From Elusimicrobiota bacterium (GTDB lineage Bacteria; Elusimicrobiota; Elusimicrobia; F11), in the NCBI GenBank assembly GCA_044221725.1, contig JBGAON010000002.1:192001-256000 (forward strand): a stretch of 64,000 nucleotides of DNA, given 5' to 3'. The position numbers and the translations under genes are program-made. The notes beneath the pieces were generated by a model. The model was not told where the DNA came from and did no database searches. It worked only from the letters and a program-made list of their open reading frames with translations. Position 1 is the first letter of the stretch. Each line of letters opens with the position of its first letter. Positions 1 through 64,000 of this stretch are shown piece after piece.

Positions 1-1866
1 ATAGTGTCGCGGCAAAAAAGAACGGTATGCGATGGCGTTGAGAACCGATATGCGAAAAATATTAGCGGTGTTGATGAGCGTCCAGACGAGCAGTGCTACC
101 GGCACGCCGACCGTGGCGGAGAAATTGTTTAGCTGAAGAGCCAAAAACGTGCCGAGCGCCGCAACGTAAGAAAAATAAAAAATACGCCAACCCCATGTAT
201 TCGAATCCAGCGGTCGCACGGAAACAGTGACAAGCGCTTGTTTGCGCGAACTCCATCGGAACACGCCGCCGAGATGAAGCAGCGTAAGGGCGGCCCATGC
301 TGCGTATGTGAGGAGCGTCGAGAAGTTGTTCTCTTTGGCGAGAGCCGCGAGCTTGCCGTTTATTGCTCCTTCAATGAGACCCGCTGCCGCAAGAACAACA
401 ATTCCAGCAATGACATCAATGCCCCGTTTCGATAGCAGTGGTTTTCCGTCGTAACGAATGGCCTTAAGAACGCGGCGCGCAAACAACAGCGGATACTGGA
501 ACAAGGCGGCCGCTGCCGCCGGCGTAACGACCGCTGGGGCGAGTGTGTGGGGTTGCTCTGCGTTGCCCAATTCATCCGCCAGCAACGCCTCCGTGGTGGC
601 TTGGGCAAGGGGGAAATCGGTGCCCACCGCCGCCACGCGCGCATCGCTCAAGTATTGCTTTCCCCGGAAAAAGTAAGTGTTGAAATCCGTTGCACCGCTA
701 TCAAAGGCCGACAGGTAGGCGGTTGGAGATAATTTTTCGGTGATGTTTGAAACCTTTGGCGCTAAGACGGTCGTTATGATCCCGCGTTCCCGCAGCAGTT
801 TGACGAGGTGCGGCGTGTGAAATCCGCCGGCCACAAGAGCGGCCGTGTTTCCGGCGGTATTCGTTCGAAGAAGGTTTTCAAGCATCTGTTCACTGCGGCG
901 GTCCGCGAAGCGATAAAAATCTTCGAAATTGGTGAACTGGGCGGGCTCTGTTCGCAATGCTTTGTATTGGCCCCATTCTCGCGGGGTGAGCTCAAAGCGA
1001 ATGAGTTTTTCGATCAGATAAAGACGATCGCCCTGAGCGAGCAGCGCGCGCTGTTCGTCTGTTTTCGACAATGCGTTCATCGCCGTGCGCTCGATGGTGT
1101 CCGATTCCATAAACAGGGCCTCAATGTCGACGGAATTTATTATCTGCAGGTAATGTCGGTAAATTCCCTGCGCGGGACGCCGAGCGTCAAGAAGACTTTT
1201 TACGTGCTCCTCCAATTCCGAGGCCATCACGAATCGTCGAAGATTGTTACTTTGCGTCTTTGTCAGTCGAGCAAGCGTCTTTAAATACTCACCAAATGAA
1301 ATTTCACCGGCTCGGTATCGCTCGCGAAGATCATCAAATCGTCTGAGGGCTCCATGAAACGTCGCTTTTTTGTTCAGGAAAAGCAGTTCGCGTTCGATGG
1401 CCAATTTCCTTAATGCGTTTGGTTGTTGGCGTTTCGCTTTCATGTACGCGTTCACGTTGCGCCCGTAGCTTTCTTGGTCGTCCACGCCCACGGTGCGGAC
1501 GGCGCTTTTCTCTCGGGTGATGCCGACGTAGGTGGGGGCTGAGATTCGATTGGCTTTCAGAAATTTTTCGGCGGATACCAATCGATTGGTTCTTGGAAAA
1601 GCACGAAACGCATTGAAATCAAACGGACCGAAAGCGCCTTCAACGCCGACCAGTTTAATGCTTTTGTCGTCGGCTAGCTTGTTTAGTATCGATGCGATTT
1701 CTTTTTGGGCGACCGCGTTTCTGTGAATGTCGCGTATCAAATAAATATGGAGCTGCCCGCGTGGGCTGCTCGTCGCATCGGATGCCGCGATCAAAGCAGG
1801 TTCAACCGCCAAAATAAGGCCCAGGGTTGCCGCCACCGCCCCTCGAAAATACGCGTATATCTTCAC
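1..1866 (-). CDS. Large secreted/membrane protein, 5' part only (runs off the left edge; at least 622 aa). Signal peptide, then a TraB/ChaN/EreA-like motif domain, then transmembrane helices
   Basis: Manual translation: GTG at 1866, upstream in-frame TAG at 1876-1878, no stop down to position 1. MKIYAYFRGAVAATLGLILAVEPALIAA...LIRDIHRNAVAQKEIASIL...LVGVEGAFG...GVDDQESYGRNVNAY...FEDFYRFADRRSEQM...ALVAGGFHTPHL, followed by hydrophobic segments (IDVIAGIVVLAAAGLI, FYFSYVAALGTFLAL, ATVGVPVALLVWTLI). Missing from the ORF track because it has no stop in the window. Confidence 0.85.
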   Translation of the reverse strand, partial: MKIYAYFRGAVAATLGLILAVEPALIAASDATSSPRGQLHIYLIRDIHRNAVAQKEIASILNKLADDKSIKLVGVEGAFGPFDFNAFRAFPRTNRLVSAEKFLKANRISAPTYVGITREKSAVRTVGVDDQESYGRNVNAYMKAKRQQPNALRKLAIERELLFLNKKATFHGALRRFDDLRERYRAGEISFGEYLKTLARLTKTQSNNLRRFVMASELEEHVKSLLDARRPAQGIYRHYLQIINSVDIEALFMESDTIERTAMNALSKTDEQRALLAQGDRLYLIEKLIRFELTPREWGQYKALRTEPAQFTNFEDFYRFADRRSEQMLENLLRTNTAGNTAALVAGGFHTPHLVKLLRERGIITTVLAPKVSNITEKLSPTAYLSAFDSGATDFNTYFFRGKQYLSDARVAAVGTDFPLAQATTEALLADELGNAEQPHTLAPAVVTPAAAAALFQYPLLFARRVLKAIRYDGKPLLSKRGIDVIAGIVVLAAAGLIEGAINGKLAALAKENNFSTLLTYAAWAALTLLHLGGVFRWSSRKQALVTVSVRPLDSNTWGWRIFYFSYVAALGTFLALQLNNFSATVGVPVALLVWTLINTANIFRISVLNAIAYRSFLPRHY

Positions 1867-1971
1867 AAAATTATTCTAATTTTAAAGGATTAACCCGGCC
1901 TTAATTGTGTGTAAAAAATTTGTAACAGATCGACGGAAAACGCGTTATTTTTGAGTTCTTCAAAAAAACAT

Positions 1972-1999
1972 TTGGCATTCGACGAAAAATTGCTATATA
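1972..1999 (+). promoter_or_regulatory. Putative sigma70-type promoter of rpmE and the downstream superoperon
   Basis: TTGGCA (1972-1977), 16 nt spacer, TGc-TATATA (1991-1999) in the AT-rich divergent intergenic region. No Shine-Dalgarno before ATG 2012. Confidence 0.35.
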
Positions 2000-2011
2000 G
2001 CTGCTCTTCTT

Positions 2012-2332
2012 ATGCAGACAGCTATACATCCAAAATACGAAGTTGCCACAGTTCGATGCGCGTGCGGGAACGAGTTTACGACCCGCTCGACGGTATCGTT
2101 GATCAAAGTGGACATTTGTTCGAACTGCCATCCGTTTTTCACGGGTCAACAAAAATTGGTGGACGCTGCCGGTCGCGTTGAGCGATTTGGCAAACGTTTC
2201 GCCAAGACCGATGGGAAAACCGTGGTTCGCAAAGCTCAGGTTCAAAAGAAGATCGCGAAAGCCCTTCCAAAAACCTCCGGCAAAAAAGTTCTCACCTCCA
2301 CTCCAGTCGCGAAAAAGAAAAAAGACCATTAG
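2012..2332 (+). CDS. rpmE: 50S ribosomal protein L31 (Zn-binding type) with a Lys-rich C-terminal extension
   Basis: IHPKY...CACGN...[26 protein letters not shown]; upstream of prfA. Confidence 0.97.
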
Positions 2333-2339
2333 GTGTCTC

Positions 2340-2451
2340 GTCACCTCGGCAATGTTTTTGCCCTGGGAAGCTGTCATCCTGGTATGTCGTTAGCCAGGAT
2401 CCAATTTTCCTAGACAAAAATGGGCCCTGGATAGAGACATTCCAGGGCGAC
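2340..2451. repeat. REP-like palindromic repeat cluster (inverted 31-nt doublet plus a degenerate third copy)
   Basis: GTCATCCTGGTATGTCGTTAGCCAGGATCCA (2373-2403) and TGGGCCCTGGATAGAGACATTCCAGGGCGAC (2421-2451) are inverted copies with 23/31 identity, each a hairpin. Degenerate copy at 2340-2367. Confidence 0.75.
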
Positions 2452-2473
2452 GCCGTGGCGACAATCCTCCGCC

Positions 2474-3538
2474 ATGAAAGACAAAGCCCAGAACGCTCTC
2501 GAAACTTTCCGATCCATTGACCACGAAATGGCCGCGTTGTCGTCCGCTGACACGGCGCGACTAACCGAGCTTGCGCGCGAACGCAAACGTTTGGAGCCAA
2601 TCGTCCAAGTGGCGGAGTCCTATTTAAAAGTTGAAGCCGAGCTTGAATCGTTGAACGCGATGCTGGCGGGAACCGACAAGTCCATGGCCGAATTGGCGGC
2701 CGAAGAAAAGCCGCAGGTTCAGGCCCAATTCGAGGAAATTTCTCAGAAACTCCGCAGGTTGCTGCACCCTCGCGATCCCAAAGCGGACCGCAACACCATC
2801 GTTGAAATTCGCGCCGGTGCCGGTGGCGATGAGGCTGGGCTTTTTGTCGGAGATCTGTACCGAATGTACACGCGCTTTGCGCAGTCAAAAGGTCTGTCCG
2901 TCGATACCATTACGCTGAATCCGACCGGGGTTGGGGGGCTCAAAGAAGTTATTTTTGAAGTGTCGGGTGACAACGCGTACGGATGGTTCCGCTTTGAACA
3001 AGGGGTGCACCGCGTGCAACGTGTGCCAAAGACGGAAGCGCAGGGCCGAATTCACACGTCGACCGTGACCGTGGCGGTGTTGCCGGAGCCGACCGAAGTG
3101 GAAATCAAGATTGATCCCAAAGATTTGAAGATCGACACCTATCGTTCGTCGGGCGCTGGTGGACAGCACGTGAACAAAACCGAATCCGCAATTCGCATCA
3201 CGCACATGCCGACCGGTGTGGTGGTGGCGTGCCAGGAAGAGCGTAGCCAAGGACAAAATCGCTTGCGGGCCATGGGGCTTTTGCGCGCGAAGCTTCAAGA
3301 GGCAGAAGACGATCGCCAATTTAAAGAGCGCCGCAATTTGCGGCGCAAACAGATTGGTTCGGGCGACCGTTCGGAGAAAATTCGCACGTACAATTTTCCC
3401 CAAGACCGCATTACCGATCATCGCATCAATGTATCGGTGCACAACATGGAGCATTTTTTAGCGGGGGAATTGGACGAAATGATTCAGGCGCTCGAGCTTA
3501 AAGAGCAGGAGCTTGCGGAGTCCGGAGATTTGGCATGA
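2474..3538 (+). CDS. prfA: Peptide chain release factor 1
   Basis: GGQ motif (SSGAGGQHVNKTES), PxT specificity motif (RVPKTE), GDRSEKIRTYNFPQ. Confidence 0.98.
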   Translation: MKDKAQNALETFRSIDHEMAALSSADTARLTELARERKRLEPIVQVAESYLKVEAELESLNAMLAGTDKSMAELAAEEKPQVQAQFEEISQKLRRLLHPRDPKADRNTIVEIRAGAGGDEAGLFVGDLYRMYTRFAQSKGLSVDTITLNPTGVGGLKEVIFEVSGDNAYGWFRFEQGVHRVQRVPKTEAQGRIHTSTVTVAVLPEPTEVEIKIDPKDLKIDTYRSSGAGGQHVNKTESAIRITHMPTGVVVACQEERSQGQNRLRAMGLLRAKLQEAEDDRQFKERRNLRRKQIGSGDRSEKIRTYNFPQDRITDHRINVSVHNMEHFLAGELDEMIQALELKEQELAESGDLA

Positions 3539-4413
3539 ACGCGCTCACATCCACAACGATCGGAGATTTGTACGCCACCGCTTGCGGCCAGTTCACGGCC
3601 GTCGGGTTTGAATCTCCCGAAATCGAAGCGCGGGCGTTGTTGACCGGGCTCTTGCGCTGTTCGGTGACGACGCTGATCGTGAGCAAGGACGAAATGGTGG
3701 ATGACGAAACGGCCACCGAATTTGGTCGCTGGGTGGCGCGCCGTCTTAACCGTGAGCCCGCGGCTTACATCATTGGTCTAAAGAATTTTATGGGATTTGA
3801 TTTGCAGGTGAACTCTCAAGTGTTGATCCCGCGGCCAGAAACAGAATTGTTGGTGGAAGATGTCTTGATGGAAATTCGCGATCGTGACTTGCAGCGTCCC
3901 AGAATTCTCGATGTCGGAACCGGTTCGGGTTGCATTGCCATCGCGCTTGCGGCGTTCGTAACAGACGCTCAAGTTCTCGCGCTTGATATTTCCCAGAATG
4001 CGCTGGATTTGGCTTCAAGAAACGCTGATCAGCATGCGGTTTCGATCGAGTTTAGAAAGAGCGATTTGTTGCGGGATTTGCATCCGGAAAAGGTGGGTGG
4101 TTTTGATATCATCGTTTCCAATCCGCCATACGTCGCATCGGCGGATCTCGTAACTCTCCAGCCCGAACTTTCGTTTGAACCGCGACACGCGTTGGATGGT
4201 GGCCTCGACGGCTTGGATTTGGTTCGACGATTGATATCCGACAGCCTCGCGTTTCTCAAGCCCAACGGACTTTTGGTTATGGAAATAGGTCACAATCAGG
4301 GAAGTCGCGTGCGTGATCTGCTTGCCGACGCGAAGTTTCAAGAAATTTGTGTGCTCAAAGACTACGACGGACACGATCGAATCGTGAAAGGACGGAAAAT
4401 TGGATCAATTTGA
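3535..4413 (+). CDS. prmC: Release factor glutamine methyltransferase
   Basis: VLIPRPETELL, LDVGTGSG and NPPY motifs; follows prfA. Confidence 0.96.
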   Translation: MNALTSTTIGDLYATACGQFTAVGFESPEIEARALLTGLLRCSVTTLIVSKDEMVDDETATEFGRWVARRLNREPAAYIIGLKNFMGFDLQVNSQVLIPRPETELLVEDVLMEIRDRDLQRPRILDVGTGSGCIAIALAAFVTDAQVLALDISQNALDLASRNADQHAVSIEFRKSDLLRDLHPEKVGGFDIIVSNPPYVASADLVTLQPELSFEPRHALDGGLDGLDLVRRLISDSLAFLKPNGLLVMEIGHNQGSRVRDLLADAKFQEICVLKDYDGHDRIVKGRKIGSI

Positions 4414-5653
4414 AATAACGGGTGGCGCGAAACTCAAAGGGAGCGTCACGATTTCAGGTTCAAAAAATGCGGCGCTGCCTTGTTTGTTTGCGACGTTGCT
4501 CACCGACGAAAAATGCGTTCTTGAACAGGTTCCAGAGCTTGCGGATATCGACACCTCCCTAAAACTTCTCGTCACGCTCGGCAAAAAAGTTGAACGGAAA
4601 GGCCACGTCGTCACGATTTCGAAAGGAAAAAAACTTACCGGGCACGCGCCCTATGAATTGGTTCGTCGCATGCGCGCGAGCGTGCTGGTGATGGGGCCTC
4701 TGTTGGCCCGCCGCAAACGCGCGCAGGTGAGCATGCCTGGCGGATGCGCGATCGGTGCGCGGCCCGTCAATTATCACTTGGACGGTTTTGAACGCATGGG
4801 CGTTGAGATCCGGATCCATGAAGGGTATGTCGATTCGAAAACAAAAGGGCTGCAAGGGGCCTTGATTCCGTTGCCGTACCCGAGCGTTGGTGCGACCGAG
4901 AATTTGTTGATGGCCGCCGCGCTCGCCGATGGAACAACGATAATTCAGAACGCGGCTCGCGAACCCGAGGTCGTCGATTTGGGCCGAATGCTGCAGCAAA
5001 TGGGGGCTTCGATTCGCGGGCTTGAAACGTCCGAAATTGTCGTGCAAGGCGTGAAATCGCTTTCCGGCGTGCGCCACCGTGTGATTCCGGACCGAATTGA
5101 AGCGGGCACATTCTTGATTGCGACGGCCGCCACGAAAGGCGACGTGCTGCTCGAAAATGTCGATTTGTCGCATCTCACAAAAGTCGTGCAGATGCTCGAG
5201 AAAACCGGTCTTTCAATTAAAAAAGAAGGCGACGCCGTTCGGGTGAAATGGGTGAAGCCGCTCAAGCCGGTCGGAATTCAGACAGACGTTTTCCCTGGAT
5301 TTCCGACCGACATGCAGGCGCAGTGGATTGCGCTCATGAGCGTCACGAAAGGTTCGTGCGTGATCAAAGAAACTGTTTTTGAAAACCGATTCTTGCACGT
5401 GCAAGAACTCATGCGTTTTGGCGCGAACATTGAGTTGAGCGGTCGCGACGCGCGCGTGAAAGGCGTGGATCAATTGTCCGGTTGCAGTTGCATGGTGAGC
5501 GATCTGCGCGCCGGGGCCGCCCTCGTGATCGCGGGCCTCGCCGCCGAAGGAAAAACGACGGTGCTTCGCGTATATCACCTTGATCGTGGCTACGAAAAGA
5601 TGGAGAAAAAATTGCAGAAGCTTGGCGTGAAAATAAAACGGGTGTCCAAGTGA
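4400..5653 (+). CDS. murA: UDP-N-acetylglucosamine 1-carboxyvinyltransferase
   Basis: SGSKNAALP, PGGCAIGARP (active-site Cys), FPGFPTDMQ, DLRAGAAL, HLDRGYE; TTG start. Confidence 0.98.
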   Translation: MDQFEITGGAKLKGSVTISGSKNAALPCLFATLLTDEKCVLEQVPELADIDTSLKLLVTLGKKVERKGHVVTISKGKKLTGHAPYELVRRMRASVLVMGPLLARRKRAQVSMPGGCAIGARPVNYHLDGFERMGVEIRIHEGYVDSKTKGLQGALIPLPYPSVGATENLLMAAALADGTTIIQNAAREPEVVDLGRMLQQMGASIRGLETSEIVVQGVKSLSGVRHRVIPDRIEAGTFLIATAATKGDVLLENVDLSHLTKVVQMLEKTGLSIKKEGDAVRVKWVKPLKPVGIQTDVFPGFPTDMQAQWIALMSVTKGSCVIKETVFENRFLHVQELMRFGANIELSGRDARVKGVDQLSGCSCMVSDLRAGAALVIAGLAAEGKTTVLRVYHLDRGYEKMEKKLQKLGVKIKRVSK

Positions 5654-6837
5654 GCAACGTTTCAAAAATTGTTGCTGACGTTATAAGTACCGTTCGCGCG
5701 AAGGGCGACGATGCACTGATCGCGTTTATGAAGAAGTTCGACAAGGTGAGCTTGTCGGCCCGGCAAATTCGTGTGCCCGAAGACCAGATCCAGAATGCGC
5801 CGAAGAATATCCCGTCCGAAATGAAGCGCGCGCTCGAGGCCTGCGCGCGGCGCATTCAAGAATTTCATTATCAAGAAAAGAAACACGCACCCGAATCGTG
5901 GACGTACGTGAAAGATGGCGTGCGGCTCGGGCAAATTTACAGCCCGCTCAGTTCCGTTGGCGTGTATGTTCCCGGCGGGCGTTTTTCGTATCCGTCGACA
6001 CTTCTTATGACGGCGATTCCGGCGCGGCTCGCCGGCGTTGAGCGGATTGCGGTCGTGACACCGCCGGCTCGCTTGTCCGATGAAATTTTGGCGGCCGCAC
6101 AAATTGCCGGTGTGACGGAGGTGTACAAAGTCGGTGGGCCCGCGGCGATCGCCGCACTCGCCATTGGAACAAAAACGATTGCACCGGTGGATCTCATTGT
6201 TGGACCTGGGAATGCGCTCGTGACCGAAGCGAAGCGCCAACTTTTCGGTGAAGTGGGAATTGATTTGCTTGCGGGACCGAGCGAACTCGTCGTGTTGGCC
6301 GACGATTCGGCGAACGCCGAATTTGTTGCGGCGGACATGGCCGCGCAAGCCGAGCACGATCCGGATTCGCGCAGCGTTTTGATTTCGTTATCAAAAACGC
6401 TCGCGAAAAAAGTGAAGGCGGCGGTTCCTAAAGAGGTCGTGGCACAGTGCGAATTTATTCACGAATCGGATGTCTACCGGGCGGCCGGCATTGCAAATAA
6501 GTTGGCCGGCGAGCACGTGCAGGTCATGGTGCGGCGACCACAGCATTTTTTGGATTCGCTGAAGAACGGTGGAACATTCTTTTTGAACAACTGGTCACCG
6601 GCCGTCATGGGAGATTACTGGGCGGGGCCGAGTCATGTTTTGCCCACGGGCCGCTCGGCGCGTTTCGGTTCAGGGCTTTCGGTGATGACCTTTCTGCGCC
6701 GATCGAGTTTGGTGGATGTGTCGACGGCCGCGTTTAAGAAAGGCGCGCCGGCGGCGCTGCAGATGGCCGAGACCGAAGGCCTTAAGAATCATGCGCGCGC
6801 CATCAAAATAAGGATGATGAACGAGGAGGGCAATTAG
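5650..6837 (+). CDS. hisD: Histidinol dehydrogenase
   Basis: GVYVPGG, IVGPGN, AGPSE, AQAEHDP, AGEH, GDYWAGPSHVLPT. Confidence 0.96.
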   Translation: MSNVSKIVADVISTVRAKGDDALIAFMKKFDKVSLSARQIRVPEDQIQNAPKNIPSEMKRALEACARRIQEFHYQEKKHAPESWTYVKDGVRLGQIYSPLSSVGVYVPGGRFSYPSTLLMTAIPARLAGVERIAVVTPPARLSDEILAAAQIAGVTEVYKVGGPAAIAALAIGTKTIAPVDLIVGPGNALVTEAKRQLFGEVGIDLLAGPSELVVLADDSANAEFVAADMAAQAEHDPDSRSVLISLSKTLAKKVKAAVPKEVVAQCEFIHESDVYRAAGIANKLAGEHVQVMVRRPQHFLDSLKNGGTFFLNNWSPAVMGDYWAGPSHVLPTGRSARFGSGLSVMTFLRRSSLVDVSTAAFKKGAPAALQMAETEGLKNHARAIKIRMMNEEGN

Positions 6838-6857
6838 TCGTCACATTCCAGGGCGAC
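6837..6857. repeat. Partial copy of the REP-like repeat at 2421-2451
   Basis: ACATTCCAGGGCGAC at 6843-6857 is identical to 2437-2451; GTCGTC...GGCGAC forms a short hairpin. Confidence 0.55.
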
Positions 6858-6870
6858 CGATAGGGAGACA

Positions 6871-7461
6871 ATGAAAAAAAGAACCGCAACAAAACACCGC
6901 GTCACAAAAGAAACGGACGTGAATCTTTCTGTGAACTTGGATGGGCAGGGAAAATACGACGTAGCGACGACCCTCCCGTTCCTGGATCACATGCTTGAGT
7001 TGTTTTCAAAACACAGTTTGATCGATTTGAAAGTGAAAGCGAAAGGCGACACGCACATTGATGCGCATCATCTCGTTGAAGACATTGGAATCACGCTCGG
7101 AAGCGCGATCGACGAAGCGCTCGGCGATAAAAAAGGCGTGCAGCGTTATGGGTTTTTCTTGTTACCGATGGACGAGGCGTTGTCGTACGTGACGCTCGAT
7201 TTGTCGGGACGTCCGTGGGTGGAGTACGAGGTTCCGTGTTTCAAAATGGACTGGAAAACGTTCGACCTTGATCTGCTTGAGGATTTTTTCCGCGCGCTCG
7301 GCACCGTGGCGCGAATGAACTTGCACATCAAATTGCTGCGTGGGCGAAACAATCACCACATGGCCGAAGCGATTTTCAAGGCGTTCGGCAAAGCCTTATC
7401 GATGGCAATCGCAAAAGACCAACGATATAAAGGAATGCCATCAACGAAGGGCAGTTTGTGA
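6871..7461 (+). CDS. hisB: Imidazoleglycerol-phosphate dehydratase (monofunctional)
   Basis: FLDHML, IDAHHLVED, PMDEAL, GRNNHHMAEAIFKA. Confidence 0.97.
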   Translation: MKKRTATKHRVTKETDVNLSVNLDGQGKYDVATTLPFLDHMLELFSKHSLIDLKVKAKGDTHIDAHHLVEDIGITLGSAIDEALGDKKGVQRYGFFLLPMDEALSYVTLDLSGRPWVEYEVPCFKMDWKTFDLDLLEDFFRALGTVARMNLHIKLLRGRNNHHMAEAIFKAFGKALSMAIAKDQRYKGMPSTKGSL

Positions 7462-7479
7462 ACAATATTTATTTCCAAA

Positions 7480-7562
7480 TCCCTCTCCCTGAAGAGAGAG
7501 GGCTGGGAGAGGGAAACCGCGCCCTTTGCCCTCCCCTTAATCCCCTCCCTGAAGGGAGGGGA
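7480..7562. repeat. C/G-rich REP-like palindromic doublet
   Basis: CCCTCTCCC (7481-7489) pairs with GGGAGAGGG (7505-7513). Second hairpin TCCCCTCCC-TGAA-GGGAGGGGA at 7541-7562. Confidence 0.75.
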
Positions 7563-7564
7563 GG

Positions 7565-8197
7565 ATGAACGAACGATCGATCGGTGTTGTTGATTACGAA
7601 ATGGGGAACCTGCACAGCGTTGCGAAGGCGTTAGCAACGACGGGTTCGCGCGTGTTCGTCAGCAATCAGACATCGAAGCTGAAGGCCGCCGACATCCTCG
7701 TGTTGCCGGGCGTTGGATCGTTTGGTGCAGCGATGCGGAATCTATCAAAGAAGAAATTGGACGGCTTCGTTCAGAACTGGATTATTGATGACCGACCGTT
7801 TCTTGGAATTTGTTTGGGACTTCAACTCTTGTTCGAACGCAGCGAGGAGTCGCCGCGCGTTCGCGGACTCGGCGTGTTCAAAGGCGATGTCGTGCGTTTT
7901 CGTTCGGCTGATTTTAAACGCAAGAAACTTCAGATCCCACACATGGGCTGGAACAACGCAACGCCGGCACAGTCCAATACGCTTGGTATAAATGATTCGG
8001 ATTATTTTTATTTTGTTCACTCGTATTTTCCGGAGCCGGAGTACAAAAAAGATGTTTTCACGGTGACAAATTACGGGCGTCCGTTTTGTTCGGCAGTGTC
8101 GCGGGGAAATCTTGTGGCAACGCAATATCATCCGGAAAAAAGCGGAGACATGGGGCTGAAGCTTCTGAAAAATTTCGTGCGCGCGAGAAAGTCATGA
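7565..8197 (+). CDS. hisH: Imidazole glycerol phosphate synthase, glutaminase subunit
   Basis: DYEMGNLHSV, LPGVGSF, GICLGLQ, PHMGWN, YFVHSY, QYHPEKS. Confidence 0.96.
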   Translation: MNERSIGVVDYEMGNLHSVAKALATTGSRVFVSNQTSKLKAADILVLPGVGSFGAAMRNLSKKKLDGFVQNWIIDDRPFLGICLGLQLLFERSEESPRVRGLGVFKGDVVRFRSADFKRKKLQIPHMGWNNATPAQSNTLGINDSDYFYFVHSYFPEPEYKKDVFTVTNYGRPFCSAVSRGNLVATQYHPEKSGDMGLKLLKNFVRARKS

Positions 8198-8910
8198 TTG
8201 TTATTCCAGCGATTGATTTGCGCGGCGGCAAATGCGTGCGGTTGCGCCACGGTGATTTGAGTCAGGAAACGGTTTATTCCGACGATCCGGTGGCCGTGGC
8301 GAAAAAATGGCAGGACGCGGGCGCCGAGCGTTTGCACGTGATTGATTTGGATGGTGCGTTCTGCGGAGAACCAAAAAACCTGGATTGGATCGTTCGAATT
8401 AAGAAAGAAACAAATATGGTGATTCAAACCGGTGGTGGGCTTCGAAAACTGGAAACGATCGAAAAGATTTTGGATGCCGGGATTGACAGTGCCATTCTTG
8501 GCACGATCATTCTTGAGGAAGCGGGTCTCGCGAAATTGGCGTTTGATAAATACAGCGCGCATATTATGGTGGCGCTTGACGTGAAAAACGGTCACGTGGC
8601 CGTTCGCGGATGGAAAGACGATTCGGGCTGCCCACTGAACGATGCGATTGCCATTGTTGAGAAATTGGGGGGTCGCGAAGTGATCTATACGGACATTAGT
8701 CGCGATGGCACGCTCGAGGGTGTGAATATCAAAAGCGTGTCCGACGTAATGGCACTGACAAAATTGCAAATCATCGCCTCCGGCGGTGTGTCAACGCTGC
8801 AAGACGTACAGCGGCTTAAAACTCTCGGTGTGCCTGCGTGCATCGTGGGCAAAGCGATTTACGAAGGAAAGCTGAAGCTTAAAGAAGCGATCGAGCTCGC
8901 GGCGACCTAA
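8194..8910 (+). CDS. hisA: ProFAR isomerase
   Basis: [38 protein letters not shown]; start moved to ATG 8194, overlapping the hisH stop. Confidence 0.96.
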
Positions 8911-9680
8911 TGCTGGCTAAGCGGATTATCCCCTGTCTCGACGTTGATAAGGGACGCGTCGTCAAGGGCACGCGCTTTCTGAATCTGCGTGACGCGGGCG
9001 ACCCCGTCGAGATTTCGAAGCGATACAACAAAGAAGGCGCGGACGAACTTGTGTTCTTGGATATCACCGCGAGCTCGGATAAGCGAAATATTTTGTTGGA
9101 TGTTGTTCGAAAGACAGCCGAACAAGTTTTCATTCCGCTGACCGTGGGCGGTGGTGTTCGGACCGTTGACGATTTTCGGATTTTGCTTTCCGCGGGGGCT
9201 GACAAGGTTTCAATTAACACGGCCGCTATTAAGACACCGCAACTTATTAACGATGCGGCCAAGAGGTTCGGTAACCAGTGCGTTGTGGTCGCCATTGATG
9301 CCAAACGTCGCAAAAAGGGCCGATGGGAAGTATTTATCCATGGAGGACGCACATCCACCGGTATTGATGTGGTGCGCTGGGCCAAAGAAGCGGAGCGTCG
9401 CGGTGCCGGCGAGATTTTATTGACCAGCATGGACGCCGACGGAACGAAAGCCGGCTACGATGTTGAATTAACGCGGGCGGTGGCGCGGGCGGTGGAAATT
9501 CCCGTTATCGCGTCGGGCGGAGCCGGTACAAAAAAACATTTTGCTGATGCATTTCGCGTTGGCGCGAGCGCTGCTCTTGCTGCGTCGCTTTTTCACTTTA
9601 AGGAATTGGATATTTCTGAGCTCAAGAAGTTTTTGAAAGCCCAACGAATTCCGATTCGGGCTGTAAGCCATAAGCTGTAA
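8910..9680 (+). CDS. hisF: Imidazole glycerol phosphate synthase, cyclase subunit
   Basis: [43 protein letters not shown]. Confidence 0.97.
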
Positions 9681-9717
9681 GTAGCTGGCTTACGGCTTAT
9701 AGCTTAAAGCTTATAGC
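9660..9717. repeat. Inverted heptamer tandem repeat forming a hairpin
   Basis: GCTGTAA-GCCATAA-GCTGTAA-G (9660-9681), then the complementary CTTACGG-CTTATAG-CTTAAAG-CTTATAG-C (9689-9717). Confidence 0.8.
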
Positions 9718-9734
9718 CTGTAATGGAGGAACAA

Positions 9735-10136
9735 ATGACACAAACAAAAGAATTCGACTTATCGGACATCAAGTTTGATTCAAACGGCCTGGTGCCGGCG
9801 ATTGCGCAGGATCACAAAGACGGAACGATCCTGATGCTCGCCTACATGAATTTGGAGTCGCTAAAGATGACGCTTCAAACGGGCACCGCCGTTTATTGGA
9901 GTCGGTCCCGCCAGAAGTTTTGGAAGAAAGGCGAAGAGTCCGGCAATGTGCAGCAAGTGAAAGGGCTGTACAAAGATTGTGATTCGGATGCGATTTTAAT
10001 CAAAGTGGAGCAAATCGGCGGCGCCGCGTGCCACACGGGACAGCGTAGCTGCTTTTATCGTCAATCCCAATCGGACGGAACATGGAAAGAAATTTCACAA
10101 CCGTTATTCGATCCGAAGGCCGTTTATAAAAAATAG
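9735..10136 (+). CDS. hisI: Phosphoribosyl-AMP cyclohydrolase (no fused HisE domain)
   Basis: [40 protein letters not shown] before ATG 9735. Confidence 0.95.
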
Positions 10137-11635
10137 TGGAAATCCGACCGTCTTTTAACGAATTCAAGAAGCTCGCGCGGAAGGGAAACCTCGTCCCCGT
10201 TTTCGCGGACATTTTGGCCGACACCGTGACGCCGGTCTCTTTGCTTGCGTCCCAGTGGGACAAGAGTCGGCACTGTTTTTTGCTTGAAAGTGTGGAAGGC
10301 GGAGAAAAGATTGGTCGTTACTCGATTGTTTCGTTCGATCCGTACGCGGTGGTCGAAGAACGGGACGGTGGCTCAACGTTTTCGTCGGATGGAGAAAACT
10401 TTCTTTTCTTGCCCCGGCCGGGTATCGACACGCTGGCGGCGTACATGCGTCGTGTCAAACCGGTGGATGTTCCGGGAGTGCCTCGATTTTATGGAGGCGC
10501 TGTGGGTTACATGTCGTACGAGACCGTGCAGGGAATGGAGCGTTTGCCTCACACGAAACTCAATGTGCGCGGATGGCCCGAAGCCACGTTTCTTATTACG
10601 CGAGACCTGTTCGTGTTCGACAACACGCAACAGTTACTGAAAGTCATTACGTGTGTAGCGATTGATGGCAAGAAAAGCCTTCGCGCGATCTACAATGCGG
10701 CCTGCAGAAAAATCGCAAACAACGTAAAGGTTGTTCGTTCGAGCCGGAAAGATTCGGTGCTTCAACAAAAAAACGGCAAGAAAAAAACACAACCGTTTCG
10801 ATCGAACATGACGCGAAGCGCGTATATGGACGCCGTCAAAAAAGCCAAGGAGCACATTGGAAAAGGCGACATCATCCAAGTGGTTATCTCGCGACGGCAA
10901 GAAAAAGAAACATTTGTTTCGCCTCTGAATATTTACCGCGCGTTGCGTGTTGTAAATCCATCGCCGTACATGTACGTGATGAAGTTGAGGGATCGTGCGA
11001 TTATTGGATCGAGCCCCGAACAGCTGGTTCGGCTCGAGAATGGAGTTGCGACGACGCGGCCGATTGCCGGTACGAGACAGCGCGGGCGCTCGTTTGAAGA
11101 AGACGAAAAGCTTGCGATTGAATTGATGAAAGATCCGAAAGAACGCGCCGAGCATTTGATGCTCGTCGATTTGGGACGCAACGATCTCGGACGTGTGTGT
11201 CGCTACGGCACCGTGCGCGTTCCAAAACTTATGGAAGTGGAGCGCTATTCGCACGTGATGCACATCGTGTCCGAGGTGAGCGGCAAGTTAAAGTCCGGTA
11301 TGGACTCGTTTGATCTTCTGAAAGCGGTTTTTCCGGCCGGAACGGTGGCCGGTGCTCCAAAAATTCGCGCGATGGAAATTATTGATGATCTCGAAACGGA
11401 TCAGCGCGGTCCCTACGCCGGGGCGCTCGGTTATTTTTCGTATTCGGGAAATATGGACATGGCCATTACGATCCGTACGATCTTATGGAACAACGGCCAC
11501 GTGTCGATTCAAACGGGAGCGGGTCTTGTCGCGGATTCCGACCCGGCGAAAGAATATTTGGAAACGGAGAACAAAGCGGCGGGTGTCAAGCGCGCGGTTG
11601 AGCTTGCCGAAAGCGGCCGCTTGTTTGGAAATTAG
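10136..11635 (+). CDS. trpE: Anthranilate synthase component I
   Basis: LLESVEGGE, NPSPYM, GSSPE, PIAGT, AEHLMLVDLGRND, PAGTVAGAPK. Confidence 0.96.
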   Translation: MEIRPSFNEFKKLARKGNLVPVFADILADTVTPVSLLASQWDKSRHCFLLESVEGGEKIGRYSIVSFDPYAVVEERDGGSTFSSDGENFLFLPRPGIDTLAAYMRRVKPVDVPGVPRFYGGAVGYMSYETVQGMERLPHTKLNVRGWPEATFLITRDLFVFDNTQQLLKVITCVAIDGKKSLRAIYNAACRKIANNVKVVRSSRKDSVLQQKNGKKKTQPFRSNMTRSAYMDAVKKAKEHIGKGDIIQVVISRRQEKETFVSPLNIYRALRVVNPSPYMYVMKLRDRAIIGSSPEQLVRLENGVATTRPIAGTRQRGRSFEEDEKLAIELMKDPKERAEHLMLVDLGRNDLGRVCRYGTVRVPKLMEVERYSHVMHIVSEVSGKLKSGMDSFDLLKAVFPAGTVAGAPKIRAMEIIDDLETDQRGPYAGALGYFSYSGNMDMAITIRTILWNNGHVSIQTGAGLVADSDPAKEYLETENKAAGVKRAVELAESGRLFGN

Positions 11636-11642
11636 GTGACGT

Positions 11643-12215
11643 ATGATCTTGATGATTGATAATTACGATTCGTTTACTTACAACATCGTCCAGTATCTGG
11701 GGGAGCTTGGTGCGGATTTGAAAGTTGTGCGCAACGACGAGATCGATATAAAGGCGATTGAAAAAATGAATCCGTCGCATATTATTTTGTCGCCGGGACC
11801 CGGTCGGCCGGAAAATGCCGGCATCATGGTTGATGCGATTAAATATTTTGCTGGAAAAATACCCATCTTTGGTGTGTGTCTCGGTCACCAAGCAATTTGC
11901 CATGCGTTTGGCGGAAATATTGTGCGTGCGAAGCGGCTCATGCACGGAAAAACGTCCGAAATAATTCACGATAACAAGGGCGTGTTTGCAGGCTTGCCGC
12001 AAAAATTCTCGGCCACGCGTTATCATTCTCTGCTGGCCGAGCCGTCGTCGATCAAAAAAGATTTTGTCATTACCGCCAAAACATTGAAAGGCGAAGTCAT
12101 GGGGGCACGACACAAAAAAATCAAAGCGCTCGAAGGTGTGCAGTTTCACCCGGAATCCATTTTGACCGAAGGCGGAAAAACGATCCTCGCGAATTTCTTA
12201 AGAATGAAGGTATAA
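11643..12215 (+). CDS. trpG: Anthranilate synthase component II (glutamine amidotransferase)
   Basis: IDNYDSFTYN, SPGPGRP, GVCLGHQ, GVQFHPES. Confidence 0.95.
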   Translation: MILMIDNYDSFTYNIVQYLGELGADLKVVRNDEIDIKAIEKMNPSHIILSPGPGRPENAGIMVDAIKYFAGKIPIFGVCLGHQAICHAFGGNIVRAKRLMHGKTSEIIHDNKGVFAGLPQKFSATRYHSLLAEPSSIKKDFVITAKTLKGEVMGARHKKIKALEGVQFHPESILTEGGKTILANFLRMKV

Positions 12216-12217
12216 AG

Positions 12218-12249
12218 TTCGTCGTTCCCGCCTGCGCGAAGGCGACGAA
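12218..12249. repeat. Degenerate REP-like intergenic hairpin
   Basis: TTCGTCGTT...GGCGACGAA flanking CCCGCCTGCGCGAA between trpG and trpD; no U-tract. Confidence 0.4.
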
Positions 12250-12261
12250 AGTAAGCTAACT

Positions 12262-13290
12262 ATGATTAAAGAAACGATATCTCTGTTACTCGATAACAAA
12301 AATCTCTCGCAGAAAGCGGCGTATGCCTCTATGAAGGACATTATGGACGGGCAAGCGACGCCGTCACAGATTGCGGGGTTTCTCGTGGCGCTTCGAGCCA
12401 AAGGCGAAACGGTCGAAGAAATCGCGGGCTGTGCGCTCGCGATGCGCGACGCGGCGCGGCCCTTGTCCATTAAAACGAAAATCATCGTTGATAATTGTGG
12501 TACCGGTGGCGATGGTCGTCACAGCCTTAATATCTCCACGGCAGCGGCGTTTGTTGCAGCGGGCGTTGGTTACACCGTGGCCAAGCACGGCAATCGCGCG
12601 ATTTCCTCAAAGTGCGGCAGCGCCGATGTGCTCGAGGCGTTGGGAGTAAAAATTGATGCACCAATCGCGGTTGTTGAACAAACGATCAACGATGTCGGAA
12701 TCGGTTTTATGTTCGCACCGGCGTTTCATCCGGCCATGAAACATGCGATGCCAACACGCAAAGATCTTGGCGTTCGAACTGTTTTTAATTTGCTTGGGCC
12801 TCTCACGAATCCGGCGAAGTCGAGTGTGCAATTGATCGGCGTTTACGACCAGAAGCTAACCTCGGTTGTTGCAAAGGTGATCGCGAAGATGGGGCACAAG
12901 GCGGGTCTCGTCGTGCATTCGCACGGGTGGGACGAAATTACGCTTGATGGCCCGACCCACGTCAGCGAATTCTCGAATGGTAAAGTGAAATCCTATAAGC
13001 TCACGCACAACGATTTTGGATTGCCGAAAGTTTCGACAAAGTATTTGGCCGGTGGCGATGCCGCACAAAACGCGGAGGCCCTAACGAAGATCTTGGCCGG
13101 AGATAAAATACCAGCGAGAAATGTCGTTGTCGCCAACGCGGCCGCGCTCATTTGGATCGCCGATCGAGCGCGCGGTGAAAAAGGCGTTACGCTCAAAGAC
13201 GCTGTGAAAAAAGCCGAACATTCGATTGATTCCGGTGCCGCCGCAAAAAAAGTGCAACAGATGGCCGAAGTTTCGCACTCCATCGAATAA
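12262..13290 (+). CDS. trpD: Anthranilate phosphoribosyltransferase
   Basis: DNCGTGGDG, NISTAA, AKHGNR, GSADVLEALG, RTVFNLLGPLTNP. Confidence 0.97.
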   Translation: MIKETISLLLDNKNLSQKAAYASMKDIMDGQATPSQIAGFLVALRAKGETVEEIAGCALAMRDAARPLSIKTKIIVDNCGTGGDGRHSLNISTAAAFVAAGVGYTVAKHGNRAISSKCGSADVLEALGVKIDAPIAVVEQTINDVGIGFMFAPAFHPAMKHAMPTRKDLGVRTVFNLLGPLTNPAKSSVQLIGVYDQKLTSVVAKVIAKMGHKAGLVVHSHGWDEITLDGPTHVSEFSNGKVKSYKLTHNDFGLPKVSTKYLAGGDAAQNAEALTKILAGDKIPARNVVVANAAALIWIADRARGEKGVTLKDAVKKAEHSIDSGAAAKKVQQMAEVSHSIE

Positions 13291-13292
13291 CG

Positions 13293-14087
13293 ATGGCGGT
13301 GGATCAGCTTGAGACAATTCTTGCGAGTCGGAAAAAGCGCGTAGCCGAGGCGAAGCAGAGGATGCCGCTCGCGGAGGTGGAGCGGTTGGCGAAGATGCAG
13401 CCGGCAGCCCCATCGTTTCTGCGCGCCATTCGCGTGCCGAACGAAATTCGGGTGATCGCGGAATTTAAACGCAGCAGCCCATCGGCCGGCAATATCCGCG
13501 TGGGGGCGGAAGTGGCTCCGGTGACCATCATGTACGAGAAGGGCGGCGCCGCGGCTCTTTCCATTTTGGCGGAACCAGATTTTTTTGGCGGACGTATGGA
13601 AGATTTGAAGAATGCGCGGACAGCAACAGCGTTGCCGGTTTTGCTCAAGGATTTTGTGTTCGACGAATACCAGATCCTGGAAGCAAAGATGGTGGGCGCA
13701 AGCGCGGTGTTGTTGATTGCCGACATGATTCCGGCGTCGCAGCTAAAGCAACTCGCGAAATTTGCAAAAAGTGTCGGGTTGGATACGCTTGTGGAAGTTT
13801 TTACCGATGCTTCGGTGGAAGCCGCCATAAAAACGGACTCGGAAATATTGGGCATCAATACGCGCAATTTGCGCACGCTCGAGATGAATCCAGCGCGCGT
13901 TGAGCAATTGATTTCGCAGATTCCGAAGGACCGTGCGCTGGTGGCCGAGAGCGGTGTGAAAACCGTCGCGGATATTGCGCGGCTTAAGAAATTATCGGTG
14001 GCCGCGGTGTTGGTCGGAGAATCACTTTTGAAGCAAAATGATCCGATGAGCGGGGTGCGAGCGCTCGTCGAAGCGGGGAAAAAATGA
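13293..14087 (+). CDS. trpC: Indole-3-glycerol phosphate synthase
   Basis: IAEFKRSSPSAG, KDFV, LVEV, GINTRNL, AESG, LVGESL. Confidence 0.96.
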   Translation: MAVDQLETILASRKKRVAEAKQRMPLAEVERLAKMQPAAPSFLRAIRVPNEIRVIAEFKRSSPSAGNIRVGAEVAPVTIMYEKGGAAALSILAEPDFFGGRMEDLKNARTATALPVLLKDFVFDEYQILEAKMVGASAVLLIADMIPASQLKQLAKFAKSVGLDTLVEVFTDASVEAAIKTDSEILGINTRNLRTLEMNPARVEQLISQIPKDRALVAESGVKTVADIARLKKLSVAAVLVGESLLKQNDPMSGVRALVEAGKK

Positions 14088-14725
14088 AAGTAAAAATTTG
14101 TGGTCTTACAAACAAAGAAGATGCTGTGTGGGCGCTCAATTACGGTGCCGATTATATTGGTGTTAATCTATGGAAAGAGAGCAAACGGCACGTTTCGCTA
14201 GCGTCGGCAACGAATTGGGTCAGTCAGCTTCCGGCATTCGCCAGTGTGGTTGGCGTTTTCGTGAACGCCACGCGCGATGAGATTTTGCATGCGGTGCAAA
14301 AACTTAATCTTAAAGGTATTCAGTTGCATGGCGAAGAGACGCCGGCCGACATCGCGTCGTTGCGGGTCGAACTTGAAGGTGCCGGTAAAAAAGTGTTTGT
14401 GATCAAGGCCATTCGCGTCAAAGACGAATCTTCGATCGCGGCCATGAGCGAATACAAAGATGTCGTCGATTACTTTTTGCTCGATTCGTTTCACCCCGAT
14501 GAGCACGGTGGAACCGGCGAGCGTTTTGATTGGGCGCTCACCGCAAAAGCGAAAGAGTTGGGTAAGCCCGTTATTTTGGCGGGCGGGCTCACGCCAGAAA
14601 ATTTAAAAGAGGCGATCAAAAAGGTTCAGCCGTACGCCGTGGATGTGGCGTCGGGCGTAGAAAAATCGCCAAAAAAGAAAGATCCGGAAAAAATGAAGGA
14701 ATTTATTCGAAATGCAAAAGGCTAA
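14084..14725 (+). CDS. trpF: Phosphoribosylanthranilate isomerase
   Basis: [34 protein letters not shown]. Confidence 0.96.
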
Positions 14726-15929
14726 AACAGCGGCAAAAAATTTCCCTGACAAAAACGGGTATTTCGGCCCGTTCGGCGGAATGTTTGTGCCGGAAACACT
14801 GTGGGCACCACTGAAGGAAATCGAGAAAGGTTTCCGCAAGGTGATGAAATCTCCTGCGTTTCGAAAGGAACTGCGCTTCTATTTGGAAAGTTACGCGGGG
14901 CGGCCGTCGCCTCTTTTTGAGGCGCAACGTCTGTCAAAAGCGATCAACGGTCCTCGCATATTTTTGAAGCGCGAAGATTTGCTGCACACCGGCGCGCACA
15001 AAGTGAACAACACGCTCGGTCAATGTTTGCTGGCCAAACATTTGGGCAAGCCGCGGGTTATCGCCGAGACCGGCGCCGGTCAACATGGAGTCGGAACCGC
15101 GGCGGCGGCGGCGCTCTTGGGGCTTAAGTGCGATGTGTACATGGGCACCGAAGATATTCGTCGCCAGGCGCTGAACGTTTATCGGATGAAGTTGATGGGG
15201 GCCAACGTGATTGGTGTCAGTTCCGGAAGCAAAACTCTGAAAGACGCGATCAACGAAGCCATGCGCGATTGGGTTTCAAACGTGAAGGACACGTTTTATT
15301 GTATTGGGTCCGTGGTTGGCCCCCATCCGTATCCGGAGATGGTGCGCACATTCCAAGCGGTGATTGGCACGGAAGTGAAAACGCAGATCAAAAAACAAAT
15401 TGGACGGTTGCCGAACGCGGTGGTTGCTTGTGTTGGCGGAGGGTCCAACGCGATTGGACTTTTTTTCCCGTTCTACAACGACCGCCATGTTCGAATGATT
15501 GGCGTCGAAGCGGGCGGCGAGGGGCTCTTGTCCGGGCGCCATGCGGCGACGCTTTCCGGCGGAACGATTGGCGTGTTGCACGGCGCGCGCACGTATGTGC
15601 TGCAAGACAAAGACGGTCAGGTGACCGAAACGCATTCGGTGTCGGCCGGATTGGACTATCCTGGCGTTGGTCCGGAACATGCGTTTTACAAATGGAACAA
15701 ACGCGCGGAGTACGTTGCCGCCACAGACAACGACACTCTTCATGGATTTAAATTGTTATCGCGCACGGAGGGGATTATTCCAGCGCTCGAATCGTCGCAT
15801 GCGATTGGTTACGTGGCGCGCAATGCGCGGCGTTTTAAGAAAAGCGACGTGATTGTGATTGGACTTTCCGGACGAGGCGATAAAGATGTGAACGAAGCGC
15901 AGCGCGTGTTGGGTGAGGTGGGAGAATGA
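14712..15929 (+). CDS. trpB: Tryptophan synthase beta chain
   Basis: [42 protein letters not shown]. Confidence 0.98.
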
Positions 15930-16729
15930 AAAACGCTCTCGACCGTAAGTTCGATTCGCTTAGACGACAGAAGAAAAAGGCGCTGATCGCTTATTTGGCG
16001 GCCGGATATCCGGCGTTCCGCGAGGAACAAGCGCTCGTTACGGATATGGTTTTAAACGGCGTGGACGTCATTGAAATTGGAATTCCATTTTCGGACCCGA
16101 TTGCCGATGGTCCGACGATCCAATTTGCGTCGCAGCAGGCACTGGATGCCGGCGTTACGGTGCCGCGGATTCTAAAATGGATTCGCGAATTACAGAAATC
16201 CGTTTCGGCGCCGATCGTTGTTATGACTTACCTGAATCCGGTGCTCGCGTACGGGACGAAAAAGTTTGCGAAAGACGCGGCCGCCGCGGGTGTGAGCGGC
16301 GTGATTGTCCCCGATATGATTCCCGAGGAAAGCGCGGAGATACGGCGCGAGTTGAACGCAGGGAACATCCACCTGATCCATTTGGTGGCGCCCACGACGC
16401 CACGCGAACGGCAAGCCACGATCTCAAAGCTCACCGGCGGTTTCTTGTACGCGGTTTCGGTCGCCGGTGTCACCGGCGCGCGTCGCACGTTGCCGAAGCA
16501 AACGAAACGTTGGCTCGCTTCGCTTCAGCGCTTGAGTGAGAAACCCGTTTGCGTCGGGTTCGGAATTTCGGGACCCGATCAAATTCGGCATTTGAGGTCA
16601 GCGGTGGATGGGTTTATTGTCGGCTCCGCCGTGATCGATGTGATTCGAAAAAACAAAGCGGTCAACAGAAAAGCCGCCATGAAAAAATTTGTGACTGCAT
16701 TAGCAAAGGAGTGCTCGAATGGCCGTTAA
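15926..16729 (+). CDS. trpA: Tryptophan synthase alpha chain
   Basis: [34 protein letters not shown]. Confidence 0.97.
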
Positions 16730-17549
16730 AAAGAAAACCGAAAAGACCACCGGAGGAATTCCCGACGGTCTTTGGACGAAATGCGCGAAGTGCGACCAAA
16801 TCATTTACAACAAAGAATTGGCAACCAATCTGCGGGTGTGCACGAAGTGCGGATATTCGTTTCCGCTCAAGGCAACCGAGCGCGTGGCGCTGTTGCTCGA
16901 TGAAGGTACCGCGAAAGAGATGGACGCAACGATGGAGTCTGCGGATCCGCTCAATTTTTTGGACGGAAAGGTTTACAAAGAGAAGGTCGTTTCAAATCAA
17001 AAGAAGAGCGGCGCGAAAGATGCGATTTGGACGGGGACCGGAACGCTTGATGGTATCGATGTGGCGCTGGGAGTCATGGATTTCGGATTTATGGGCGGAA
17101 GCATGGGAAGCGTTGTCGGCGAGCGTCTTGCTCGCGCTGGCGAAAAAGCGCTTGAAGAACGAATTCCATTCATCATCGTCTCGACGTCCGGTGGTGCGCG
17201 TATGCACGAAGGAATTTTGTCGTTGATGCAAATGGCGAAAGTGAGCGCGGTGCTGGCGCGTCTTAAAGAGGCCGGCCTGCCGTTCATTTCGGTGTTGGCG
17301 GACCCAACGACCGGAGGCGTGACGGCCAGTTTTGCGATGTTGGGCGACGTTATCTTCGCGGAGCCGGGCGCGCTCATTGGATTTGCGGGGCCTCGCGTGA
17401 TCGAGCAAACCATTCATCAAACGCTCCCCGAAGGTTTTCAGCGTTCCGAGTTTCTTTTGAAGCACGGTATGGTCGACCGCATCGTCACCCGCGCTGAACT
17501 TAAGTCCGAACTTAAGCGCACGCTCGAATTTTTGCTTCCCCGCGTTTGA
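16719..17549 (+). CDS. accD: Acetyl-CoA carboxylase carboxyltransferase beta subunit
   Basis: Zn ribbon (WTKCAKC...VCTKC), FMGGSMG, SGGARM, PTTGGV, GFAGPRV. Confidence 0.97.
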   Translation: MAVKKKTEKTTGGIPDGLWTKCAKCDQIIYNKELATNLRVCTKCGYSFPLKATERVALLLDEGTAKEMDATMESADPLNFLDGKVYKEKVVSNQKKSGAKDAIWTGTGTLDGIDVALGVMDFGFMGGSMGSVVGERLARAGEKALEERIPFIIVSTSGGARMHEGILSLMQMAKVSAVLARLKEAGLPFISVLADPTTGGVTASFAMLGDVIFAEPGALIGFAGPRVIEQTIHQTLPEGFQRSEFLLKHGMVDRIVTRAELKSELKRTLEFLLPRV

Positions 17550-18748
17550 CCGAACATCCGCTCATCGATAGGCTCAAGCCGTCGGTCATGAAGTTTGACC
17601 TGGCGCGCATGCGGTCTGTGATGGCGGAACTCGGAAACCCGCAGGACGATTATCCCTCCGTCCATGTGGCCGGAACCAACGGAAAAGGTTCGGTAACAGC
17701 CATGATTGCTTCCGGCCTCGCACGTTGCGGCCTGAAAGTGGGGATGTACACGTCGCCGCACCTCGAACAGATTAACGAACGTTTCCAAATCAACGGCCGC
17801 ATGATTTCCGATACGAACCTGGGCCGCTTGGTTCGGTCCTCAGCAAAGAGATTTCCGCATCTCACTCAGTTCGAATTTCTTACGACCCTAGCATTCCAAT
17901 GGTTTTCCGACGAAAAAATCGATGTCGCCGTTGTCGAGGTGGGGCTCGGTGGTCGACTGGATGCCACGAATGTTCTGCGCCGTGTGCTCGCGAGCGTTAT
18001 CACGAACATCGATTTCGATCACATGAATTGGTTGGGCCATACGATCGAGAAAATTGCGTTCGAAAAAGCGGGTATTATCAAACCGGGCGTCCCGCTCGTG
18101 TGCGGGGCAACGAAAGGTTTTTCGGTTATAAAATCCGTCGCGAACAAAAGGCATTCGCCGGTCGTGCGATCGCGAGCGCGTTTGCGACCACATTCGCTGC
18201 GGCTTCTTGGCGCGCATCAAAAGCAAAACGCGCGTCTTGCGCTTCAAGCGCTTGACACTTTGCGCGCGCGATTGCCCGGGCTTGAACCGCGCGCGTACAC
18301 AGAAGCGGTCCAGAATACGTTTTGGCCAGGGCGATTCGAACGATTCTTGGTAGGATCGCGTCGGAAAAGACGCGTCGTCGTGTTGGATGGGGCGCATAAC
18401 ACCGCTGGCTGTCGCGTCCTCGTGCGCACGCTTCGCAGCGAGAAGCTTGTGCCGGCGAGTCTTGTTTTTGGTGTGCTGAAAGACAAAGCCATTCGTGAAA
18501 TGGTTCGTGTTCTTTCGCCGATCGCAGAGCGTGTGACCGTGGTGCCCGTTTCGTCGCCTCGCACGGCCGATCCGTCGGAGGTTTCGCGAAACGGCGCCTG
18601 GCGTGGAAAGGCGGAAGCGGCTCGCTCCATTGACGACGCTTGGAAAACGGTTTTGAACGGTCCGGACTCACGACCGATTGTCGTTGCGGGTTCGCTCTAC
18701 CTTGTGGGCGAAGTCCGCCGAAAATTTTTGCGGAGGAGATCAACATGA
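17546..18748 (+). CDS. folC: Bifunctional folylpolyglutamate/dihydrofolate synthase
   Basis: HVAGTNGKGS, TSPHL, EVGLGGRLDATN, EKAGIIK, WPGRFE, LDGAHN, GSLYLVG. Confidence 0.95.
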   Translation: MTEHPLIDRLKPSVMKFDLARMRSVMAELGNPQDDYPSVHVAGTNGKGSVTAMIASGLARCGLKVGMYTSPHLEQINERFQINGRMISDTNLGRLVRSSAKRFPHLTQFEFLTTLAFQWFSDEKIDVAVVEVGLGGRLDATNVLRRVLASVITNIDFDHMNWLGHTIEKIAFEKAGIIKPGVPLVCGATKGFSVIKSVANKRHSPVVRSRARLRPHSLRLLGAHQKQNARLALQALDTLRARLPGLEPRAYTEAVQNTFWPGRFERFLVGSRRKRRVVVLDGAHNTAGCRVLVRTLRSEKLVPASLVFGVLKDKAIREMVRVLSPIAERVTVVPVSSPRTADPSEVSRNGAWRGKAEAARSIDDAWKTVLNGPDSRPIVVAGSLYLVGEVRRKFLRRRST

Positions 18749-19671
18749 CGTATCGCATGGGAATAGATTTGGGAGGTACAACAGCCAAGTTGGCGCTCGT
18801 TTCTGCCGGCCAAAAAATTGTGCGCGAAATCTCCGTGCCAACCGCCGGGTTTCCAAACGCGGCCCTGTTGGCAGAAAAATTGGGCGCGGCCGGCAAAATC
18901 CTCATGAAAGGCGCATCCGTCCAAAAAGTTGGAGTTGGTGTGGCCGGTGATATAGATTCCGAGAACGGGATCGTGCGCGTGTCGCCGAATCTTGGTTGGA
19001 AAAATGTGCCGCTCGGAAAATTGCTGAAAAAACATTTGAAGCAGACGGTCGTGGTCGAAAATGACGCCAATGCGGCGGCTTGGGGGATTTTTCATACGCA
19101 AGCGCCGAAGCACACACAAAACGTTATCGTAATGACGCTGGGGACCGGTGTTGGCGGAGGGATCGTTCTTAACGGTCAACTTCATCGCGGAACCACCGGA
19201 AGCGCCGGCGAAATTGGACATATGGTTATCGATGAAAAAGGCCCGCTCTGCAATTGCGGAAATCGCGGTTGTTTGGAAACGTTTGTCGGTGGTCCGCATT
19301 TGATTCGCTACGTTCAAGAAGCGTTGGTCGCAGGCGAAAAAAGCGGGCTTCAAACCGTTTATAAACGGGCGCCCGACGAAATTACGCCGTATCTGATCGC
19401 GCAGTTTGCGCGGAAGCGTGATGCGCTGGCGTTGCGCGTTTGGAACCGCGTGGGTCATGCGCTCGGTCGCGCAATTGGCGACTTGGCGTACATTCTTAAT
19501 CCGGAACTCGTGATTTTCACCGGTGGTATTGCTCAGGCGGGGTCGCTCATTCTGAATCCTCTTTGGAAAACTCTGAACACGCGTTCCTTCAAAACCCCAA
19601 TTCAAGCGCTCAAGATCAAAATTGCGGCGGACGCTCCGCACATTGGTGCGCTTGGAGCTTCGCTTCTGTAA
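18745..19671 (+). CDS. ROK family sugar kinase (glucokinase-like)
   Basis: GIDLGGT, ENDANAAA, TLGTGVGGG, GEIGH, CNCGNRGCLE; ATG 18745 after GGAGGAG. Confidence 0.92.
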   Translation: MTYRMGIDLGGTTAKLALVSAGQKIVREISVPTAGFPNAALLAEKLGAAGKILMKGASVQKVGVGVAGDIDSENGIVRVSPNLGWKNVPLGKLLKKHLKQTVVVENDANAAAWGIFHTQAPKHTQNVIVMTLGTGVGGGIVLNGQLHRGTTGSAGEIGHMVIDEKGPLCNCGNRGCLETFVGGPHLIRYVQEALVAGEKSGLQTVYKRAPDEITPYLIAQFARKRDALALRVWNRVGHALGRAIGDLAYILNPELVIFTGGIAQAGSLILNPLWKTLNTRSFKTPIQALKIKIAADAPHIGALGASLL

Positions 19672-19673
19672 GT

Positions 19674-21887
19674 TTGCGTACAAGGTCTTTCATCGTCGTC
19701 GGACTGACGTTACTGGCAACGGCGCGCGCGCATGCGGCCGTTGAAGTTTCGACCGCCACGGGGCGGAGCATTTTGTTCGATAGCAATTCGGGTGTGGCCG
19801 TTATTGAAGGGAACGCCGTGGTTGACAATTCAACAGCGACACTTAAAGCGGACAAGATTTCCATCAACACAAAAACGAAATTTGGTCACGCCGAAGGGAA
19901 CGTAAAACTCGAGCAGTCGTCGGCCACGCTTAACGGAACCGAGGCCGACTATTTTTGGGAAACGAGCACCGGCACGATCAAAGGCGCTTCTGGCGTTAAC
20001 CCACCATTTCGTTTTACGGCCGATCGTATGACTCAGCTTTCGCCGGACCTATTCAAAATTGAAGGCGGCGAATTCACCACCTGCGACGAAGTGCCGCCGC
20101 ACTACCACATTAAAGCCAAGAGCGGCATTATGCGCCGCGGCAAACGCGTAACGCTTAAGAACGCCGAACTTGTGCCCGACGACACGCCGAGTTTTTGGTC
20201 ACCGATTTATTCGAAGTCGCTCGTGCCCAAAAAATACCGTTTGCAGATCGAACCGGGTCACACGGCACGCGACGGTTTCACGGCGAAGACCATCCTTGGT
20301 TATCCATTTTCGCCGAATACCTGGACGAATTTTAAGTGGGATTATTTGCAGAACACCGGAAACGGTGTGGGTCTTCAACATATTTACACGCTACCGAACA
20401 TCAAAGGCAATTTCGATTCGTATTACATTCGCGACTACAATCCCGATCCCGAAATTCCGCAAAGCAAACGCTACACGGTGCTGTGGGGGCACTATCAGCG
20501 TTTCACGCCGCGCCTGACCGCCAACGCGAAGATCGATATCAAAAGCGACCAAACATTTGGCAATCAATTCACCGGAAACGGCAACCAGGTTCTCGTCGAA
20601 AATCAAACGCGCGGCCTTATTTCCGATGGCGGTCTCACTTATCAGTTCCCGAAGGCGACGCTGCAGTTGCAGGCGTCGCGCCAGGACAAGTTCGACTCGT
20701 TGGTGTCCTCCAAGCAGTACATCAGTCACCTGACATTGCCGAGTTTAAGTTTTAATACCGTCCCGCTGCGCAGCAAGCGTTTTCCTTTCTATACGAGCTT
20801 TAATGGCACGTACGTGAACGAGACACAGGATCGCAATGATCCCATGAAAAATCTCTATTACAAGCGCACCGTGACCGGCGGTGTCGAAATGAAAAAAGAT
20901 TTCCGCGTCAAACGGCGGTGGACGTTTACGCCGGTTTTCAATGTGAACGAGAGTTTCGCGAACCGCGTGCTCGGCTCATCGTATGTCGTGACCGAACAAG
21001 ATCAATACGTGTTGCGGTACACGGGAGGGCTCGATGTGCGTCGAAAATTTCTCCGGTGGTTGGATTTGCGTCTGGGATATCGCTACTCCGCTCGAAGCGA
21101 AGTTAATCAATGGAAGCAGGATTTAAAAGCCGACGATCAAGGTGTTGAGACCAACCAAATGACGGGTTCGTTTCAAACACGAATTGGTCGTTCGAGCCTC
21201 GTGACATTGGGAAGCGGTTACGATTACCGAAATGATCCCGATAGCCAACCCGGAAAATACAAACACGTCAGCGCGCGTGTGCTTAATCCCACCTTGGACG
21301 TTCAGTACGAACTGCAGAAAGATGTAAATCTGTATTTTCGAGAGACGTACAGCATCTACGACACCGCCGCGCAGCGCGTTGTGTCGACGCCGATCAACAC
21401 GTCCGGTGAAATTCAGTTCGGTGATCCGTCCGGATTCACGCTGTTTACCCAAGGTTTCACATTTTCAAAGACCGCGTCGGGCACGCCTTCGGAAGTTTTT
21501 CTCAACAACAAACTTAAGTTTTACCTCACGCCAAAATGGTACTTGGACATTTTCATTAGTTACCGCGCGGTTGGGGATGGGGGACTCAACTACAGCAAAC
21601 TTTTCCCAATCGAGAAAACGTTGCGCGTGGTTCGTGACATGCATTGTTGGGTTGTGCGCGGCGAATTTTCGGCACGCCCCGGCGCAACCGAAGTTTCCGT
21701 GTATGTTGATTTGAAAGCGAACTTGCGTCCCACGCGCAACGTGTTTGAAAAGGATCATTCGTCCGTGTATTCGACGCGCAACGATGGTCCCGATGTTGGG
21801 CAATTGTTCCCGGCCACGGCGCCCGCTCCGACGCCGACGCCGACACCGGTTCCCGCAGCGGATCCGGCTCCGAATGCACCAAAGTAA
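19674..21887 (+). CDS. lptD: LPS assembly outer-membrane protein, LptD-like
   Basis: Signal peptide from TTG 19674, OstA-like N-terminal domain (AEGNV, FTTCDEVPPHY), long beta-strand-rich barrel ending RDMHCW...VYVDLKA, then a Pro/Thr tail. Start is approximate. Confidence 0.8.
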   Translation: MRTRSFIVVGLTLLATARAHAAVEVSTATGRSILFDSNSGVAVIEGNAVVDNSTATLKADKISINTKTKFGHAEGNVKLEQSSATLNGTEADYFWETSTGTIKGASGVNPPFRFTADRMTQLSPDLFKIEGGEFTTCDEVPPHYHIKAKSGIMRRGKRVTLKNAELVPDDTPSFWSPIYSKSLVPKKYRLQIEPGHTARDGFTAKTILGYPFSPNTWTNFKWDYLQNTGNGVGLQHIYTLPNIKGNFDSYYIRDYNPDPEIPQSKRYTVLWGHYQRFTPRLTANAKIDIKSDQTFGNQFTGNGNQVLVENQTRGLISDGGLTYQFPKATLQLQASRQDKFDSLVSSKQYISHLTLPSLSFNTVPLRSKRFPFYTSFNGTYVNETQDRNDPMKNLYYKRTVTGGVEMKKDFRVKRRWTFTPVFNVNESFANRVLGSSYVVTEQDQYVLRYTGGLDVRRKFLRWLDLRLGYRYSARSEVNQWKQDLKADDQGVETNQMTGSFQTRIGRSSLVTLGSGYDYRNDPDSQPGKYKHVSARVLNPTLDVQYELQKDVNLYFRETYSIYDTAAQRVVSTPINTSGEIQFGDPSGFTLFTQGFTFSKTASGTPSEVFLNNKLKFYLTPKWYLDIFISYRAVGDGGLNYSKLFPIEKTLRVVRDMHCWVVRGEFSARPGATEVSVYVDLKANLRPTRNVFEKDHSSVYSTRNDGPDVGQLFPATAPAPTPTPTPVPAADPAPNAPK

Positions 21888-21929
21888 TTTGTTACACTCG
21901 CTGCCCAAACAATATCTCTTGGAGGATTC

Positions 21930-23273
21930 GTGAAAAAAGTTTGCATGATCGGCACCGGATACGTCGGACTTGTGACCGGTACCTGCTTCGCCGAACTCGG
22001 TCACCGTGTAATCTGTGTTGACAAAGACAAATCCAAGATCGATACGCTGAACGCCGGCGATGTGCCAATTTACGAGCCAGGGCTAAAAGAACTGGTTAAG
22101 AAACACCGTGCCGCCAAGCGCCTCACTTTCACAACGAGCATTGCCGAAGGTGTCCAGCAGTCCGACATTATTTTCATTGCGGTGCACACGCCGCCGCTTC
22201 CCGATGGCGGTGCGGATCTCAGTTTTGTCGAAGCGTGCACGCGCGAAGTTGCAGCGCACGCCAACGGATACAAGTTGCTCGTCGAAAAGTCCACGGTGCC
22301 GGTGCAGACCGGCGAACGTGTTCGCCAAACGCTCGCTTCCTTGTCGTCGCGGCACGATGACATTGAAGTGGCATCCAATCCCGAATTTCTTCGCGAAGGT
22401 TCCGCTATCGAAGATTTCTTGAAACCCGACCGCATCGTGATCGGCGTCCAATCAAAGCGCGCTGAAAAGCATTTGCGCGAGCTCTACGCAAAAATTAAGG
22501 CTCCGATGGTCGTGACCGATATCAACAGCGCCGAACTTATCAAGCATGCGTCCAATTCCTTCCTGGCTCTAAAAATTTCCTACATCAACGCGATTTCTCA
22601 GATCTGCGAGCGCGTGGGAGCCGATGTGTCGCGGGTGGCCGAAGGAATGGGGCTCGATCGCCGTATCGGGAAATCTTTTCTCAGCGCGGGCATCGGGTAC
22701 GGTGGTTCGTGTTTCCCGAAAGACGTTTCGGCGTTCATTAAAATTGCCGAGACGAACGGTTTTAATTTTGCGTTGCTCCGCGAAACGGAACGGGTGAACA
22801 GCGATCAACGATTGCTCGTGTTGAAAAAGCTCGAGCACGCGTTATGGACGTTGAAATCAAAAAAGATTGGCGTTTTGGGCCTCGCGTTTAAGCCCAACAC
22901 CGATGATCTTCGTAACGCGCCCGCCATCGACATTATTCAAGAGCTGTTGGCGAAGGGGGCCATGGTGACGGCGTACGATCCGGTGGCCAGTGAAAAAATG
23001 AAACAGCAATTTCCGAACATTACGTACGTCGATAACCCGTACGACGTTGCCCGTGACGCGAACGGCGTGTTGGTCGTCACCGAATGGCCCGAATTCCGCC
23101 GGCTGAATTTGAAAAAACTGAAGTCGCTTATGGCCACGCCTGTTCTCGTCGACGGCAGAAATCTTTTCGATCCGGCCGAGGCGGCCAAGAACGGTTTTAC
23201 GTACCATTCGATCGGACGCCCATCCGTTATGCGCCGAGAACCCGAGGTTTCCAAGTTAAAGGTGACGGCCTGA
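21930..23273 (+). CDS. ugd: UDP-glucose 6-dehydrogenase
   Basis: IGTGYVGL, KSTVP, SNPEFLREG, GYGGSCFPKD (catalytic Cys), GLAFKPNTDD. Confidence 0.95.
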   Translation: MKKVCMIGTGYVGLVTGTCFAELGHRVICVDKDKSKIDTLNAGDVPIYEPGLKELVKKHRAAKRLTFTTSIAEGVQQSDIIFIAVHTPPLPDGGADLSFVEACTREVAAHANGYKLLVEKSTVPVQTGERVRQTLASLSSRHDDIEVASNPEFLREGSAIEDFLKPDRIVIGVQSKRAEKHLRELYAKIKAPMVVTDINSAELIKHASNSFLALKISYINAISQICERVGADVSRVAEGMGLDRRIGKSFLSAGIGYGGSCFPKDVSAFIKIAETNGFNFALLRETERVNSDQRLLVLKKLEHALWTLKSKKIGVLGLAFKPNTDDLRNAPAIDIIQELLAKGAMVTAYDPVASEKMKQQFPNITYVDNPYDVARDANGVLVVTEWPEFRRLNLKKLKSLMATPVLVDGRNLFDPAEAAKNGFTYHSIGRPSVMRREPEVSKLKVTA

Positions 23274-23977
23274 AGTTAAGCGTTATCGTCCCCTGCTTCA
23301 ACGAAGAGGCGAATCTGCGCCGGTTTCCGCTTGAGCTCTTCGATCCGCTTCGAAAGACCGGATTTGCATTTGAAGTAATCCTCATCGACGATGGCTCGAC
23401 CGACGAAAGTTACGGGACAATGCGCGAGCTGCAATCCGCGAACGACTTCATCAGAATTTGTCAGCACGCCGAGAACCGGGGACTTGGCGCCAGTGTTCGA
23501 ACCGGCATCTCGAACTCATCGGGTGACGCAATTTTGACTCTCGATGCGGATCTTACGTTTCACCCGCGCGATTTTTCGCAAGTGTTCGCGGCGTTCACAA
23601 ACGATGTGGATTGCGTGATGGGGTCCCCGTTCCTCGGGAAAATGAAAGGTGTCTCTGCGTTTCGGCGGTTGCTCAGTTGGGGCGTCAATTTTATTTACCG
23701 CGTGTTGTTGGGGAAGCCGTTCACGGCGGTCAGTTCAATTTTTCGACTGTACCGCGCGTCTGCGATTAAAGCGCTTCATTTGACCTGTGATTCGTTTGAT
23801 ATCAATGCGGAAATTCTTCTGAAGTTGCTGGCATCGAACGCGCGCGTTGTGGAGGTTCCGGTCACACTGGAACGCCGCATGTACGGTGTGTCAAAAATTA
23901 ATACGGTGCGCGAAATTAAAAATCATCTAAAAATGTTCATGCGAATTCTTTTATGGAAAACAAAAAACCAAAAGTAA
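23270..23977 (+). CDS. GT2 glycosyltransferase (polyprenol-phosphate/DPM synthase-like)
   Basis: [32 protein letters not shown]. Likely start is a CTG overlapping the ugd stop. Confidence 0.85.
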
Positions 23978-24711
23978 CCGTTGTCATGCCCGCCTACAAC
24001 GCGGAGAAAACACTGGAACGCACGCTGGCCGATATTCCCGCCGGTTCGTGCGATGACATTATCCTCGTCGATGATTGTTCAAAAGACGGCACCGTGGAAC
24101 TCGCAAAGAAGCTCGGTATATTTACCATCCGCCATGAAAAAAACCTCGGCTACGGTGGAAATCAAAAGACCTGTTACGCGGCCGCTCTTGAGCGCGGCGC
24201 CGATATTGTGGTGATGCTTCACCCCGATTTTCAGTACGACGCGCGTCTCATTCCTTACATGACCGGGCTTATTCGCGATAACGTTTGCGATGTTATTCTT
24301 GGAAGCCGTATTCGCACGCGTCGGGAATGTCTGAAAGGCGGAATGCCGTTCTACAAGTATTTGAACAACCGCATTCTCACGTTGACCGAAAATCTTGTTT
24401 TTGGCATCGCGGTATCCGAAACACACACCGGTTACCGTGCGTACAGCCGAAAGGTCTTGGAAGCCATTCCGTTCAAGAAAAATTCGAACGATTTTGTGTT
24501 TGATCAGCACGCGATCGCCCAGATCGTGCATTTCGGTTTTCGCATCGGTGAAATTCCGGTGCCCACGCGCTATTTTAAAGAGGCGTCCTCGATAAGTTTC
24601 CGTCGCAGCGTCGTCTACGGTATCTCGACCTTATGGACCTTAGCTCGCTACGTGATGCATAAAATTGGCCTCACGTACGCGATTCTCGTGCCCGACGCGA
24701 GACGTGCCTAA
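23953..24711 (+). CDS. GT2 glycosyltransferase (DPM synthase-like)
   Basis: [40 protein letters not shown]. Confidence 0.9.
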
Positions 24712-25819
24712 CTCTTCTCGAATCCTTTTCGTCATCACCGATTCCGGCACCGGCGGAACGGAGAAAGTTCTCTTCTCGCTGCTTAAAAATTTGCCCCGCG
24801 ACCGCTTTTCGATCGCGGCGGTCGTCGTGCTTAAACAAAAGCGAGAAATGGCCGTTCAATGGGAAAATCTGGGCGTGCCCGTTGTTTCGCTCGGAATGAA
24901 GCGCTGGCCGACACCACGCATTATCATGGGATTGCGCAAAGCCATTCGTGATTTCCAACCCGATGTTGTTCACGCGCTGCTATTTCATTCCATCCAAACG
25001 GCGCGGCTGGTTCGCGCAATGGACAATTCGTTTGCGCTCATTTCCTCACCGCGCGTCAATTACCGATTTGCTCCGCGCATGGCGTTGTGGCTCGATTCAA
25101 TCTTGAAACGCGAAGACACGCTTACGTTGTGCGAAAGCGAAGCCGGACGAGGGGGGCTCATCGAGCAACACGGCTATATTCCTGACCGCGTCACCGTTGC
25201 GGTCACGTCGGTGGATCCGCAGCGTTTCCGTTTTGATGCCGACGCGCGCGCGCGACTGCGGCACGAATGGGGTGTTTCGTCGGACACCGTCGTTGTTGGA
25301 TCGGTCGGTCGGCTTCATCCGCAGAAAGGATTTGATGTGTTCATTGATGCGTTGACTCAGCTGAGCGGGATAAAAGGCAATTTTAAAGCGGTCTTGGTGG
25401 GAGAAGGCCCCGAAGACGCCGCGCTAAAGCAGCTTGCTTTCGAAAAGGGTGTGTCCATGCTTTTTGCTGGCAAACGAACGGATGTGCCCGATTTGCTTTC
25501 CGCGTTTGATGTGTACGTGCAGAGTTCGCGTTACGAGGGATTATCAAACGCATTGCTCGAAGCCATGAGCGTGGGATGCGCGTGCGTGGCAACCGCGGTC
25601 GACGGTACGATGGATTTTGCCGAAGATGGAAAAAATGTGCTGTTGGTCCCACCGAACGATCCGCTGCGCTTGGCCGTCGCGATTGGAACACTGATTGAGA
25701 AACCGGCGTTGCGGGGCCAACTGGCCGAGAATGCTAAGATCACGGCCTCAAAATTTTCTCTCGATCGAATGATTCGAGAATTCGGAGACGCTTACGACCA
25801 TGTCCGTTCCCTTCATTGA
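24704..25819 (+). CDS. GT4 glycosyltransferase
   Basis: [28 protein letters not shown] (EX7E); start set at GTG 24704. Confidence 0.9.
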
Positions 25820-26915
25820 TGTCCGTGTAAAAAATCCGGAGATGCGCGCACGCATCGACACGGTGCTCGCGAAACTCATCGACGACGCTTCCTATATTGG
25901 CGGCAATGAAGTCCAGAAATTTTCCGAAGAATTTGGCGCATTCTGCGGCGGGGGAAAATGCGTGACGGTGGCCAACGGCACCGACGCGCTGATTCTTGCT
26001 CTGAAAGCGCTTGGCGTTGGTCCGGGCGACGAGGTCATCACGGTACCGTTTACGTTTATTGCGACCGCGGAGGCGATTACGCATGTGGGCGCGTCCGTTC
26101 GATTTGTCGACATCCATCCGAAGAGTTACACAATGGATCCGAACGAGCTGAAGCGCGCGATCACGTCGAAAACAAAAGCCATCATTCCGGTCCATTTGTT
26201 TGGCCAACCCGCCGACATGGATCCGATAATGGACATCGCTCGCGTGCACAAAGCCGCGGTGATTGAAGACGCCGCGCAGGCCCACGGCGCCGAATACAAA
26301 GGAAAACGCGTCGGTACGTTGGGTGATATTGCGTGCTTTAGTTTTTACCCAACAAAAAATCTCGGAGCGATGGGAGATGGCGGGGCCATCGTCACGCGTT
26401 CCGAAGACCTAGCGGCAAAGGTCGCGCGACTTGCCGATCACGGTCGGGCGGACCGCTACTTTCATACGGTCGAAGGTTTTAACAGTCGGCTCGACGCTTT
26501 TCAAGCCGCCATCCTACGCATCAAATTGGAGCAATTGGACAACGCAAACGCGCGTCGGCGAGAGATCGCCGAGGCCTATAATAAGGAGCTACGAAAACAC
26601 TCATTTGCGACGCCGCCCGTCGTAGAGGCGTATGCCAAGCACGTTTTTCACATTTATTCGGTGGAAAGTTCTCAGCGTGATCTGTTTATGCAGCATCTCA
26701 AGGATCGAAATATTGGCTGCGGCGTCTATTATCCGATTCCGCTCCATCTTCAGCCGGCGTACGCGCGGCTCAAACTTTTGAAGGGGGCGTTCCCGGTGAG
26801 CGAGCACTTGGCCGACCGAATCCTTGGTTTGCCGATGTTTCCGGATATGACGGCAGCGGATATTGAAACGGTCTGCGCTGCAATCCGGTCGTTTTCTCCA
26901 GCCGTTTTGCATTAA
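25800..26915 (+). CDS. DegT/DnrJ/EryC1/StrS sugar aminotransferase
   Basis: ANGTDAL, TFIATAEA, EDAAQAHG, FSFYPTKNLG. Confidence 0.93.
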   Translation: MSVPFIDVRVKNPEMRARIDTVLAKLIDDASYIGGNEVQKFSEEFGAFCGGGKCVTVANGTDALILALKALGVGPGDEVITVPFTFIATAEAITHVGASVRFVDIHPKSYTMDPNELKRAITSKTKAIIPVHLFGQPADMDPIMDIARVHKAAVIEDAAQAHGAEYKGKRVGTLGDIACFSFYPTKNLGAMGDGGAIVTRSEDLAAKVARLADHGRADRYFHTVEGFNSRLDAFQAAILRIKLEQLDNANARRREIAEAYNKELRKHSFATPPVVEAYAKHVFHIYSVESSQRDLFMQHLKDRNIGCGVYYPIPLHLQPAYARLKLLKGAFPVSEHLADRILGLPMFPDMTAADIETVCAAIRSFSPAVLH

Positions 26916-26931
26916 TAAAAAAAGTTAGACG

Positions 26932-26960
26932 TTGACGCTGTCGCGTTTCGGGTGTATATA
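26932..26960 (+). promoter_or_regulatory. Putative sigma70 promoter for the regulator and the downstream glycan genes
   Basis: TTGACG (26932-26937), 17 nt spacer, TATATA (26955-26960). Confidence 0.6.
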
Positions 26961-26982
26961 TCGTTTAGAACATTCTAAACGA
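26961..26982. promoter_or_regulatory. Perfect palindromic operator, probably autoregulatory
   Basis: TCGTTTAGAA-CA-TTCTAAACGA (10-bp arms) between the -10 box and the SD of the regulator gene. Confidence 0.75.
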
Positions 26983-26992
26983 GAGGAACTCT

Positions 26993-27475
26993 ATGACACC
27001 GACTTCCACCACCAACCAAATTGAATTTGCGCGGTTTGCCGGAGAATTGGCAGAGTCGCTCAGTTTCAATCGCTCCATTGGCCAGATTTTCGGCCTTTTG
27101 TACTTGGCCTCCGAACCACTCTCTCTTAGTGACATATCCCAGCGCTTGTCGATGAGCAAAGGAAACGCCAGCATCAATCTGCGCTACTTGGAGTCGTGGG
27201 GAGCTGTTCGGCCGGTAGCAACAGGAACACGTCGCGATCATTACCAAGCCAATACAAATCTTAAAGAGATCATCTTGCGGCGCGTCGAAGAAGGAATATC
27301 ACGCCGTCTCGACCATGCCGAAGAGCGCCTCGCACAAATTATTTCGAACGAAGATAATTCCGCGTCGTTGGATCCGCAGGCGAAAAAGAAGATTCAAGAT
27401 TTGAAAAGTCTCCTGAGCGGCGGCCGAAAGGCGCTGAAATTGCTGCCGACCGCACTGAAATTCCTTCCGAAATAA
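26993..27475 (+). CDS. GbsR/MarR-family winged-helix transcriptional regulator
   Basis: RSIGQIFGLLYLASEPLSLSDISQRLSMSKGNASINLRYLESWGAV...RRDHY. Confidence 0.88.
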   Translation: MTPTSTTNQIEFARFAGELAESLSFNRSIGQIFGLLYLASEPLSLSDISQRLSMSKGNASINLRYLESWGAVRPVATGTRRDHYQANTNLKEIILRRVEEGISRRLDHAEERLAQIISNEDNSASLDPQAKKKIQDLKSLLSGGRKALKLLPTALKFLPK

Positions 27476-27476
27476 A

Positions 27477-29231
27477 ATGTGTGGAATCGCCGGCATCGTT
27501 CATTACGGACGTTCCGAATCGGTCTCCAGAGATGTCCTTGCGCGCATGAACGATGCGATGACCCATCGCGGTCCCGATGACGCCGGCGTTTTCGTGGATG
27601 GCAATGTCGGTCTCGCGATGCGCCGTTTGTCCATCATCGATGTGGCCGGCGGCCACCAGCCGATGAAAAGCGACGATGCCAACCACACGATTGTGTTCAA
27701 CGGAGAGATCTACAATTTCCAACAATTGCGCGACGATTTGCGCGCGAAAGGACATTCTTTTCAATCGTCGTCGGATACCGAAGTTTTGCTGCGCCTGTAC
27801 GCGCAATACGGAAACGACTGCGTTCATCACTTGCGCGGTATGTTTGCGTTCGCGATTTGGGACAAGCGCGCCGAAAAATTGTTCGTGGCGCGGGACCGGT
27901 TTGGAAAAAAACCGTTCGTGTATCAAATCTCGGATGGTCGTTTCGCGTTTGCATCGGAACTGCAGGCGCTCGTTACCTTGCCGTGGGTGTCCAAGGAAAT
28001 TGATCTGGAAGCGGTCGATCTGTACCTGTCCTTGCAATACATTCCGAGTCCGTGGTCCATCTATAGATCTGTCCGGAAATTACCGCCGGCGCACACGTTA
28101 ACGCTCGAGAAGGGGAAATTCCGAGTGGAGCGGTACTGGGCGCCGCCGACGGACGGAAAAAAACTTTCACTGTCGCTCGCTGAAGCCGAATTCAAAATTG
28201 TTGAGTTGTTAAAAGAATCCACGCGGTTGCGTATGATTTCCGATGTTCCGCTGGGCGCGTTTCTGTCGGGCGGTTTGGATTCGACGTGCATCGTTGGGAT
28301 CATGAGTCAGCTAACCGATAAACCCGTGAAAACATTTTCCATTGGATTCGAAGAAGACGAATTTTCCGAATTGCCCTATGCGCGACAAGCGGCCCACGCG
28401 TTTGGTACGGATCACACGGAGTTCATTGTAAAGCCGGACATGGCCGACGTTTTACCGAAGCTCGCGCAGCATTACGGCGAGCCTTTTGGCGATTGTTCGG
28501 CCTTCGCGACCTACTTTTTGGCTCGCGAAACGCGTCGCAAAGTGACGGTGGCTCTCAACGGCGACGGCGGCGACGAAAATTTCGCCGGTTACCGGCGTTA
28601 CGTGCCGATGAAATGGGATTTTCTTGCGTCGGCCAAGCTGTACCTGAATTTCATTGGAATTTTTAAAACCCATCAGAAAGAATCTCTGTACAAAAAAGAA
28701 ATTAAGGAAGTGATTCGGCCGAATCTTGCCGCCGGCTACTTTGATTCCTTTCTTCAAAAGTCGAACGGACTCGACCGTGTGAACCGATGGTTGAATCTTG
28801 ATTTGCAAACCTACTTGCCGGAATGTCTGATGACCAAAGTGGACATCGCGACGATGGCGAATTCATTGGAGGGACGCTCTCCGCTGCTGGATCATGTGTT
28901 CGTGGAATTTGTGGCTCGGCTGCGCGGCGACTGGAAACTGAAAGGCCTCACGCAAAGCAAATGGATTTTCAAGCGCGCGTTTCAGAATTTAATTCCTCGG
29001 CCGCTATTGGCGCGCAAGAAGATGGGTTTCGGGATTCCACTAAAGACCTGGTTTCAAAAAGATCTGAAAAATTTGTGGAGCGAGGCCGTGTTGTCATCGG
29101 AGTCTCTCAGTCAACGCTTTTTTAATCGCTCGGCGCTCGAGCAAATGTTTCGCGAGCACGTGGAAAACAAAAAAGATCACGGCTACCGGTTGTGGAATCT
29201 GTTGATGCTGGAATATTGGCGCAGCGCATGA
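27477..29231 (+). CDS. Asparagine synthetase-like amidotransferase (WbpS-like, glycan amidation)
   Basis: MCGIAG, HRGPD, FNGEIYN, LSGGLDS, GDGGDE, SLEGRSP; located in a glycan locus. Confidence 0.9.
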   Translation: MCGIAGIVHYGRSESVSRDVLARMNDAMTHRGPDDAGVFVDGNVGLAMRRLSIIDVAGGHQPMKSDDANHTIVFNGEIYNFQQLRDDLRAKGHSFQSSSDTEVLLRLYAQYGNDCVHHLRGMFAFAIWDKRAEKLFVARDRFGKKPFVYQISDGRFAFASELQALVTLPWVSKEIDLEAVDLYLSLQYIPSPWSIYRSVRKLPPAHTLTLEKGKFRVERYWAPPTDGKKLSLSLAEAEFKIVELLKESTRLRMISDVPLGAFLSGGLDSTCIVGIMSQLTDKPVKTFSIGFEEDEFSELPYARQAAHAFGTDHTEFIVKPDMADVLPKLAQHYGEPFGDCSAFATYFLARETRRKVTVALNGDGGDENFAGYRRYVPMKWDFLASAKLYLNFIGIFKTHQKESLYKKEIKEVIRPNLAAGYFDSFLQKSNGLDRVNRWLNLDLQTYLPECLMTKVDIATMANSLEGRSPLLDHVFVEFVARLRGDWKLKGLTQSKWIFKRAFQNLIPRPLLARKKMGFGIPLKTWFQKDLKNLWSEAVLSSESLSQRFFNRSALEQMFREHVENKKDHGYRLWNLLMLEYWRSA

Positions 29232-29923
29232 AGATCGCCACGATTGTACAAGCCCGCATGTCGTCCAAGAGGTTGCCGGGAAAGAGTTTGACGCTCATTG
29301 AAGGGAAACCAATCCTCCAATACGTTGTCGAGAAGGTGGCGCACAGCGTGCAGCGAGCGGAAGTAATCGTTGCTACCTCCTCGCAACCCGAAGACGATCC
29401 CATTCAGGCGTTCTGCACGAAAGAAAATGTGCGGTGCCACCGAGGGCCGCTCGAGGATGTTGCGCTACGGTTTAAACAGATCGTCGAGTCGTACGGACTG
29501 ACGGCGTTTGTTCGTGTTAGCGGGGATAGCCCGTTGATTGATCCGGGTGTTATTGACGAAGCGATTCGCTTGTTCCAATCCGGCCCGTGGGATCTTGCGT
29601 CGAATATTGTTGTGCGCACGTTTCCGAAAGGACAGTCGGTCGAAGTTGTTCGCTCGGCCGCATTCTTGAAAGCCTATCCGAAAATGACCGACCCCTCCGA
29701 TAGGGAACACGTGACACCATTTTTTTATCGGCACGCGACCGATTTTCATATTGCGGAATTTCGTTCCGATCAAAATTGCGGGGCCGTGAACCTCTCGGTT
29801 GATACGGCGGATGATCTCCGAAATGTAGAAGAAATCATCCGCTCAATGTCGCGGCCGCACTGGACCTACGGGTGGAAGGAAATCCTTGATAGGAGCAATT
29901 CGCTTCGCAGGAAGACCGCGTGA
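29228..29923 (+). CDS. SpsF-like acylneuraminate cytidylyltransferase
   Basis: IVQARMSSKRLPGK, VATS, RVSGDSP, REHVT, LSVDT; ATG 29228. Confidence 0.88.
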   Translation: MKIATIVQARMSSKRLPGKSLTLIEGKPILQYVVEKVAHSVQRAEVIVATSSQPEDDPIQAFCTKENVRCHRGPLEDVALRFKQIVESYGLTAFVRVSGDSPLIDPGVIDEAIRLFQSGPWDLASNIVVRTFPKGQSVEVVRSAAFLKAYPKMTDPSDREHVTPFFYRHATDFHIAEFRSDQNCGAVNLSVDTADDLRNVEEIIRSMSRPHWTYGWKEILDRSNSLRRKTA

Positions 29924-30942
29924 AAAACCGAACGCCTGGACCTTTGCGAGTGGGAATTATTGGCCTTGGTGTCGGCGAACAACATATTGCGGGTTTCAAT
30001 CGCAGCCCCGGTTGTGTGGTGAGGTCGGTGTGCGATGTGTCCGATGAGAAGATCGCTATGGCGCGCGCCAAATATCCAACGATAAAAGTCACAAATAATC
30101 CGGATGATATTCTCGGGGACACGGAGATCGACATCGTATCCGTCGCGTCGTTTGATGAAGCGCATTTTGTTCAGATAAAGAAAGCTTTCGCCCATAACAA
30201 GCATGTGTTCGTTGAAAAGCCGGTTTGTCGAACGCTGGAGGAAATCGCAGCGGTCAAGGAAATGTGGGAAAAGAATCGCGGTCGTTTGAAAATTTCGTCC
30301 AATTTGATTTTGCGCGCGGCACCGCTCTACAAGTGGCTGCGCAGAGAGATCGAATTGGGAACGTTCGGGAAAATCTATTCGTTTGATGCCGATTATCTTT
30401 ATGGCCGCATCGAGAAAATTACGAACGGTTGGAGAAAAAATACGCCGTTCTACTCCGTTATGCTCGGAGGCGGAATCCATATGATCGATTTGATGTTGTG
30501 GCTCACAAACGAGCGGCCTGTGAAAATTTATGGTCTCGGAAACAAGTTTTGCACGAAAGGAACCGCGTTCAAACCGAACGACTTCTCGTCCGCCACGATG
30601 CGTTTTCGGTCATCCATGGTCGGCCGCATCACGGCCAACTTTGGATGCGTTCACCGGCACCATCACGCGATGCGTATTTTCGGAACCAAGCGCACATTCA
30701 TTTACGACGACGCGGGGCCGCGATGGCACGTGACGCGGGATCCGTCGCGCGTGGCCGAGCCGATTTCGGAAAATCCGCTTCCCGGGGCGAAAGGCGATCT
30801 TATTCCTGATTTTGTTGCGTCGATTGTTGAGAGCCGAAACACAAACAAAGAAACGCAGATGATGTTCGACGGTCTTTCGATTGCCGGTGCTTGCGACCGT
30901 TCCATCAAATCCAAAAAAGAGGAGCTCATTCGATACCTATGA
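29920..30942 (+). CDS. Gfo/Idh/MocA oxidoreductase
   Basis: VGIIGLGVG, HVFVEKP, GGIHMID. Confidence 0.88.
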   Translation: MKNRTPGPLRVGIIGLGVGEQHIAGFNRSPGCVVRSVCDVSDEKIAMARAKYPTIKVTNNPDDILGDTEIDIVSVASFDEAHFVQIKKAFAHNKHVFVEKPVCRTLEEIAAVKEMWEKNRGRLKISSNLILRAAPLYKWLRREIELGTFGKIYSFDADYLYGRIEKITNGWRKNTPFYSVMLGGGIHMIDLMLWLTNERPVKIYGLGNKFCTKGTAFKPNDFSSATMRFRSSMVGRITANFGCVHRHHHAMRIFGTKRTFIYDDAGPRWHVTRDPSRVAEPISENPLPGAKGDLIPDFVASIVESRNTNKETQMMFDGLSIAGACDRSIKSKKEELIRYL

Positions 30943-32096
30943 CGACACGTTCAATTCCTTTTGGCCGGCCGTGGATCACGGACGCCGAAAAACAAGCGGT
31001 GCTGCGGATTCTCAGCGGCGATATTTTGACGCACGGTCCCGAAAACAAACAGTTCGAATCCGATTTTTCAAACTTTGTTGGCGATGGGGCGCACTGCATT
31101 GCGGTGAGCTCCGGAATGGCCGCGCTGCACCTGTCGTATTTGCAAATGGGAATCGGGCCCGGTGACGAAGTAATTGCGCCGGCGTCCACGCACACGGCCA
31201 CCGCGCACGCGATTGAAATGGTGGGAGCGCGGCCCGTGTTTGTCGATTGCGATCCGCGCACCGGGAATATCGATCCGGCTCTTTTGGAAAAGGCGCTCAC
31301 GCCGAAAACAAAAGCGCTCACGCTCGTCCACTTCCTTGGCATTCCATGCGACATGGAGAAAATTATGGATTTCGCGAATCACCACAAACTCAAGGTCGTG
31401 GAAGATTGCGCGCTGGCCATTGGCTCGCGCTTTAAAAAGAAGCACGTGGGTTTGTTCGGTGTGTCCGGATGTTTTTCGTTTTATCCGGTGAAACAAATCA
31501 CGACCGGCGAGGGCGGAATGTTCATCACGGCGCACAAAGATGTGGCCGACCGCGTGCAAAAGCTTCGTGCCTTTGGCGTGGATCGCAGTTTCGCCGAACG
31601 CACAATGCCCGGTATGTACGACGTGATCACACTGGGTCTTAATTACCGCATGAGCGATATCAACGCGGCCATCGGTCGCGTGCAAGTGCAGCGGTTGCCG
31701 GAGATCATGAAGCGCCGCCGGGAAAACTTTGAACGGCTGAAAAAAGCCGTTTCTAAAGCCAGTTCCATCCGCGTGCTGGACAGTCAATCGGCGGACGCTA
31801 TGAATAGTCATTACTGCATGAGCGTCGTCTTCGAGGGAAAACTCGTTGGGCGCCGCTTGGAGATTGTAAACAAGCTCAAGGAAATGGGGGTTGGTACCAG
31901 CGTTTATTACCCGCAGCCGGTTCCGCGCATGTCGTATTACAAAAACAAATATGGATACGACCCCAAACGCTTTCCCAACGCCGAGGCGATCAGTGACCAT
32001 TCGATCGCGCTTCCGGTGGGGCCGCATCTATCAAACGACGACCTCGATTATGTGGGCGAATCGTTCGTGAAGGTCGTAACGGAGATATTGAAATGA
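30939..32096 (+). CDS. DegT/DnrJ/EryC1/StrS sugar aminotransferase (second copy)
   Basis: SSGMAALHL, EDCALA, FSFYPVKQITTGEGG, LGLNYRMSD; ATG 30939. Confidence 0.92.
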   Translation: MTTRSIPFGRPWITDAEKQAVLRILSGDILTHGPENKQFESDFSNFVGDGAHCIAVSSGMAALHLSYLQMGIGPGDEVIAPASTHTATAHAIEMVGARPVFVDCDPRTGNIDPALLEKALTPKTKALTLVHFLGIPCDMEKIMDFANHHKLKVVEDCALAIGSRFKKKHVGLFGVSGCFSFYPVKQITTGEGGMFITAHKDVADRVQKLRAFGVDRSFAERTMPGMYDVITLGLNYRMSDINAAIGRVQVQRLPEIMKRRRENFERLKKAVSKASSIRVLDSQSADAMNSHYCMSVVFEGKLVGRRLEIVNKLKEMGVGTSVYYPQPVPRMSYYKNKYGYDPKRFPNAEAISDHSIALPVGPHLSNDDLDYVGESFVKVVTEILK

Positions 32097-33127
32097 GCGC
32101 AGATATCGAATTAAAAAAACGTCGCATTGTTCTCGTGGGAGGGGCGGGGTTCATCGGGCACAACCTCGCGATGTATCTCACGCGATTGGGAGCCGAGGTT
32201 CACATTATTGACGGGCTGCAAGTGAACAATCTGCTGTGGTTCTCCTCCGGATATTCGGGTGGTTCAAACAGTGAGATGTATTTGAAATTCATCAATCAAC
32301 GGTTGGATATGCTGAAGAAAGAGAAAATCCCACTCTACGTTCAGGATGTCCGCGATTATCACGCGTTCACGCGGTTGATGGGGAATATCAAACCGCATGT
32401 CGTCGTTCACTTGGCGGCGGTGTCTCACGCGGGCCGCTCGAACAAAGATCCGTACAGCACATTCGATCACAGCTTGCGGACGCTCGAGAACGCACTCGAC
32501 ATGAGCCGCGGCTCGATTGAACATTTCATTTATTTTTCGTCGAGCATGGTGTACGGAAATTTTCTTACGCCGGAAGTCGACGAGAAACACGTGTTGGAGC
32601 CGATCGGTATTTACGGCGCATTGAAGGTGGCCGGCGAGAAGATGGTGATTGCGTACAACCAAGTGTTCGATTTGCCTTACACCATTATTCGGCCGTCGGC
32701 GCTGTACGGTCCACGCTGCGTCAGTGGTCGCGTGGGGCAGCTTTTTATCGAGGCGGCGCTGGCCGAGAAGCCTCTTAAAGTCTACGGCGACGGTAAAGAA
32801 AAACTCGATTTCACGTACATCGACGATCTTTGCCACGGCGTGGCGTTGACAATTCAAAAGCCGGCGGCGAAGAATCAAATTTTCAATCTGACCTACGGCC
32901 AGTCGCGCTCCGTTGATGAACTTCTGAGTATTCTTAAAAAAGAGTTTCCAAAAATGAAAATCGAACAGTTGGACCGCGACAAGTTAATGCCGTTCCGCGG
33001 CACGCTGAGCATCGAAAAAGCACGCCAACTTCTCGGATACAAGCCGGATCATCCCATTGAAATCGGATTCCCAAAATATGTTGACTGGTATCGGTCGTTG
33101 TTGAAAGGCGAAATAGGGTCAAAATGA
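32093..33127 (+). CDS. NAD-dependent NDP-sugar epimerase/dehydratase
   Basis: GGAGFIG, HLAA, SSSMVYG, YGALK, RPSALYGP, DFTYIDD. Confidence 0.9.
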   Translation: MSADIELKKRRIVLVGGAGFIGHNLAMYLTRLGAEVHIIDGLQVNNLLWFSSGYSGGSNSEMYLKFINQRLDMLKKEKIPLYVQDVRDYHAFTRLMGNIKPHVVVHLAAVSHAGRSNKDPYSTFDHSLRTLENALDMSRGSIEHFIYFSSSMVYGNFLTPEVDEKHVLEPIGIYGALKVAGEKMVIAYNQVFDLPYTIIRPSALYGPRCVSGRVGQLFIEAALAEKPLKVYGDGKEKLDFTYIDDLCHGVALTIQKPAAKNQIFNLTYGQSRSVDELLSILKKEFPKMKIEQLDRDKLMPFRGTLSIEKARQLLGYKPDHPIEIGFPKYVDWYRSLLKGEIGSK

Positions 33128-34065
33128 AAATTGTCTTCTGGGGCAACGGGACGCGCGGGGAGAAATGCCTGCAGGCCATTGTGTCGGCGGGCTTTGACGT
33201 TGCTTGTGTTGTGCTTCATCCATCCAAAGGAAAACCGTCGGCGCTCTTTCACGAAGCGCAGCAACTGGGTCTGAACATCGTAACTCCGGACGATCCTCAC
33301 GCGCCCGATGTCGTGTCTCAACTCAAATCTCTAAACGCCGATGTATTCGTGTTGGCTGGTTACGGAAAAATTATCGATGCGCGACTAATTGATATTCCAA
33401 AGAAAATGACCATCAATCTGCACGCTGGAAAATTGCCGGAGTATCGCGGGTCGTCGCCTCTTAACTGGGCGCTCATCAACGGGCAATCGAGCGTGACATT
33501 GTCGGTCATAAAGGTGGATCCTGGCGTCGACAGTGGCGACGTGCTCGTCGAAAAGAGAATTCCGGTCAACACGAAAACCACGATTCGCGACGTGCACGAC
33601 AAAGCCAATGTCTGTTTCCCCCAGTTATTGAGCGGAATTTTAGAGAAGCTTTCAAAAAACAAGAAGATTCCAGTCCGCAAGCAGGATCCAAAAAAAGCCG
33701 GTTATTACCCACTGCGTTTCCCGGAAGACGGAATCATCTTGTGGGACACGCTCACACACATGCAAATCCACAACCGGATTCGCGCGTTGACCGAGCCTTA
33801 TCCGATGGCGTTCACTTATTTCAATGGTCGCCGCGTCAATTTGTTGGCGTCCGAAATTTACGAAAAGCAATTTTTCGGTGAACCGGGGCGAATTTATTTG
33901 AAAACGTCGCGCGGACTTTTGATTGGCGCGCAAGATCGCTGTTTGTGGATCACGAGCGCGGTGTTTGCCGATAACGGGAAACCGCTGGCAGACGAAGTGA
34001 AGCGTTATGATTCGCTTGCGACGGTGCGCGGGGCCGTCGCGCAGTGGCAGGAAAACTTGAAATGA
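33124..34065 (+). CDS. Sugar N-formyltransferase (Fmt-like, N- and C-terminal domains)
   Basis: INLHAGKLPEYRGSSPLNWALING, VDSGD, IRALTEPYP. Confidence 0.85.
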   Translation: MKIVFWGNGTRGEKCLQAIVSAGFDVACVVLHPSKGKPSALFHEAQQLGLNIVTPDDPHAPDVVSQLKSLNADVFVLAGYGKIIDARLIDIPKKMTINLHAGKLPEYRGSSPLNWALINGQSSVTLSVIKVDPGVDSGDVLVEKRIPVNTKTTIRDVHDKANVCFPQLLSGILEKLSKNKKIPVRKQDPKKAGYYPLRFPEDGIILWDTLTHMQIHNRIRALTEPYPMAFTYFNGRRVNLLASEIYEKQFFGEPGRIYLKTSRGLLIGAQDRCLWITSAVFADNGKPLADEVKRYDSLATVRGAVAQWQENLK

Positions 34066-35063
34066 AAATCGGAAACGTCGACACCGATAAGAAAGTGCTG
34101 ATTGTGGCTGAGATAGGAAATAATCACGAGGGAAATTTTGAGGTTGCGCAAAAGTTGCTGCAGCAGGCGGTCGCTTGCGGCGTGGATGCCGTGAAATTCC
34201 AAACATTCCGGACCGAGCATTATGTAGCGCGATCGGACGAGTCGCGGTTTAATCGCTTAAAGTCGTTTGAATTCACGGCCGATCAATTCCGTTTGTTGGA
34301 AAAACTCGCGCGGTCGTTGAACGTGTTGTTCCTTTCGACACCGTTTGACCTTGTTAGTGTGGACGTGCTCGCACCGCTCGTTGATGCGTTTAAAGTTTCC
34401 AGTGGTGACTTTTCATTTTTTCCGTTGATCGCGCGCGTACTCAAAACAAAGAAGCCGGTTATTTTCTCCACGGGTGTGAGCGACGTGGCGCTCATCGACG
34501 AAGTAGCGAAATTCGTCCGCAACGAAGCTGCGGATCCCAGTAAGATTGCTTTTCTGCACTGCGTGAGCAGCTATCCGGTTCCACCCGAACAGGCAAACCT
34601 CAACTCCATTTCGTTTCTAAAAAATCATGTTCCGTTCACGGTCGGATACTCGGATCATACGATTGGCGTGGAGGCCGCCGTGGCCTCGGTGGCCGCGGGT
34701 GCCCGAATTGTCGAAAAACATTTTACGCTCGATAAAAACTACTCGTCGTTTCGCGACCATCAATTGTCCGCGGACCCGGCCGACATGAAACTTATGGTTC
34801 AACGAATTCGGCTCGTTGAGTCGATGCTGGGAAACGAGGGAAAAACGGTTCAGCCAAGTGAGGAGGCCGGCGTAATTGCGTTTCGTCGCTCCATCGTGGC
34901 GGCAAAAGATTTGTCAAAAGGATCGGTCATTCAAGCGGATGATTTGACCTGGGTTCGCCCCGCCGGTGGGTTGGCTCCGGGCAGGGAGAGTTTGTTGATC
35001 GGAAAGAAATTGGTGCGCGATGTCAGCGCTGGGCATCGCTTTGAGGCTGGTGATGTCCATTAA
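34062..35063 (+). CDS. Nonulosonic acid synthase (NeuB/SpsE family, SAF domain)
   Basis: VAEIGNNHEG, VKFQT, STPFD, LHCVSSYP, GYSDHT, EKHFTL, C-terminal SAF (RRSIVA...RPAGG). Confidence 0.93.
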   Translation: MKIGNVDTDKKVLIVAEIGNNHEGNFEVAQKLLQQAVACGVDAVKFQTFRTEHYVARSDESRFNRLKSFEFTADQFRLLEKLARSLNVLFLSTPFDLVSVDVLAPLVDAFKVSSGDFSFFPLIARVLKTKKPVIFSTGVSDVALIDEVAKFVRNEAADPSKIAFLHCVSSYPVPPEQANLNSISFLKNHVPFTVGYSDHTIGVEAAVASVAAGARIVEKHFTLDKNYSSFRDHQLSADPADMKLMVQRIRLVESMLGNEGKTVQPSEEAGVIAFRRSIVAAKDLSKGSVIQADDLTWVRPAGGLAPGRESLLIGKKLVRDVSAGHRFEAGDVH

Positions 35064-35769
35064 TATCGTTTTGTTAACCACGGACACCAGTCATCATTTG
35101 TATTTCGCGTGGAAGATTCACGAGCGTTTTCCGTTGACCGGAATTTTGACGGAGACGAACGTGTTGAAAGCCGGCTTCGACACCGCGCATCCGTTGGAAA
35201 ACAAACGCGACGAATTTGAACGTTCGACGTTGCTAAAAGGTGCGCCCGCGACCCTTCGCGATATTGCCGAAACTGTTGGGGTCGGGAACACAAACGATGC
35301 GGACGCGCTGGTGCGTTTGAACCGTTGGGCGCCCGATTGGATTTTGGTGTTCGGTACGGGATTGCTGAAAAAAGCGGTGATTCAAAAACCCAAGAAAGGG
35401 ATTCTCAATCTTCATGGTGGGGATTCCGAGCGTTACCGCGGGCTTGATAGTCACTATTGGACGATCTATCACCGCGATTTTGCGCATCTGACGACCACGT
35501 TGCACGTTGTTGACGAGACATTTGATACCGGAAACATCGTTGGCCAAAAAACGTTGGCGCTTAAGCGCGGTATGGAACTGTTTCAACTGCGCGCATTAAA
35601 CACGCAGGCTTGCGTGGATCTCAGCTTAATGGCGCTTGAGGAAGCCGCAACAACATCCGCGGTGCGCTCGCGCAAACAAAAAGAGCAGGGCCGATATTAT
35701 TCGTTTATGCCATCGGTTCTCAAAGACGTTTGCGTGAAAAACTTCAACGAGCATGTGGCACGTCTATGA
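35053..35769 (+). CDS. Second formyltransferase-family protein (N-terminal domain only)
   Basis: ILNLHGGDSERYRGLDSHYW, FDTGNI; ATG 35053. Confidence 0.8.
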   Translation: MSINIVLLTTDTSHHLYFAWKIHERFPLTGILTETNVLKAGFDTAHPLENKRDEFERSTLLKGAPATLRDIAETVGVGNTNDADALVRLNRWAPDWILVFGTGLLKKAVIQKPKKGILNLHGGDSERYRGLDSHYWTIYHRDFAHLTTTLHVVDETFDTGNIVGQKTLALKRGMELFQLRALNTQACVDLSLMALEEAATTSAVRSRKQKEQGRYYSFMPSVLKDVCVKNFNEHVARL

Positions 35770-36674
35770 GAAGCTACGCAAAACAATTGGATGAGAAAAA
35801 ACTGCTGATCTTGCTTTTTCATGGTGTGATTCCGAAGAACGAACATCCGGTGCGTAACTACACGGCCAAACACATCACGCGCTCGTATTTTTCTGCGATT
35901 CTCAAAGATCTTACGGACGCCGGTGGCGTTGGCCTTTCGATGGCAAACGTTTTGGCGTTGCGGGAAAGGAATAATCCGTGGCCGCGACGCGCTTTCGCGA
36001 TTACGTTCGATGACGGATTCGAAAATAATTTCAGTGTGGCCGCGCCGATTCTTGAGCAAATGAAAATTCCGGCGACGTTCTATGTCACGACGAAATTTGT
36101 TGACGCGGGAGAGTGTTCGTGGATCGATCGAATCGAATACGCCGTGGAGATGGCCGCGGTTTGCAAAATCGATTATCCCGAACTGAAAATTCTGGGCACA
36201 TTTAAATCGGATTCCGAGAAGATCGAGCTTTTGAAACAAATCCGCGCTCAAGTGAAGTCCAATAAAAGCGTGGATCCGTACGAAGTGGCCGATGAGATCA
36301 ATCGCCAATGCGGTGCGAAGGCAATGGTTCCCGATCGATATTTGGACGCGAAGATGAGTTGGGATCAGGTGCGCGCGCTGCAGAAAAATCCGCTGTTTAC
36401 CGTCGGCGGACATGGGCATACGCATCGCATTCTCTCGTACTTGAGCGGGAACGATCTCAAAAGCGAATTGGACAAAAGCTTCGATCTGTTAAAAAAGAAT
36501 CTTGCCTCCCCGATCGAGCATTACTCGTATCCCGAAGGCCTCAAGTCGTGTTACTCGTCGGCTGTCATTGATGCGCTGAAGCATCGCGGCATTCGATGTT
36601 GCCCCAGCGCCGAGGATGGCCTGAACACGATAAGCGAAGATTTGTTTGAGTTGAAGCGCGTGATGGTGAACTAG
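35766..36674 (+). CDS. Polysaccharide deacetylase (NodB-like)
   Basis: LFHGV, ITFDDG, ATFYV, GGHGHTH, SYPEG. Confidence 0.88.
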   Translation: MRSYAKQLDEKKLLILLFHGVIPKNEHPVRNYTAKHITRSYFSAILKDLTDAGGVGLSMANVLALRERNNPWPRRAFAITFDDGFENNFSVAAPILEQMKIPATFYVTTKFVDAGECSWIDRIEYAVEMAAVCKIDYPELKILGTFKSDSEKIELLKQIRAQVKSNKSVDPYEVADEINRQCGAKAMVPDRYLDAKMSWDQVRALQKNPLFTVGGHGHTHRILSYLSGNDLKSELDKSFDLLKKNLASPIEHYSYPEGLKSCYSSAVIDALKHRGIRCCPSAEDGLNTISEDLFELKRVMVN

Positions 36675-36676
36675 CG

Positions 36677-38506
36677 ATGTGTGGTATTGCAGGATATTTT
36701 GGGCCGCGAAGAATTGACGATTCGGCGGTCGAGAATTGCCTTAAGTTAATGGGGCGCCGCGGCCCGGATCACGCTGCAGCCTATCGTTCCACACTGACCG
36801 ACAACGGAGAGGTCCTGCTTCTGCACACGCGGTTGAACATTATCGATTTGGATCCCCGATCGAATCAACCGTTCCGCGAAGGGAAAAAAGTGATCGTGTT
36901 TAACGGCGAGATCTACAACTATCTTGAAATGCGGCGGGAGCTCGAGGCGCAGGGGCGGACATTTCGAACATCATCGGACACCGAAGTTCTCATGCAGGCG
37001 ATTGAAACCGTCGGCTGGGATGCATTGGAAAAACTTGAGGGAATGTGGGCTTTCGCTTTTTACGACGAAGTTTCGAAATCGCTCGTGCTGTCGCGCGACC
37101 GGTTCGGCGAGAAGCCGCTGTACGTTTTTGAAGATGAAACGGGTTTGTACTTTGGTTCGGAAATTAAATTTATTTTCGCGCTGCTGGGGCGACGTTTGCC
37201 CGTCAATAGCAACCATGTTTGCCGTTATTTGGTGAATGGATACAAAGCGCTCTACAAAACGAACGAGCAGTTTTTCGTTGGATTGACGTCCGTCCCACGT
37301 GCCAGCTGCCAATCCATTGCCGTTGGAAATCGTTTCCATTGGACGTATTGGCAACCGCATTTCTCGCCGGACGAAAGCCTTTCGTTTGACGAGGCCGTGC
37401 ACGGTGTGCGGCACCGCCTGGAACAATCCGTGAAAATCCGTTTGCGCGCCGACGTGCCATTGGCCTTTTGTTTGAGCGGCGGTATCGATTCCAACTCAAT
37501 TATCGGCGTCGCGAAAAAAGTTTTTAACCAGGATGTTCATGCGTTCACGATCGTCACGAACGATGCGCGCTACGACGAAAATGAGATGGTCGCGGAGATG
37601 GTTCATGCGAATCATTTGAAGCATACGATCGTTTCCTTGGATCAAAAAGATTTCTTGCCGCATCTGCGCGAACAGGTTCGCTACCACGATTCGCCGGTGG
37701 CAACCATCAGTTATTACGTCCATTGGTTGCTTCAACAAGAGATTCGCCGAAACGGATATCGAATCTCGGTTAGTGGGACCGGCGCCGATGAAATATTTTC
37801 CGGCTATTTTGATCATCATCTGGCGTACCTCTATGAAATCCGCCAGGACCGCGTGCTTCACGATGCGCGACGAAAAGCCTGGGAACAAAACGTGCGGCCG
37901 CTGGTCCGCAATCCGTATCTCAGCGACGCCGATTTGTTTGTGAAGAACCGAAGCTTTCGGGATCACATCTTCTTGCAGGCGGATGATTTTTCCAATTGCT
38001 TGGTAAAACATTGGAGCGAAGCGTTTTCGGAAGAGCGTTACACAGACGATCTGCTGCGCAATCGCATGTTAAACGAAATGTTTCATGAGGTGGTCCCCGT
38101 GATCTTGCACGAGGATGACTTGAATGCAATGTATCATTCAATTGAAAACCGCTCCCCGTTTCTCGATCGCACTCTTTTTGAATTTGCGCTCAGAATTCCG
38201 ACGCGGCACCTTATCCAGAACGGTCGAGCAAAATATGTGCTGCGTGAAGCCATGCGCGGTATTGTGCCGGACGCAATCTTGGATAACGCCCGCAAGGTCG
38301 GATTTAACGCGTCAATTAATTCTCTATTGAATATGTCGGATCCACACGTGCAGACAGAATTGTTCGCCGATAGTCCTGTGTTTGATTATGTCGATCGCGA
38401 AAAGATCCGTCCGTATCTCCAAAAGGCGGCGATGCCAAACAGCGAAAGCAAATTCGTTTTTAATTTTGTGAACGCCAAATTGTTTCTTGAGGAGTTCGCG
38501 GCCTAG
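36677..38506 (+). CDS. Asparagine synthetase-like amidotransferase (second copy)
   Basis: MCGIAG, RRGPD, FNGEIYN, LSGGIDS, GTGADE, SIENRSPFLD. Confidence 0.9.
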   Translation: MCGIAGYFGPRRIDDSAVENCLKLMGRRGPDHAAAYRSTLTDNGEVLLLHTRLNIIDLDPRSNQPFREGKKVIVFNGEIYNYLEMRRELEAQGRTFRTSSDTEVLMQAIETVGWDALEKLEGMWAFAFYDEVSKSLVLSRDRFGEKPLYVFEDETGLYFGSEIKFIFALLGRRLPVNSNHVCRYLVNGYKALYKTNEQFFVGLTSVPRASCQSIAVGNRFHWTYWQPHFSPDESLSFDEAVHGVRHRLEQSVKIRLRADVPLAFCLSGGIDSNSIIGVAKKVFNQDVHAFTIVTNDARYDENEMVAEMVHANHLKHTIVSLDQKDFLPHLREQVRYHDSPVATISYYVHWLLQQEIRRNGYRISVSGTGADEIFSGYFDHHLAYLYEIRQDRVLHDARRKAWEQNVRPLVRNPYLSDADLFVKNRSFRDHIFLQADDFSNCLVKHWSEAFSEERYTDDLLRNRMLNEMFHEVVPVILHEDDLNAMYHSIENRSPFLDRTLFEFALRIPTRHLIQNGRAKYVLREAMRGIVPDAILDNARKVGFNASINSLLNMSDPHVQTELFADSPVFDYVDREKIRPYLQKAAMPNSESKFVFNFVNAKLFLEEFAA

Positions 38507-38507
38507 T

Positions 38508-39158
38508 ATGGAAACAGATTTTCAAACCCAAAAGGATACGTCCGCGTCCCGCGTTGTTGTAGTCGATTACGGGTTGGGAAATCTGCGGTCTGTGGTCGGC
38601 GCCGTCGAACGCGTTGGTTATCCGGTGACGGTGTCGAGCAGCAAGGATGATATCGCTCGCGCGACGAAGATTATTTTGCCCGGCGTGGGCGCGTTCGGAG
38701 ACGGCATGTCGAAACTAACAGAACGTGGATTGATTGATCCATTAAATCGCGCGGTCCTCGAGAAAAAGACACCGGTGTTGGGTATTTGTCTTGGGTTTCA
38801 GCTTTTCGCAAATGAAAGTTACGAATTTGGCCATCACAAGGGATTGGGATGGGTCGATGGTTCGGTGGTGCGCATTGAACCAAGCGATAAACGACTGCGC
38901 GTTCCACATGTTGGGTGGGATGATCTGGATCAGCAGGACGATAGGCTGTTCGCGGGGATTCCCGCCGATGGTTTGTTCTACTTTGTGCACAGCTTCTTCA
39001 TGAAATGCAATCAACCGGAGAATGTGAAGGCGCGCTGTCACTACGGCGTGCCGATGGACGTGGTTTTCCATCGCGAAAATATTTACGGTACGCAATTCCA
39101 TCCCGAAAAGAGTCAGCTGAATGGTTTGGTGTTGCTGAGGAATTTTCTCGATGCTTAA
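38508..39158 (+). CDS. HisH-like glutaminase of glycan acetamidino modification (WbuY/HisH2)
   Basis: DYGLGNL, LPGVGAF, GICLGFQ, PHVGW, YFVHS, QFHPEKS; adjacent to HisF2 and the amidotransferase. Confidence 0.88.
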   Translation: METDFQTQKDTSASRVVVVDYGLGNLRSVVGAVERVGYPVTVSSSKDDIARATKIILPGVGAFGDGMSKLTERGLIDPLNRAVLEKKTPVLGICLGFQLFANESYEFGHHKGLGWVDGSVVRIEPSDKRLRVPHVGWDDLDQQDDRLFAGIPADGLFYFVHSFFMKCNQPENVKARCHYGVPMDVVFHRENIYGTQFHPEKSQLNGLVLLRNFLDA

Positions 39159-39897
39159 GAAGCGTCTGATCATTGTGCTGACTTTTAATGACGGTGTTCT
39201 GTTTCGGACCAAGGTGTTTCATCCGGATTACCGGTACACCAGCAATTTCGTCGATGCGTGGTCCGTGGACGAAATTGTGATGTTGGACGTGACGCGGCCT
39301 GGAAACGGAAGCCCATCCAACTTTTACGACGCTGTGGAGCGTATGGCAAAAAAGTGTTTTGTTCCGTTGGCTGTTGGCGGTGGGGTGAGAAACATTTCTG
39401 ACTTCAAAAATCTTTTGGGTCTCGGGGCAGATAAAGTAGTAATTAATTCGCAGGCGCTCGAGACGCCGACGTTTATCTCCGAAGCAGCGAATTTGTACGG
39501 ATCGCAGTGCGTGGTTGTTTCAATCGATGCAAAAATGAACGCGTCCGGTAAATACGAGGTGTATTCGCATCAGGGAACTCGAGCGACGGGCCTTGGTCCT
39601 GTTGAATGGGCGCTGCAATCGGAGCGGGCGGGGGCCGGCGAAATACTGATCACGAGCATCGAGCGGGACGGTTCGCTCGAAGGATACGATAACCGGTTGA
39701 ACCGCATGGTGTCCGATGCGGTTGAAATCCCGGTGCTCGTTTGTGGCGGCGCGGGGAAATGGGTAGATTTCGTGGACGGTTTTGTCGAGGGCGGCGCGAG
39801 CGCCGTTTGCACGACGAACATTTATCACTTTACAGAAACAAGCATTAAGAGCGCTAAGGCTTATCTGCTGGAAAATGGAATCGATGTTCGTAAGTAG
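39151..39897 (+). CDS. HisF-like protein of glycan acetamidino modification (WbuZ/HisF2)
   Basis: HisF fold motifs (VDEIVMLDV, GGGVR, GADKV, GAGEILITSIERDG), but RLIIVLTF in place of RIIPCLDV. Confidence 0.88.
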   Translation: MLKKRLIIVLTFNDGVLFRTKVFHPDYRYTSNFVDAWSVDEIVMLDVTRPGNGSPSNFYDAVERMAKKCFVPLAVGGGVRNISDFKNLLGLGADKVVINSQALETPTFISEAANLYGSQCVVVSIDAKMNASGKYEVYSHQGTRATGLGPVEWALQSERAGAGEILITSIERDGSLEGYDNRLNRMVSDAVEIPVLVCGGAGKWVDFVDGFVEGGASAVCTTNIYHFTETSIKSAKAYLLENGIDVRK

Positions 39898-39917
39898 AGG
39901 CCGATAACAGGAATCCT

Positions 39918-41027
39918 ATGGTCATTTATTGCAAACGATGTCTCATGCCGAACACGCGTCCGCGAATTGGATTTGATACCGAAGGCGTTTGCAACGCGTG
40001 CAAGAACGCCGACGAAAAAAAGAAAATCGATTGGGCGGCGCGAAAAAAAGAGTTCCTTTCCATTGTGGAACCGTATCGATCGAAAAAGGGTGAATGGGAT
40101 TGCGTTGTGCCTTGGAGTGGCGGCAAAGACAGTAGCGCCATTGCCTACCATTTGAAATTCGAACTGGGAATGAACCCGTTGTTGGTCACCTTTTCGCCGC
40201 TCATGCCCACGGATGTCGGATGGCACAACCGCCAAGCGCTGGTGAATCTCGGGTTCGATCACATCTTTTTTAATCCGGATCAACGCGTGTCGCGTCATTT
40301 GGCGCGGAGGTTTTTTAAGGAGCGCGGCAATCATAAGGTCGCGTGGGACGCCGGAATTAACGCGATTCCAGTCCAAGTGGCCGTGAATTACAAAATACCG
40401 CTCGTGTTTTACGCGGAACATGGGGAAAGTGAATACGGCGGAAAGGTGCTCAACGAAGAATCGAAAAAAATCCGCAACTTTACCGAGGTCATTGAACATC
40501 AAATCGGCGACGATCCTCGCAACTGGGTTGACGACACGGTCAGCGCAAAAAATCTGAATCCTTATTTGTATCCCGATGCTCACCGCGTGCAAGAGGTTGG
40601 CGTGAAAGCGCTCTACTTTGCTTATTTCTTTCGGTGGAGTATGCTCGAAAACTATCAATACATTAAGACGAAGTTTGATTTTAAAACGAGCCCTCTGGGT
40701 CGAACGAACGGCACCTTCACGGATTTCGACAGCTTGGACGACAAAGTCGACAATCTGTACTACTATCTGCAATTCATTAAGTTTGGCTTCGGTCGCGCGG
40801 TCCGTGACGCCTGTCGCATGATTCAAAACGATCAGATGACACGCGAGGAGGGGTTGGCGTTGGCCCAGAAATACGACGACGAGTTTCCGTCGGAATATTT
40901 TGATGAGGTCTTGGATTTTCTTGGTTTGAGCAAAGACGAGTTCGAAAAGTTGATCGATCAACATCGGAATGCCGAAATTTGGAAGAAAGAGGGCGGTCGT
41001 TGGGTCTTGCGCCATCCGCTGAAATAA
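39918..41027 (+). CDS. N-acetyl sugar amidotransferase (PseA/WbpG/WbuX family)
   Basis: YCKRCLMPNTRP, GVCNAC, PP-loop SGGKDS, KFGFGRA, MTREE. Confidence 0.9.
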   Translation: MVIYCKRCLMPNTRPRIGFDTEGVCNACKNADEKKKIDWAARKKEFLSIVEPYRSKKGEWDCVVPWSGGKDSSAIAYHLKFELGMNPLLVTFSPLMPTDVGWHNRQALVNLGFDHIFFNPDQRVSRHLARRFFKERGNHKVAWDAGINAIPVQVAVNYKIPLVFYAEHGESEYGGKVLNEESKKIRNFTEVIEHQIGDDPRNWVDDTVSAKNLNPYLYPDAHRVQEVGVKALYFAYFFRWSMLENYQYIKTKFDFKTSPLGRTNGTFTDFDSLDDKVDNLYYYLQFIKFGFGRAVRDACRMIQNDQMTREEGLALAQKYDDEFPSEYFDEVLDFLGLSKDEFEKLIDQHRNAEIWKKEGGRWVLRHPLK

Positions 41028-41043
41028 AAATCAAGGAGACACA

Positions 41044-41919
41044 ATGAAACGAAACGGATACACCGAATTTCCCTGCGACGTCTGTTTAAGCAAGGATGCT
41101 GTCGAGGTGCCTCACAGTCGGGAATATTCCCGTAACGAGCCAATCCACATTTGTAAGCAGTGCGGCTTTGTTTACGTGAAGCTTCGTCGTCCTCCGCAAA
41201 AAATCGCCGATGTGTGGTCCAAAGATATTTTTCAGAAAGGATACACGGCGCATATTCCGCACGTTCTCGCCCGACAAACGTTCGTGGCGGGTACGTTGGA
41301 CAATCACGTGAAACTCCGGGGAAAAAGCGTCTGCGACATTGGCGCCGGTGAAGGACAGTTTCTCGACATTGTTCGGGACCGCAAATACGGCGCGTCGGTG
41401 TTCGGCATTGAGCCGTCGGAGTACAATTGCAAACTGCTCAAGTCGATGAGCATTCCCTATTTTCACGGGAGCATGGAGGCGTTCTTAAAAAGCCCCGAGC
41501 GAAACAATTATCGTGCGGATGTCGTGACGATTATGTGGACGCTCGAGAATTGCCAGAACCCTCGCGGCATACTGAAGGCAGCCTACGGTCTCCTCAAAGA
41601 AGATGGATACATTGTCCTCGCGACCGGAAGCCGGATTCTTGTGCCGTTTAAGAAGCCGCTGAACATGTACATCAGCAAAAACGGGGCCGACACGCACGCC
41701 ACGCATTACAGTGCAAACTCCTTGCGCGGAATTCTCGCCGAATCGCATTTTGAAACGACGTTCATCAATCGTTATTTGGATAACGATATCTTGTGTGTGA
41801 TCGCGAAGAAACGCCCGCTGAGCAAAAAGATTGCGCGCGAAACCGACAATTATTTGGACGTGTACAACTTCTTTGAGCGTTGGCACGCCGACACGCAGGT
41901 CTATTACAAGGGGCGATGA
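41044..41919 (+). CDS. Class I SAM-dependent methyltransferase with N-terminal Cys pairs
   Basis: CDVC...CKQCG, DIGAGEG, GIEPS. Confidence 0.85.
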   Translation: MKRNGYTEFPCDVCLSKDAVEVPHSREYSRNEPIHICKQCGFVYVKLRRPPQKIADVWSKDIFQKGYTAHIPHVLARQTFVAGTLDNHVKLRGKSVCDIGAGEGQFLDIVRDRKYGASVFGIEPSEYNCKLLKSMSIPYFHGSMEAFLKSPERNNYRADVVTIMWTLENCQNPRGILKAAYGLLKEDGYIVLATGSRILVPFKKPLNMYISKNGADTHATHYSANSLRGILAESHFETTFINRYLDNDILCVIAKKRPLSKKIARETDNYLDVYNFFERWHADTQVYYKGR

Positions 41920-41926
41920 CACGCCT

Positions 41927-43408
41927 TTGAAACTTTTCGCGCCGCAACGTTTCCATGTGGGACTCGGTTTCTCAACCGCATGTTTTTTTGTGGCAAAATC
42001 GGTCGGCTACGGTCGCCAGCTCATCTTGGCCTACAACTTCGGCGTTTCGAGAAATTTGGATATTTACTTGATGACCTACGCGATAACGATGCTGATCGTG
42101 TCGTCGTTTACGTTGTGGTTTGACCAAATGGCCATCCCGCGGCTCGTGCACATAAGCGAAAAAGACGGAAAAGCAGCGTTTCAGCATATGAGCGGATCGG
42201 TGTTGTCGCTGGCGGTGATTTTCGGAATTGTACTGACGGTTGTGTTTCTGCTGCTGGTCGGCCCGGTATCGGAACTCCTGTGCAAAGGATTTTCCATCGA
42301 CGAGCGCGCGTTGGTTCGGCATATGTCCTGGTATTTTGTGCCGTGGATCCTCACGATTTTTCCGTACAACGCGTTAACAGCGATTTTGAAAAGTTTGCGT
42401 TTCTATAGTGTCGTCTCTATTGCTGATCTTATGGTTTCGGTGATTTCCACAACTGGTTTTCTGTTCTGGCACTCCCGTTTGGCGGCGTTGCCGGTGACAT
42501 TGTCGCTTGGATACATAATTGCGTTTTCGACGTTGGCCTTTTTTGCGCGCTCGCATATTTCGCTTTTGGTTTCTCCTTTCCACGAGAAATTAAGCTCGCT
42601 GTACCATGATTTCAAACAGATGTTTGTGGTCAATCAAATGGTTTTCATTCAACAATCGTTTGAGCGTTTTTATCAGTCCTATTTGATTCCGGGTTCGATT
42701 GCCGCTTTCAATTATGTGAACCAACTCATGGGACCGCTTTACGAACTGCTCACGTTTGACGAAATATTCGTGGTGCCGATCTCAGCAACGGAAAATCGCG
42801 TCCAAAAATTCGAGCGCCTGCTTTGTGGGCTGCTGTTGTTGTCGGCTCCGATGGCGGTTTTTCTATTTTTCGAATCGGAAGCAATCATCCGGATTCTTTA
42901 CGAGCGCGGCCGTTTCGGTCCCGAAGCAACGCAGGTGGCTCACCGCATCCTTCAAGTCACCGCGTGCGGGCTAGCGATTGGTGCGCTCTCCACGCCGCTT
43001 ATTCGAATGCTTCAAATCTCAGGCCGCGTGCTATCGATTGGTTGGCCAAATCTCACGCTCACGACCGCCATGGTCATATTTAATTTCATTCTGATTTTTA
43101 TCATGAAGTGGGATGTGCTCGGCTTTGCCATCGCAACGGCGCTCGCGCAACAGGTTTGTGTCGTAACCGCCTTCATTATCCTCTTCCACCGCGGAATCCG
43201 GATTAACATCTTGCGGCTTGGAAAATATCTGCTGTGGTCGCTCGTTGTGAGTATGTTCTGTCACCTTGTTGCCAGTTTCCTGCCGTGGTCGGGTCGCGCG
43301 CTCATCGGATTCTTTTTACGGTCTGCCGTGTACGGCCTCATGTTGGCGTTGGCCTATTGGGGACTCCGGGCGCGATTGCGAGCAATTGTCTATGGACACG
43401 CCCAATGA
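41927..43408 (+). CDS. MurJ/MviN-like (MOP superfamily) glycan flippase
   Basis: Many hydrophobic helices; GYGRQLILAYNFG and IIRILYERGRF resemble MurJ; start approximate (TTG 41927). Confidence 0.78.
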   Translation: MKLFAPQRFHVGLGFSTACFFVAKSVGYGRQLILAYNFGVSRNLDIYLMTYAITMLIVSSFTLWFDQMAIPRLVHISEKDGKAAFQHMSGSVLSLAVIFGIVLTVVFLLLVGPVSELLCKGFSIDERALVRHMSWYFVPWILTIFPYNALTAILKSLRFYSVVSIADLMVSVISTTGFLFWHSRLAALPVTLSLGYIIAFSTLAFFARSHISLLVSPFHEKLSSLYHDFKQMFVVNQMVFIQQSFERFYQSYLIPGSIAAFNYVNQLMGPLYELLTFDEIFVVPISATENRVQKFERLLCGLLLLSAPMAVFLFFESEAIIRILYERGRFGPEATQVAHRILQVTACGLAIGALSTPLIRMLQISGRVLSIGWPNLTLTTAMVIFNFILIFIMKWDVLGFAIATALAQQVCVVTAFIILFHRGIRINILRLGKYLLWSLVVSMFCHLVASFLPWSGRALIGFFLRSAVYGLMLALAYWGLRARLRAIVYGHAQ

Positions 43409-44865
43409 AGATCCTTTTGTACGGAACCTGTAGCTTTCCTTACTTCTTTCGCGAATTCCTTCGCGTCGCCGCGCAGCGGAAATCGGATATCGACTGGCGC
43501 GTGATTGTTCTTTCGTGGCGACATTTGGCGCTCTACAAGGGCGTCATTGCGGACGAACACCTTTTCTATGTGCATTCGCGCGTGAACGAATTGATGACCG
43601 ACAAGCGGGTGGATCTTTCGGTGTTATCGACATATGAGGGGTCGGTGTTTCGCGATCTGTTCGCCGACAAGAGATTGCCCGGGCAGCTGCGAACCAAATC
43701 GAAGAACTACCAACTGCGCACGGCCATCGCGTTTTATCGAGCGTACAAGGAATACCTCATAAAAGAGAAGCCCGACGTGATCTTTTTGCCGTTGATCGAG
43801 ACGCTCGAAGGTTTTGTTCTTTACAAGGCAGCCGTGGAGCTCGGTATAAAAACATTTTTCCACTGCTCGGCACGGAACCTAAAGCTCAGCTTTTTTTCTC
43901 TAACGCCGTTCGAAGCCATGCCACCCAATGCAATGACGAACCCGGTTCCCGCCGAGTTCATAAAGAAGGCCGAAGAATATTTGGAAAATTTCCGGAAAAA
44001 CCCGCACCCCGCTTATTCGGTGCAATACGAACCACCGGAGTCCGAGATTGTTGCGTACGGACGAAGCAAGGCGATTCATGAAAAAATTTGGAAGTTTCCA
44101 ATGTTTGTTTGGAATCTCGCGAAAGATCAGATCTTGGAGCCGCACGCAGCACGCCCGAACCCAATTTGGTATCAACCCCACATTCAATTGTGGGCCCTTA
44201 ACAAAATGATTTGGTCTCTGAAAGCAAAGACGCGCGGCCATTTTTTCGACATTCATTCGGCCGATCAACTCCCGCCCAAGTTCGTTTATTTTCCGTTGCA
44301 CATGTCACCGGAGCTATCGTTGACCACGTACGCTCCATTTTTCGAGGACCAGATCCGCGCGATTGATTTGATTTTGTTGCACATGCCGTCCGATCACTAT
44401 TTGGTGGTCAAGGAACATCCCGTGATGAACGGAATGAGGCCCGCTTGGTTTTATAAAGATCTCAAAAAGAAAGCGGGAGTGTTATTGACGGCGAGCGGTG
44501 TTTCAGGAACCGAACTGATTCGCCGTTCCGCTTTGACGGCCATTGTCACTGGAACGGCCGGCATGGAAGCGCTTTTTTTGGGAAAGCCGTCCATGTCTTT
44601 GGGGTGTAGCTTTTTCTCTCCGTGGCTGACGCAGGGCGACTCGTTCGAACATTTGGACCAGACAATTCGGGAAGCGATGCGCCGTTCGCCCGAGGATATG
44701 CACGCAAAAGCCGTCGACTTGATCGCGCGCGTTTTCATGGTTGGGCACACCTGTTACTTTAAAGATCCGCATGACCCGGATTTCCCATGGAAGTACACAA
44801 TGAACAAAACAAACGTAAATAATTTTTATGATGCGTTTATGAGGTTTCTCCCGAATGTCCAATAA
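43405..44865 (+). CDS. Capsule_synth/KpsS-like glycosyltransferase (putative ulosonic-acid transferase)
   Basis: FVYFPLHMSPE, LVVKEHP, GTAGMEALFLGKP; ATG 43405. Confidence 0.75.
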   Translation: MKILLYGTCSFPYFFREFLRVAAQRKSDIDWRVIVLSWRHLALYKGVIADEHLFYVHSRVNELMTDKRVDLSVLSTYEGSVFRDLFADKRLPGQLRTKSKNYQLRTAIAFYRAYKEYLIKEKPDVIFLPLIETLEGFVLYKAAVELGIKTFFHCSARNLKLSFFSLTPFEAMPPNAMTNPVPAEFIKKAEEYLENFRKNPHPAYSVQYEPPESEIVAYGRSKAIHEKIWKFPMFVWNLAKDQILEPHAARPNPIWYQPHIQLWALNKMIWSLKAKTRGHFFDIHSADQLPPKFVYFPLHMSPELSLTTYAPFFEDQIRAIDLILLHMPSDHYLVVKEHPVMNGMRPAWFYKDLKKKAGVLLTASGVSGTELIRRSALTAIVTGTAGMEALFLGKPSMSLGCSFFSPWLTQGDSFEHLDQTIREAMRRSPEDMHAKAVDLIARVFMVGHTCYFKDPHDPDFPWKYTMNKTNVNNFYDAFMRFLPNVQ

Positions 44866-45679
44866 GCATCCGCTGTTCGATCAGAAGTTTCTATCCGTTC
44901 CGTTTCGCCCACTTCGCGATCTGTTTAACCAATTCCTCTCCAATGGTGGCGCCACCTATTACATGCTTCGCGACGGCATTACGACAAAGTTCTATTTGTA
45001 CAACTACTTCGCTCAGCTGGCCGGGCAGCCTTTTTCGGCCGAATGGACGCTGACGCTGTACTCACAGAAAGGCGATCGATCAAAGACGGTTTCCGGAAAA
45101 TTTCGCGATGTTGAAACCGTCGTCGTGAACGCCGAAGACGTGGCAAGCGGATTTGACGATATGGGTGTTTGCCTCGCGCATATACGTCCGACGGATCGCG
45201 GTCGGAGCATGCGCGTTAGTTACCCGACGATTTTCTTCGCCGAATTTCTCACCGAACATGGACGTGCGTTCATTCACTCGAACGCTTATCCGGTTCCGCG
45301 AATTCACGAGGCGCACGATCTGATTGTCGGCTCCGTGAACCCGAAGGAATTTCCGTTTCTACTGGTGTCAAATTCGTGCGACCGAGTGTTCGGCATTCCA
45401 CGCGCCGTGCGAGAGGTTGGCCCCACGATCAAAGTGGAAAATCACCGGGGCGAAACACGCGAGCACGGGCTCGAGCCGATTGCTCCGCTTGGTTGTCGAA
45501 TGGTTCGTCTGGAAGAAATTTGGCGCGATCTCCCTCAGTTTTTCGAAGACAAACCCGGTGTGGTTCATGTTAGCGGTCCAAACGTTTTGTATTCGCCGTT
45601 GATCGTGCTCAAGCGGGCCAACGTGGAACATTTCCAAGGGCTTAAATGGCGCGACGTGCCCGCTCCAAAGGAACGTTAA
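44855..45679 (+). CDS. Hypothetical protein (beta-rich, soluble)
   Basis: 274 aa ORF overlapping both neighbours; no recognised family motif. Confidence 0.75.
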   Translation: MSNKHPLFDQKFLSVPFRPLRDLFNQFLSNGGATYYMLRDGITTKFYLYNYFAQLAGQPFSAEWTLTLYSQKGDRSKTVSGKFRDVETVVVNAEDVASGFDDMGVCLAHIRPTDRGRSMRVSYPTIFFAEFLTEHGRAFIHSNAYPVPRIHEAHDLIVGSVNPKEFPFLLVSNSCDRVFGIPRAVREVGPTIKVENHRGETREHGLEPIAPLGCRMVRLEEIWRDLPQFFEDKPGVVHVSGPNVLYSPLIVLKRANVEHFQGLKWRDVPAPKER

Positions 45680-46515
45680 TGGAACTGCAGCGATTGCTAT
45701 CGGCATGGCCAAAAACAAGTTTGTGGAATGGATACGTTCACAATCTCGCGAGCGATCAGGACGGAATCATTGAATACCGAAATTTTTGCCGGCAGCGTTT
45801 GTCGGTTCATGGATTGTTTTTGAACAGCGACGGCACCGAGCTCTCCGGTGTTCCGCCATTGACCGCGCAACTCAATCCAAACGAGTTTTTGCAAATTAGC
45901 ACGAAGAAATATCTGGGCGACCGAGGAATTCATTCGTTTCAAGGGCAGTGCATGCTTTTCTTTGAAAATCCCGCCGATGATCGCGACTATGTTCCGCCGG
46001 CGGTGACAATGAATTGGGTGTCGGAATCGCATCACAGCGAGGTAGCGTCTCAAGCGGTGCGAAATTTGAATTCGGCAGTGAAAAAAGGCGGGCGCTCGTT
46101 TTTTATGTACTGCCCGATGGCGCTTGTGAACGACGACTATAAGACGCTCGTGACAATTTTTAATTCCTCCGTGGATTCGTCGTACAACGATGCCGTCCTA
46201 CTTCGTCCCGTGCTGCGGCGTTTGGATGGAAAATCGCTGGAAGGCGAGCCGGTTCGCATTCCGCCGTTTGGTATGGCGTTAATCGATGTGGGAACGTTTG
46301 GAAACGGCGAGGGCGAGCGCTTTCTGCGCGCCGATGGCGGACGCGGTTCACTGTCGATATCTCACTCTGGTTACAGCCTTACGTCCTTCTTTTTCCTTGT
46401 TCATAAGAAAACGAACCGCGTTATCACTGGGCAACACACGCAGCCGCCGGGCTACGTATTTTCGGAACCAAAAGTCTGGTGGGGAAAATTGCGGCGGTAC
46501 GCGTTTTGGTCTTAG
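45679..46515 (+). CDS. Hypothetical protein (beta-rich, soluble)
   Basis: ATG 45679 overlaps the upstream TAA; about 278 aa; no recognised family motif. Confidence 0.75.
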   Translation: MELQRLLSAWPKTSLWNGYVHNLASDQDGIIEYRNFCRQRLSVHGLFLNSDGTELSGVPPLTAQLNPNEFLQISTKKYLGDRGIHSFQGQCMLFFENPADDRDYVPPAVTMNWVSESHHSEVASQAVRNLNSAVKKGGRSFFMYCPMALVNDDYKTLVTIFNSSVDSSYNDAVLLRPVLRRLDGKSLEGEPVRIPPFGMALIDVGTFGNGEGERFLRADGGRGSLSISHSGYSLTSFFFLVHKKTNRVITGQHTQPPGYVFSEPKVWWGKLRRYAFWS

Positions 46516-46550
46516 TTTTTGCATGTCAAAACCGGAATCATAAGAGATAG

Positions 46551-47471
46551 ATGGCAGCTTCTGAGCCTCTGATCAGCGTCATTGTTCCAACCTACAACCG
46601 AGCGGACACAATCCGCCAAGCGCTGCAATCCGTCGTCGATCAGACGCACGACAATTTCGAAGTGTTCGTGGCGGACGATGGTTCAACGGACAACACCGAA
46701 GACGTCGTGCGCTCGTTCAATGATCCTCGAATTCACTATCTGCGCCTTGAGCACACGGGGCGCCCGGCCGTGGCACGAAACGAGGCTCTTAGAAAATCAA
46801 AAGGCTCGTTTATTGCTTTTTTGGATTCGGACGATATCTGGTATCCCGAGAAGACGGCCCGGCAGCTGGCCGTTTTTGAAAAGTATCCGGATTTGTTGGC
46901 CGTAGCCACGACGGTCATGTGGTTTGATGGAACGTCCGAGTGGCGCGAAGACCGGTTGTGGAGCGATTGGCGTGTTCGCATGGTGGACGTCATGAAAAAC
47001 AACATGATTGTTTACTCTAGCACGCTGATGCGCGCGTCACTCATCCAGCAAATCGGGTTGACCAGCGAAGCGCTGGAAGTGAATGCGTCGGAAGATTTCG
47101 AATATTGGTTGCGCTTGCTTGATTACAAAGACCGGTCCATTCTCATCATGAAGGATGTGCTAACAAAATATCGAACGCACAAAGGCAGTCATGTTTTTGT
47201 CTTGTCGAAAAAAACGTTGCCCGAGGAAGAACGGTACGCGTTCTGCTTGAACATGTACAAGCACAAATATCCCGAGCTTGTTCGCGATTATATTGCGGCG
47301 TACAAGCAACGCATGAATATTGTGCGGGCGACTATCGCGGTTTATCACGGGGTAAAAAATCCGTCAGAGATTTTGTCCGATAATGTTCTGCCGTTCTTGA
47401 ACCGACTTGTGATTTGCGCGAAGTACTACACAAAAAAGATTCTCGGCAAGTTGCCAGAGCCAGCACGGTGA
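46551..47471 (+). CDS. GT2 glycosyltransferase
   Basis: ISVIVPTYNRA, DDGSTD, ARN, FLDSDD, EDFEYWLR. Confidence 0.92.
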   Translation: MAASEPLISVIVPTYNRADTIRQALQSVVDQTHDNFEVFVADDGSTDNTEDVVRSFNDPRIHYLRLEHTGRPAVARNEALRKSKGSFIAFLDSDDIWYPEKTARQLAVFEKYPDLLAVATTVMWFDGTSEWREDRLWSDWRVRMVDVMKNNMIVYSSTLMRASLIQQIGLTSEALEVNASEDFEYWLRLLDYKDRSILIMKDVLTKYRTHKGSHVFVLSKKTLPEEERYAFCLNMYKHKYPELVRDYIAAYKQRMNIVRATIAVYHGVKNPSEILSDNVLPFLNRLVICAKYYTKKILGKLPEPAR

Positions 47472-49249
47472 AGCAACGCTTCGTTCTTGTCCTGATATTT
47501 GTCTTTTCTGTTGGCGTTTTTTGGCTGGGCACCTTCGCTTCCATCGATAAATCCGACCTGCCGGCGCTTTTGTTTGACGGTGTGGCGAACGCTGAAGGCC
47601 TTCGCACCACGATGTTGGAGCTCCGGTCCGAGGTTTATCAGTATTACAAGAACACAGGCACCGAGAATATTGTGATGTCGGCTTACCATGGTTACGTCGA
47701 TCCCTTGAAGAGTCACAGCGTGACCGTTGATCTCGAGGGGGAAACCGTAACGATGCCTTCCGCCGTCATTAACGAAATGCGGGGATCGCTGCTTCTCCAT
47801 CCTTATGATGAGGTAAACGCAATCCGCGCGCTGCAGCAGATTCGGCCGCGGCAATGGCAGTTCAATCCACACATCTTTCAGTACGGCACCGTTTTTATTT
47901 ACTTGCTCGGTTTTGGGTTGCTGGTGGCGCAAAAGGTTGGTGCGTTTGTTTTGACGTCGGACATGAGCTACTACCTGGTTCATCCAAACCAGATGGCCAA
48001 ATTGTATGCGGTCGCCAAAATGTGGGTGGGCGTGATGACCGCGCTCGGCGTATTTCCGCTCTATGCGCTCGGAAAATTCTGGAAAAACCGCCGCGTCGGC
48101 CTTGTTGCCGCGAGCCTTTATCCGTTCGTGCCGTTGTTTTTTATTTTCGGTCATCACATGAAACCGCACGGACTCGCTATGCCGTTCGCGTTGGCAGCGA
48201 TACTTCTTTGTTTAAAAGCGTTCCTCGAGCAGCCGACGCGGAAACAGTATTTTGTCGCCGGCCTCGTGACCGGCATGTGTATCGGTGTAATTTACACGTC
48301 GGTTTTTATTTTTCCCGTTTTGCTTATGAGTTATTGGTTTAACGCGGAGCGATCGACGTCCGAAAAAGGGACGTTCGTGATGGCTTTGCTCGGCGTGGGC
48401 GTCGGGTTCTTAATCTTCAATCCGTTCTATGTTTTGACGCCCGCAGAACCGTTGCAAGAACTGCACACACTTTTTGGTCGTCACGTGGTCACAACATCGA
48501 TCCCTGCCAAACTCAAGCAATTTTTCGGCTACGAAGTTCAAGTCGGAATTGGACGCGCGCTCTTCTTCTTGTCTTTGCTCGGCATGATCGTTGGGTTTCG
48601 CGACGGCCAGCGGTCAACACGGTTCTTGTTAGCGACGACCGTGTTGTCGGTGATTCCCACATTAATTAATCGTGGAGATGCTTATTATTCCGGACCGACA
48701 TTCGCGCTGCTGTTGTTGTGGGTTGGCATCTTTGCGGATCGAATGGTGTTCAGCACGCCGCGCTCGGTGACGGCGAGTTTCTTGTTGGGAATTACCGTCG
48801 TGCACGCCGTTTTACTTCAGCTGACGTACGTTGCGTTGTACCGGCAGCCGCAACCCGAATACGATGCCGCGAAGTGGATCAACACAAACATTCCGAAGGG
48901 GGCAACGCTGGTTCGAATTGAGGAACAAGGGGAGCATTTTTCTATTCCTTATCGGACGTGGAGATACACCGGCTACTATCCGGAGAAGCCGCTGCGTCTT
49001 GAGTCGCTGGGTTTGCCCGGGGCTCTGGAGGCCGACACGTTACGCGTAGGCTCCGCTTCTGCGCAATATGTTTTGGCCACCACGCTCGGCCAATTGCCGA
49101 CCGTTTTCGAAACGAACGGTGCTTCTTATAAACAAGTGCACATGTCCCGCCGCTACACGCAACTGCAAAAATTTTTTCCATTTGATCTGTTCCCGTATTG
49201 CATGGCGAACTTTGCGGCCAAAATTTATGTGTACGAGCGCCAACCGTGA
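47468..49249 (+). CDS. GT-C fold lipid-carrier-dependent glycosyltransferase (PMT/ArnT-like)
   Basis: N-terminal TM, loop with DE motif (HPYDE), NPHIFQYG, MKPH, about 10-12 TM helices, C-terminal soluble domain (AAKWINTNIPKG). Confidence 0.75.
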   Translation: MKQRFVLVLIFVFSVGVFWLGTFASIDKSDLPALLFDGVANAEGLRTTMLELRSEVYQYYKNTGTENIVMSAYHGYVDPLKSHSVTVDLEGETVTMPSAVINEMRGSLLLHPYDEVNAIRALQQIRPRQWQFNPHIFQYGTVFIYLLGFGLLVAQKVGAFVLTSDMSYYLVHPNQMAKLYAVAKMWVGVMTALGVFPLYALGKFWKNRRVGLVAASLYPFVPLFFIFGHHMKPHGLAMPFALAAILLCLKAFLEQPTRKQYFVAGLVTGMCIGVIYTSVFIFPVLLMSYWFNAERSTSEKGTFVMALLGVGVGFLIFNPFYVLTPAEPLQELHTLFGRHVVTTSIPAKLKQFFGYEVQVGIGRALFFLSLLGMIVGFRDGQRSTRFLLATTVLSVIPTLINRGDAYYSGPTFALLLLWVGIFADRMVFSTPRSVTASFLLGITVVHAVLLQLTYVALYRQPQPEYDAAKWINTNIPKGATLVRIEEQGEHFSIPYRTWRYTGYYPEKPLRLESLGLPGALEADTLRVGSASAQYVLATTLGQLPTVFETNGASYKQVHMSRRYTQLQKFFPFDLFPYCMANFAAKIYVYERQP

Positions 49250-49281
49250 GGTCATTGGGGTGACGAGGTCATTGGGATGAC
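49248..49281. repeat. 17-bp tandem duplication at a gene junction
   Basis: GAGGTCATTGGGGTGAC (49248-49264) then GAGGTCATTGGGATGAC (49265-49281), one mismatch. Confidence 0.85.
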
Positions 49282-50596
49282 GAAGATTTGCACGATCGGT
49301 CTCTGGCATCTGGGTTGCACAATGTCCGCGCATCTCGCTTCGCTCGGTTTCAACGTTGTCGGCGTTGATACCGACGCCACCATTGTAAAGAATCTCAACA
49401 ATGGAAAAGCGCCGTTGTCCGAGCCGGGTTTGAATGACCTAATTACGAAACAAATGAAGGACGGACACTTGTCGTTCACCTCGTCGCTTAAAGAAGGAAT
49501 CTCCGAGGCATCGTTTGTTTGGATTACATTCGACACGCCGGTTCGAGACGATGACGCGGCGGACGTGGGATTTGTTGCAAAACAATTTTCTCGCGTCGCC
49601 GAAGAAAATCTGTCGGCGGAAGGAATCATTGTTTCTTACCAGGTCTCCGTTGGGTTTTGTTCCCAGTTGGAGAAATTGGCGGAGAAAGCCGGATTCGGAA
49701 ATATTCCCATTTGTTACGTGCCAGAAAACCTGCGTTTGGGAAATGCGCTCAATGTTTTGAGAAAGATGGATCGCCTGGTGGCCGGTGTTCGCGAGGAGGG
49801 TCATAAAAAAATATTCGCGCCGGTTTTTGAAAAGATTTGCTCAAACATAATTTGGATGAAAACAGAATCCGCCGAAATGACGAAGCACGCTTTGAATGGT
49901 TTTCTCGCGACGTCCGTTGTGTTTGCAAACGAAGTAGCGACGGTTTGCGAAAGCGTGGGCGCGGATGCACGCGATGTGGCGTTGGGACTTCTTTCCGACG
50001 AAAGAATCGGCCCCAAGGCCTATTTGAAACCAGGAGCCGCTTTTGCGGGCGGAACATTGGCCCGCGACGTAACATTTCTCCGAGAATTAAGCGAGAAAAG
50101 GCGAAATCTCTCGGCGAATTTTTTCGCTGCTGTCACGAAGAGCAATCAAAGCCATCGTGATTGGGCGAAGCGAAAGCTAATATCGGAAATCAAATCGTTT
50201 GATAAGAAAGTTATTTCGGTGTGGGGTTTGAGTTACAAAGGAGGAACCGATACGTTGCGACGCTCCTGGGCCGCAGAACTGGTCGAATGGTTGATCGCGA
50301 AAGGGGCGCGGGTGAAAGTTTTTGATCCATTGATAAAACAATCTCCGAAATCGTGGCAGAAAAAAGTGGAATTCGCTCGGTCCAAAGAAGAAGCGTTGGT
50401 GGGATCGAGAGCGCTCGTGTTTGGTAACGATGACGCCTTCTTTAAGGACCTTAACGTTTCCAATCTCGCGCGGATGACAAACCGATTGATTATTGATGCG
50501 AATGGAGTTGCGCGGCTTCGCCTGTTGGCCGCGGACGTACCAATTAAATATTTTTCAGTCGGGTTTTCAGCGACGAGGATCCTTCATGGGCGCTAA
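49277..50596 (+). CDS. UDP-glucose/GDP-mannose dehydrogenase-family protein lacking the catalytic Cys (LmbL-like)
   Basis: IGLWHLG, EPGL, PENLRLG, AEMTKHALN, AFAGGTLARD (canonical GYGGSCFPKD), GLSYK. Confidence 0.85.
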   Translation: MTKICTIGLWHLGCTMSAHLASLGFNVVGVDTDATIVKNLNNGKAPLSEPGLNDLITKQMKDGHLSFTSSLKEGISEASFVWITFDTPVRDDDAADVGFVAKQFSRVAEENLSAEGIIVSYQVSVGFCSQLEKLAEKAGFGNIPICYVPENLRLGNALNVLRKMDRLVAGVREEGHKKIFAPVFEKICSNIIWMKTESAEMTKHALNGFLATSVVFANEVATVCESVGADARDVALGLLSDERIGPKAYLKPGAAFAGGTLARDVTFLRELSEKRRNLSANFFAAVTKSNQSHRDWAKRKLISEIKSFDKKVISVWGLSYKGGTDTLRRSWAAELVEWLIAKGARVKVFDPLIKQSPKSWQKKVEFARSKEEALVGSRALVFGNDDAFFKDLNVSNLARMTNRLIIDANGVARLRLLAADVPIKYFSVGFSATRILHGR

Positions 50597-51455
50597 ATCG
50601 CCGCGCGATATTCTGTTAACGGGGGCGAGCGGTGCCATCGGAACGGCCATGGCTTCCGCGCTCGCGAAAGCCGGTTTTTCACTTCATCTGACGTCGCGTC
50701 AACCGAAAAAGTTGTCCGCGCTCCAGAAAAGTGTGAAGGCCGCTGGAGCGAATGCTTTTGTGTATGCGTTGGACCTTAAATGTCCGCAAAGCATTACCGC
50801 TGTCGTAAAAACATTTATGCAGCGATCCGCAAACCCGTTTGGGCTCATCTGCAACGCCGGGGACTTCGGCGTTTTGGGAGATTTTTCAAAAGTGTCGGTG
50901 GAGCGCTGGATTTCCGATTTTTCTCAAAACTTTCTGTCGAACGCACGGCTGCTGCACGCTTTTCTCGATGGAATGAAAAGAAAAAAGGCGCCAGAAGGTT
51001 CGGTTGTCATGTTGAGCGGCGCGGGATTGGGCGGCAACAGTTCGTTTGCGCATTTCAGTTGTTACAGCACGGCCAAAGCCGCGGTTACCCATTTGGTGGA
51101 AGCATTGGCGCCAGAGCTTTTGCCGTCTCGAATTCGGATCAACGCAATTTCGCCGGGGCAAGTGTACAGCAACTTAACCGAAACGATGATCAAAGCAGGC
51201 GTGAAGCGCGTGGGCGAATTGGCCACGAGTGCCATGCGTTGCAAAGAAACGGGCGGAGTTCCGCCGCAGCTTGCGGCGCAACTGACAGAATTTTTAATGA
51301 GTCCGGACGCCGGAGAAATCACCGGTCGGTTATTGAGTGCTCGTTTTGATCTGTCTGCGCTGAAGAAGCAGGCCGGACGCGTCGCAAAGGATCCGAATCT
51401 CTTCAAGCTTCGGCGAATCGATGACGCACTATTCTCCGTTGTGAAGCCCTCATGA
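50586..51455 (+). CDS. Short-chain dehydrogenase/reductase
   Basis: TGASGAIG, CNAG, YSTAK, INAISPG; ATG 50586. Confidence 0.88.
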   Translation: MGAKSPRDILLTGASGAIGTAMASALAKAGFSLHLTSRQPKKLSALQKSVKAAGANAFVYALDLKCPQSITAVVKTFMQRSANPFGLICNAGDFGVLGDFSKVSVERWISDFSQNFLSNARLLHAFLDGMKRKKAPEGSVVMLSGAGLGGNSSFAHFSCYSTAKAAVTHLVEALAPELLPSRIRINAISPGQVYSNLTETMIKAGVKRVGELATSAMRCKETGGVPPQLAAQLTEFLMSPDAGEITGRLLSARFDLSALKKQAGRVAKDPNLFKLRRIDDALFSVVKPS

Positions 51456-52423
51456 AAGCGATTGTGACCGGTGCGGCCGGTTTCATTGGAAGCAATGTGG
51501 TTGACCGCTTGCTCGCGGACGGAGCGACCGTTATTGGCGTCGACAATTTGGCAACGGGCCGAAAACGGTTTCTTGAGCGCGCACTGAAAAACTCGAAGTT
51601 CCATTTTGAGAGGCGGGACCTGTCGGAGCGAACGGCTTTGGATGGTCTTTTAAACAAAGATACCAACTGGGTTTTTCATTTTGCGGCCAATGCGGACGTT
51701 CGTGACGGGTTGCTTCATCCGGAAAAAGACGTTCAGCAAAATATTTTGGTGACCTGGAATATCCTGGAAGCCATGCGGAAGGCCGATGTGCACCGAATTG
51801 TATTCAGTTCCACCGGAAGTATTTATGGCGAGGCGCCGGTGATTCCCACTCCGGAGGATTGCCCGTTTCCGGTTCAAACGTCGCTTTACGGAGCGTCCAA
51901 GCTTGCGGCCGAAGGACTGTTGTCGGCGTATGCGGAGGGCTACGGTTTTAAAGCACGCATTTTCCGTTTTGTTTCGATTTTGGGACCGCGTTACACGCAT
52001 GGACATGTTTTCGATTTCGTTCGGCAATTGAAACAGAATCCCAAAAAACTAAAAATTCTCGGCGATGGAAAACAAAAGAAATCGTATCTCGGTGTGGACG
52101 ATTGCATCGAAGCCATCCTCACAGCCATTCGTCACGATACCTCGGCAAAAATTGCGATTTATAATCTCGGTGCGGACGAATTCGTAACCGTCGACCAATC
52201 CATTGATGTCATCACCAAAGAATTGAACCTCCAGCCCGAAAGAATTTACGCGGGAGGAGATCGCGGTTGGGTGGGCGACAATCCTTTCATTTTTTTGAAA
52301 ACAGACAAGATACGAGCCCTGGGCTGGTCCAATAAATCGGATATTCGCGCCTGTGTCTCGCAGACGGTTCGTTTCTTGTTAGAAAACCCTTGGGTCTACG
52401 AAAAGGAGGCTGTTTCCCAATGA
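51452..52423 (+). CDS. NAD-dependent NDP-sugar epimerase (LmbM-like)
   Basis: TGAAGFIG, HFAANAD, SSTGSIYG, YGASK, GDGKQKKSY. Confidence 0.9.
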   Translation: MKAIVTGAAGFIGSNVVDRLLADGATVIGVDNLATGRKRFLERALKNSKFHFERRDLSERTALDGLLNKDTNWVFHFAANADVRDGLLHPEKDVQQNILVTWNILEAMRKADVHRIVFSSTGSIYGEAPVIPTPEDCPFPVQTSLYGASKLAAEGLLSAYAEGYGFKARIFRFVSILGPRYTHGHVFDFVRQLKQNPKKLKILGDGKQKKSYLGVDDCIEAILTAIRHDTSAKIAIYNLGADEFVTVDQSIDVITKELNLQPERIYAGGDRGWVGDNPFIFLKTDKIRALGWSNKSDIRACVSQTVRFLLENPWVYEKEAVSQ

Positions 52424-53403
52424 TCATCACGCGAACGCCGCTTCGAATCAGTCTCGGCGGTGGAGGAACCGATCTCCCTTCTTATTATTCCCGTTTCGGC
52501 GGCTTCGTAATTTCCGCGGCCATTGATTGTTACGTTTACATTACGCTGTACCGAATTTTTCCGAAGAAGTACATCGTTAAATATTCGACGCTCGAAACGG
52601 TCGATGAAATAAGCCAAATCCAACATCCAATTGTGCGCGAGGCTTTTAAGATGCACGGCATCGATCCGTATATCGAAATGGTGAGCATTGCCGACATTCC
52701 CGCTGGCACCGGGCTCGGTTCGTCGGGTGCGTTTAATGTCGGGTTGCTTCGTGCGATTCATGCTTTCAAGAAACATCACGTGTCGCCACAAGAATTGGCC
52801 GAACAGGCCTGTCGCATTGAGATCGATTTGCTGAAGGAGCCCGTCGGAAAACAGGACCAGTACATATCGGCGTTTGGCGGCGTCATCTGCATGGACATAA
52901 GTTCCTCGGGCGACGTGAACGTGACGCCATTAAAAATACCTGCCGAAACGTTGAACGATCTCGAGGATCATCTGCTCATGTTTTTCACGGGCTACTCGCG
53001 CAACGCGAGCGATGTGCTGAAGGATCAAAAAGTACGAACCGAAAGTGATGATAAGGCAATGATTGAAAATCTCCATTTCATCAAGGAGCTGGGGCATTCC
53101 ATTAAAACCTCTTTGGAAAACGGTCAGCCGGAGAAATTTGCGAGTTTGATGCACGAACACTGGTTGCACAAGAAAAAGCGTTCGGCCACGATTAGCAACG
53201 ACAACATTTCCCGTTGGTACGATCTTGCGCGCGAAAATGGCGCGCTCGGGGGAAAATTGATCGGCGCCGGCGGAGGCGGCTTTCTTATGTTTTACGCGAA
53301 GGATGCAGAACGCCTTCGAAAAGCAATGGCGAAAGAAGGGCTTACCGAGGTGCGATTTGGTTTTGACCACGAAGGCGCCAAAGTAATGGTGATGGGCGGG
53401 TGA
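52420..53403 (+). CDS. hddA: GHMP sugar-phosphate 1-kinase (HddA/LmbP-like)
   Basis: RTPLRISLGGGGTDLP, PAGTGLGSSG, GKQDQY, GGKLIGAGGGGF. Confidence 0.9.
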   Translation: MIITRTPLRISLGGGGTDLPSYYSRFGGFVISAAIDCYVYITLYRIFPKKYIVKYSTLETVDEISQIQHPIVREAFKMHGIDPYIEMVSIADIPAGTGLGSSGAFNVGLLRAIHAFKKHHVSPQELAEQACRIEIDLLKEPVGKQDQYISAFGGVICMDISSSGDVNVTPLKIPAETLNDLEDHLLMFFTGYSRNASDVLKDQKVRTESDDKAMIENLHFIKELGHSIKTSLENGQPEKFASLMHEHWLHKKKRSATISNDNISRWYDLARENGALGGKLIGAGGGGFLMFYAKDAERLRKAMAKEGLTEVRFGFDHEGAKVMVMGG

Positions 53404-54395
53404 TTCGCGTCGGGCTCATTGGGGCCGGCCTGATTGGCGCAAAACGCGCGCAGCATATGGGCGACGCCAAACTTGTTGCTGTGCATGACAAGGATGTTTC
53501 TCGGTCTCGCGCGTTAGCGAAAAATTACGGAGCGCAGGTCGAGGAGAATTGGAAAACCCTGGTCGGCCGTTCGGACATTGACGCGATCGTTGTCGCAACG
53601 TCGCACGATGGTTTGGCGTCGTGTTCAGTCGCGGCGCTTAAATCCGGCAAGCATGTGCTCGTGGAAAAGCCCGGTGGACGAAACCCACAAGAGATCAAGT
53701 TGCAAATCCAAGCCGCTCGCGCGGCGCGCAAGGTTCTTCGCGTCGGTTTTAATCATCGCTTTCATCCCGGGTTGAAAAAAGCCGCCGAACTGGTCGCGTC
53801 AAAAGAGTTTGGGTCTCTTTTGTTTATTCGGGCGCGCTACGGCCATGGAGGCCGCGTCGGATATGAAAAAGAGTGGAGAGCGAACCCAAAAATCAGCGGG
53901 GGCGGCGAATTGTTGGATCAAGGCGTGCATTTGATCGATCTCACGCAGTGGATCGGCGGCACGTTCAATCCCGCGTGGTCCATGACGAACACATTTTTCT
54001 GGCCCATGAAGGTTGAAGATTATGGCTTCGTCGCGCTCAAATCGGCGGATTCCAAGCGCTGGGCTTGGTTGCACGCGAGTTGGGTGGAGTGGAAAAATGT
54101 TTTCCACTTTGAAATTTTCTGTGAACGCGCGAAGTTCGAAATCAGCGGATTGGGGGGAAGCTATGGTCCCGAAGAACTGAAATGTTTCCGAATGAAACCG
54201 GAGATGGGACCTCCGGAGGTCGATGTGTTTTCGTTTCCGAGCGAAGACGTTTCGTGGAAAAACGAATGGGAAGACTTTGAGAGAGCGATTCACGGGAAAC
54301 CGGAAACCATGGGCGCGCGCGGAGAAGATGCATTAAGAACCATGAACATTGTGCACTGGGTGTATGCGCAAAAAAAGAAAGCGCGTCGACGCTGA
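53400..54395 (+). CDS. Gfo/Idh/MocA oxidoreductase (LmbZ-like)
   Basis: GLIGAGLIG, HVLVEKP, GFNHRF, GGELLDQGVHLID. Confidence 0.88.
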   Translation: MIRVGLIGAGLIGAKRAQHMGDAKLVAVHDKDVSRSRALAKNYGAQVEENWKTLVGRSDIDAIVVATSHDGLASCSVAALKSGKHVLVEKPGGRNPQEIKLQIQAARAARKVLRVGFNHRFHPGLKKAAELVASKEFGSLLFIRARYGHGGRVGYEKEWRANPKISGGGELLDQGVHLIDLTQWIGGTFNPAWSMTNTFFWPMKVEDYGFVALKSADSKRWAWLHASWVEWKNVFHFEIFCERAKFEISGLGGSYGPEELKCFRMKPEMGPPEVDVFSFPSEDVSWKNEWEDFERAIHGKPETMGARGEDALRTMNIVHWVYAQKKKARRR

Positions 54396-55119
54396 AAATT
54401 TCCCGGTCGTGATATTGGCCGGTGGGCTGGGCACACGGCTTGGCTCGCTCACCGCGGGTCGCCCCAAAGCGCTTGTGCCGGTGGCCGGAAAGCCATTCTT
54501 GTTTCATCAACTTGAGTTGTTGCGAAGAAAAGGTTTGTCCCACGTGATTCTTTCTGTTGGTTACAAAGCGGCATTGATCAAACGAGCGGTCAAAGCGGCG
54601 AAAATTTCGGGAATGCGCATTGAATTCGTTGAGGACGGTCCGGTGCCTCTCGGAACGGGCGGCGCTGTCCGAAAAGCGGCCCAGTTGGTGGACGGTCCTT
54701 TCTTCGTTCTTTATGGCGATTCGTATCTAGAAATCAATTATCTTGCTGTCGCGCAGGCTTATAAAAAATCTGGAAAAAAGGGGTTAATGACGGTATATAG
54801 GAATAATAATCGACTTGATAAAAGCAACTTGATTTTTCGACGTGGTTTGATAAAGCGCTATTCAAAGAACGAGGTAACGCCGCAAATGAGGCACATTGAC
54901 TACGGACTGACCATTATTAATAAGGAGCAACTGAAATCCTTCCCCGCCCACCGAAAATTCGATTTAAGCGCGATTTTCCAAAAACTCATTAAAAAAAACG
55001 AAATGGCCGCGGTCGAAGTGAAAAAGCGATTCTACGAAGTCGGTTCTCCGTCCGGAATTCAAGCGCTCGAAGTGCACCTTGCGAGGAAACGACGATGTCC
55101 TATTCCGAAGATTTCTTAA
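54364..55119 (+). CDS. hddC: Sugar-1-phosphate nucleotidyltransferase (HddC/LmbO-like)
   Basis: ILAGGLGTRL, PKAL, PLGTGGA, LYGDSY, FYEVGS; start approximate. Confidence 0.85.
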   Translation: MRKKRKRVDAENFPVVILAGGLGTRLGSLTAGRPKALVPVAGKPFLFHQLELLRRKGLSHVILSVGYKAALIKRAVKAAKISGMRIEFVEDGPVPLGTGGAVRKAAQLVDGPFFVLYGDSYLEINYLAVAQAYKKSGKKGLMTVYRNNNRLDKSNLIFRRGLIKRYSKNEVTPQMRHIDYGLTIINKEQLKSFPAHRKFDLSAIFQKLIKKNEMAAVEVKKRFYEVGSPSGIQALEVHLARKRRCPIPKIS

Positions 55120-55694
55120 AGCTATCCGCCGACATCACGAGTCGGCTGGACGTTACGGTTCTTGAGAAGATGGTCACCGCACTTTTTGATTTGCGTGAAC
55201 GCGGTGGACGGTTGTTTGTTCTCGGTGTGGGAGGAAGCGCAGCAAACGCGTCGCACGCCGTAAACGATTTTCGCAAGATCGCCAACATTGAAACCTACAC
55301 GCCGACCGACAACGCAGCGGAACTGACCGCGCGAGTGAACGACGATGGGTGGGATTCGTGTTTCGCGAATTGGCTTAAAGTGAGCCGCTTTTCGAAGAAC
55401 GATATGTTGATGATTTTCTCTGTTGGCGGCGGCGACAAGAAAAGAAACGTTAGTCCGAATCTCATCGTTGCAATGGACATGGCGAAATCTCTCGGCGCTC
55501 CGATTTTATCGGTCGTCGGCCGTGATGGCGGATATGCCGCACAGGTTTCCACGCATTGCGTTGTTATTCCGCCGCTCAACGCGGAGATGGTGACGCCGCA
55601 GACCGAAGGCTTTCAAGCAATTGTTTGGCACTTGCTGGTGTCTCACCCGAAATTAAAGAGTGCTCCGATGAAATGGGAGTCCATCACGAAGTAA
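55095..55694 (+). CDS. gmhA: SIS-domain phosphosugar isomerase (GmhA/LmbN-like, divergent)
   Basis: GVGGSAANASHAVND, TARVNDDG, FSVGGG, GRDGG. Confidence 0.8.
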   Translation: MSYSEDFLKLSADITSRLDVTVLEKMVTALFDLRERGGRLFVLGVGGSAANASHAVNDFRKIANIETYTPTDNAAELTARVNDDGWDSCFANWLKVSRFSKNDMLMIFSVGGGDKKRNVSPNLIVAMDMAKSLGAPILSVVGRDGGYAAQVSTHCVVIPPLNAEMVTPQTEGFQAIVWHLLVSHPKLKSAPMKWESITK

Positions 55695-55696
55695 TC

Positions 55697-56818
55697 ATGG
55701 TTGAGAATAATTCCACGTCCACATCCAATCTCGTCGTCCAGCCGGAGCGTTTGAGCAAAAAAATAAAGCGTCTCGTGAAAGGTCCTCGCCCGGTGTTCCG
55801 AACACTCTTTGGTTTGCGCGCGTTGCGAGAGGGCATCAAAGGGTATGTCAAAGGACGGCGTGGAGCGAAGGACCATTTGGCGGCCACAATTTCCTTTATC
55901 AGCGGCTCAAACACGGTGGCCGGACGCCCAATGAATATCACAATTGAACCAACGAGCGCCTGCAATCTTGCCTGCCCGATCTGTGAAACCGGAGACCGAC
56001 GACTCGAGCGTCCTATGAAGCACATGACGATGGACGATTTCAAAACGATCATCGACAAGATTGCTCCGCACACGAACACGTTGATGTTTTATTTCATGGG
56101 CGAGCCTTTTATTAATCAGGATTCTTACGCGATGCTGCGGTACGCCAAAGACAAAGGTATTCCATTTATCACAACCTGTACGAACGGCGATTTTGTGAAC
56201 GCCGAGAAGCTCATCGACAGCGGTATCGACGAAATTAGCTTTCAGATGGGTGGGCTAACGCAGGAAACCCACCAAACGTACAGAATCAACAGCAATCTTG
56301 AGCGCGTGATGAAAAATCTCCAAGAAACAATTCGCGTGCGAAACGAAAGAAAATCAAAACTAATCATTAAAAGCGGTTTGATCATCATGAAGCACAATGA
56401 GCACGAAGTGGTGCCGTTCTTAAAACAAATGAAGGACCTTGGCGTGGATCAACCGCACATTGTGGACACCGTCATTCGAACGTACGAGGAAGGCGTCAAA
56501 TATCTTCCGACCGATCAGAGTCACTGGAAATACGATCCCGAGGCGTTCAAACAAGGCGTCGTGAAACCACGGTTCTTACCGCCGAATGCGTGCCCATGGA
56601 TTTATTATTCGCTTTCGATTCACGTGAACGGAAACGTGGTTCCGTGTTGCTGGGATCCGACCGGCAAATACGTAATGGGAAATCTCGTCACGGAGTCGCT
56701 CGATGCTGTTTGGAATGGCCCCAAGTTTCGCGCGTTCCGCGATCAACTTCATAAGGATCAAGGACAGATTGAGATTTGTAAGTTGTGCTCGTCCTACCCT
56801 CACAGCCCCATCCGTTGA
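55697..56818 (+). CDS. Radical SAM protein with SPASM/twitch domain
   Basis: EPTSACNLACPIC, MGEP, TNG, C-terminal CPW...GNVVPCCWD...GN...CKLC; ATG 55697. Confidence 0.9.
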   Translation: MVENNSTSTSNLVVQPERLSKKIKRLVKGPRPVFRTLFGLRALREGIKGYVKGRRGAKDHLAATISFISGSNTVAGRPMNITIEPTSACNLACPICETGDRRLERPMKHMTMDDFKTIIDKIAPHTNTLMFYFMGEPFINQDSYAMLRYAKDKGIPFITTCTNGDFVNAEKLIDSGIDEISFQMGGLTQETHQTYRINSNLERVMKNLQETIRVRNERKSKLIIKSGLIIMKHNEHEVVPFLKQMKDLGVDQPHIVDTVIRTYEEGVKYLPTDQSHWKYDPEAFKQGVVKPRFLPPNACPWIYYSLSIHVNGNVVPCCWDPTGKYVMGNLVTESLDAVWNGPKFRAFRDQLHKDQGQIEICKLCSSYPHSPIR

Positions 56819-56820
56819 CC

Positions 56821-57354
56821 ATGGCAATGGCCGTGTTTCTTGATCGAGATGGCGTGCTGAACGAAGCGATTGTGCGTGAAGGAAAACCTTTCGCCCCTCA
56901 GGCCATGGAAGATCTCAAGCTCGCGCCCGGCGCCGTCGATGCTTGCCATCAACTAAAGACCGCCGGATTTCTTCTCATTGGCGTCACGAACCAGCCGGAC
57001 GTGGTTCGCGGAACGACAAAAAAAGAATTGGTGGAAAGCATCAATGCGCACGTCTCCAAAGAACTTGGCTTGCACGATTTGCGGACGTGTTACCACGACA
57101 ACGCCGACAATTGTTTGTGTCGCAAGCCAAAGCCCGGCATGATTTTGGACGCTGCAAAGCAATGGAAGATAGATTTGTCCCGCAGCTACATGGTCGGTGA
57201 TCGTTCAGGGGATATTGAAGCCGGGCGACGGGCCGGCGTTACCACCATTTTTATCGAACACCACTATAGTGAGGAGTTGAAACTCAAGCCGGATTTTGTG
57301 ACGGCATCTCTTAAGGAGGCGAGTCTATGGATCCTAAAAAACTCGAGGCAGTAA
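56821..57354 (+). CDS. gmhB: HAD-IIIA sugar-bisphosphate phosphatase (GmhB/LmbK-like)
   Basis: FLDRDGVLN, VTNQP, CYH...CLCRKPKPGM, MVGDR. Confidence 0.92.
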   Translation: MAMAVFLDRDGVLNEAIVREGKPFAPQAMEDLKLAPGAVDACHQLKTAGFLLIGVTNQPDVVRGTTKKELVESINAHVSKELGLHDLRTCYHDNADNCLCRKPKPGMILDAAKQWKIDLSRSYMVGDRSGDIEAGRRAGVTTIFIEHHYSEELKLKPDFVTASLKEASLWILKNSRQ

Positions 57355-58067
57355 AAGATCCGCAGAAACTTAAGATCAAGATTTTTGCTGATGGGGCCAA
57401 CAAAGAGGGAATGTTGGCCATGTACGCGCGGCCTTACATCAAAGGCTTCACGACCAATCCCACTCTGATGCGCAAAGCCGGCATTTCCGATTACAAAGCT
57501 TTTGCGCAGGACGTTCTAAAGAGCATCAAAGATCGCCCAATTTCATTTGAAGTGTTCTCCGATGACCTGGAAGAAATGGAGCGTCAAGCGGTAGAGATTG
57601 CGTCGTGGGGCACGAACGTGTACGTAAAGATTCCGGTGACGAACACAAAGGGAACATTTTGCGGCGATGTCATTCGCGCGCTAGCGAATAAGAAAGTGAA
57701 GATGAACGTCACCGCGGTCATGACATTGGAGCAAATCAAGCAAATCGTTCCTTGCATGAACAACGGCGTGCCGGGCGTTATCTCGGTTTTTGCCGGACGC
57801 GTGGCGGACACAGGAAGAGACCCGGTCCCTCATATGCAGCAGGCGCTTACTATCCTGAAGCCGTTTCCGAATTTGGAGTTGCTGTGGGCGAGCCCGCGCG
57901 AGTTGCTTAACATTTTTCAGGCCGACGAGATAGGGTGTCACATCATCACCGTCACAAACGACATTCTCGAAAAGCTGTCGCTTTTGAACAAAGATCTTTC
58001 GCATTATTCTCTCGAAACCGTTCAAATGTTTTACAACGACGCTCAAAAATCCGGATTTTCCTTGTAA
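57327..58067 (+). CDS. Transaldolase-family protein (short TalC type; LmbR-like)
   Basis: IFADGA, GFTTNPTL, ISFEV, VYVKIP (Schiff-base Lys), NVT, SVFAGR, WASPR. Confidence 0.92.
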   Translation: MDPKKLEAVKDPQKLKIKIFADGANKEGMLAMYARPYIKGFTTNPTLMRKAGISDYKAFAQDVLKSIKDRPISFEVFSDDLEEMERQAVEIASWGTNVYVKIPVTNTKGTFCGDVIRALANKKVKMNVTAVMTLEQIKQIVPCMNNGVPGVISVFAGRVADTGRDPVPHMQQALTILKPFPNLELLWASPRELLNIFQADEIGCHIITVTNDILEKLSLLNKDLSHYSLETVQMFYNDAQKSGFSL

Positions 58068-58073
58068 GACCCA

Positions 58074-58805
58074 TTGACCAAACTTTCGATCATTATTCCA
58101 GCCTTTAACGAAAGGCCTACCGTTGAGCAGCTTCTAAAAGAAGTGATTGCTGTTGATCTCGCACCGCTCGGCGTCGAAAAAGAAATTATCGTTGTCGAAA
58201 GTGGATCGACCGATGGCACGCGCGAGGTGGTCAAAGATTTTGAAAGCAAAGGGCTCGTAAAGGCCATTTACCAACCGAAACCCCGCGGCAAAGGAAATGC
58301 GGTGCGCGCCGCCTTCGCGACGCTTACGGGGGATATCGTTCTCATTCAAGACGCCGACCTTGAATACCGCGTGTCGGAATATCCGGATTTGTTGAAACCG
58401 CTTTTGTCGGGGCAAACCGATTTTGTTTTGGGATCGCGTCACCTCGGGAAAGGCGATTGGCATTTTCGGAAATTCGTGCACGGAAAATTGTCCGCGGCCT
58501 TTATGAATTTTGGGAACAAATTGTGCAACACGCTCTTCAATATTCTGTACGGCGTTGATTTAACGGACCCCACAACGATGTTTAAGGTGTTTCGCGCGTC
58601 GTGTATCCGCGGAGTCACGTTTCGTTCGGATTACTTCGAGTTGGATTTGGAGATCGTGGGAAAACTGATTCGTCGGAAATATTTCCCGATCGAGATTCCG
58701 ATCAGTTACGTGTCGCGAGGGTTTGATGAAGGGAAGAAAATTCGGATTTCGCGTGATGGTTTCCTGGTCATCTACGCGATGTTTCGGTTTCGGTGGTTTG
58801 ATTGA
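58074..58805 (+). CDS. GT2 polyprenol-phosphate glycosyltransferase (DPM synthase-like)
   Basis: LSIIIPAFNE, SGSTDGT, GKG, IQDADLEY, GSR, EIPISYVSRGFDEGKK. Confidence 0.9.
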   Translation: MTKLSIIIPAFNERPTVEQLLKEVIAVDLAPLGVEKEIIVVESGSTDGTREVVKDFESKGLVKAIYQPKPRGKGNAVRAAFATLTGDIVLIQDADLEYRVSEYPDLLKPLLSGQTDFVLGSRHLGKGDWHFRKFVHGKLSAAFMNFGNKLCNTLFNILYGVDLTDPTTMFKVFRASCIRGVTFRSDYFELDLEIVGKLIRRKYFPIEIPISYVSRGFDEGKKIRISRDGFLVIYAMFRFRWFD

Positions 58806-59947
58806 AAGTTCTTATGCTGATTTCGCGTTTCCATCCGCACGTCGGAGGAACCGAAAGCCAAGCGCTCCGCTTGTCGAAAGAGCTTGTCCGCCAGGGTGTC
58901 GCAGTTCAGGTGTTAACCCATCGGCACAGTTTTTCTCATCCGACATACGAACGCATCGGAGGCGTCGAGGTTGTTCGTGTGGGGTGGCCGGTCGGTTCGT
59001 TCATCGGATCATTTAGTTACCTTTTTCATGGCCTCTATTGGATCTGGCGACAAAATCCGAAGCCGGATATTTTTCACGCTCACATGTTGGCGGTTCCAGC
59101 GGTATTGGCGTGTCTTGCGCGGCAGTTGTTTGGCGTGAAGGTCATCGTGAAGATCGCATGCTCCGGGTCGCTGGGGGACATTGCTTCGGCCAAAAGGGAT
59201 GCGGTGGGGCGCGCGAAGCTCGCTTATGTGCGCCGCGTTGCGTCGACATTCATTAGTCTTTCAAAGGAAGTGCAGACGGAGCTGGTGAGCGAAGGGATTC
59301 CGCTCGAGAAAATTGCCTCCATTCCAAACGGCGTGGATACCGAGGAATTTCACGCGCTGATAGACGCGAGCGAGAAAGTCAGCGTGCAACAGTCCCTCGG
59401 TTTGTCGCCGGCGCGTTGGATTATGTTTTCGGGACGTCTGACCGCTCAGAAGAAACCGATTCCGATTTTGCGCGCATTTTCTGCGATTGCGGAAGAATTT
59501 CCTGACGCGCGATTGATTTATATTGGGGAAGGCGATCAAGCACCGCAGTTAAAAAAGGCCATTTCGGAAAGTCCGTATCAAAACCGTGTTGTTGTTAAAT
59601 CGGTGGCAAGCGACGTGCAGCGGTATTACGAAGCTTCCGATATCTTTTTGCTTCCATCAGAAGCGGAGGGTATGTCGAACAGTTTGCTTGAGGCAATGGC
59701 CTGCGGACTGGTGTGTGTCACGACACCGGTGGGCGCGAACATAGAACTCATCGAGAATCACGGAAATGGATTGCTCGTCGATTCGTCGGATCTTGCAAAA
59801 GGGCTTAGAGAAGCGCTGGCGAATCCCGCGGAGGGCCGGCAGCTCGGTGAAGCGGCTCGCGAAACCGTGCGATCCCGTTACGAATTGCGGCAGGTTGCCA
59901 GTCGGTATCGCGATCTTTATCGCGAGCTGCAATCGTCAAAAAACTGA
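58802..59947 (+). CDS. GT4 glycosyltransferase
   Basis: GGTE, IPNGVD, GRLTAQK, EGMSNSLLEAM. Confidence 0.9.
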   Translation: MKVLMLISRFHPHVGGTESQALRLSKELVRQGVAVQVLTHRHSFSHPTYERIGGVEVVRVGWPVGSFIGSFSYLFHGLYWIWRQNPKPDIFHAHMLAVPAVLACLARQLFGVKVIVKIACSGSLGDIASAKRDAVGRAKLAYVRRVASTFISLSKEVQTELVSEGIPLEKIASIPNGVDTEEFHALIDASEKVSVQQSLGLSPARWIMFSGRLTAQKKPIPILRAFSAIAEEFPDARLIYIGEGDQAPQLKKAISESPYQNRVVVKSVASDVQRYYEASDIFLLPSEAEGMSNSLLEAMACGLVCVTTPVGANIELIENHGNGLLVDSSDLAKGLREALANPAEGRQLGEAARETVRSRYELRQVASRYRDLYRELQSSKN

Positions 59948-59957
59948 CGTCGATGCT

Positions 59958-59986
59958 TTGCAATAAAAACGTTGTTAGGATATTCT
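59958..59986 (+). promoter_or_regulatory. Putative sigma70 promoter upstream of the second radical SAM gene
   Basis: TTGCAA (59958-59963), 17 nt spacer, TATTCT (59981-59986) in the intergenic gap. Confidence 0.6.
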
Positions 59987-60025
59987 CTCTGAGGTCCAGA
60001 ACGAGAGAAAAGGAAAAGAAATTTA

Positions 60026-61087
60026 ATGGATGAGTTGCTAAAAAGACACGAAGCGATTCCCGGTCAGGTTTTGCACCACGGTGAAACCGATCCGAACCTT
60101 TATATTTATAACGCTCACCTCGAAAAAGGCGATACGGAAAAGGCAGCAAAGTTTCTTGAATATCGAAAGAAATGGGAAAAGGCTCGAACCTCTGATGAAT
60201 TGTCGCCCCACCCGCTTGAAGTCGCGTTCGCTTTTCAAAACTCCTGCAATTTGGCGTGCCCGCATTGCTACCGGCAATTCAACGAAACGAAAGATCCGCG
60301 CAATTCTTTGCAATACGACGAAATAATTCGGCTCATCGATGAATGCAAGGAAATCGGCGTTCATTCCATCCAGCTCGGCGCCGGCATCGAAAGCTTTCAG
60401 TACCCGAAAATAAACGACATCATTAAATATATTGGCGCGAAAGGTTTTGAAGATTTTTAGGTGTCGACCAACGGTCAGTTGATGGACGAAGAGAAGAGCA
60501 AGTTGTTGCTCGATTCGAATGTTACGCGTATCCCGGTATCGATGGATGCCATCTCACCACAAACCTATGCGAAATCGCGCGGCGGCAGTTATTACAGGCT
60601 CATGAAAAATATTTTCCAATTCTTGGAACTGCGCGAGAAGCGGAATCAAAAGTTGCCGATTCTGCGCGTATCTTTTGTTCGGTACAACTTGACCGAGCAC
60701 GAGACCGAAGACTTTATTCGCTTTTGGAAAAAAATTGCGAACGAGGTGGACGTTCAGCCTTTGATCGATGTACGCAATGTGAACGAGCTCCGCTACGACA
60801 CGATCGAACCAGAAAAAATTAGCTGCCGATATCCAACGAACATGATGTGGATTGATTGGAATGGCGACTATCGCCCATGCTGCACCGATTTCTCGAAGCT
60901 CGTTAAAGTGGGAAACGTGAAAGATGGCGGTATATTAAAAGCCTGGCACGGTGAAAATATTAATGATCTCCGTGCGCAGTTGAGTCGAAAAAAGAAACTG
61001 AACCGCGCCTGCGTGAACTGTTTGCGTTCGATGAACAGTTCCGAAACCTACGAGCCGTTAACCAAAGGACGCAAAAAGTCTGCTTAA
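60026..61087 (+). pseudogene. Radical SAM/SPASM(twitch) gene interrupted by one in-frame TAG at 60458-60460 (nonsense mutation, sequence error or readthrough)
   Basis: ORFs 60026-60460 and 60461-61087 are in frame: CNLACPHC...GFEDF*VSTNG...CRYP...YRPCC...CVNC forms one 353-codon protein. Confidence 0.8.
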
Positions 61088-61100
61088 TATCAAGAATGAT

Positions 61101-62759
61101 TTGAAGCACTTGATCATCTTGGCCTCTGTCACGATCGGATTGGGTTTTTGGGGCCTGTCCTGGGGCCTTCCTTCGGAATCTCGCCGTGAATTGTTTTTAA
61201 AGCCCGCGCTTCGAACGCCGGAGTTCTATGCGCAACTCGAGCGGTTGCGCACCACTCGATACAACGAAATGGGAATGAACAGCGCCGCGTACGCTGGCCG
61301 TCTTCAACGCGAAGGTCAGCAATTTCACGGTCCCACCGATATCTTGTTCTGTTATGGTTCGTACCTCGTGAGAAGCCACGACGCCGATGAACAGCAGACG
61401 CTCGTCGCGGTGTCACGACTCAATCCGCTGAAAGGGAAATGGTACCCGCACGCGTTCTACTACGGTGGAGGGTACATTTATCCGTTGGCGTTTTTTCTCG
61501 GTTTGGGGAAAGTCATCGGTTTTGTGACGTTGGTACCGCAGGTGTCTTTTTACTACGAGCATGCGAACGAAATGGGGAAAATTTTCCTCATGTTGCGCTC
61601 GTGGAGCGTTGTCGGGCTGTTGTTCAGTTGCATGTGTCTGTATGTCTGCGCGAAACAATTTGCGTCGAGATCCGTGGCGTTTTGGTCGAGTTTGTTTTTT
61701 GTTCTTGCACCGGTGAATCTCGCGTTTTCCAAAATCGGCAAGCCGCACACCTGGGGGCCCGGATGGACCCTGCTCGCGATAGGGATGTGCGCCCGATTTA
61801 AAGAGTCGCAGCGAACGCGTGACTTGTTGTTGGCCGCCGCGTTTATGGGATTTGCGATTGGGACGACAACGAGTCAGTGCGTCTTTTTTCCGTTTCTCGT
61901 TTGGGCCATAGGAATGCGCTCTCCAAAATTGTTCGTCGCGCGTTCATTGATGGCGTTTGTGGTGGTTTGCGGCGTTTTCCTCGTTTTGAATCCCACGTTG
62001 CCGTTTCATTTTCAGGATTTCATGGACGAGGTTCGGTTCATCGGTTCGTGGTATCCGTTTAAAGTCCGCATTCCGGCGATATTTGAGTTCGTTTATCACT
62101 CGGTGCTGCCCGCTTTAACGCCGGTGTTGTTTGTTGTCTCGGTGGCCGGATTGGTCGTTGTGATCGCAAACTCGCCGGATCGCAAAGTGCGCCATCTGTT
62201 GTTGTTATTCCTGTTGCCTCTCGCGTTGGTTTCGTTTCAGGTTCAAGCGGCGACCAAGGAGGCCATTCAGATTCGGATATTTCTTTCAGGAGTGGCGTTG
62301 CTGTCTTTTGCGGCCGCGTATTTTTCGTTTCAGTTTTCATGGGGTGTCGCTGTGCGCTGGATTGTTTTGTCGGTGTTGTTCGGGTTTGCCGCGCTTTACA
62401 ATCTTCATTTTGCGTCCGACCGGGCGCCCAACGATAACGCTTCGCTGGCATCAAAATGGATCGCCGCAACGATTCCCGAAGGATCGACTTTTGAAATGTT
62501 TTATTTCATCCCGACGCCCGACCAATTGCCGCCGGTGGATTTTCAGACGTACAAATTTGTCTCGTACCGATCCGGAGAGGCCGGTCAAAAGGGGAATTAT
62601 CTTCTGGTGAACCCGATTGGCATTGATATCGAAAAGGAAGTATTGGCGAAAGGGTACGTGCTCGTGAAGAAGTTTGAAACATCACCGCTGCAGAAGCTTA
62701 AACTCCCGGACTATTTTTCGAACGCGAACTTTCCGGTTCTGATTTATCAGAAAACGTAA
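61101..62759 (+). CDS. GT-C fold lipid-carrier-dependent glycosyltransferase (paralog of 47468-49249)
   Basis: WGLPS, SHDADE, YPHAFYYG, GKPH, many TM helices, ASKWIAATIPEG. Confidence 0.75.
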   Translation: MKHLIILASVTIGLGFWGLSWGLPSESRRELFLKPALRTPEFYAQLERLRTTRYNEMGMNSAAYAGRLQREGQQFHGPTDILFCYGSYLVRSHDADEQQTLVAVSRLNPLKGKWYPHAFYYGGGYIYPLAFFLGLGKVIGFVTLVPQVSFYYEHANEMGKIFLMLRSWSVVGLLFSCMCLYVCAKQFASRSVAFWSSLFFVLAPVNLAFSKIGKPHTWGPGWTLLAIGMCARFKESQRTRDLLLAAAFMGFAIGTTTSQCVFFPFLVWAIGMRSPKLFVARSLMAFVVVCGVFLVLNPTLPFHFQDFMDEVRFIGSWYPFKVRIPAIFEFVYHSVLPALTPVLFVVSVAGLVVVIANSPDRKVRHLLLLFLLPLALVSFQVQAATKEAIQIRIFLSGVALLSFAAAYFSFQFSWGVAVRWIVLSVLFGFAALYNLHFASDRAPNDNASLASKWIAATIPEGSTFEMFYFIPTPDQLPPVDFQTYKFVSYRSGEAGQKGNYLLVNPIGIDIEKEVLAKGYVLVKKFETSPLQKLKLPDYFSNANFPVLIYQKT

Positions 62760-62768
62760 CGCCGACGC

Positions 62769-64000
62769 CTACGGTTTTTCGGCTACGACCACGACCGACA
62801 ATCCAAACGGTGGATCAATATAATCCTCGATTTTTAAAATCTTCACGAGAAAGTCGAACAGCCGAACCTGTCGGCTCGGAAATAATTTCTTCTTCAGCAC
62901 GCGTCCATTAATAAACCAACCAATCGCTCCAAGCATATTTAAGTAGGTGGACTTTTTTACCGTGAGCCCGCTTTCTTCGATAATCTTTGACAGCGATTCT
63001 TTTGAGTAGCGTCGGAAATGTCCCACCTGTTTATCAATGCTCCCATAAAGAAGTTGGTGGGCGGGGACCAAAATGACCAGTCTTCCGCCGGAGGGCAAAA
63101 GGTCCCGAATGTTGCGCAGCGCCTTCCCATGATCCTCAATGTGTTCGAGCACGTTCATCGAGAGCACCGTGTTTGGTTTTAACTGTTCGGCCACGGCACG
63201 CGTTTCGTTATCGAGAAGAAGATCAAGTTTTCTCACGTGGACGTTCGTGAACATTCGGAACTTCCGTTTCAAATCGTCGAGATAAAACTCTTCGAGATCT
63301 GTTGCGACGACCGATTCCGATTCGAGCAAGAACGTGGTGATGTTCCCTGTCCCGGATCCGGTTTCGAGCACGCGCGTGCCGACGTCTGGCAAAACCTTTT
63401 TGGCGAGCCAGCTGTTGTATGCGCTTGCACCCTCCATGATACGGAGCGCTCGCCACACGGCCGTGTTCTCAAACAAGTCATCGATCAGCCAGTATTTGAT
63501 AATCGTGAAGAGCACAAGAATTCCGTCAAACCACGTCGATTTTTTCCCTTCGGTGGCGGTTCGGCCGTTGAACGAAATGGGGACTTCGTAAATGGCGCAG
63601 CGAAGTTTGCTGATCTTCGCCGTGATCTCCGGCTCGATGCCGAACCGATTCGAACGCAGATTAATGCTTTTCATGATGTCGGTTTTGAACATCTTGTAAC
63701 CCGTCACCATGTCGGTGAGTCCAAGATCCGTAAAAATATTCGAGATAAACGTGATGATCTTGTTGCTCATGATGTTCGAGAAAGAGAGAACGCGTCGGCT
63801 TTCGCCGAGGAAGCGCGAGCCGTACACCACGTCCGCCTGTCCGAGAAGAATCGGCTCCATCAATCTTCCGTATTCGCTCGGATCGTATTCCAGATCGGCG
63901 TCTTGGATGATCAGAAGATTCCCGGTCGCTTCTTTAAGCCCGGCGCGAATCGCTGCGCCTTTTCCCTGGTTCGTCGGGTGATAAATGAATTTAAAAGCAA
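62769..64000 (-). CDS. GT2 (DPM synthase-like) glycosyltransferase fused to a class I SAM methyltransferase; 5' end outside the window
   Basis: Frame stays open to 64000 (HPTNQGKGAAIRAG...IIQDADLEYDP), then YGSRF, EPEIT, EGKK, then VLETGSGTG, NVLEHIED, GHFRRY. Confidence 0.9.
   Translation of the reverse strand, partial: AFKFIYHPTNQGKGAAIRAGLKEATGNLLIIQDADLEYDPSEYGRLMEPILLGQADVVYGSRFLGESRRVLSFSNIMSNKIITFISNIFTDLGLTDMVTGYKMFKTDIMKSINLRSNRFGIEPEITAKISKLRCAIYEVPISFNGRTATEGKKSTWFDGILVLFTIIKYWLIDDLFENTAVWRALRIMEGASAYNSWLAKKVLPDVGTRVLETGSGTGNITTFLLESESVVATDLEEFYLDDLKRKFRMFTNVHVRKLDLLLDNETRAVAEQLKPNTVLSMNVLEHIEDHGKALRNIRDLLPSGGRLVILVPAHQLLYGSIDKQVGHFRRYSKESLSKIIEESGLTVKKSTYLNMLGAIGWFINGRVLKKKLFPSRQVRLFDFLVKILKIEDYIDPPFGLSVVVVAEKP

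Follow-up and report, generated by a model that had tools for sequence, protein, structure and literature searches.

What sugar is made by a run of ten genes in a glycosylation locus of an Elusimicrobiota bacterium, and where does it go? The window (the whole 64,000-nucleotide stretch that was analysed) carries these genes at 49277-58067, and an earlier note read them as an octose surface-glycosylation system tied to an antibiotic pathway. We favour, at a probability of about 0.6, a reading in which a mobile nine-gene cassette makes an NDP-octose by the lincosamide route, probably in an 8-deoxy-6-hydroxy form, that is delivered on polyprenyl phosphate.

The gene block and its distribution

The ten ORFs all lie on the plus strand, are of the families and in the order that the earlier note gave, and are real genes (Table 1). 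They are tightly packed, with all nine junctions overlapping or no more than 2 bases apart, and the GT2 gene starts 6 bases past the end of the transaldolase gene. Pfam assignments agree, being in gene order UDPG_MGDP_dh (N, central and C), adh_short, Epimerase, GHMP (N and C), GFO_IDH_MocA, NTP_transferase, SIS_2, Radical_SAM with SPASM, HAD-IIIA and TAL_FSA. RNA-derived contigs from two runs of the same study reach 23 and 21 of the 30 bins, a coverage that does not demonstrate transcription.

Table 1. Genes of the block and associated glycosylation genes, in window coordinates.
Feature	Coordinates	Strand	Remarks
Cys-less (Thr260) nucleotide-sugar dehydrogenase, CcbL/LmbL family	49277..50596	+	proposed C6 oxidase / dehydration partner
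SDR, YSTAK catalytic motif, minority cassette type	50586..51455	+	proposed 6-keto reductase replacing LmbS
NDP-sugar epimerase, CcbM/LmbM-like	51452..52423	+	40% to CcbM
GHMP sugar-phosphate 1-kinase, HddA/LmbP function, not CcbP orthologue	52420..53403	+	
Gfo/Idh/MocA oxidoreductase, CcbZ/LmbZ-like, without carrier-protein domain	53400..54395	+	38% to CcbZ
Sugar-1-phosphate nucleotidyltransferase, LmbO/HddC function	54364..55119	+	32% to CcbO
SIS ketose-phosphate isomerase, CcbN/LmbN-related, not GmhA	55095..55694	+	
Radical SAM/SPASM protein, operon insert, possible local sugar-tailoring enzyme	55694..56818	+	best PDB match BtrN
HAD-IIIA bisphosphate phosphatase, CcbK/LmbK-like	56821..57354	+	42% to CcbK
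Dedicated transaldolase, CcbR/LmbR-related; Lys101, Glu75, Phe155	57327..58067	+	TIGR02134
Soluble DPM1/GtrB-like GT2, proposed polyprenyl-phosphate loading enzyme	58074..58805	+	
GT-C-type membrane glycosyltransferase candidate, PMT_2, upstream	47414..49249	+	PF13231 E 5e-9; 9 hydrophobic segments
Second GT-C candidate, PMT_2 (weak), paralogue of 47414	61101..62759	+	26% to 47414
MurJ/MOP-family flippase, wider glycan island; possible lipid-linked-sugar flippase	41831..43408	+	PF03023 E 2e-18

The module is syntenic in other genomes: nine of its genes, all except the radical SAM gene, recur as a cassette in many bacterial phyla and in archaea, in at least 577 genome stretches. Over 37 related loci flanked on either side by 9 kb or more, the Gfo/Idh/MocA enzyme and the kinase are each present in 36, the SDR in 35, the epimerase in 34, the nucleotidyltransferase in 32, the transaldolase and the phosphatase in 31 and the isomerase in 28, and because the same set recurs across these loci the arrangement is not due to chance. 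The radical SAM gene, which had been counted as part of the module, is in none of 80 related loci and is missing from the copy in a genome of the same genus (G002), which rules it out as a core step and marks it as a local insert or passenger.

Judged from sequence, the cassette is widespread, unstudied and related to the lincomycin and celesticetin sugar pathway. No paper on it was found in the literature searched, where gene tables in supplements could mention it, and the accessible passages of PMC3204966 and PMC3539893 do not treat the Coxiella genes of interest. Among 301 sampled Actinomycetota genomes (10 of them marked unpublished and contributing only negatives) the one strong cassette-type match is the centre genome itself. 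The 15 of 28 phage-collection records that were listed match at only 24-31%, ESM Atlas matches carry generic names only, and E. coli has no match to 3.9 kb of an Enterobacteriaceae copy (L101), sought as a route to a known structure.

Relationship to the lincosamide sugar enzymes

In the lincosamide GDP-octose branch, LmbR, LmbN, LmbP, LmbK and LmbO are followed by LmbM, LmbL, LmbZ and LmbS, and celesticetin has the corresponding CcbR, N, P, K, O, M, L, Z and S. For comparison we used the real celesticetin cluster, identified by a neighbouring protein identical at 416 of 416 positions to CcbF of PDB 8KDK. All eight Ccb sugar enzymes from R to Z have their best matches in the genome (G000) among the window genes, at 29-42% identity. 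In trees, which are to be read with these low identities and with warnings over the skewed composition of the Streptomyces sequences in mind, the transaldolase, isomerase, Cys-less dehydrogenase, epimerase and phosphatase group with CcbR, N, L, M and K; R, N and L lie away from the sampled TalC/FSA, GmhA and ordinary Ugd sequences. CcbK falls inside the clade of the window phosphatase (SH-aLRT 98), and the epimerase shares a clade with CcbM (SH-aLRT 99) that also contains two epimerases of heptose-type loci without a transaldolase. The proposed kinship to Lmb/Ccb enzymes holds in the trees for these five and fails for the kinase. The latter is the only copy in the genome matched by a CcbP query, but it groups with HddA-like kinases from outside the cassette, and a single clade with CcbP is rejected at p-AU 0.0015, in a test that used no mixture model and drew composition warnings; it is not a CcbP orthologue. 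The nucleotidyltransferase joins CcbO at an SH-aLRT of only 88, which counts against an octose.

The dehydrogenase had been described as a Cys-less homologue of UDP-glucose dehydrogenase, and this is borne out. Its AGGTLARD segment aligns to GGSCFPKD of an ordinary paralogue (21930-23273), putting Thr260 in place of the catalytic cysteine, and GxGYVG and KSTVP are changed to GLWHLG and SYQVS, which together rule out an ordinary Ugd. Like UDP-glucose and GDP-mannose 6-dehydrogenases it has the same three Pfam domains, the same fold (an AlphaFold model of pLDDT 90 gives TM 0.86-0.89 on UDP-glucose dehydrogenases, 0.88 to 3GG2) and Lys203, Asn207, Glu150 and Asp264, but it differs from them in the change of Cys to Thr, of the GxGY Tyr to His and of the KST Thr to Gln. 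We take these three positions to act, in 6-dehydrogenases, in the second oxidation and in hydrolysis of the thioester; titles of matching PDB entries name Y10, T131, E161 and a thiohemiacetal. From its residues, the enzyme should not produce a uronic acid, and it would need no thiol because the proposed reaction stops at the ketone. Threonine occupies the cysteine position in 138 of 151 aligned homologues, and CcbL, which shares GLWHLG, PENLRLG and the Thr (34% identity), lies inside the Cys-less clade at SH-aLRT 100. P0243 was also considered as an LmbL and was set aside, its relatives bearing no such name. Against the octose reading, loss of the cysteine is compatible with any sugar having a secondary C6 hydroxyl, heptoses included.

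LmbL and LmbZ chemistry proceeds by a 6,8-dehydration mechanism, and both a Cys-less LmbL-type dehydrogenase and an LmbZ-type partner are in the window. The latter, the Gfo/Idh/MocA enzyme, matches CcbZ at 38% (E 4e-51, with the next paralogue in the genome at 9e-10) and has 331 residues vs 427 in CcbZ with its carrier domain; its tree gives no clear placement beside CcbZ, which also counts against an octose. Of the LmbL/LmbZ/LmbM-like trio put forward earlier, L and M share clades with their Ccb counterparts and Z is tied to CcbZ by best match.

An SDR had been suggested to stand in for LmbS, and the two are indeed mutually exclusive: 94 of 101 non-Streptomyces loci have an SDR no more than 3 kb away, compared with none of six lincosamide-type clusters, which have LmbS-type aminotransferases instead. 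The SDR takes the place beside the L gene where the aminotransferase would be, and in four homologues it is fused to the Cys-less dehydrogenase, in either domain order. LmbS is absent beside the cassette, the nearest DegT-type genes in the window being at least 17 kb upstream and 33% identical to a CcbS-type query.

The window thus resembles the lincosamide branch in eight enzyme families, the Cys-to-Thr dehydrogenase motifs and the common clades of R, N, L, M and K, but differs from it in that an SDR replaces the aminotransferase, N and Z lack a carrier-protein domain, LmbT/V/D/C/E/F partners are missing, the genes stand in another order, the kinase comes from another branch, two active-site residues of the transaldolase differ and the context is one of envelope glycosylation with GT2 and GT-C enzymes. 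Pfam families for LmbT/V thiol transfer, LmbC/D condensation and carrier domains were not found among the window proteins scanned.

Chain length and tailoring of the proposed sugar

With the genes identified as above and all of the chemistry carried over from Lmb and Ccb homologues, the transaldolase would take a three-carbon unit off F6P or S7P and pass it to ribose 5-P to give octulose 8-P, which the SIS enzyme would convert to octose 8-P. The kinase, phosphatase and nucleotidyltransferase would yield an NDP-octose, and the epimerase would fix its stereochemistry. The Cys-less dehydrogenase would then oxidise the secondary C6 hydroxyl and, with the Gfo/Idh/MocA enzyme, bring about loss of the C8 hydroxyl to form a 6-keto-8-deoxy-octose, and the SDR would reduce C6, the position that LmbS would aminate. 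Finally, the GT2 would load polyprenyl phosphate, some flippase would turn the sugar out and GT-C enzymes would attach it to a glycan or protein of the envelope. By analogy with the homologues, a product of eight carbons is quite likely, and the 8-deoxy-6-hydroxy form is an even bet; we infer the 8-deoxygenation and the nucleotide, taken as GDP by analogy only.

The main alternative, which we consider unlikely, is an unusual heptose of D- or L-glycero-gluco/galacto configuration. Here the transaldolase would boost S7P, the CcbN-type isomerase would make gluco- rather than manno-heptose 7-P, with its shared residue changes setting C2 stereochemistry and not chain length, and after activation the epimerase would invert C4 and the Cys-less dehydrogenase and SDR would invert C6, a two-step epimerisation that the dehydrogenase-SDR fusions suit equally well. 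The lineage of the kinase and the CcbM-like epimerases in heptose-type loci favour a heptose. The GDP-D-glycero-D-manno-heptose pathway (GmhA, HddA, GmhB, HddC) likewise runs by way of an isomerase, a GHMP kinase, a HAD phosphatase and a nucleotidyltransferase. It differs in that the window proteins score far under the curated cut-offs (isomerase 42 bits vs 209 for GmhA, TIGR00441; kinase 173 vs 600 for HddA; nucleotidyltransferase 101 vs 300 for HddC), and the cassette adds a transaldolase, the Cys-less dehydrogenase, the Gfo/Idh/MocA enzyme and the SDR. A heptose would leave the CcbZ-like enzyme, kept in 36 of 37 loci, without a role.

The transaldolase and isomerase bear most directly on chain length. 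The transaldolase lies above the TIGR02134 cut-off (360 vs 282 bits) and is the third copy in the genome, as expected of the dedicated enzyme proposed earlier; the two others rule out a housekeeping reading. It separates with CcbR from 14 TalC/FSA sequences at 100/100. The family alone does not imply octulose, because TIGR02134-type members also occur outside glycan loci (L021, L024), and the active site speaks for a heptose: the window enzyme has SFEVF and SVFAGR vs SVQVA and SLLWGR in CcbR, keeping the classical Glu and Phe (as do 65 of 68 cassette transaldolases) where CcbR has Gln and Leu. The isomerase and CcbN split at 99/93 from 13 outgroup sequences, namely GmhA of E. coli and 12 further isomerases of heptose loci, and both carry Asp at the position of GmhA Glu65 and Glu at that of Gln172; the Asp is present in 70 of 73 isomerases of Cys-less loci, and a separate GmhA-type gene lies elsewhere in the genome. 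Neither a UGDH homologue nor a transaldolase was found in any of 20 control loci chosen for an HddA-like kinase, vs a transaldolase in 31 of 37 complete cassette loci. In four of five tested genomes whose locus has no transaldolase, a cassette-type isomerase (54-59%) occurs elsewhere with a transaldolase within 2 kb of it. This special pairing, kept even when unlinked from the tailoring genes and in genomes with other S7P sources, is left unexplained by a heptose. Surface-glycan heptoses of many configurations are described in the accessible part of PMC10680097, and a straight-chain octose in a surface glycan was not found in the literature searched, which counts against the octose.

It is improbable that the product is an octose that is not 8-deoxy or is further changed, with the dehydrogenase, Gfo/Idh/MocA enzyme and SDR acting only as epimerases or reductases, or with the BtrN-like radical SAM protein and linked methyltransferases tailoring a different C8 sugar. 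The window SDR belongs to a minority type, matching the main cassette SDR at 27% and those of L025, L206 and G002 at 48-59%, the radical SAM protein has its best PDB matches in the sugar-acting BtrN, cytosylglucuronate decarboxylase and DesII, and methyltransferases flank 24 of 40 loci. However, the radical SAM gene is missing from all of the 80 related loci and from G002, and CcbL- and CcbZ-like genes are both kept nearly everywhere, as in the lincosamide set, where the two types of enzyme act together according to the accessible part of PMC12945683.

Delivery and biological meaning

As the earlier note supposed, the adjacent GT2 and a flanking GT-C enzyme are linked to the cassette. In G002 the seven tailoring and activation genes, the GT2 (69%, at the cassette end) and a PMT_2 protein form one cassette among housekeeping genes, and GT2 relatives at 44-53% are found in 17 cassette loci. 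The window GT2 has no transmembrane segment by hydropathy, and at the family level both a polyprenyl-phosphate-type GT2 and a GT-C transferase are present. This resembles the three-component GtrABC type (PMC11127046, as far as accessible) in having these two enzymes beside sugar genes and in the GtrA or LPG_synthase_TM flippases among the nearest flanking genes of 14 of 40 related loci, but differs in that the donor has its own nine-step pathway and that a MOP-family gene, rather than GtrA, is at hand; a MATE-type flippase can serve such systems, according to the same passages. Counting against delivery, a search of G000 (94% complete) turned up no GtrA, and the LPG_synthase_TM flippase of this genome lies about 260 kb from the cassette beside another GT2. 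We regard a lipid-carrier route in this genome as fairly likely. That the sugar instead serves a secreted lincosamide-like metabolite, or a Leloir glycosyltransferase that acts in the cytoplasm and belongs to the adjoining O-antigen-type locus, is very improbable: the ccb homology, the adjoining GT4 (58802) and second GT2 (46551), the related loci that lie near O-antigen ligases (5 of 40) and GT4s and whose nearest flanks hold no GtrA, and the missing linked flippase all fit, but no NRPS, LmbT-like S-glycosyltransferase or condensation gene was found in the scanned window proteins or 149 flank proteins, and G002 retains only the GT2 and GT-C with its cassette.

Of the system as originally proposed, the kinship to celesticetin sugar enzymes and the GT2/GT-C linkage hold, and the kinase lineage, transaldolase active site and radical SAM gene do not fit. 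Probably an activated sugar, whose eight carbons we infer, is made and attached to the cell surface. Somewhat short of even odds, we tentatively suggest that a straight-chain 8-deoxy-octose may be a common unrecognised surface-glycan unit of bacteria and archaea, made by a mobile cassette in hundreds of species, and that the lincomycin/celesticetin pathway was recruited from this envelope cassette by exchange of the SDR for an aminotransferase and of the GT2/GT-C for a thiol transferase. In four trees the sister of the Ccb enzymes is L215, a copy from a glycan locus in the window's own class. If the octose reading is true, it would add a new monosaccharide class to those of prokaryotic surface glycans, would relabel hundreds of genes named UDP-glucose dehydrogenase, phosphoheptose isomerase, galactokinase or housekeeping transaldolase, and would give both a clue to the origin of the lincosamide sugar and, for the unusual chemistry of LmbL and LmbZ, small homologues from outside the streptomycetes. 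A heptose outcome too would give a widespread uncharacterised operon a pathway.

Gene content and distribution of the cassette

Ten genes fill the segment from 49277 to 58067 (ORF and Pfam annotation), contiguous and in the order described in the earlier note, and all junctions among them are overlaps or abutments; a GT2 gene starts 6 bases past the transaldolase gene. The unit is embedded in a large glycan island, with UDP-glucose dehydrogenase, NeuB, DegT aminotransferase, formyltransferase and MurJ-type flippase genes upstream, and further GT2 and epimerase genes downstream. A second radical SAM/SPASM gene of the window is split by an in-frame TAG, which is probably a real stop and not an assembly error, since it reads identically in a contig assembled from a different run on this sample.

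Features of the window, its genome (G000) and related loci
Feature	Location	Strand	Remarks
Ordinary dehydrogenase paralogue	21930
Nonulosonic-acid-type locus	25800-41919		same island; NeuB, CMP-transferase, two DegT aminotransferases, two formyltransferases, two asparagine-synthase amidotransferases, HisH/HisF-like pair
ORFs of 274, 289 and 369 aa	44855-46515 and 39918-41027		glycan island; no Pfam match
MOP flippase	41831
Ten-gene unit	49277-58067	+	Cys-less dehydrogenase, SDR, epimerase, GHMP kinase, Gfo/Idh/MocA enzyme, nucleotidyltransferase, SIS isomerase, radical SAM/SPASM, HAD phosphatase, transaldolase
GT2	58074
Second radical SAM/SPASM gene	60026-61087	+	TAG at 60458-60460
GT2-methyltransferase fusion	62769-64000	-	similar fusions flank many cassette loci
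Probable membrane protein	G000:C4 256.2-257.6 kb		just past the window end
Nucleotide-sugar dehydrogenase homologue	G000:C3 642885-643950		tblastn match in two pieces, suggesting an interruption
Variant cassette	L217:6738-17448; L156:8494-14757
Isomerase-transaldolase set	L204:4873-15164 (G002:C4)
Glycan locus in the host's class	L215 (G029:C136:5376-13956)

Synteny was looked for in other genomes, and a scan of GTDB genomes with selection by family motifs confirmed at least 577 stretches with the cassette, the best 80 of which cover many bacterial phyla and several archaea; the top-ranked named locus (L025) is from an Elusimicrobiota MAG. Matching sequencing runs are bioreactor and wastewater metagenomes. 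The radical SAM gene, counted in the earlier note as part of the module, is found in none of the 80 related loci and drops out of it. Co-occurrence of the other genes is seen in the 37 of the best 80 loci that extend 9 kb or more in both directions, where the partners are the kinase (36), Gfo enzyme (36), SDR (35), epimerase (34), nucleotidyltransferase (32), phosphatase (31), transaldolase (31) and isomerase (28). As a control, 20 of 55 HddA-like kinase places were fetched from 251 Pseudomonadota, with two known cassette loci excluded, and none of the 20 has a transaldolase or UDP-glucose dehydrogenase homologue.

The distribution is patchy. Among 60 host relatives, 8 have the cassette (1 of 3 within the genus), as do 19 of 61 genomes of the family that includes G062, a genome labelled Coxiellaceae (all nine genes in 10 of 13 fetched), and 1 of 301 sampled Actinomycetota. 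Plasmids of Lawsonia intracellularis and Rhizobium jaguaris carry all nine genes; R. jaguaris CCGE525 (L023) and Pollutimonas bauzanensis (L036) are harmless carriers available in culture. The transaldolase is absent from six complete loci; in four of five such genomes tested, a cassette-type isomerase lies at another site no more than 2 kb from a transaldolase, and the fifth has neither.

Two related arrangements are seen. In L217 and L156 an HldE-like kinase/cytidylyltransferase-fold protein replaces the GHMP kinase and nucleotidyltransferase, and the dehydrogenase has Asn at the Cys position; the variant resembles the Coxiella cbu0674-0678 region as published. Papers on Coxiella describe this region as required for virenose and report in it an HldE-like gene besides epimerases and a phosphoheptose isomerase; as described there, its make-up matches the variant. 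At L204, in the same-genus genome G002, the cassette-type isomerase and transaldolase adjoin genes for an HpcH/HpaI aldolase, a CMP-transferase and a 2-hydroxyacid dehydrogenase, a set that may serve to make an ulosonic acid of greater chain length; similar sets of isomerase, transaldolase and Gfo enzyme lie in loci L203, L208 and L213.

Kinship with lincosamide enzymes

Among 401 searched genomes of a chaplin-rich genus there are 14 kinase matches, with the full R-S-O-P-Z-N-M-L-K set in six. Locus L184 is the celesticetin cluster, since a neighbouring protein is 416/416 identical to CcbF (gene naming follows the tables of PMC4351081 and PMC12945683). All eight Ccb proteins compared have their best match in G000 among the genes of the window. 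Each tree was built on 30-58 rows picked by hand, all except two were quick searches, and Streptomyces rows often raised composition warnings. Cassette transaldolases and CcbR separate from 14 TalC/FSA sequences at 100/100. A 99/93 branch sets cassette isomerases and CcbN apart from 13 other isomerases, E. coli GmhA among them; both carry Asp where GmhA has Glu65, and Glu where it has Gln172. CcbL falls within the Cys-less clade (SH-aLRT 100; motifs GLWHLG, PENLRLG and SGSTLQRD), CcbM joins the cassette epimerases (99) in a group that also includes two epimerases of transaldolase-free loci, and CcbK lies inside the window's phosphatase clade (98), outside which fall three further K proteins of Streptomyces and several from cassettes. 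Clades shared with the Ccb enzymes are seen for R, N, L, M and K; CcbO groups weakly (88), the tree gives CcbZ no resolved placement among the Gfo enzymes, and a single clade of the kinase with CcbP is rejected (p-AU 0.0015).

Several other loci were encountered. L185 (G764:C1) holds another cluster of the celesticetin kind, with about 84-91% identity to those ccb proteins that were compared. L187, L188, L189 and L192 (G800, G604, G633, G538) are orphan Streptomyces-type clusters with the R-S-O-P-Z-N-M-L-K set, an LmbT-like glycosyltransferase and ABC transporter genes, possibly for a new lincosamine-containing metabolite; no adenylation or condensation genes are seen nearby. In the cassette of L215, four enzymes (transaldolase, epimerase, Gfo enzyme, Cys-less dehydrogenase) are each sister to their Ccb counterparts; neither an SDR nor an aminotransferase lies close by, and the fetched 16 kb gave no isomerase match.

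Predicted chemistry and delivery

Wang et al. reportedly described the 6,8-dehydration of the lincosamide pathway in detail in 2020. According to PMC12945683, LmbM, LmbL, CcbZ and CcbS turn GDP-octose into GDP-lincosamide. A Cys-less dehydrogenase had been noted, and alignment with the ordinary paralogue places Thr260 (AGGTLARD) at the catalytic Cys of GGSCFPKD, with GxGYVG changed to GLWHLG and KSTVP to SYQVS, and Lys203, Asn207, Glu150 and Asp264 retained; the predicted structure superposes on the UDP-glucose dehydrogenase fold. Judged by sequence, it is a member of a large subfamily, GGTLARD being present in 119 of its 120 closest proteins and Thr occupying the Cys position in 138 of 151 sequences aligned in a profile search. 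In UDP-glucose dehydrogenase the lost residues take part in the second oxidation and in hydrolysis of the thioester, so the enzyme should stop at a carbonyl, as would suit a sugar whose C6 hydroxyl is secondary and which hence has at least seven carbons.

The idea that an SDR stands where LmbS would act fits the gene neighbourhoods: in 94 of 101 non-Streptomyces loci the dehydrogenase has an SDR no more than 3 kb away, whereas all six lincosamide-type clusters lack it and have LmbS-type aminotransferases. Aminotransferases near six cassette loci are only 24-35% alike to the LmbS type. SDR-dehydrogenase fusions occur in both orders (4 of 150 representatives); the SDR of the window is of a minority cassette type.

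Delivery by the GT2 and GT-C enzymes, also proposed earlier, is supported in part. No membrane segment is predicted for the GT2, which has relatives (44-53%) in 17 cassette loci, and G002 keeps, between housekeeping genes, a compact unit of dehydrogenase, SDR, epimerase, kinase, Gfo enzyme, nucleotidyltransferase, phosphatase and GT2 with a PMT_2 protein, its isomerase and transaldolase being in a separate glycan locus. Of 40 loci inspected for the genes closest to them, 14 are flanked by a GtrA or LPG_synthase_TM flippase, 24 by a methyltransferase and 5 by an O-antigen ligase. A genome search of G000 found no GtrA; the MOP flippase or a distant LPG_synthase_TM gene could serve, and PMC11127046 places a MATE flippase in a comparable glycosylation system.

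Heptose or octose

Gene content, co-occurrence and kinship of the cassette are observed; its reactions we infer throughout, and its product could instead be an unusual gluco- or galacto-heptose, which we consider possible but unlikely. As in classical small transaldolases, Glu75 and Phe155 are retained in the transaldolase of the window (and in 65 of 68 cassette transaldolases at these positions), where CcbR has Gln and Leu, and members of the window enzyme's family are also met away from glycan loci; both points weaken the octose reading. The isomerase changes may set C2 stereochemistry and not chain length, the dehydrogenase and SDR could act as a C6 epimerase on a heptose, and no cassette carrier is tied to a known glycan structure (a search of E. 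coli gave no match). On the side of an octose, a special transaldolase-isomerase pair would be required only if the ordinary S7P/GmhA route were insufficient. An octose with different tailoring seems improbable, and another destination for the sugar highly so.

Among the matches listed in full-text searches of open-licence papers there is neither a description of the cassette nor a surface glycan with a straight-chain octose, and the available part of a survey of 55 monosaccharide pathways (PMC7725333) does not mention octose. A plausible scenario is that oxidation at C6 would be followed by loss of the C8 hydroxyl, using both the L and Z homologues, and because this needs eight carbons and employs both enzymes we favour, with a probability of roughly 0.6, an NDP-octose, probably 8-deoxy-6-hydroxy, carried on polyprenyl phosphate. 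The cassette would then work like the octose pathway of lincosamide synthesis, yet is no lincosamide cluster.
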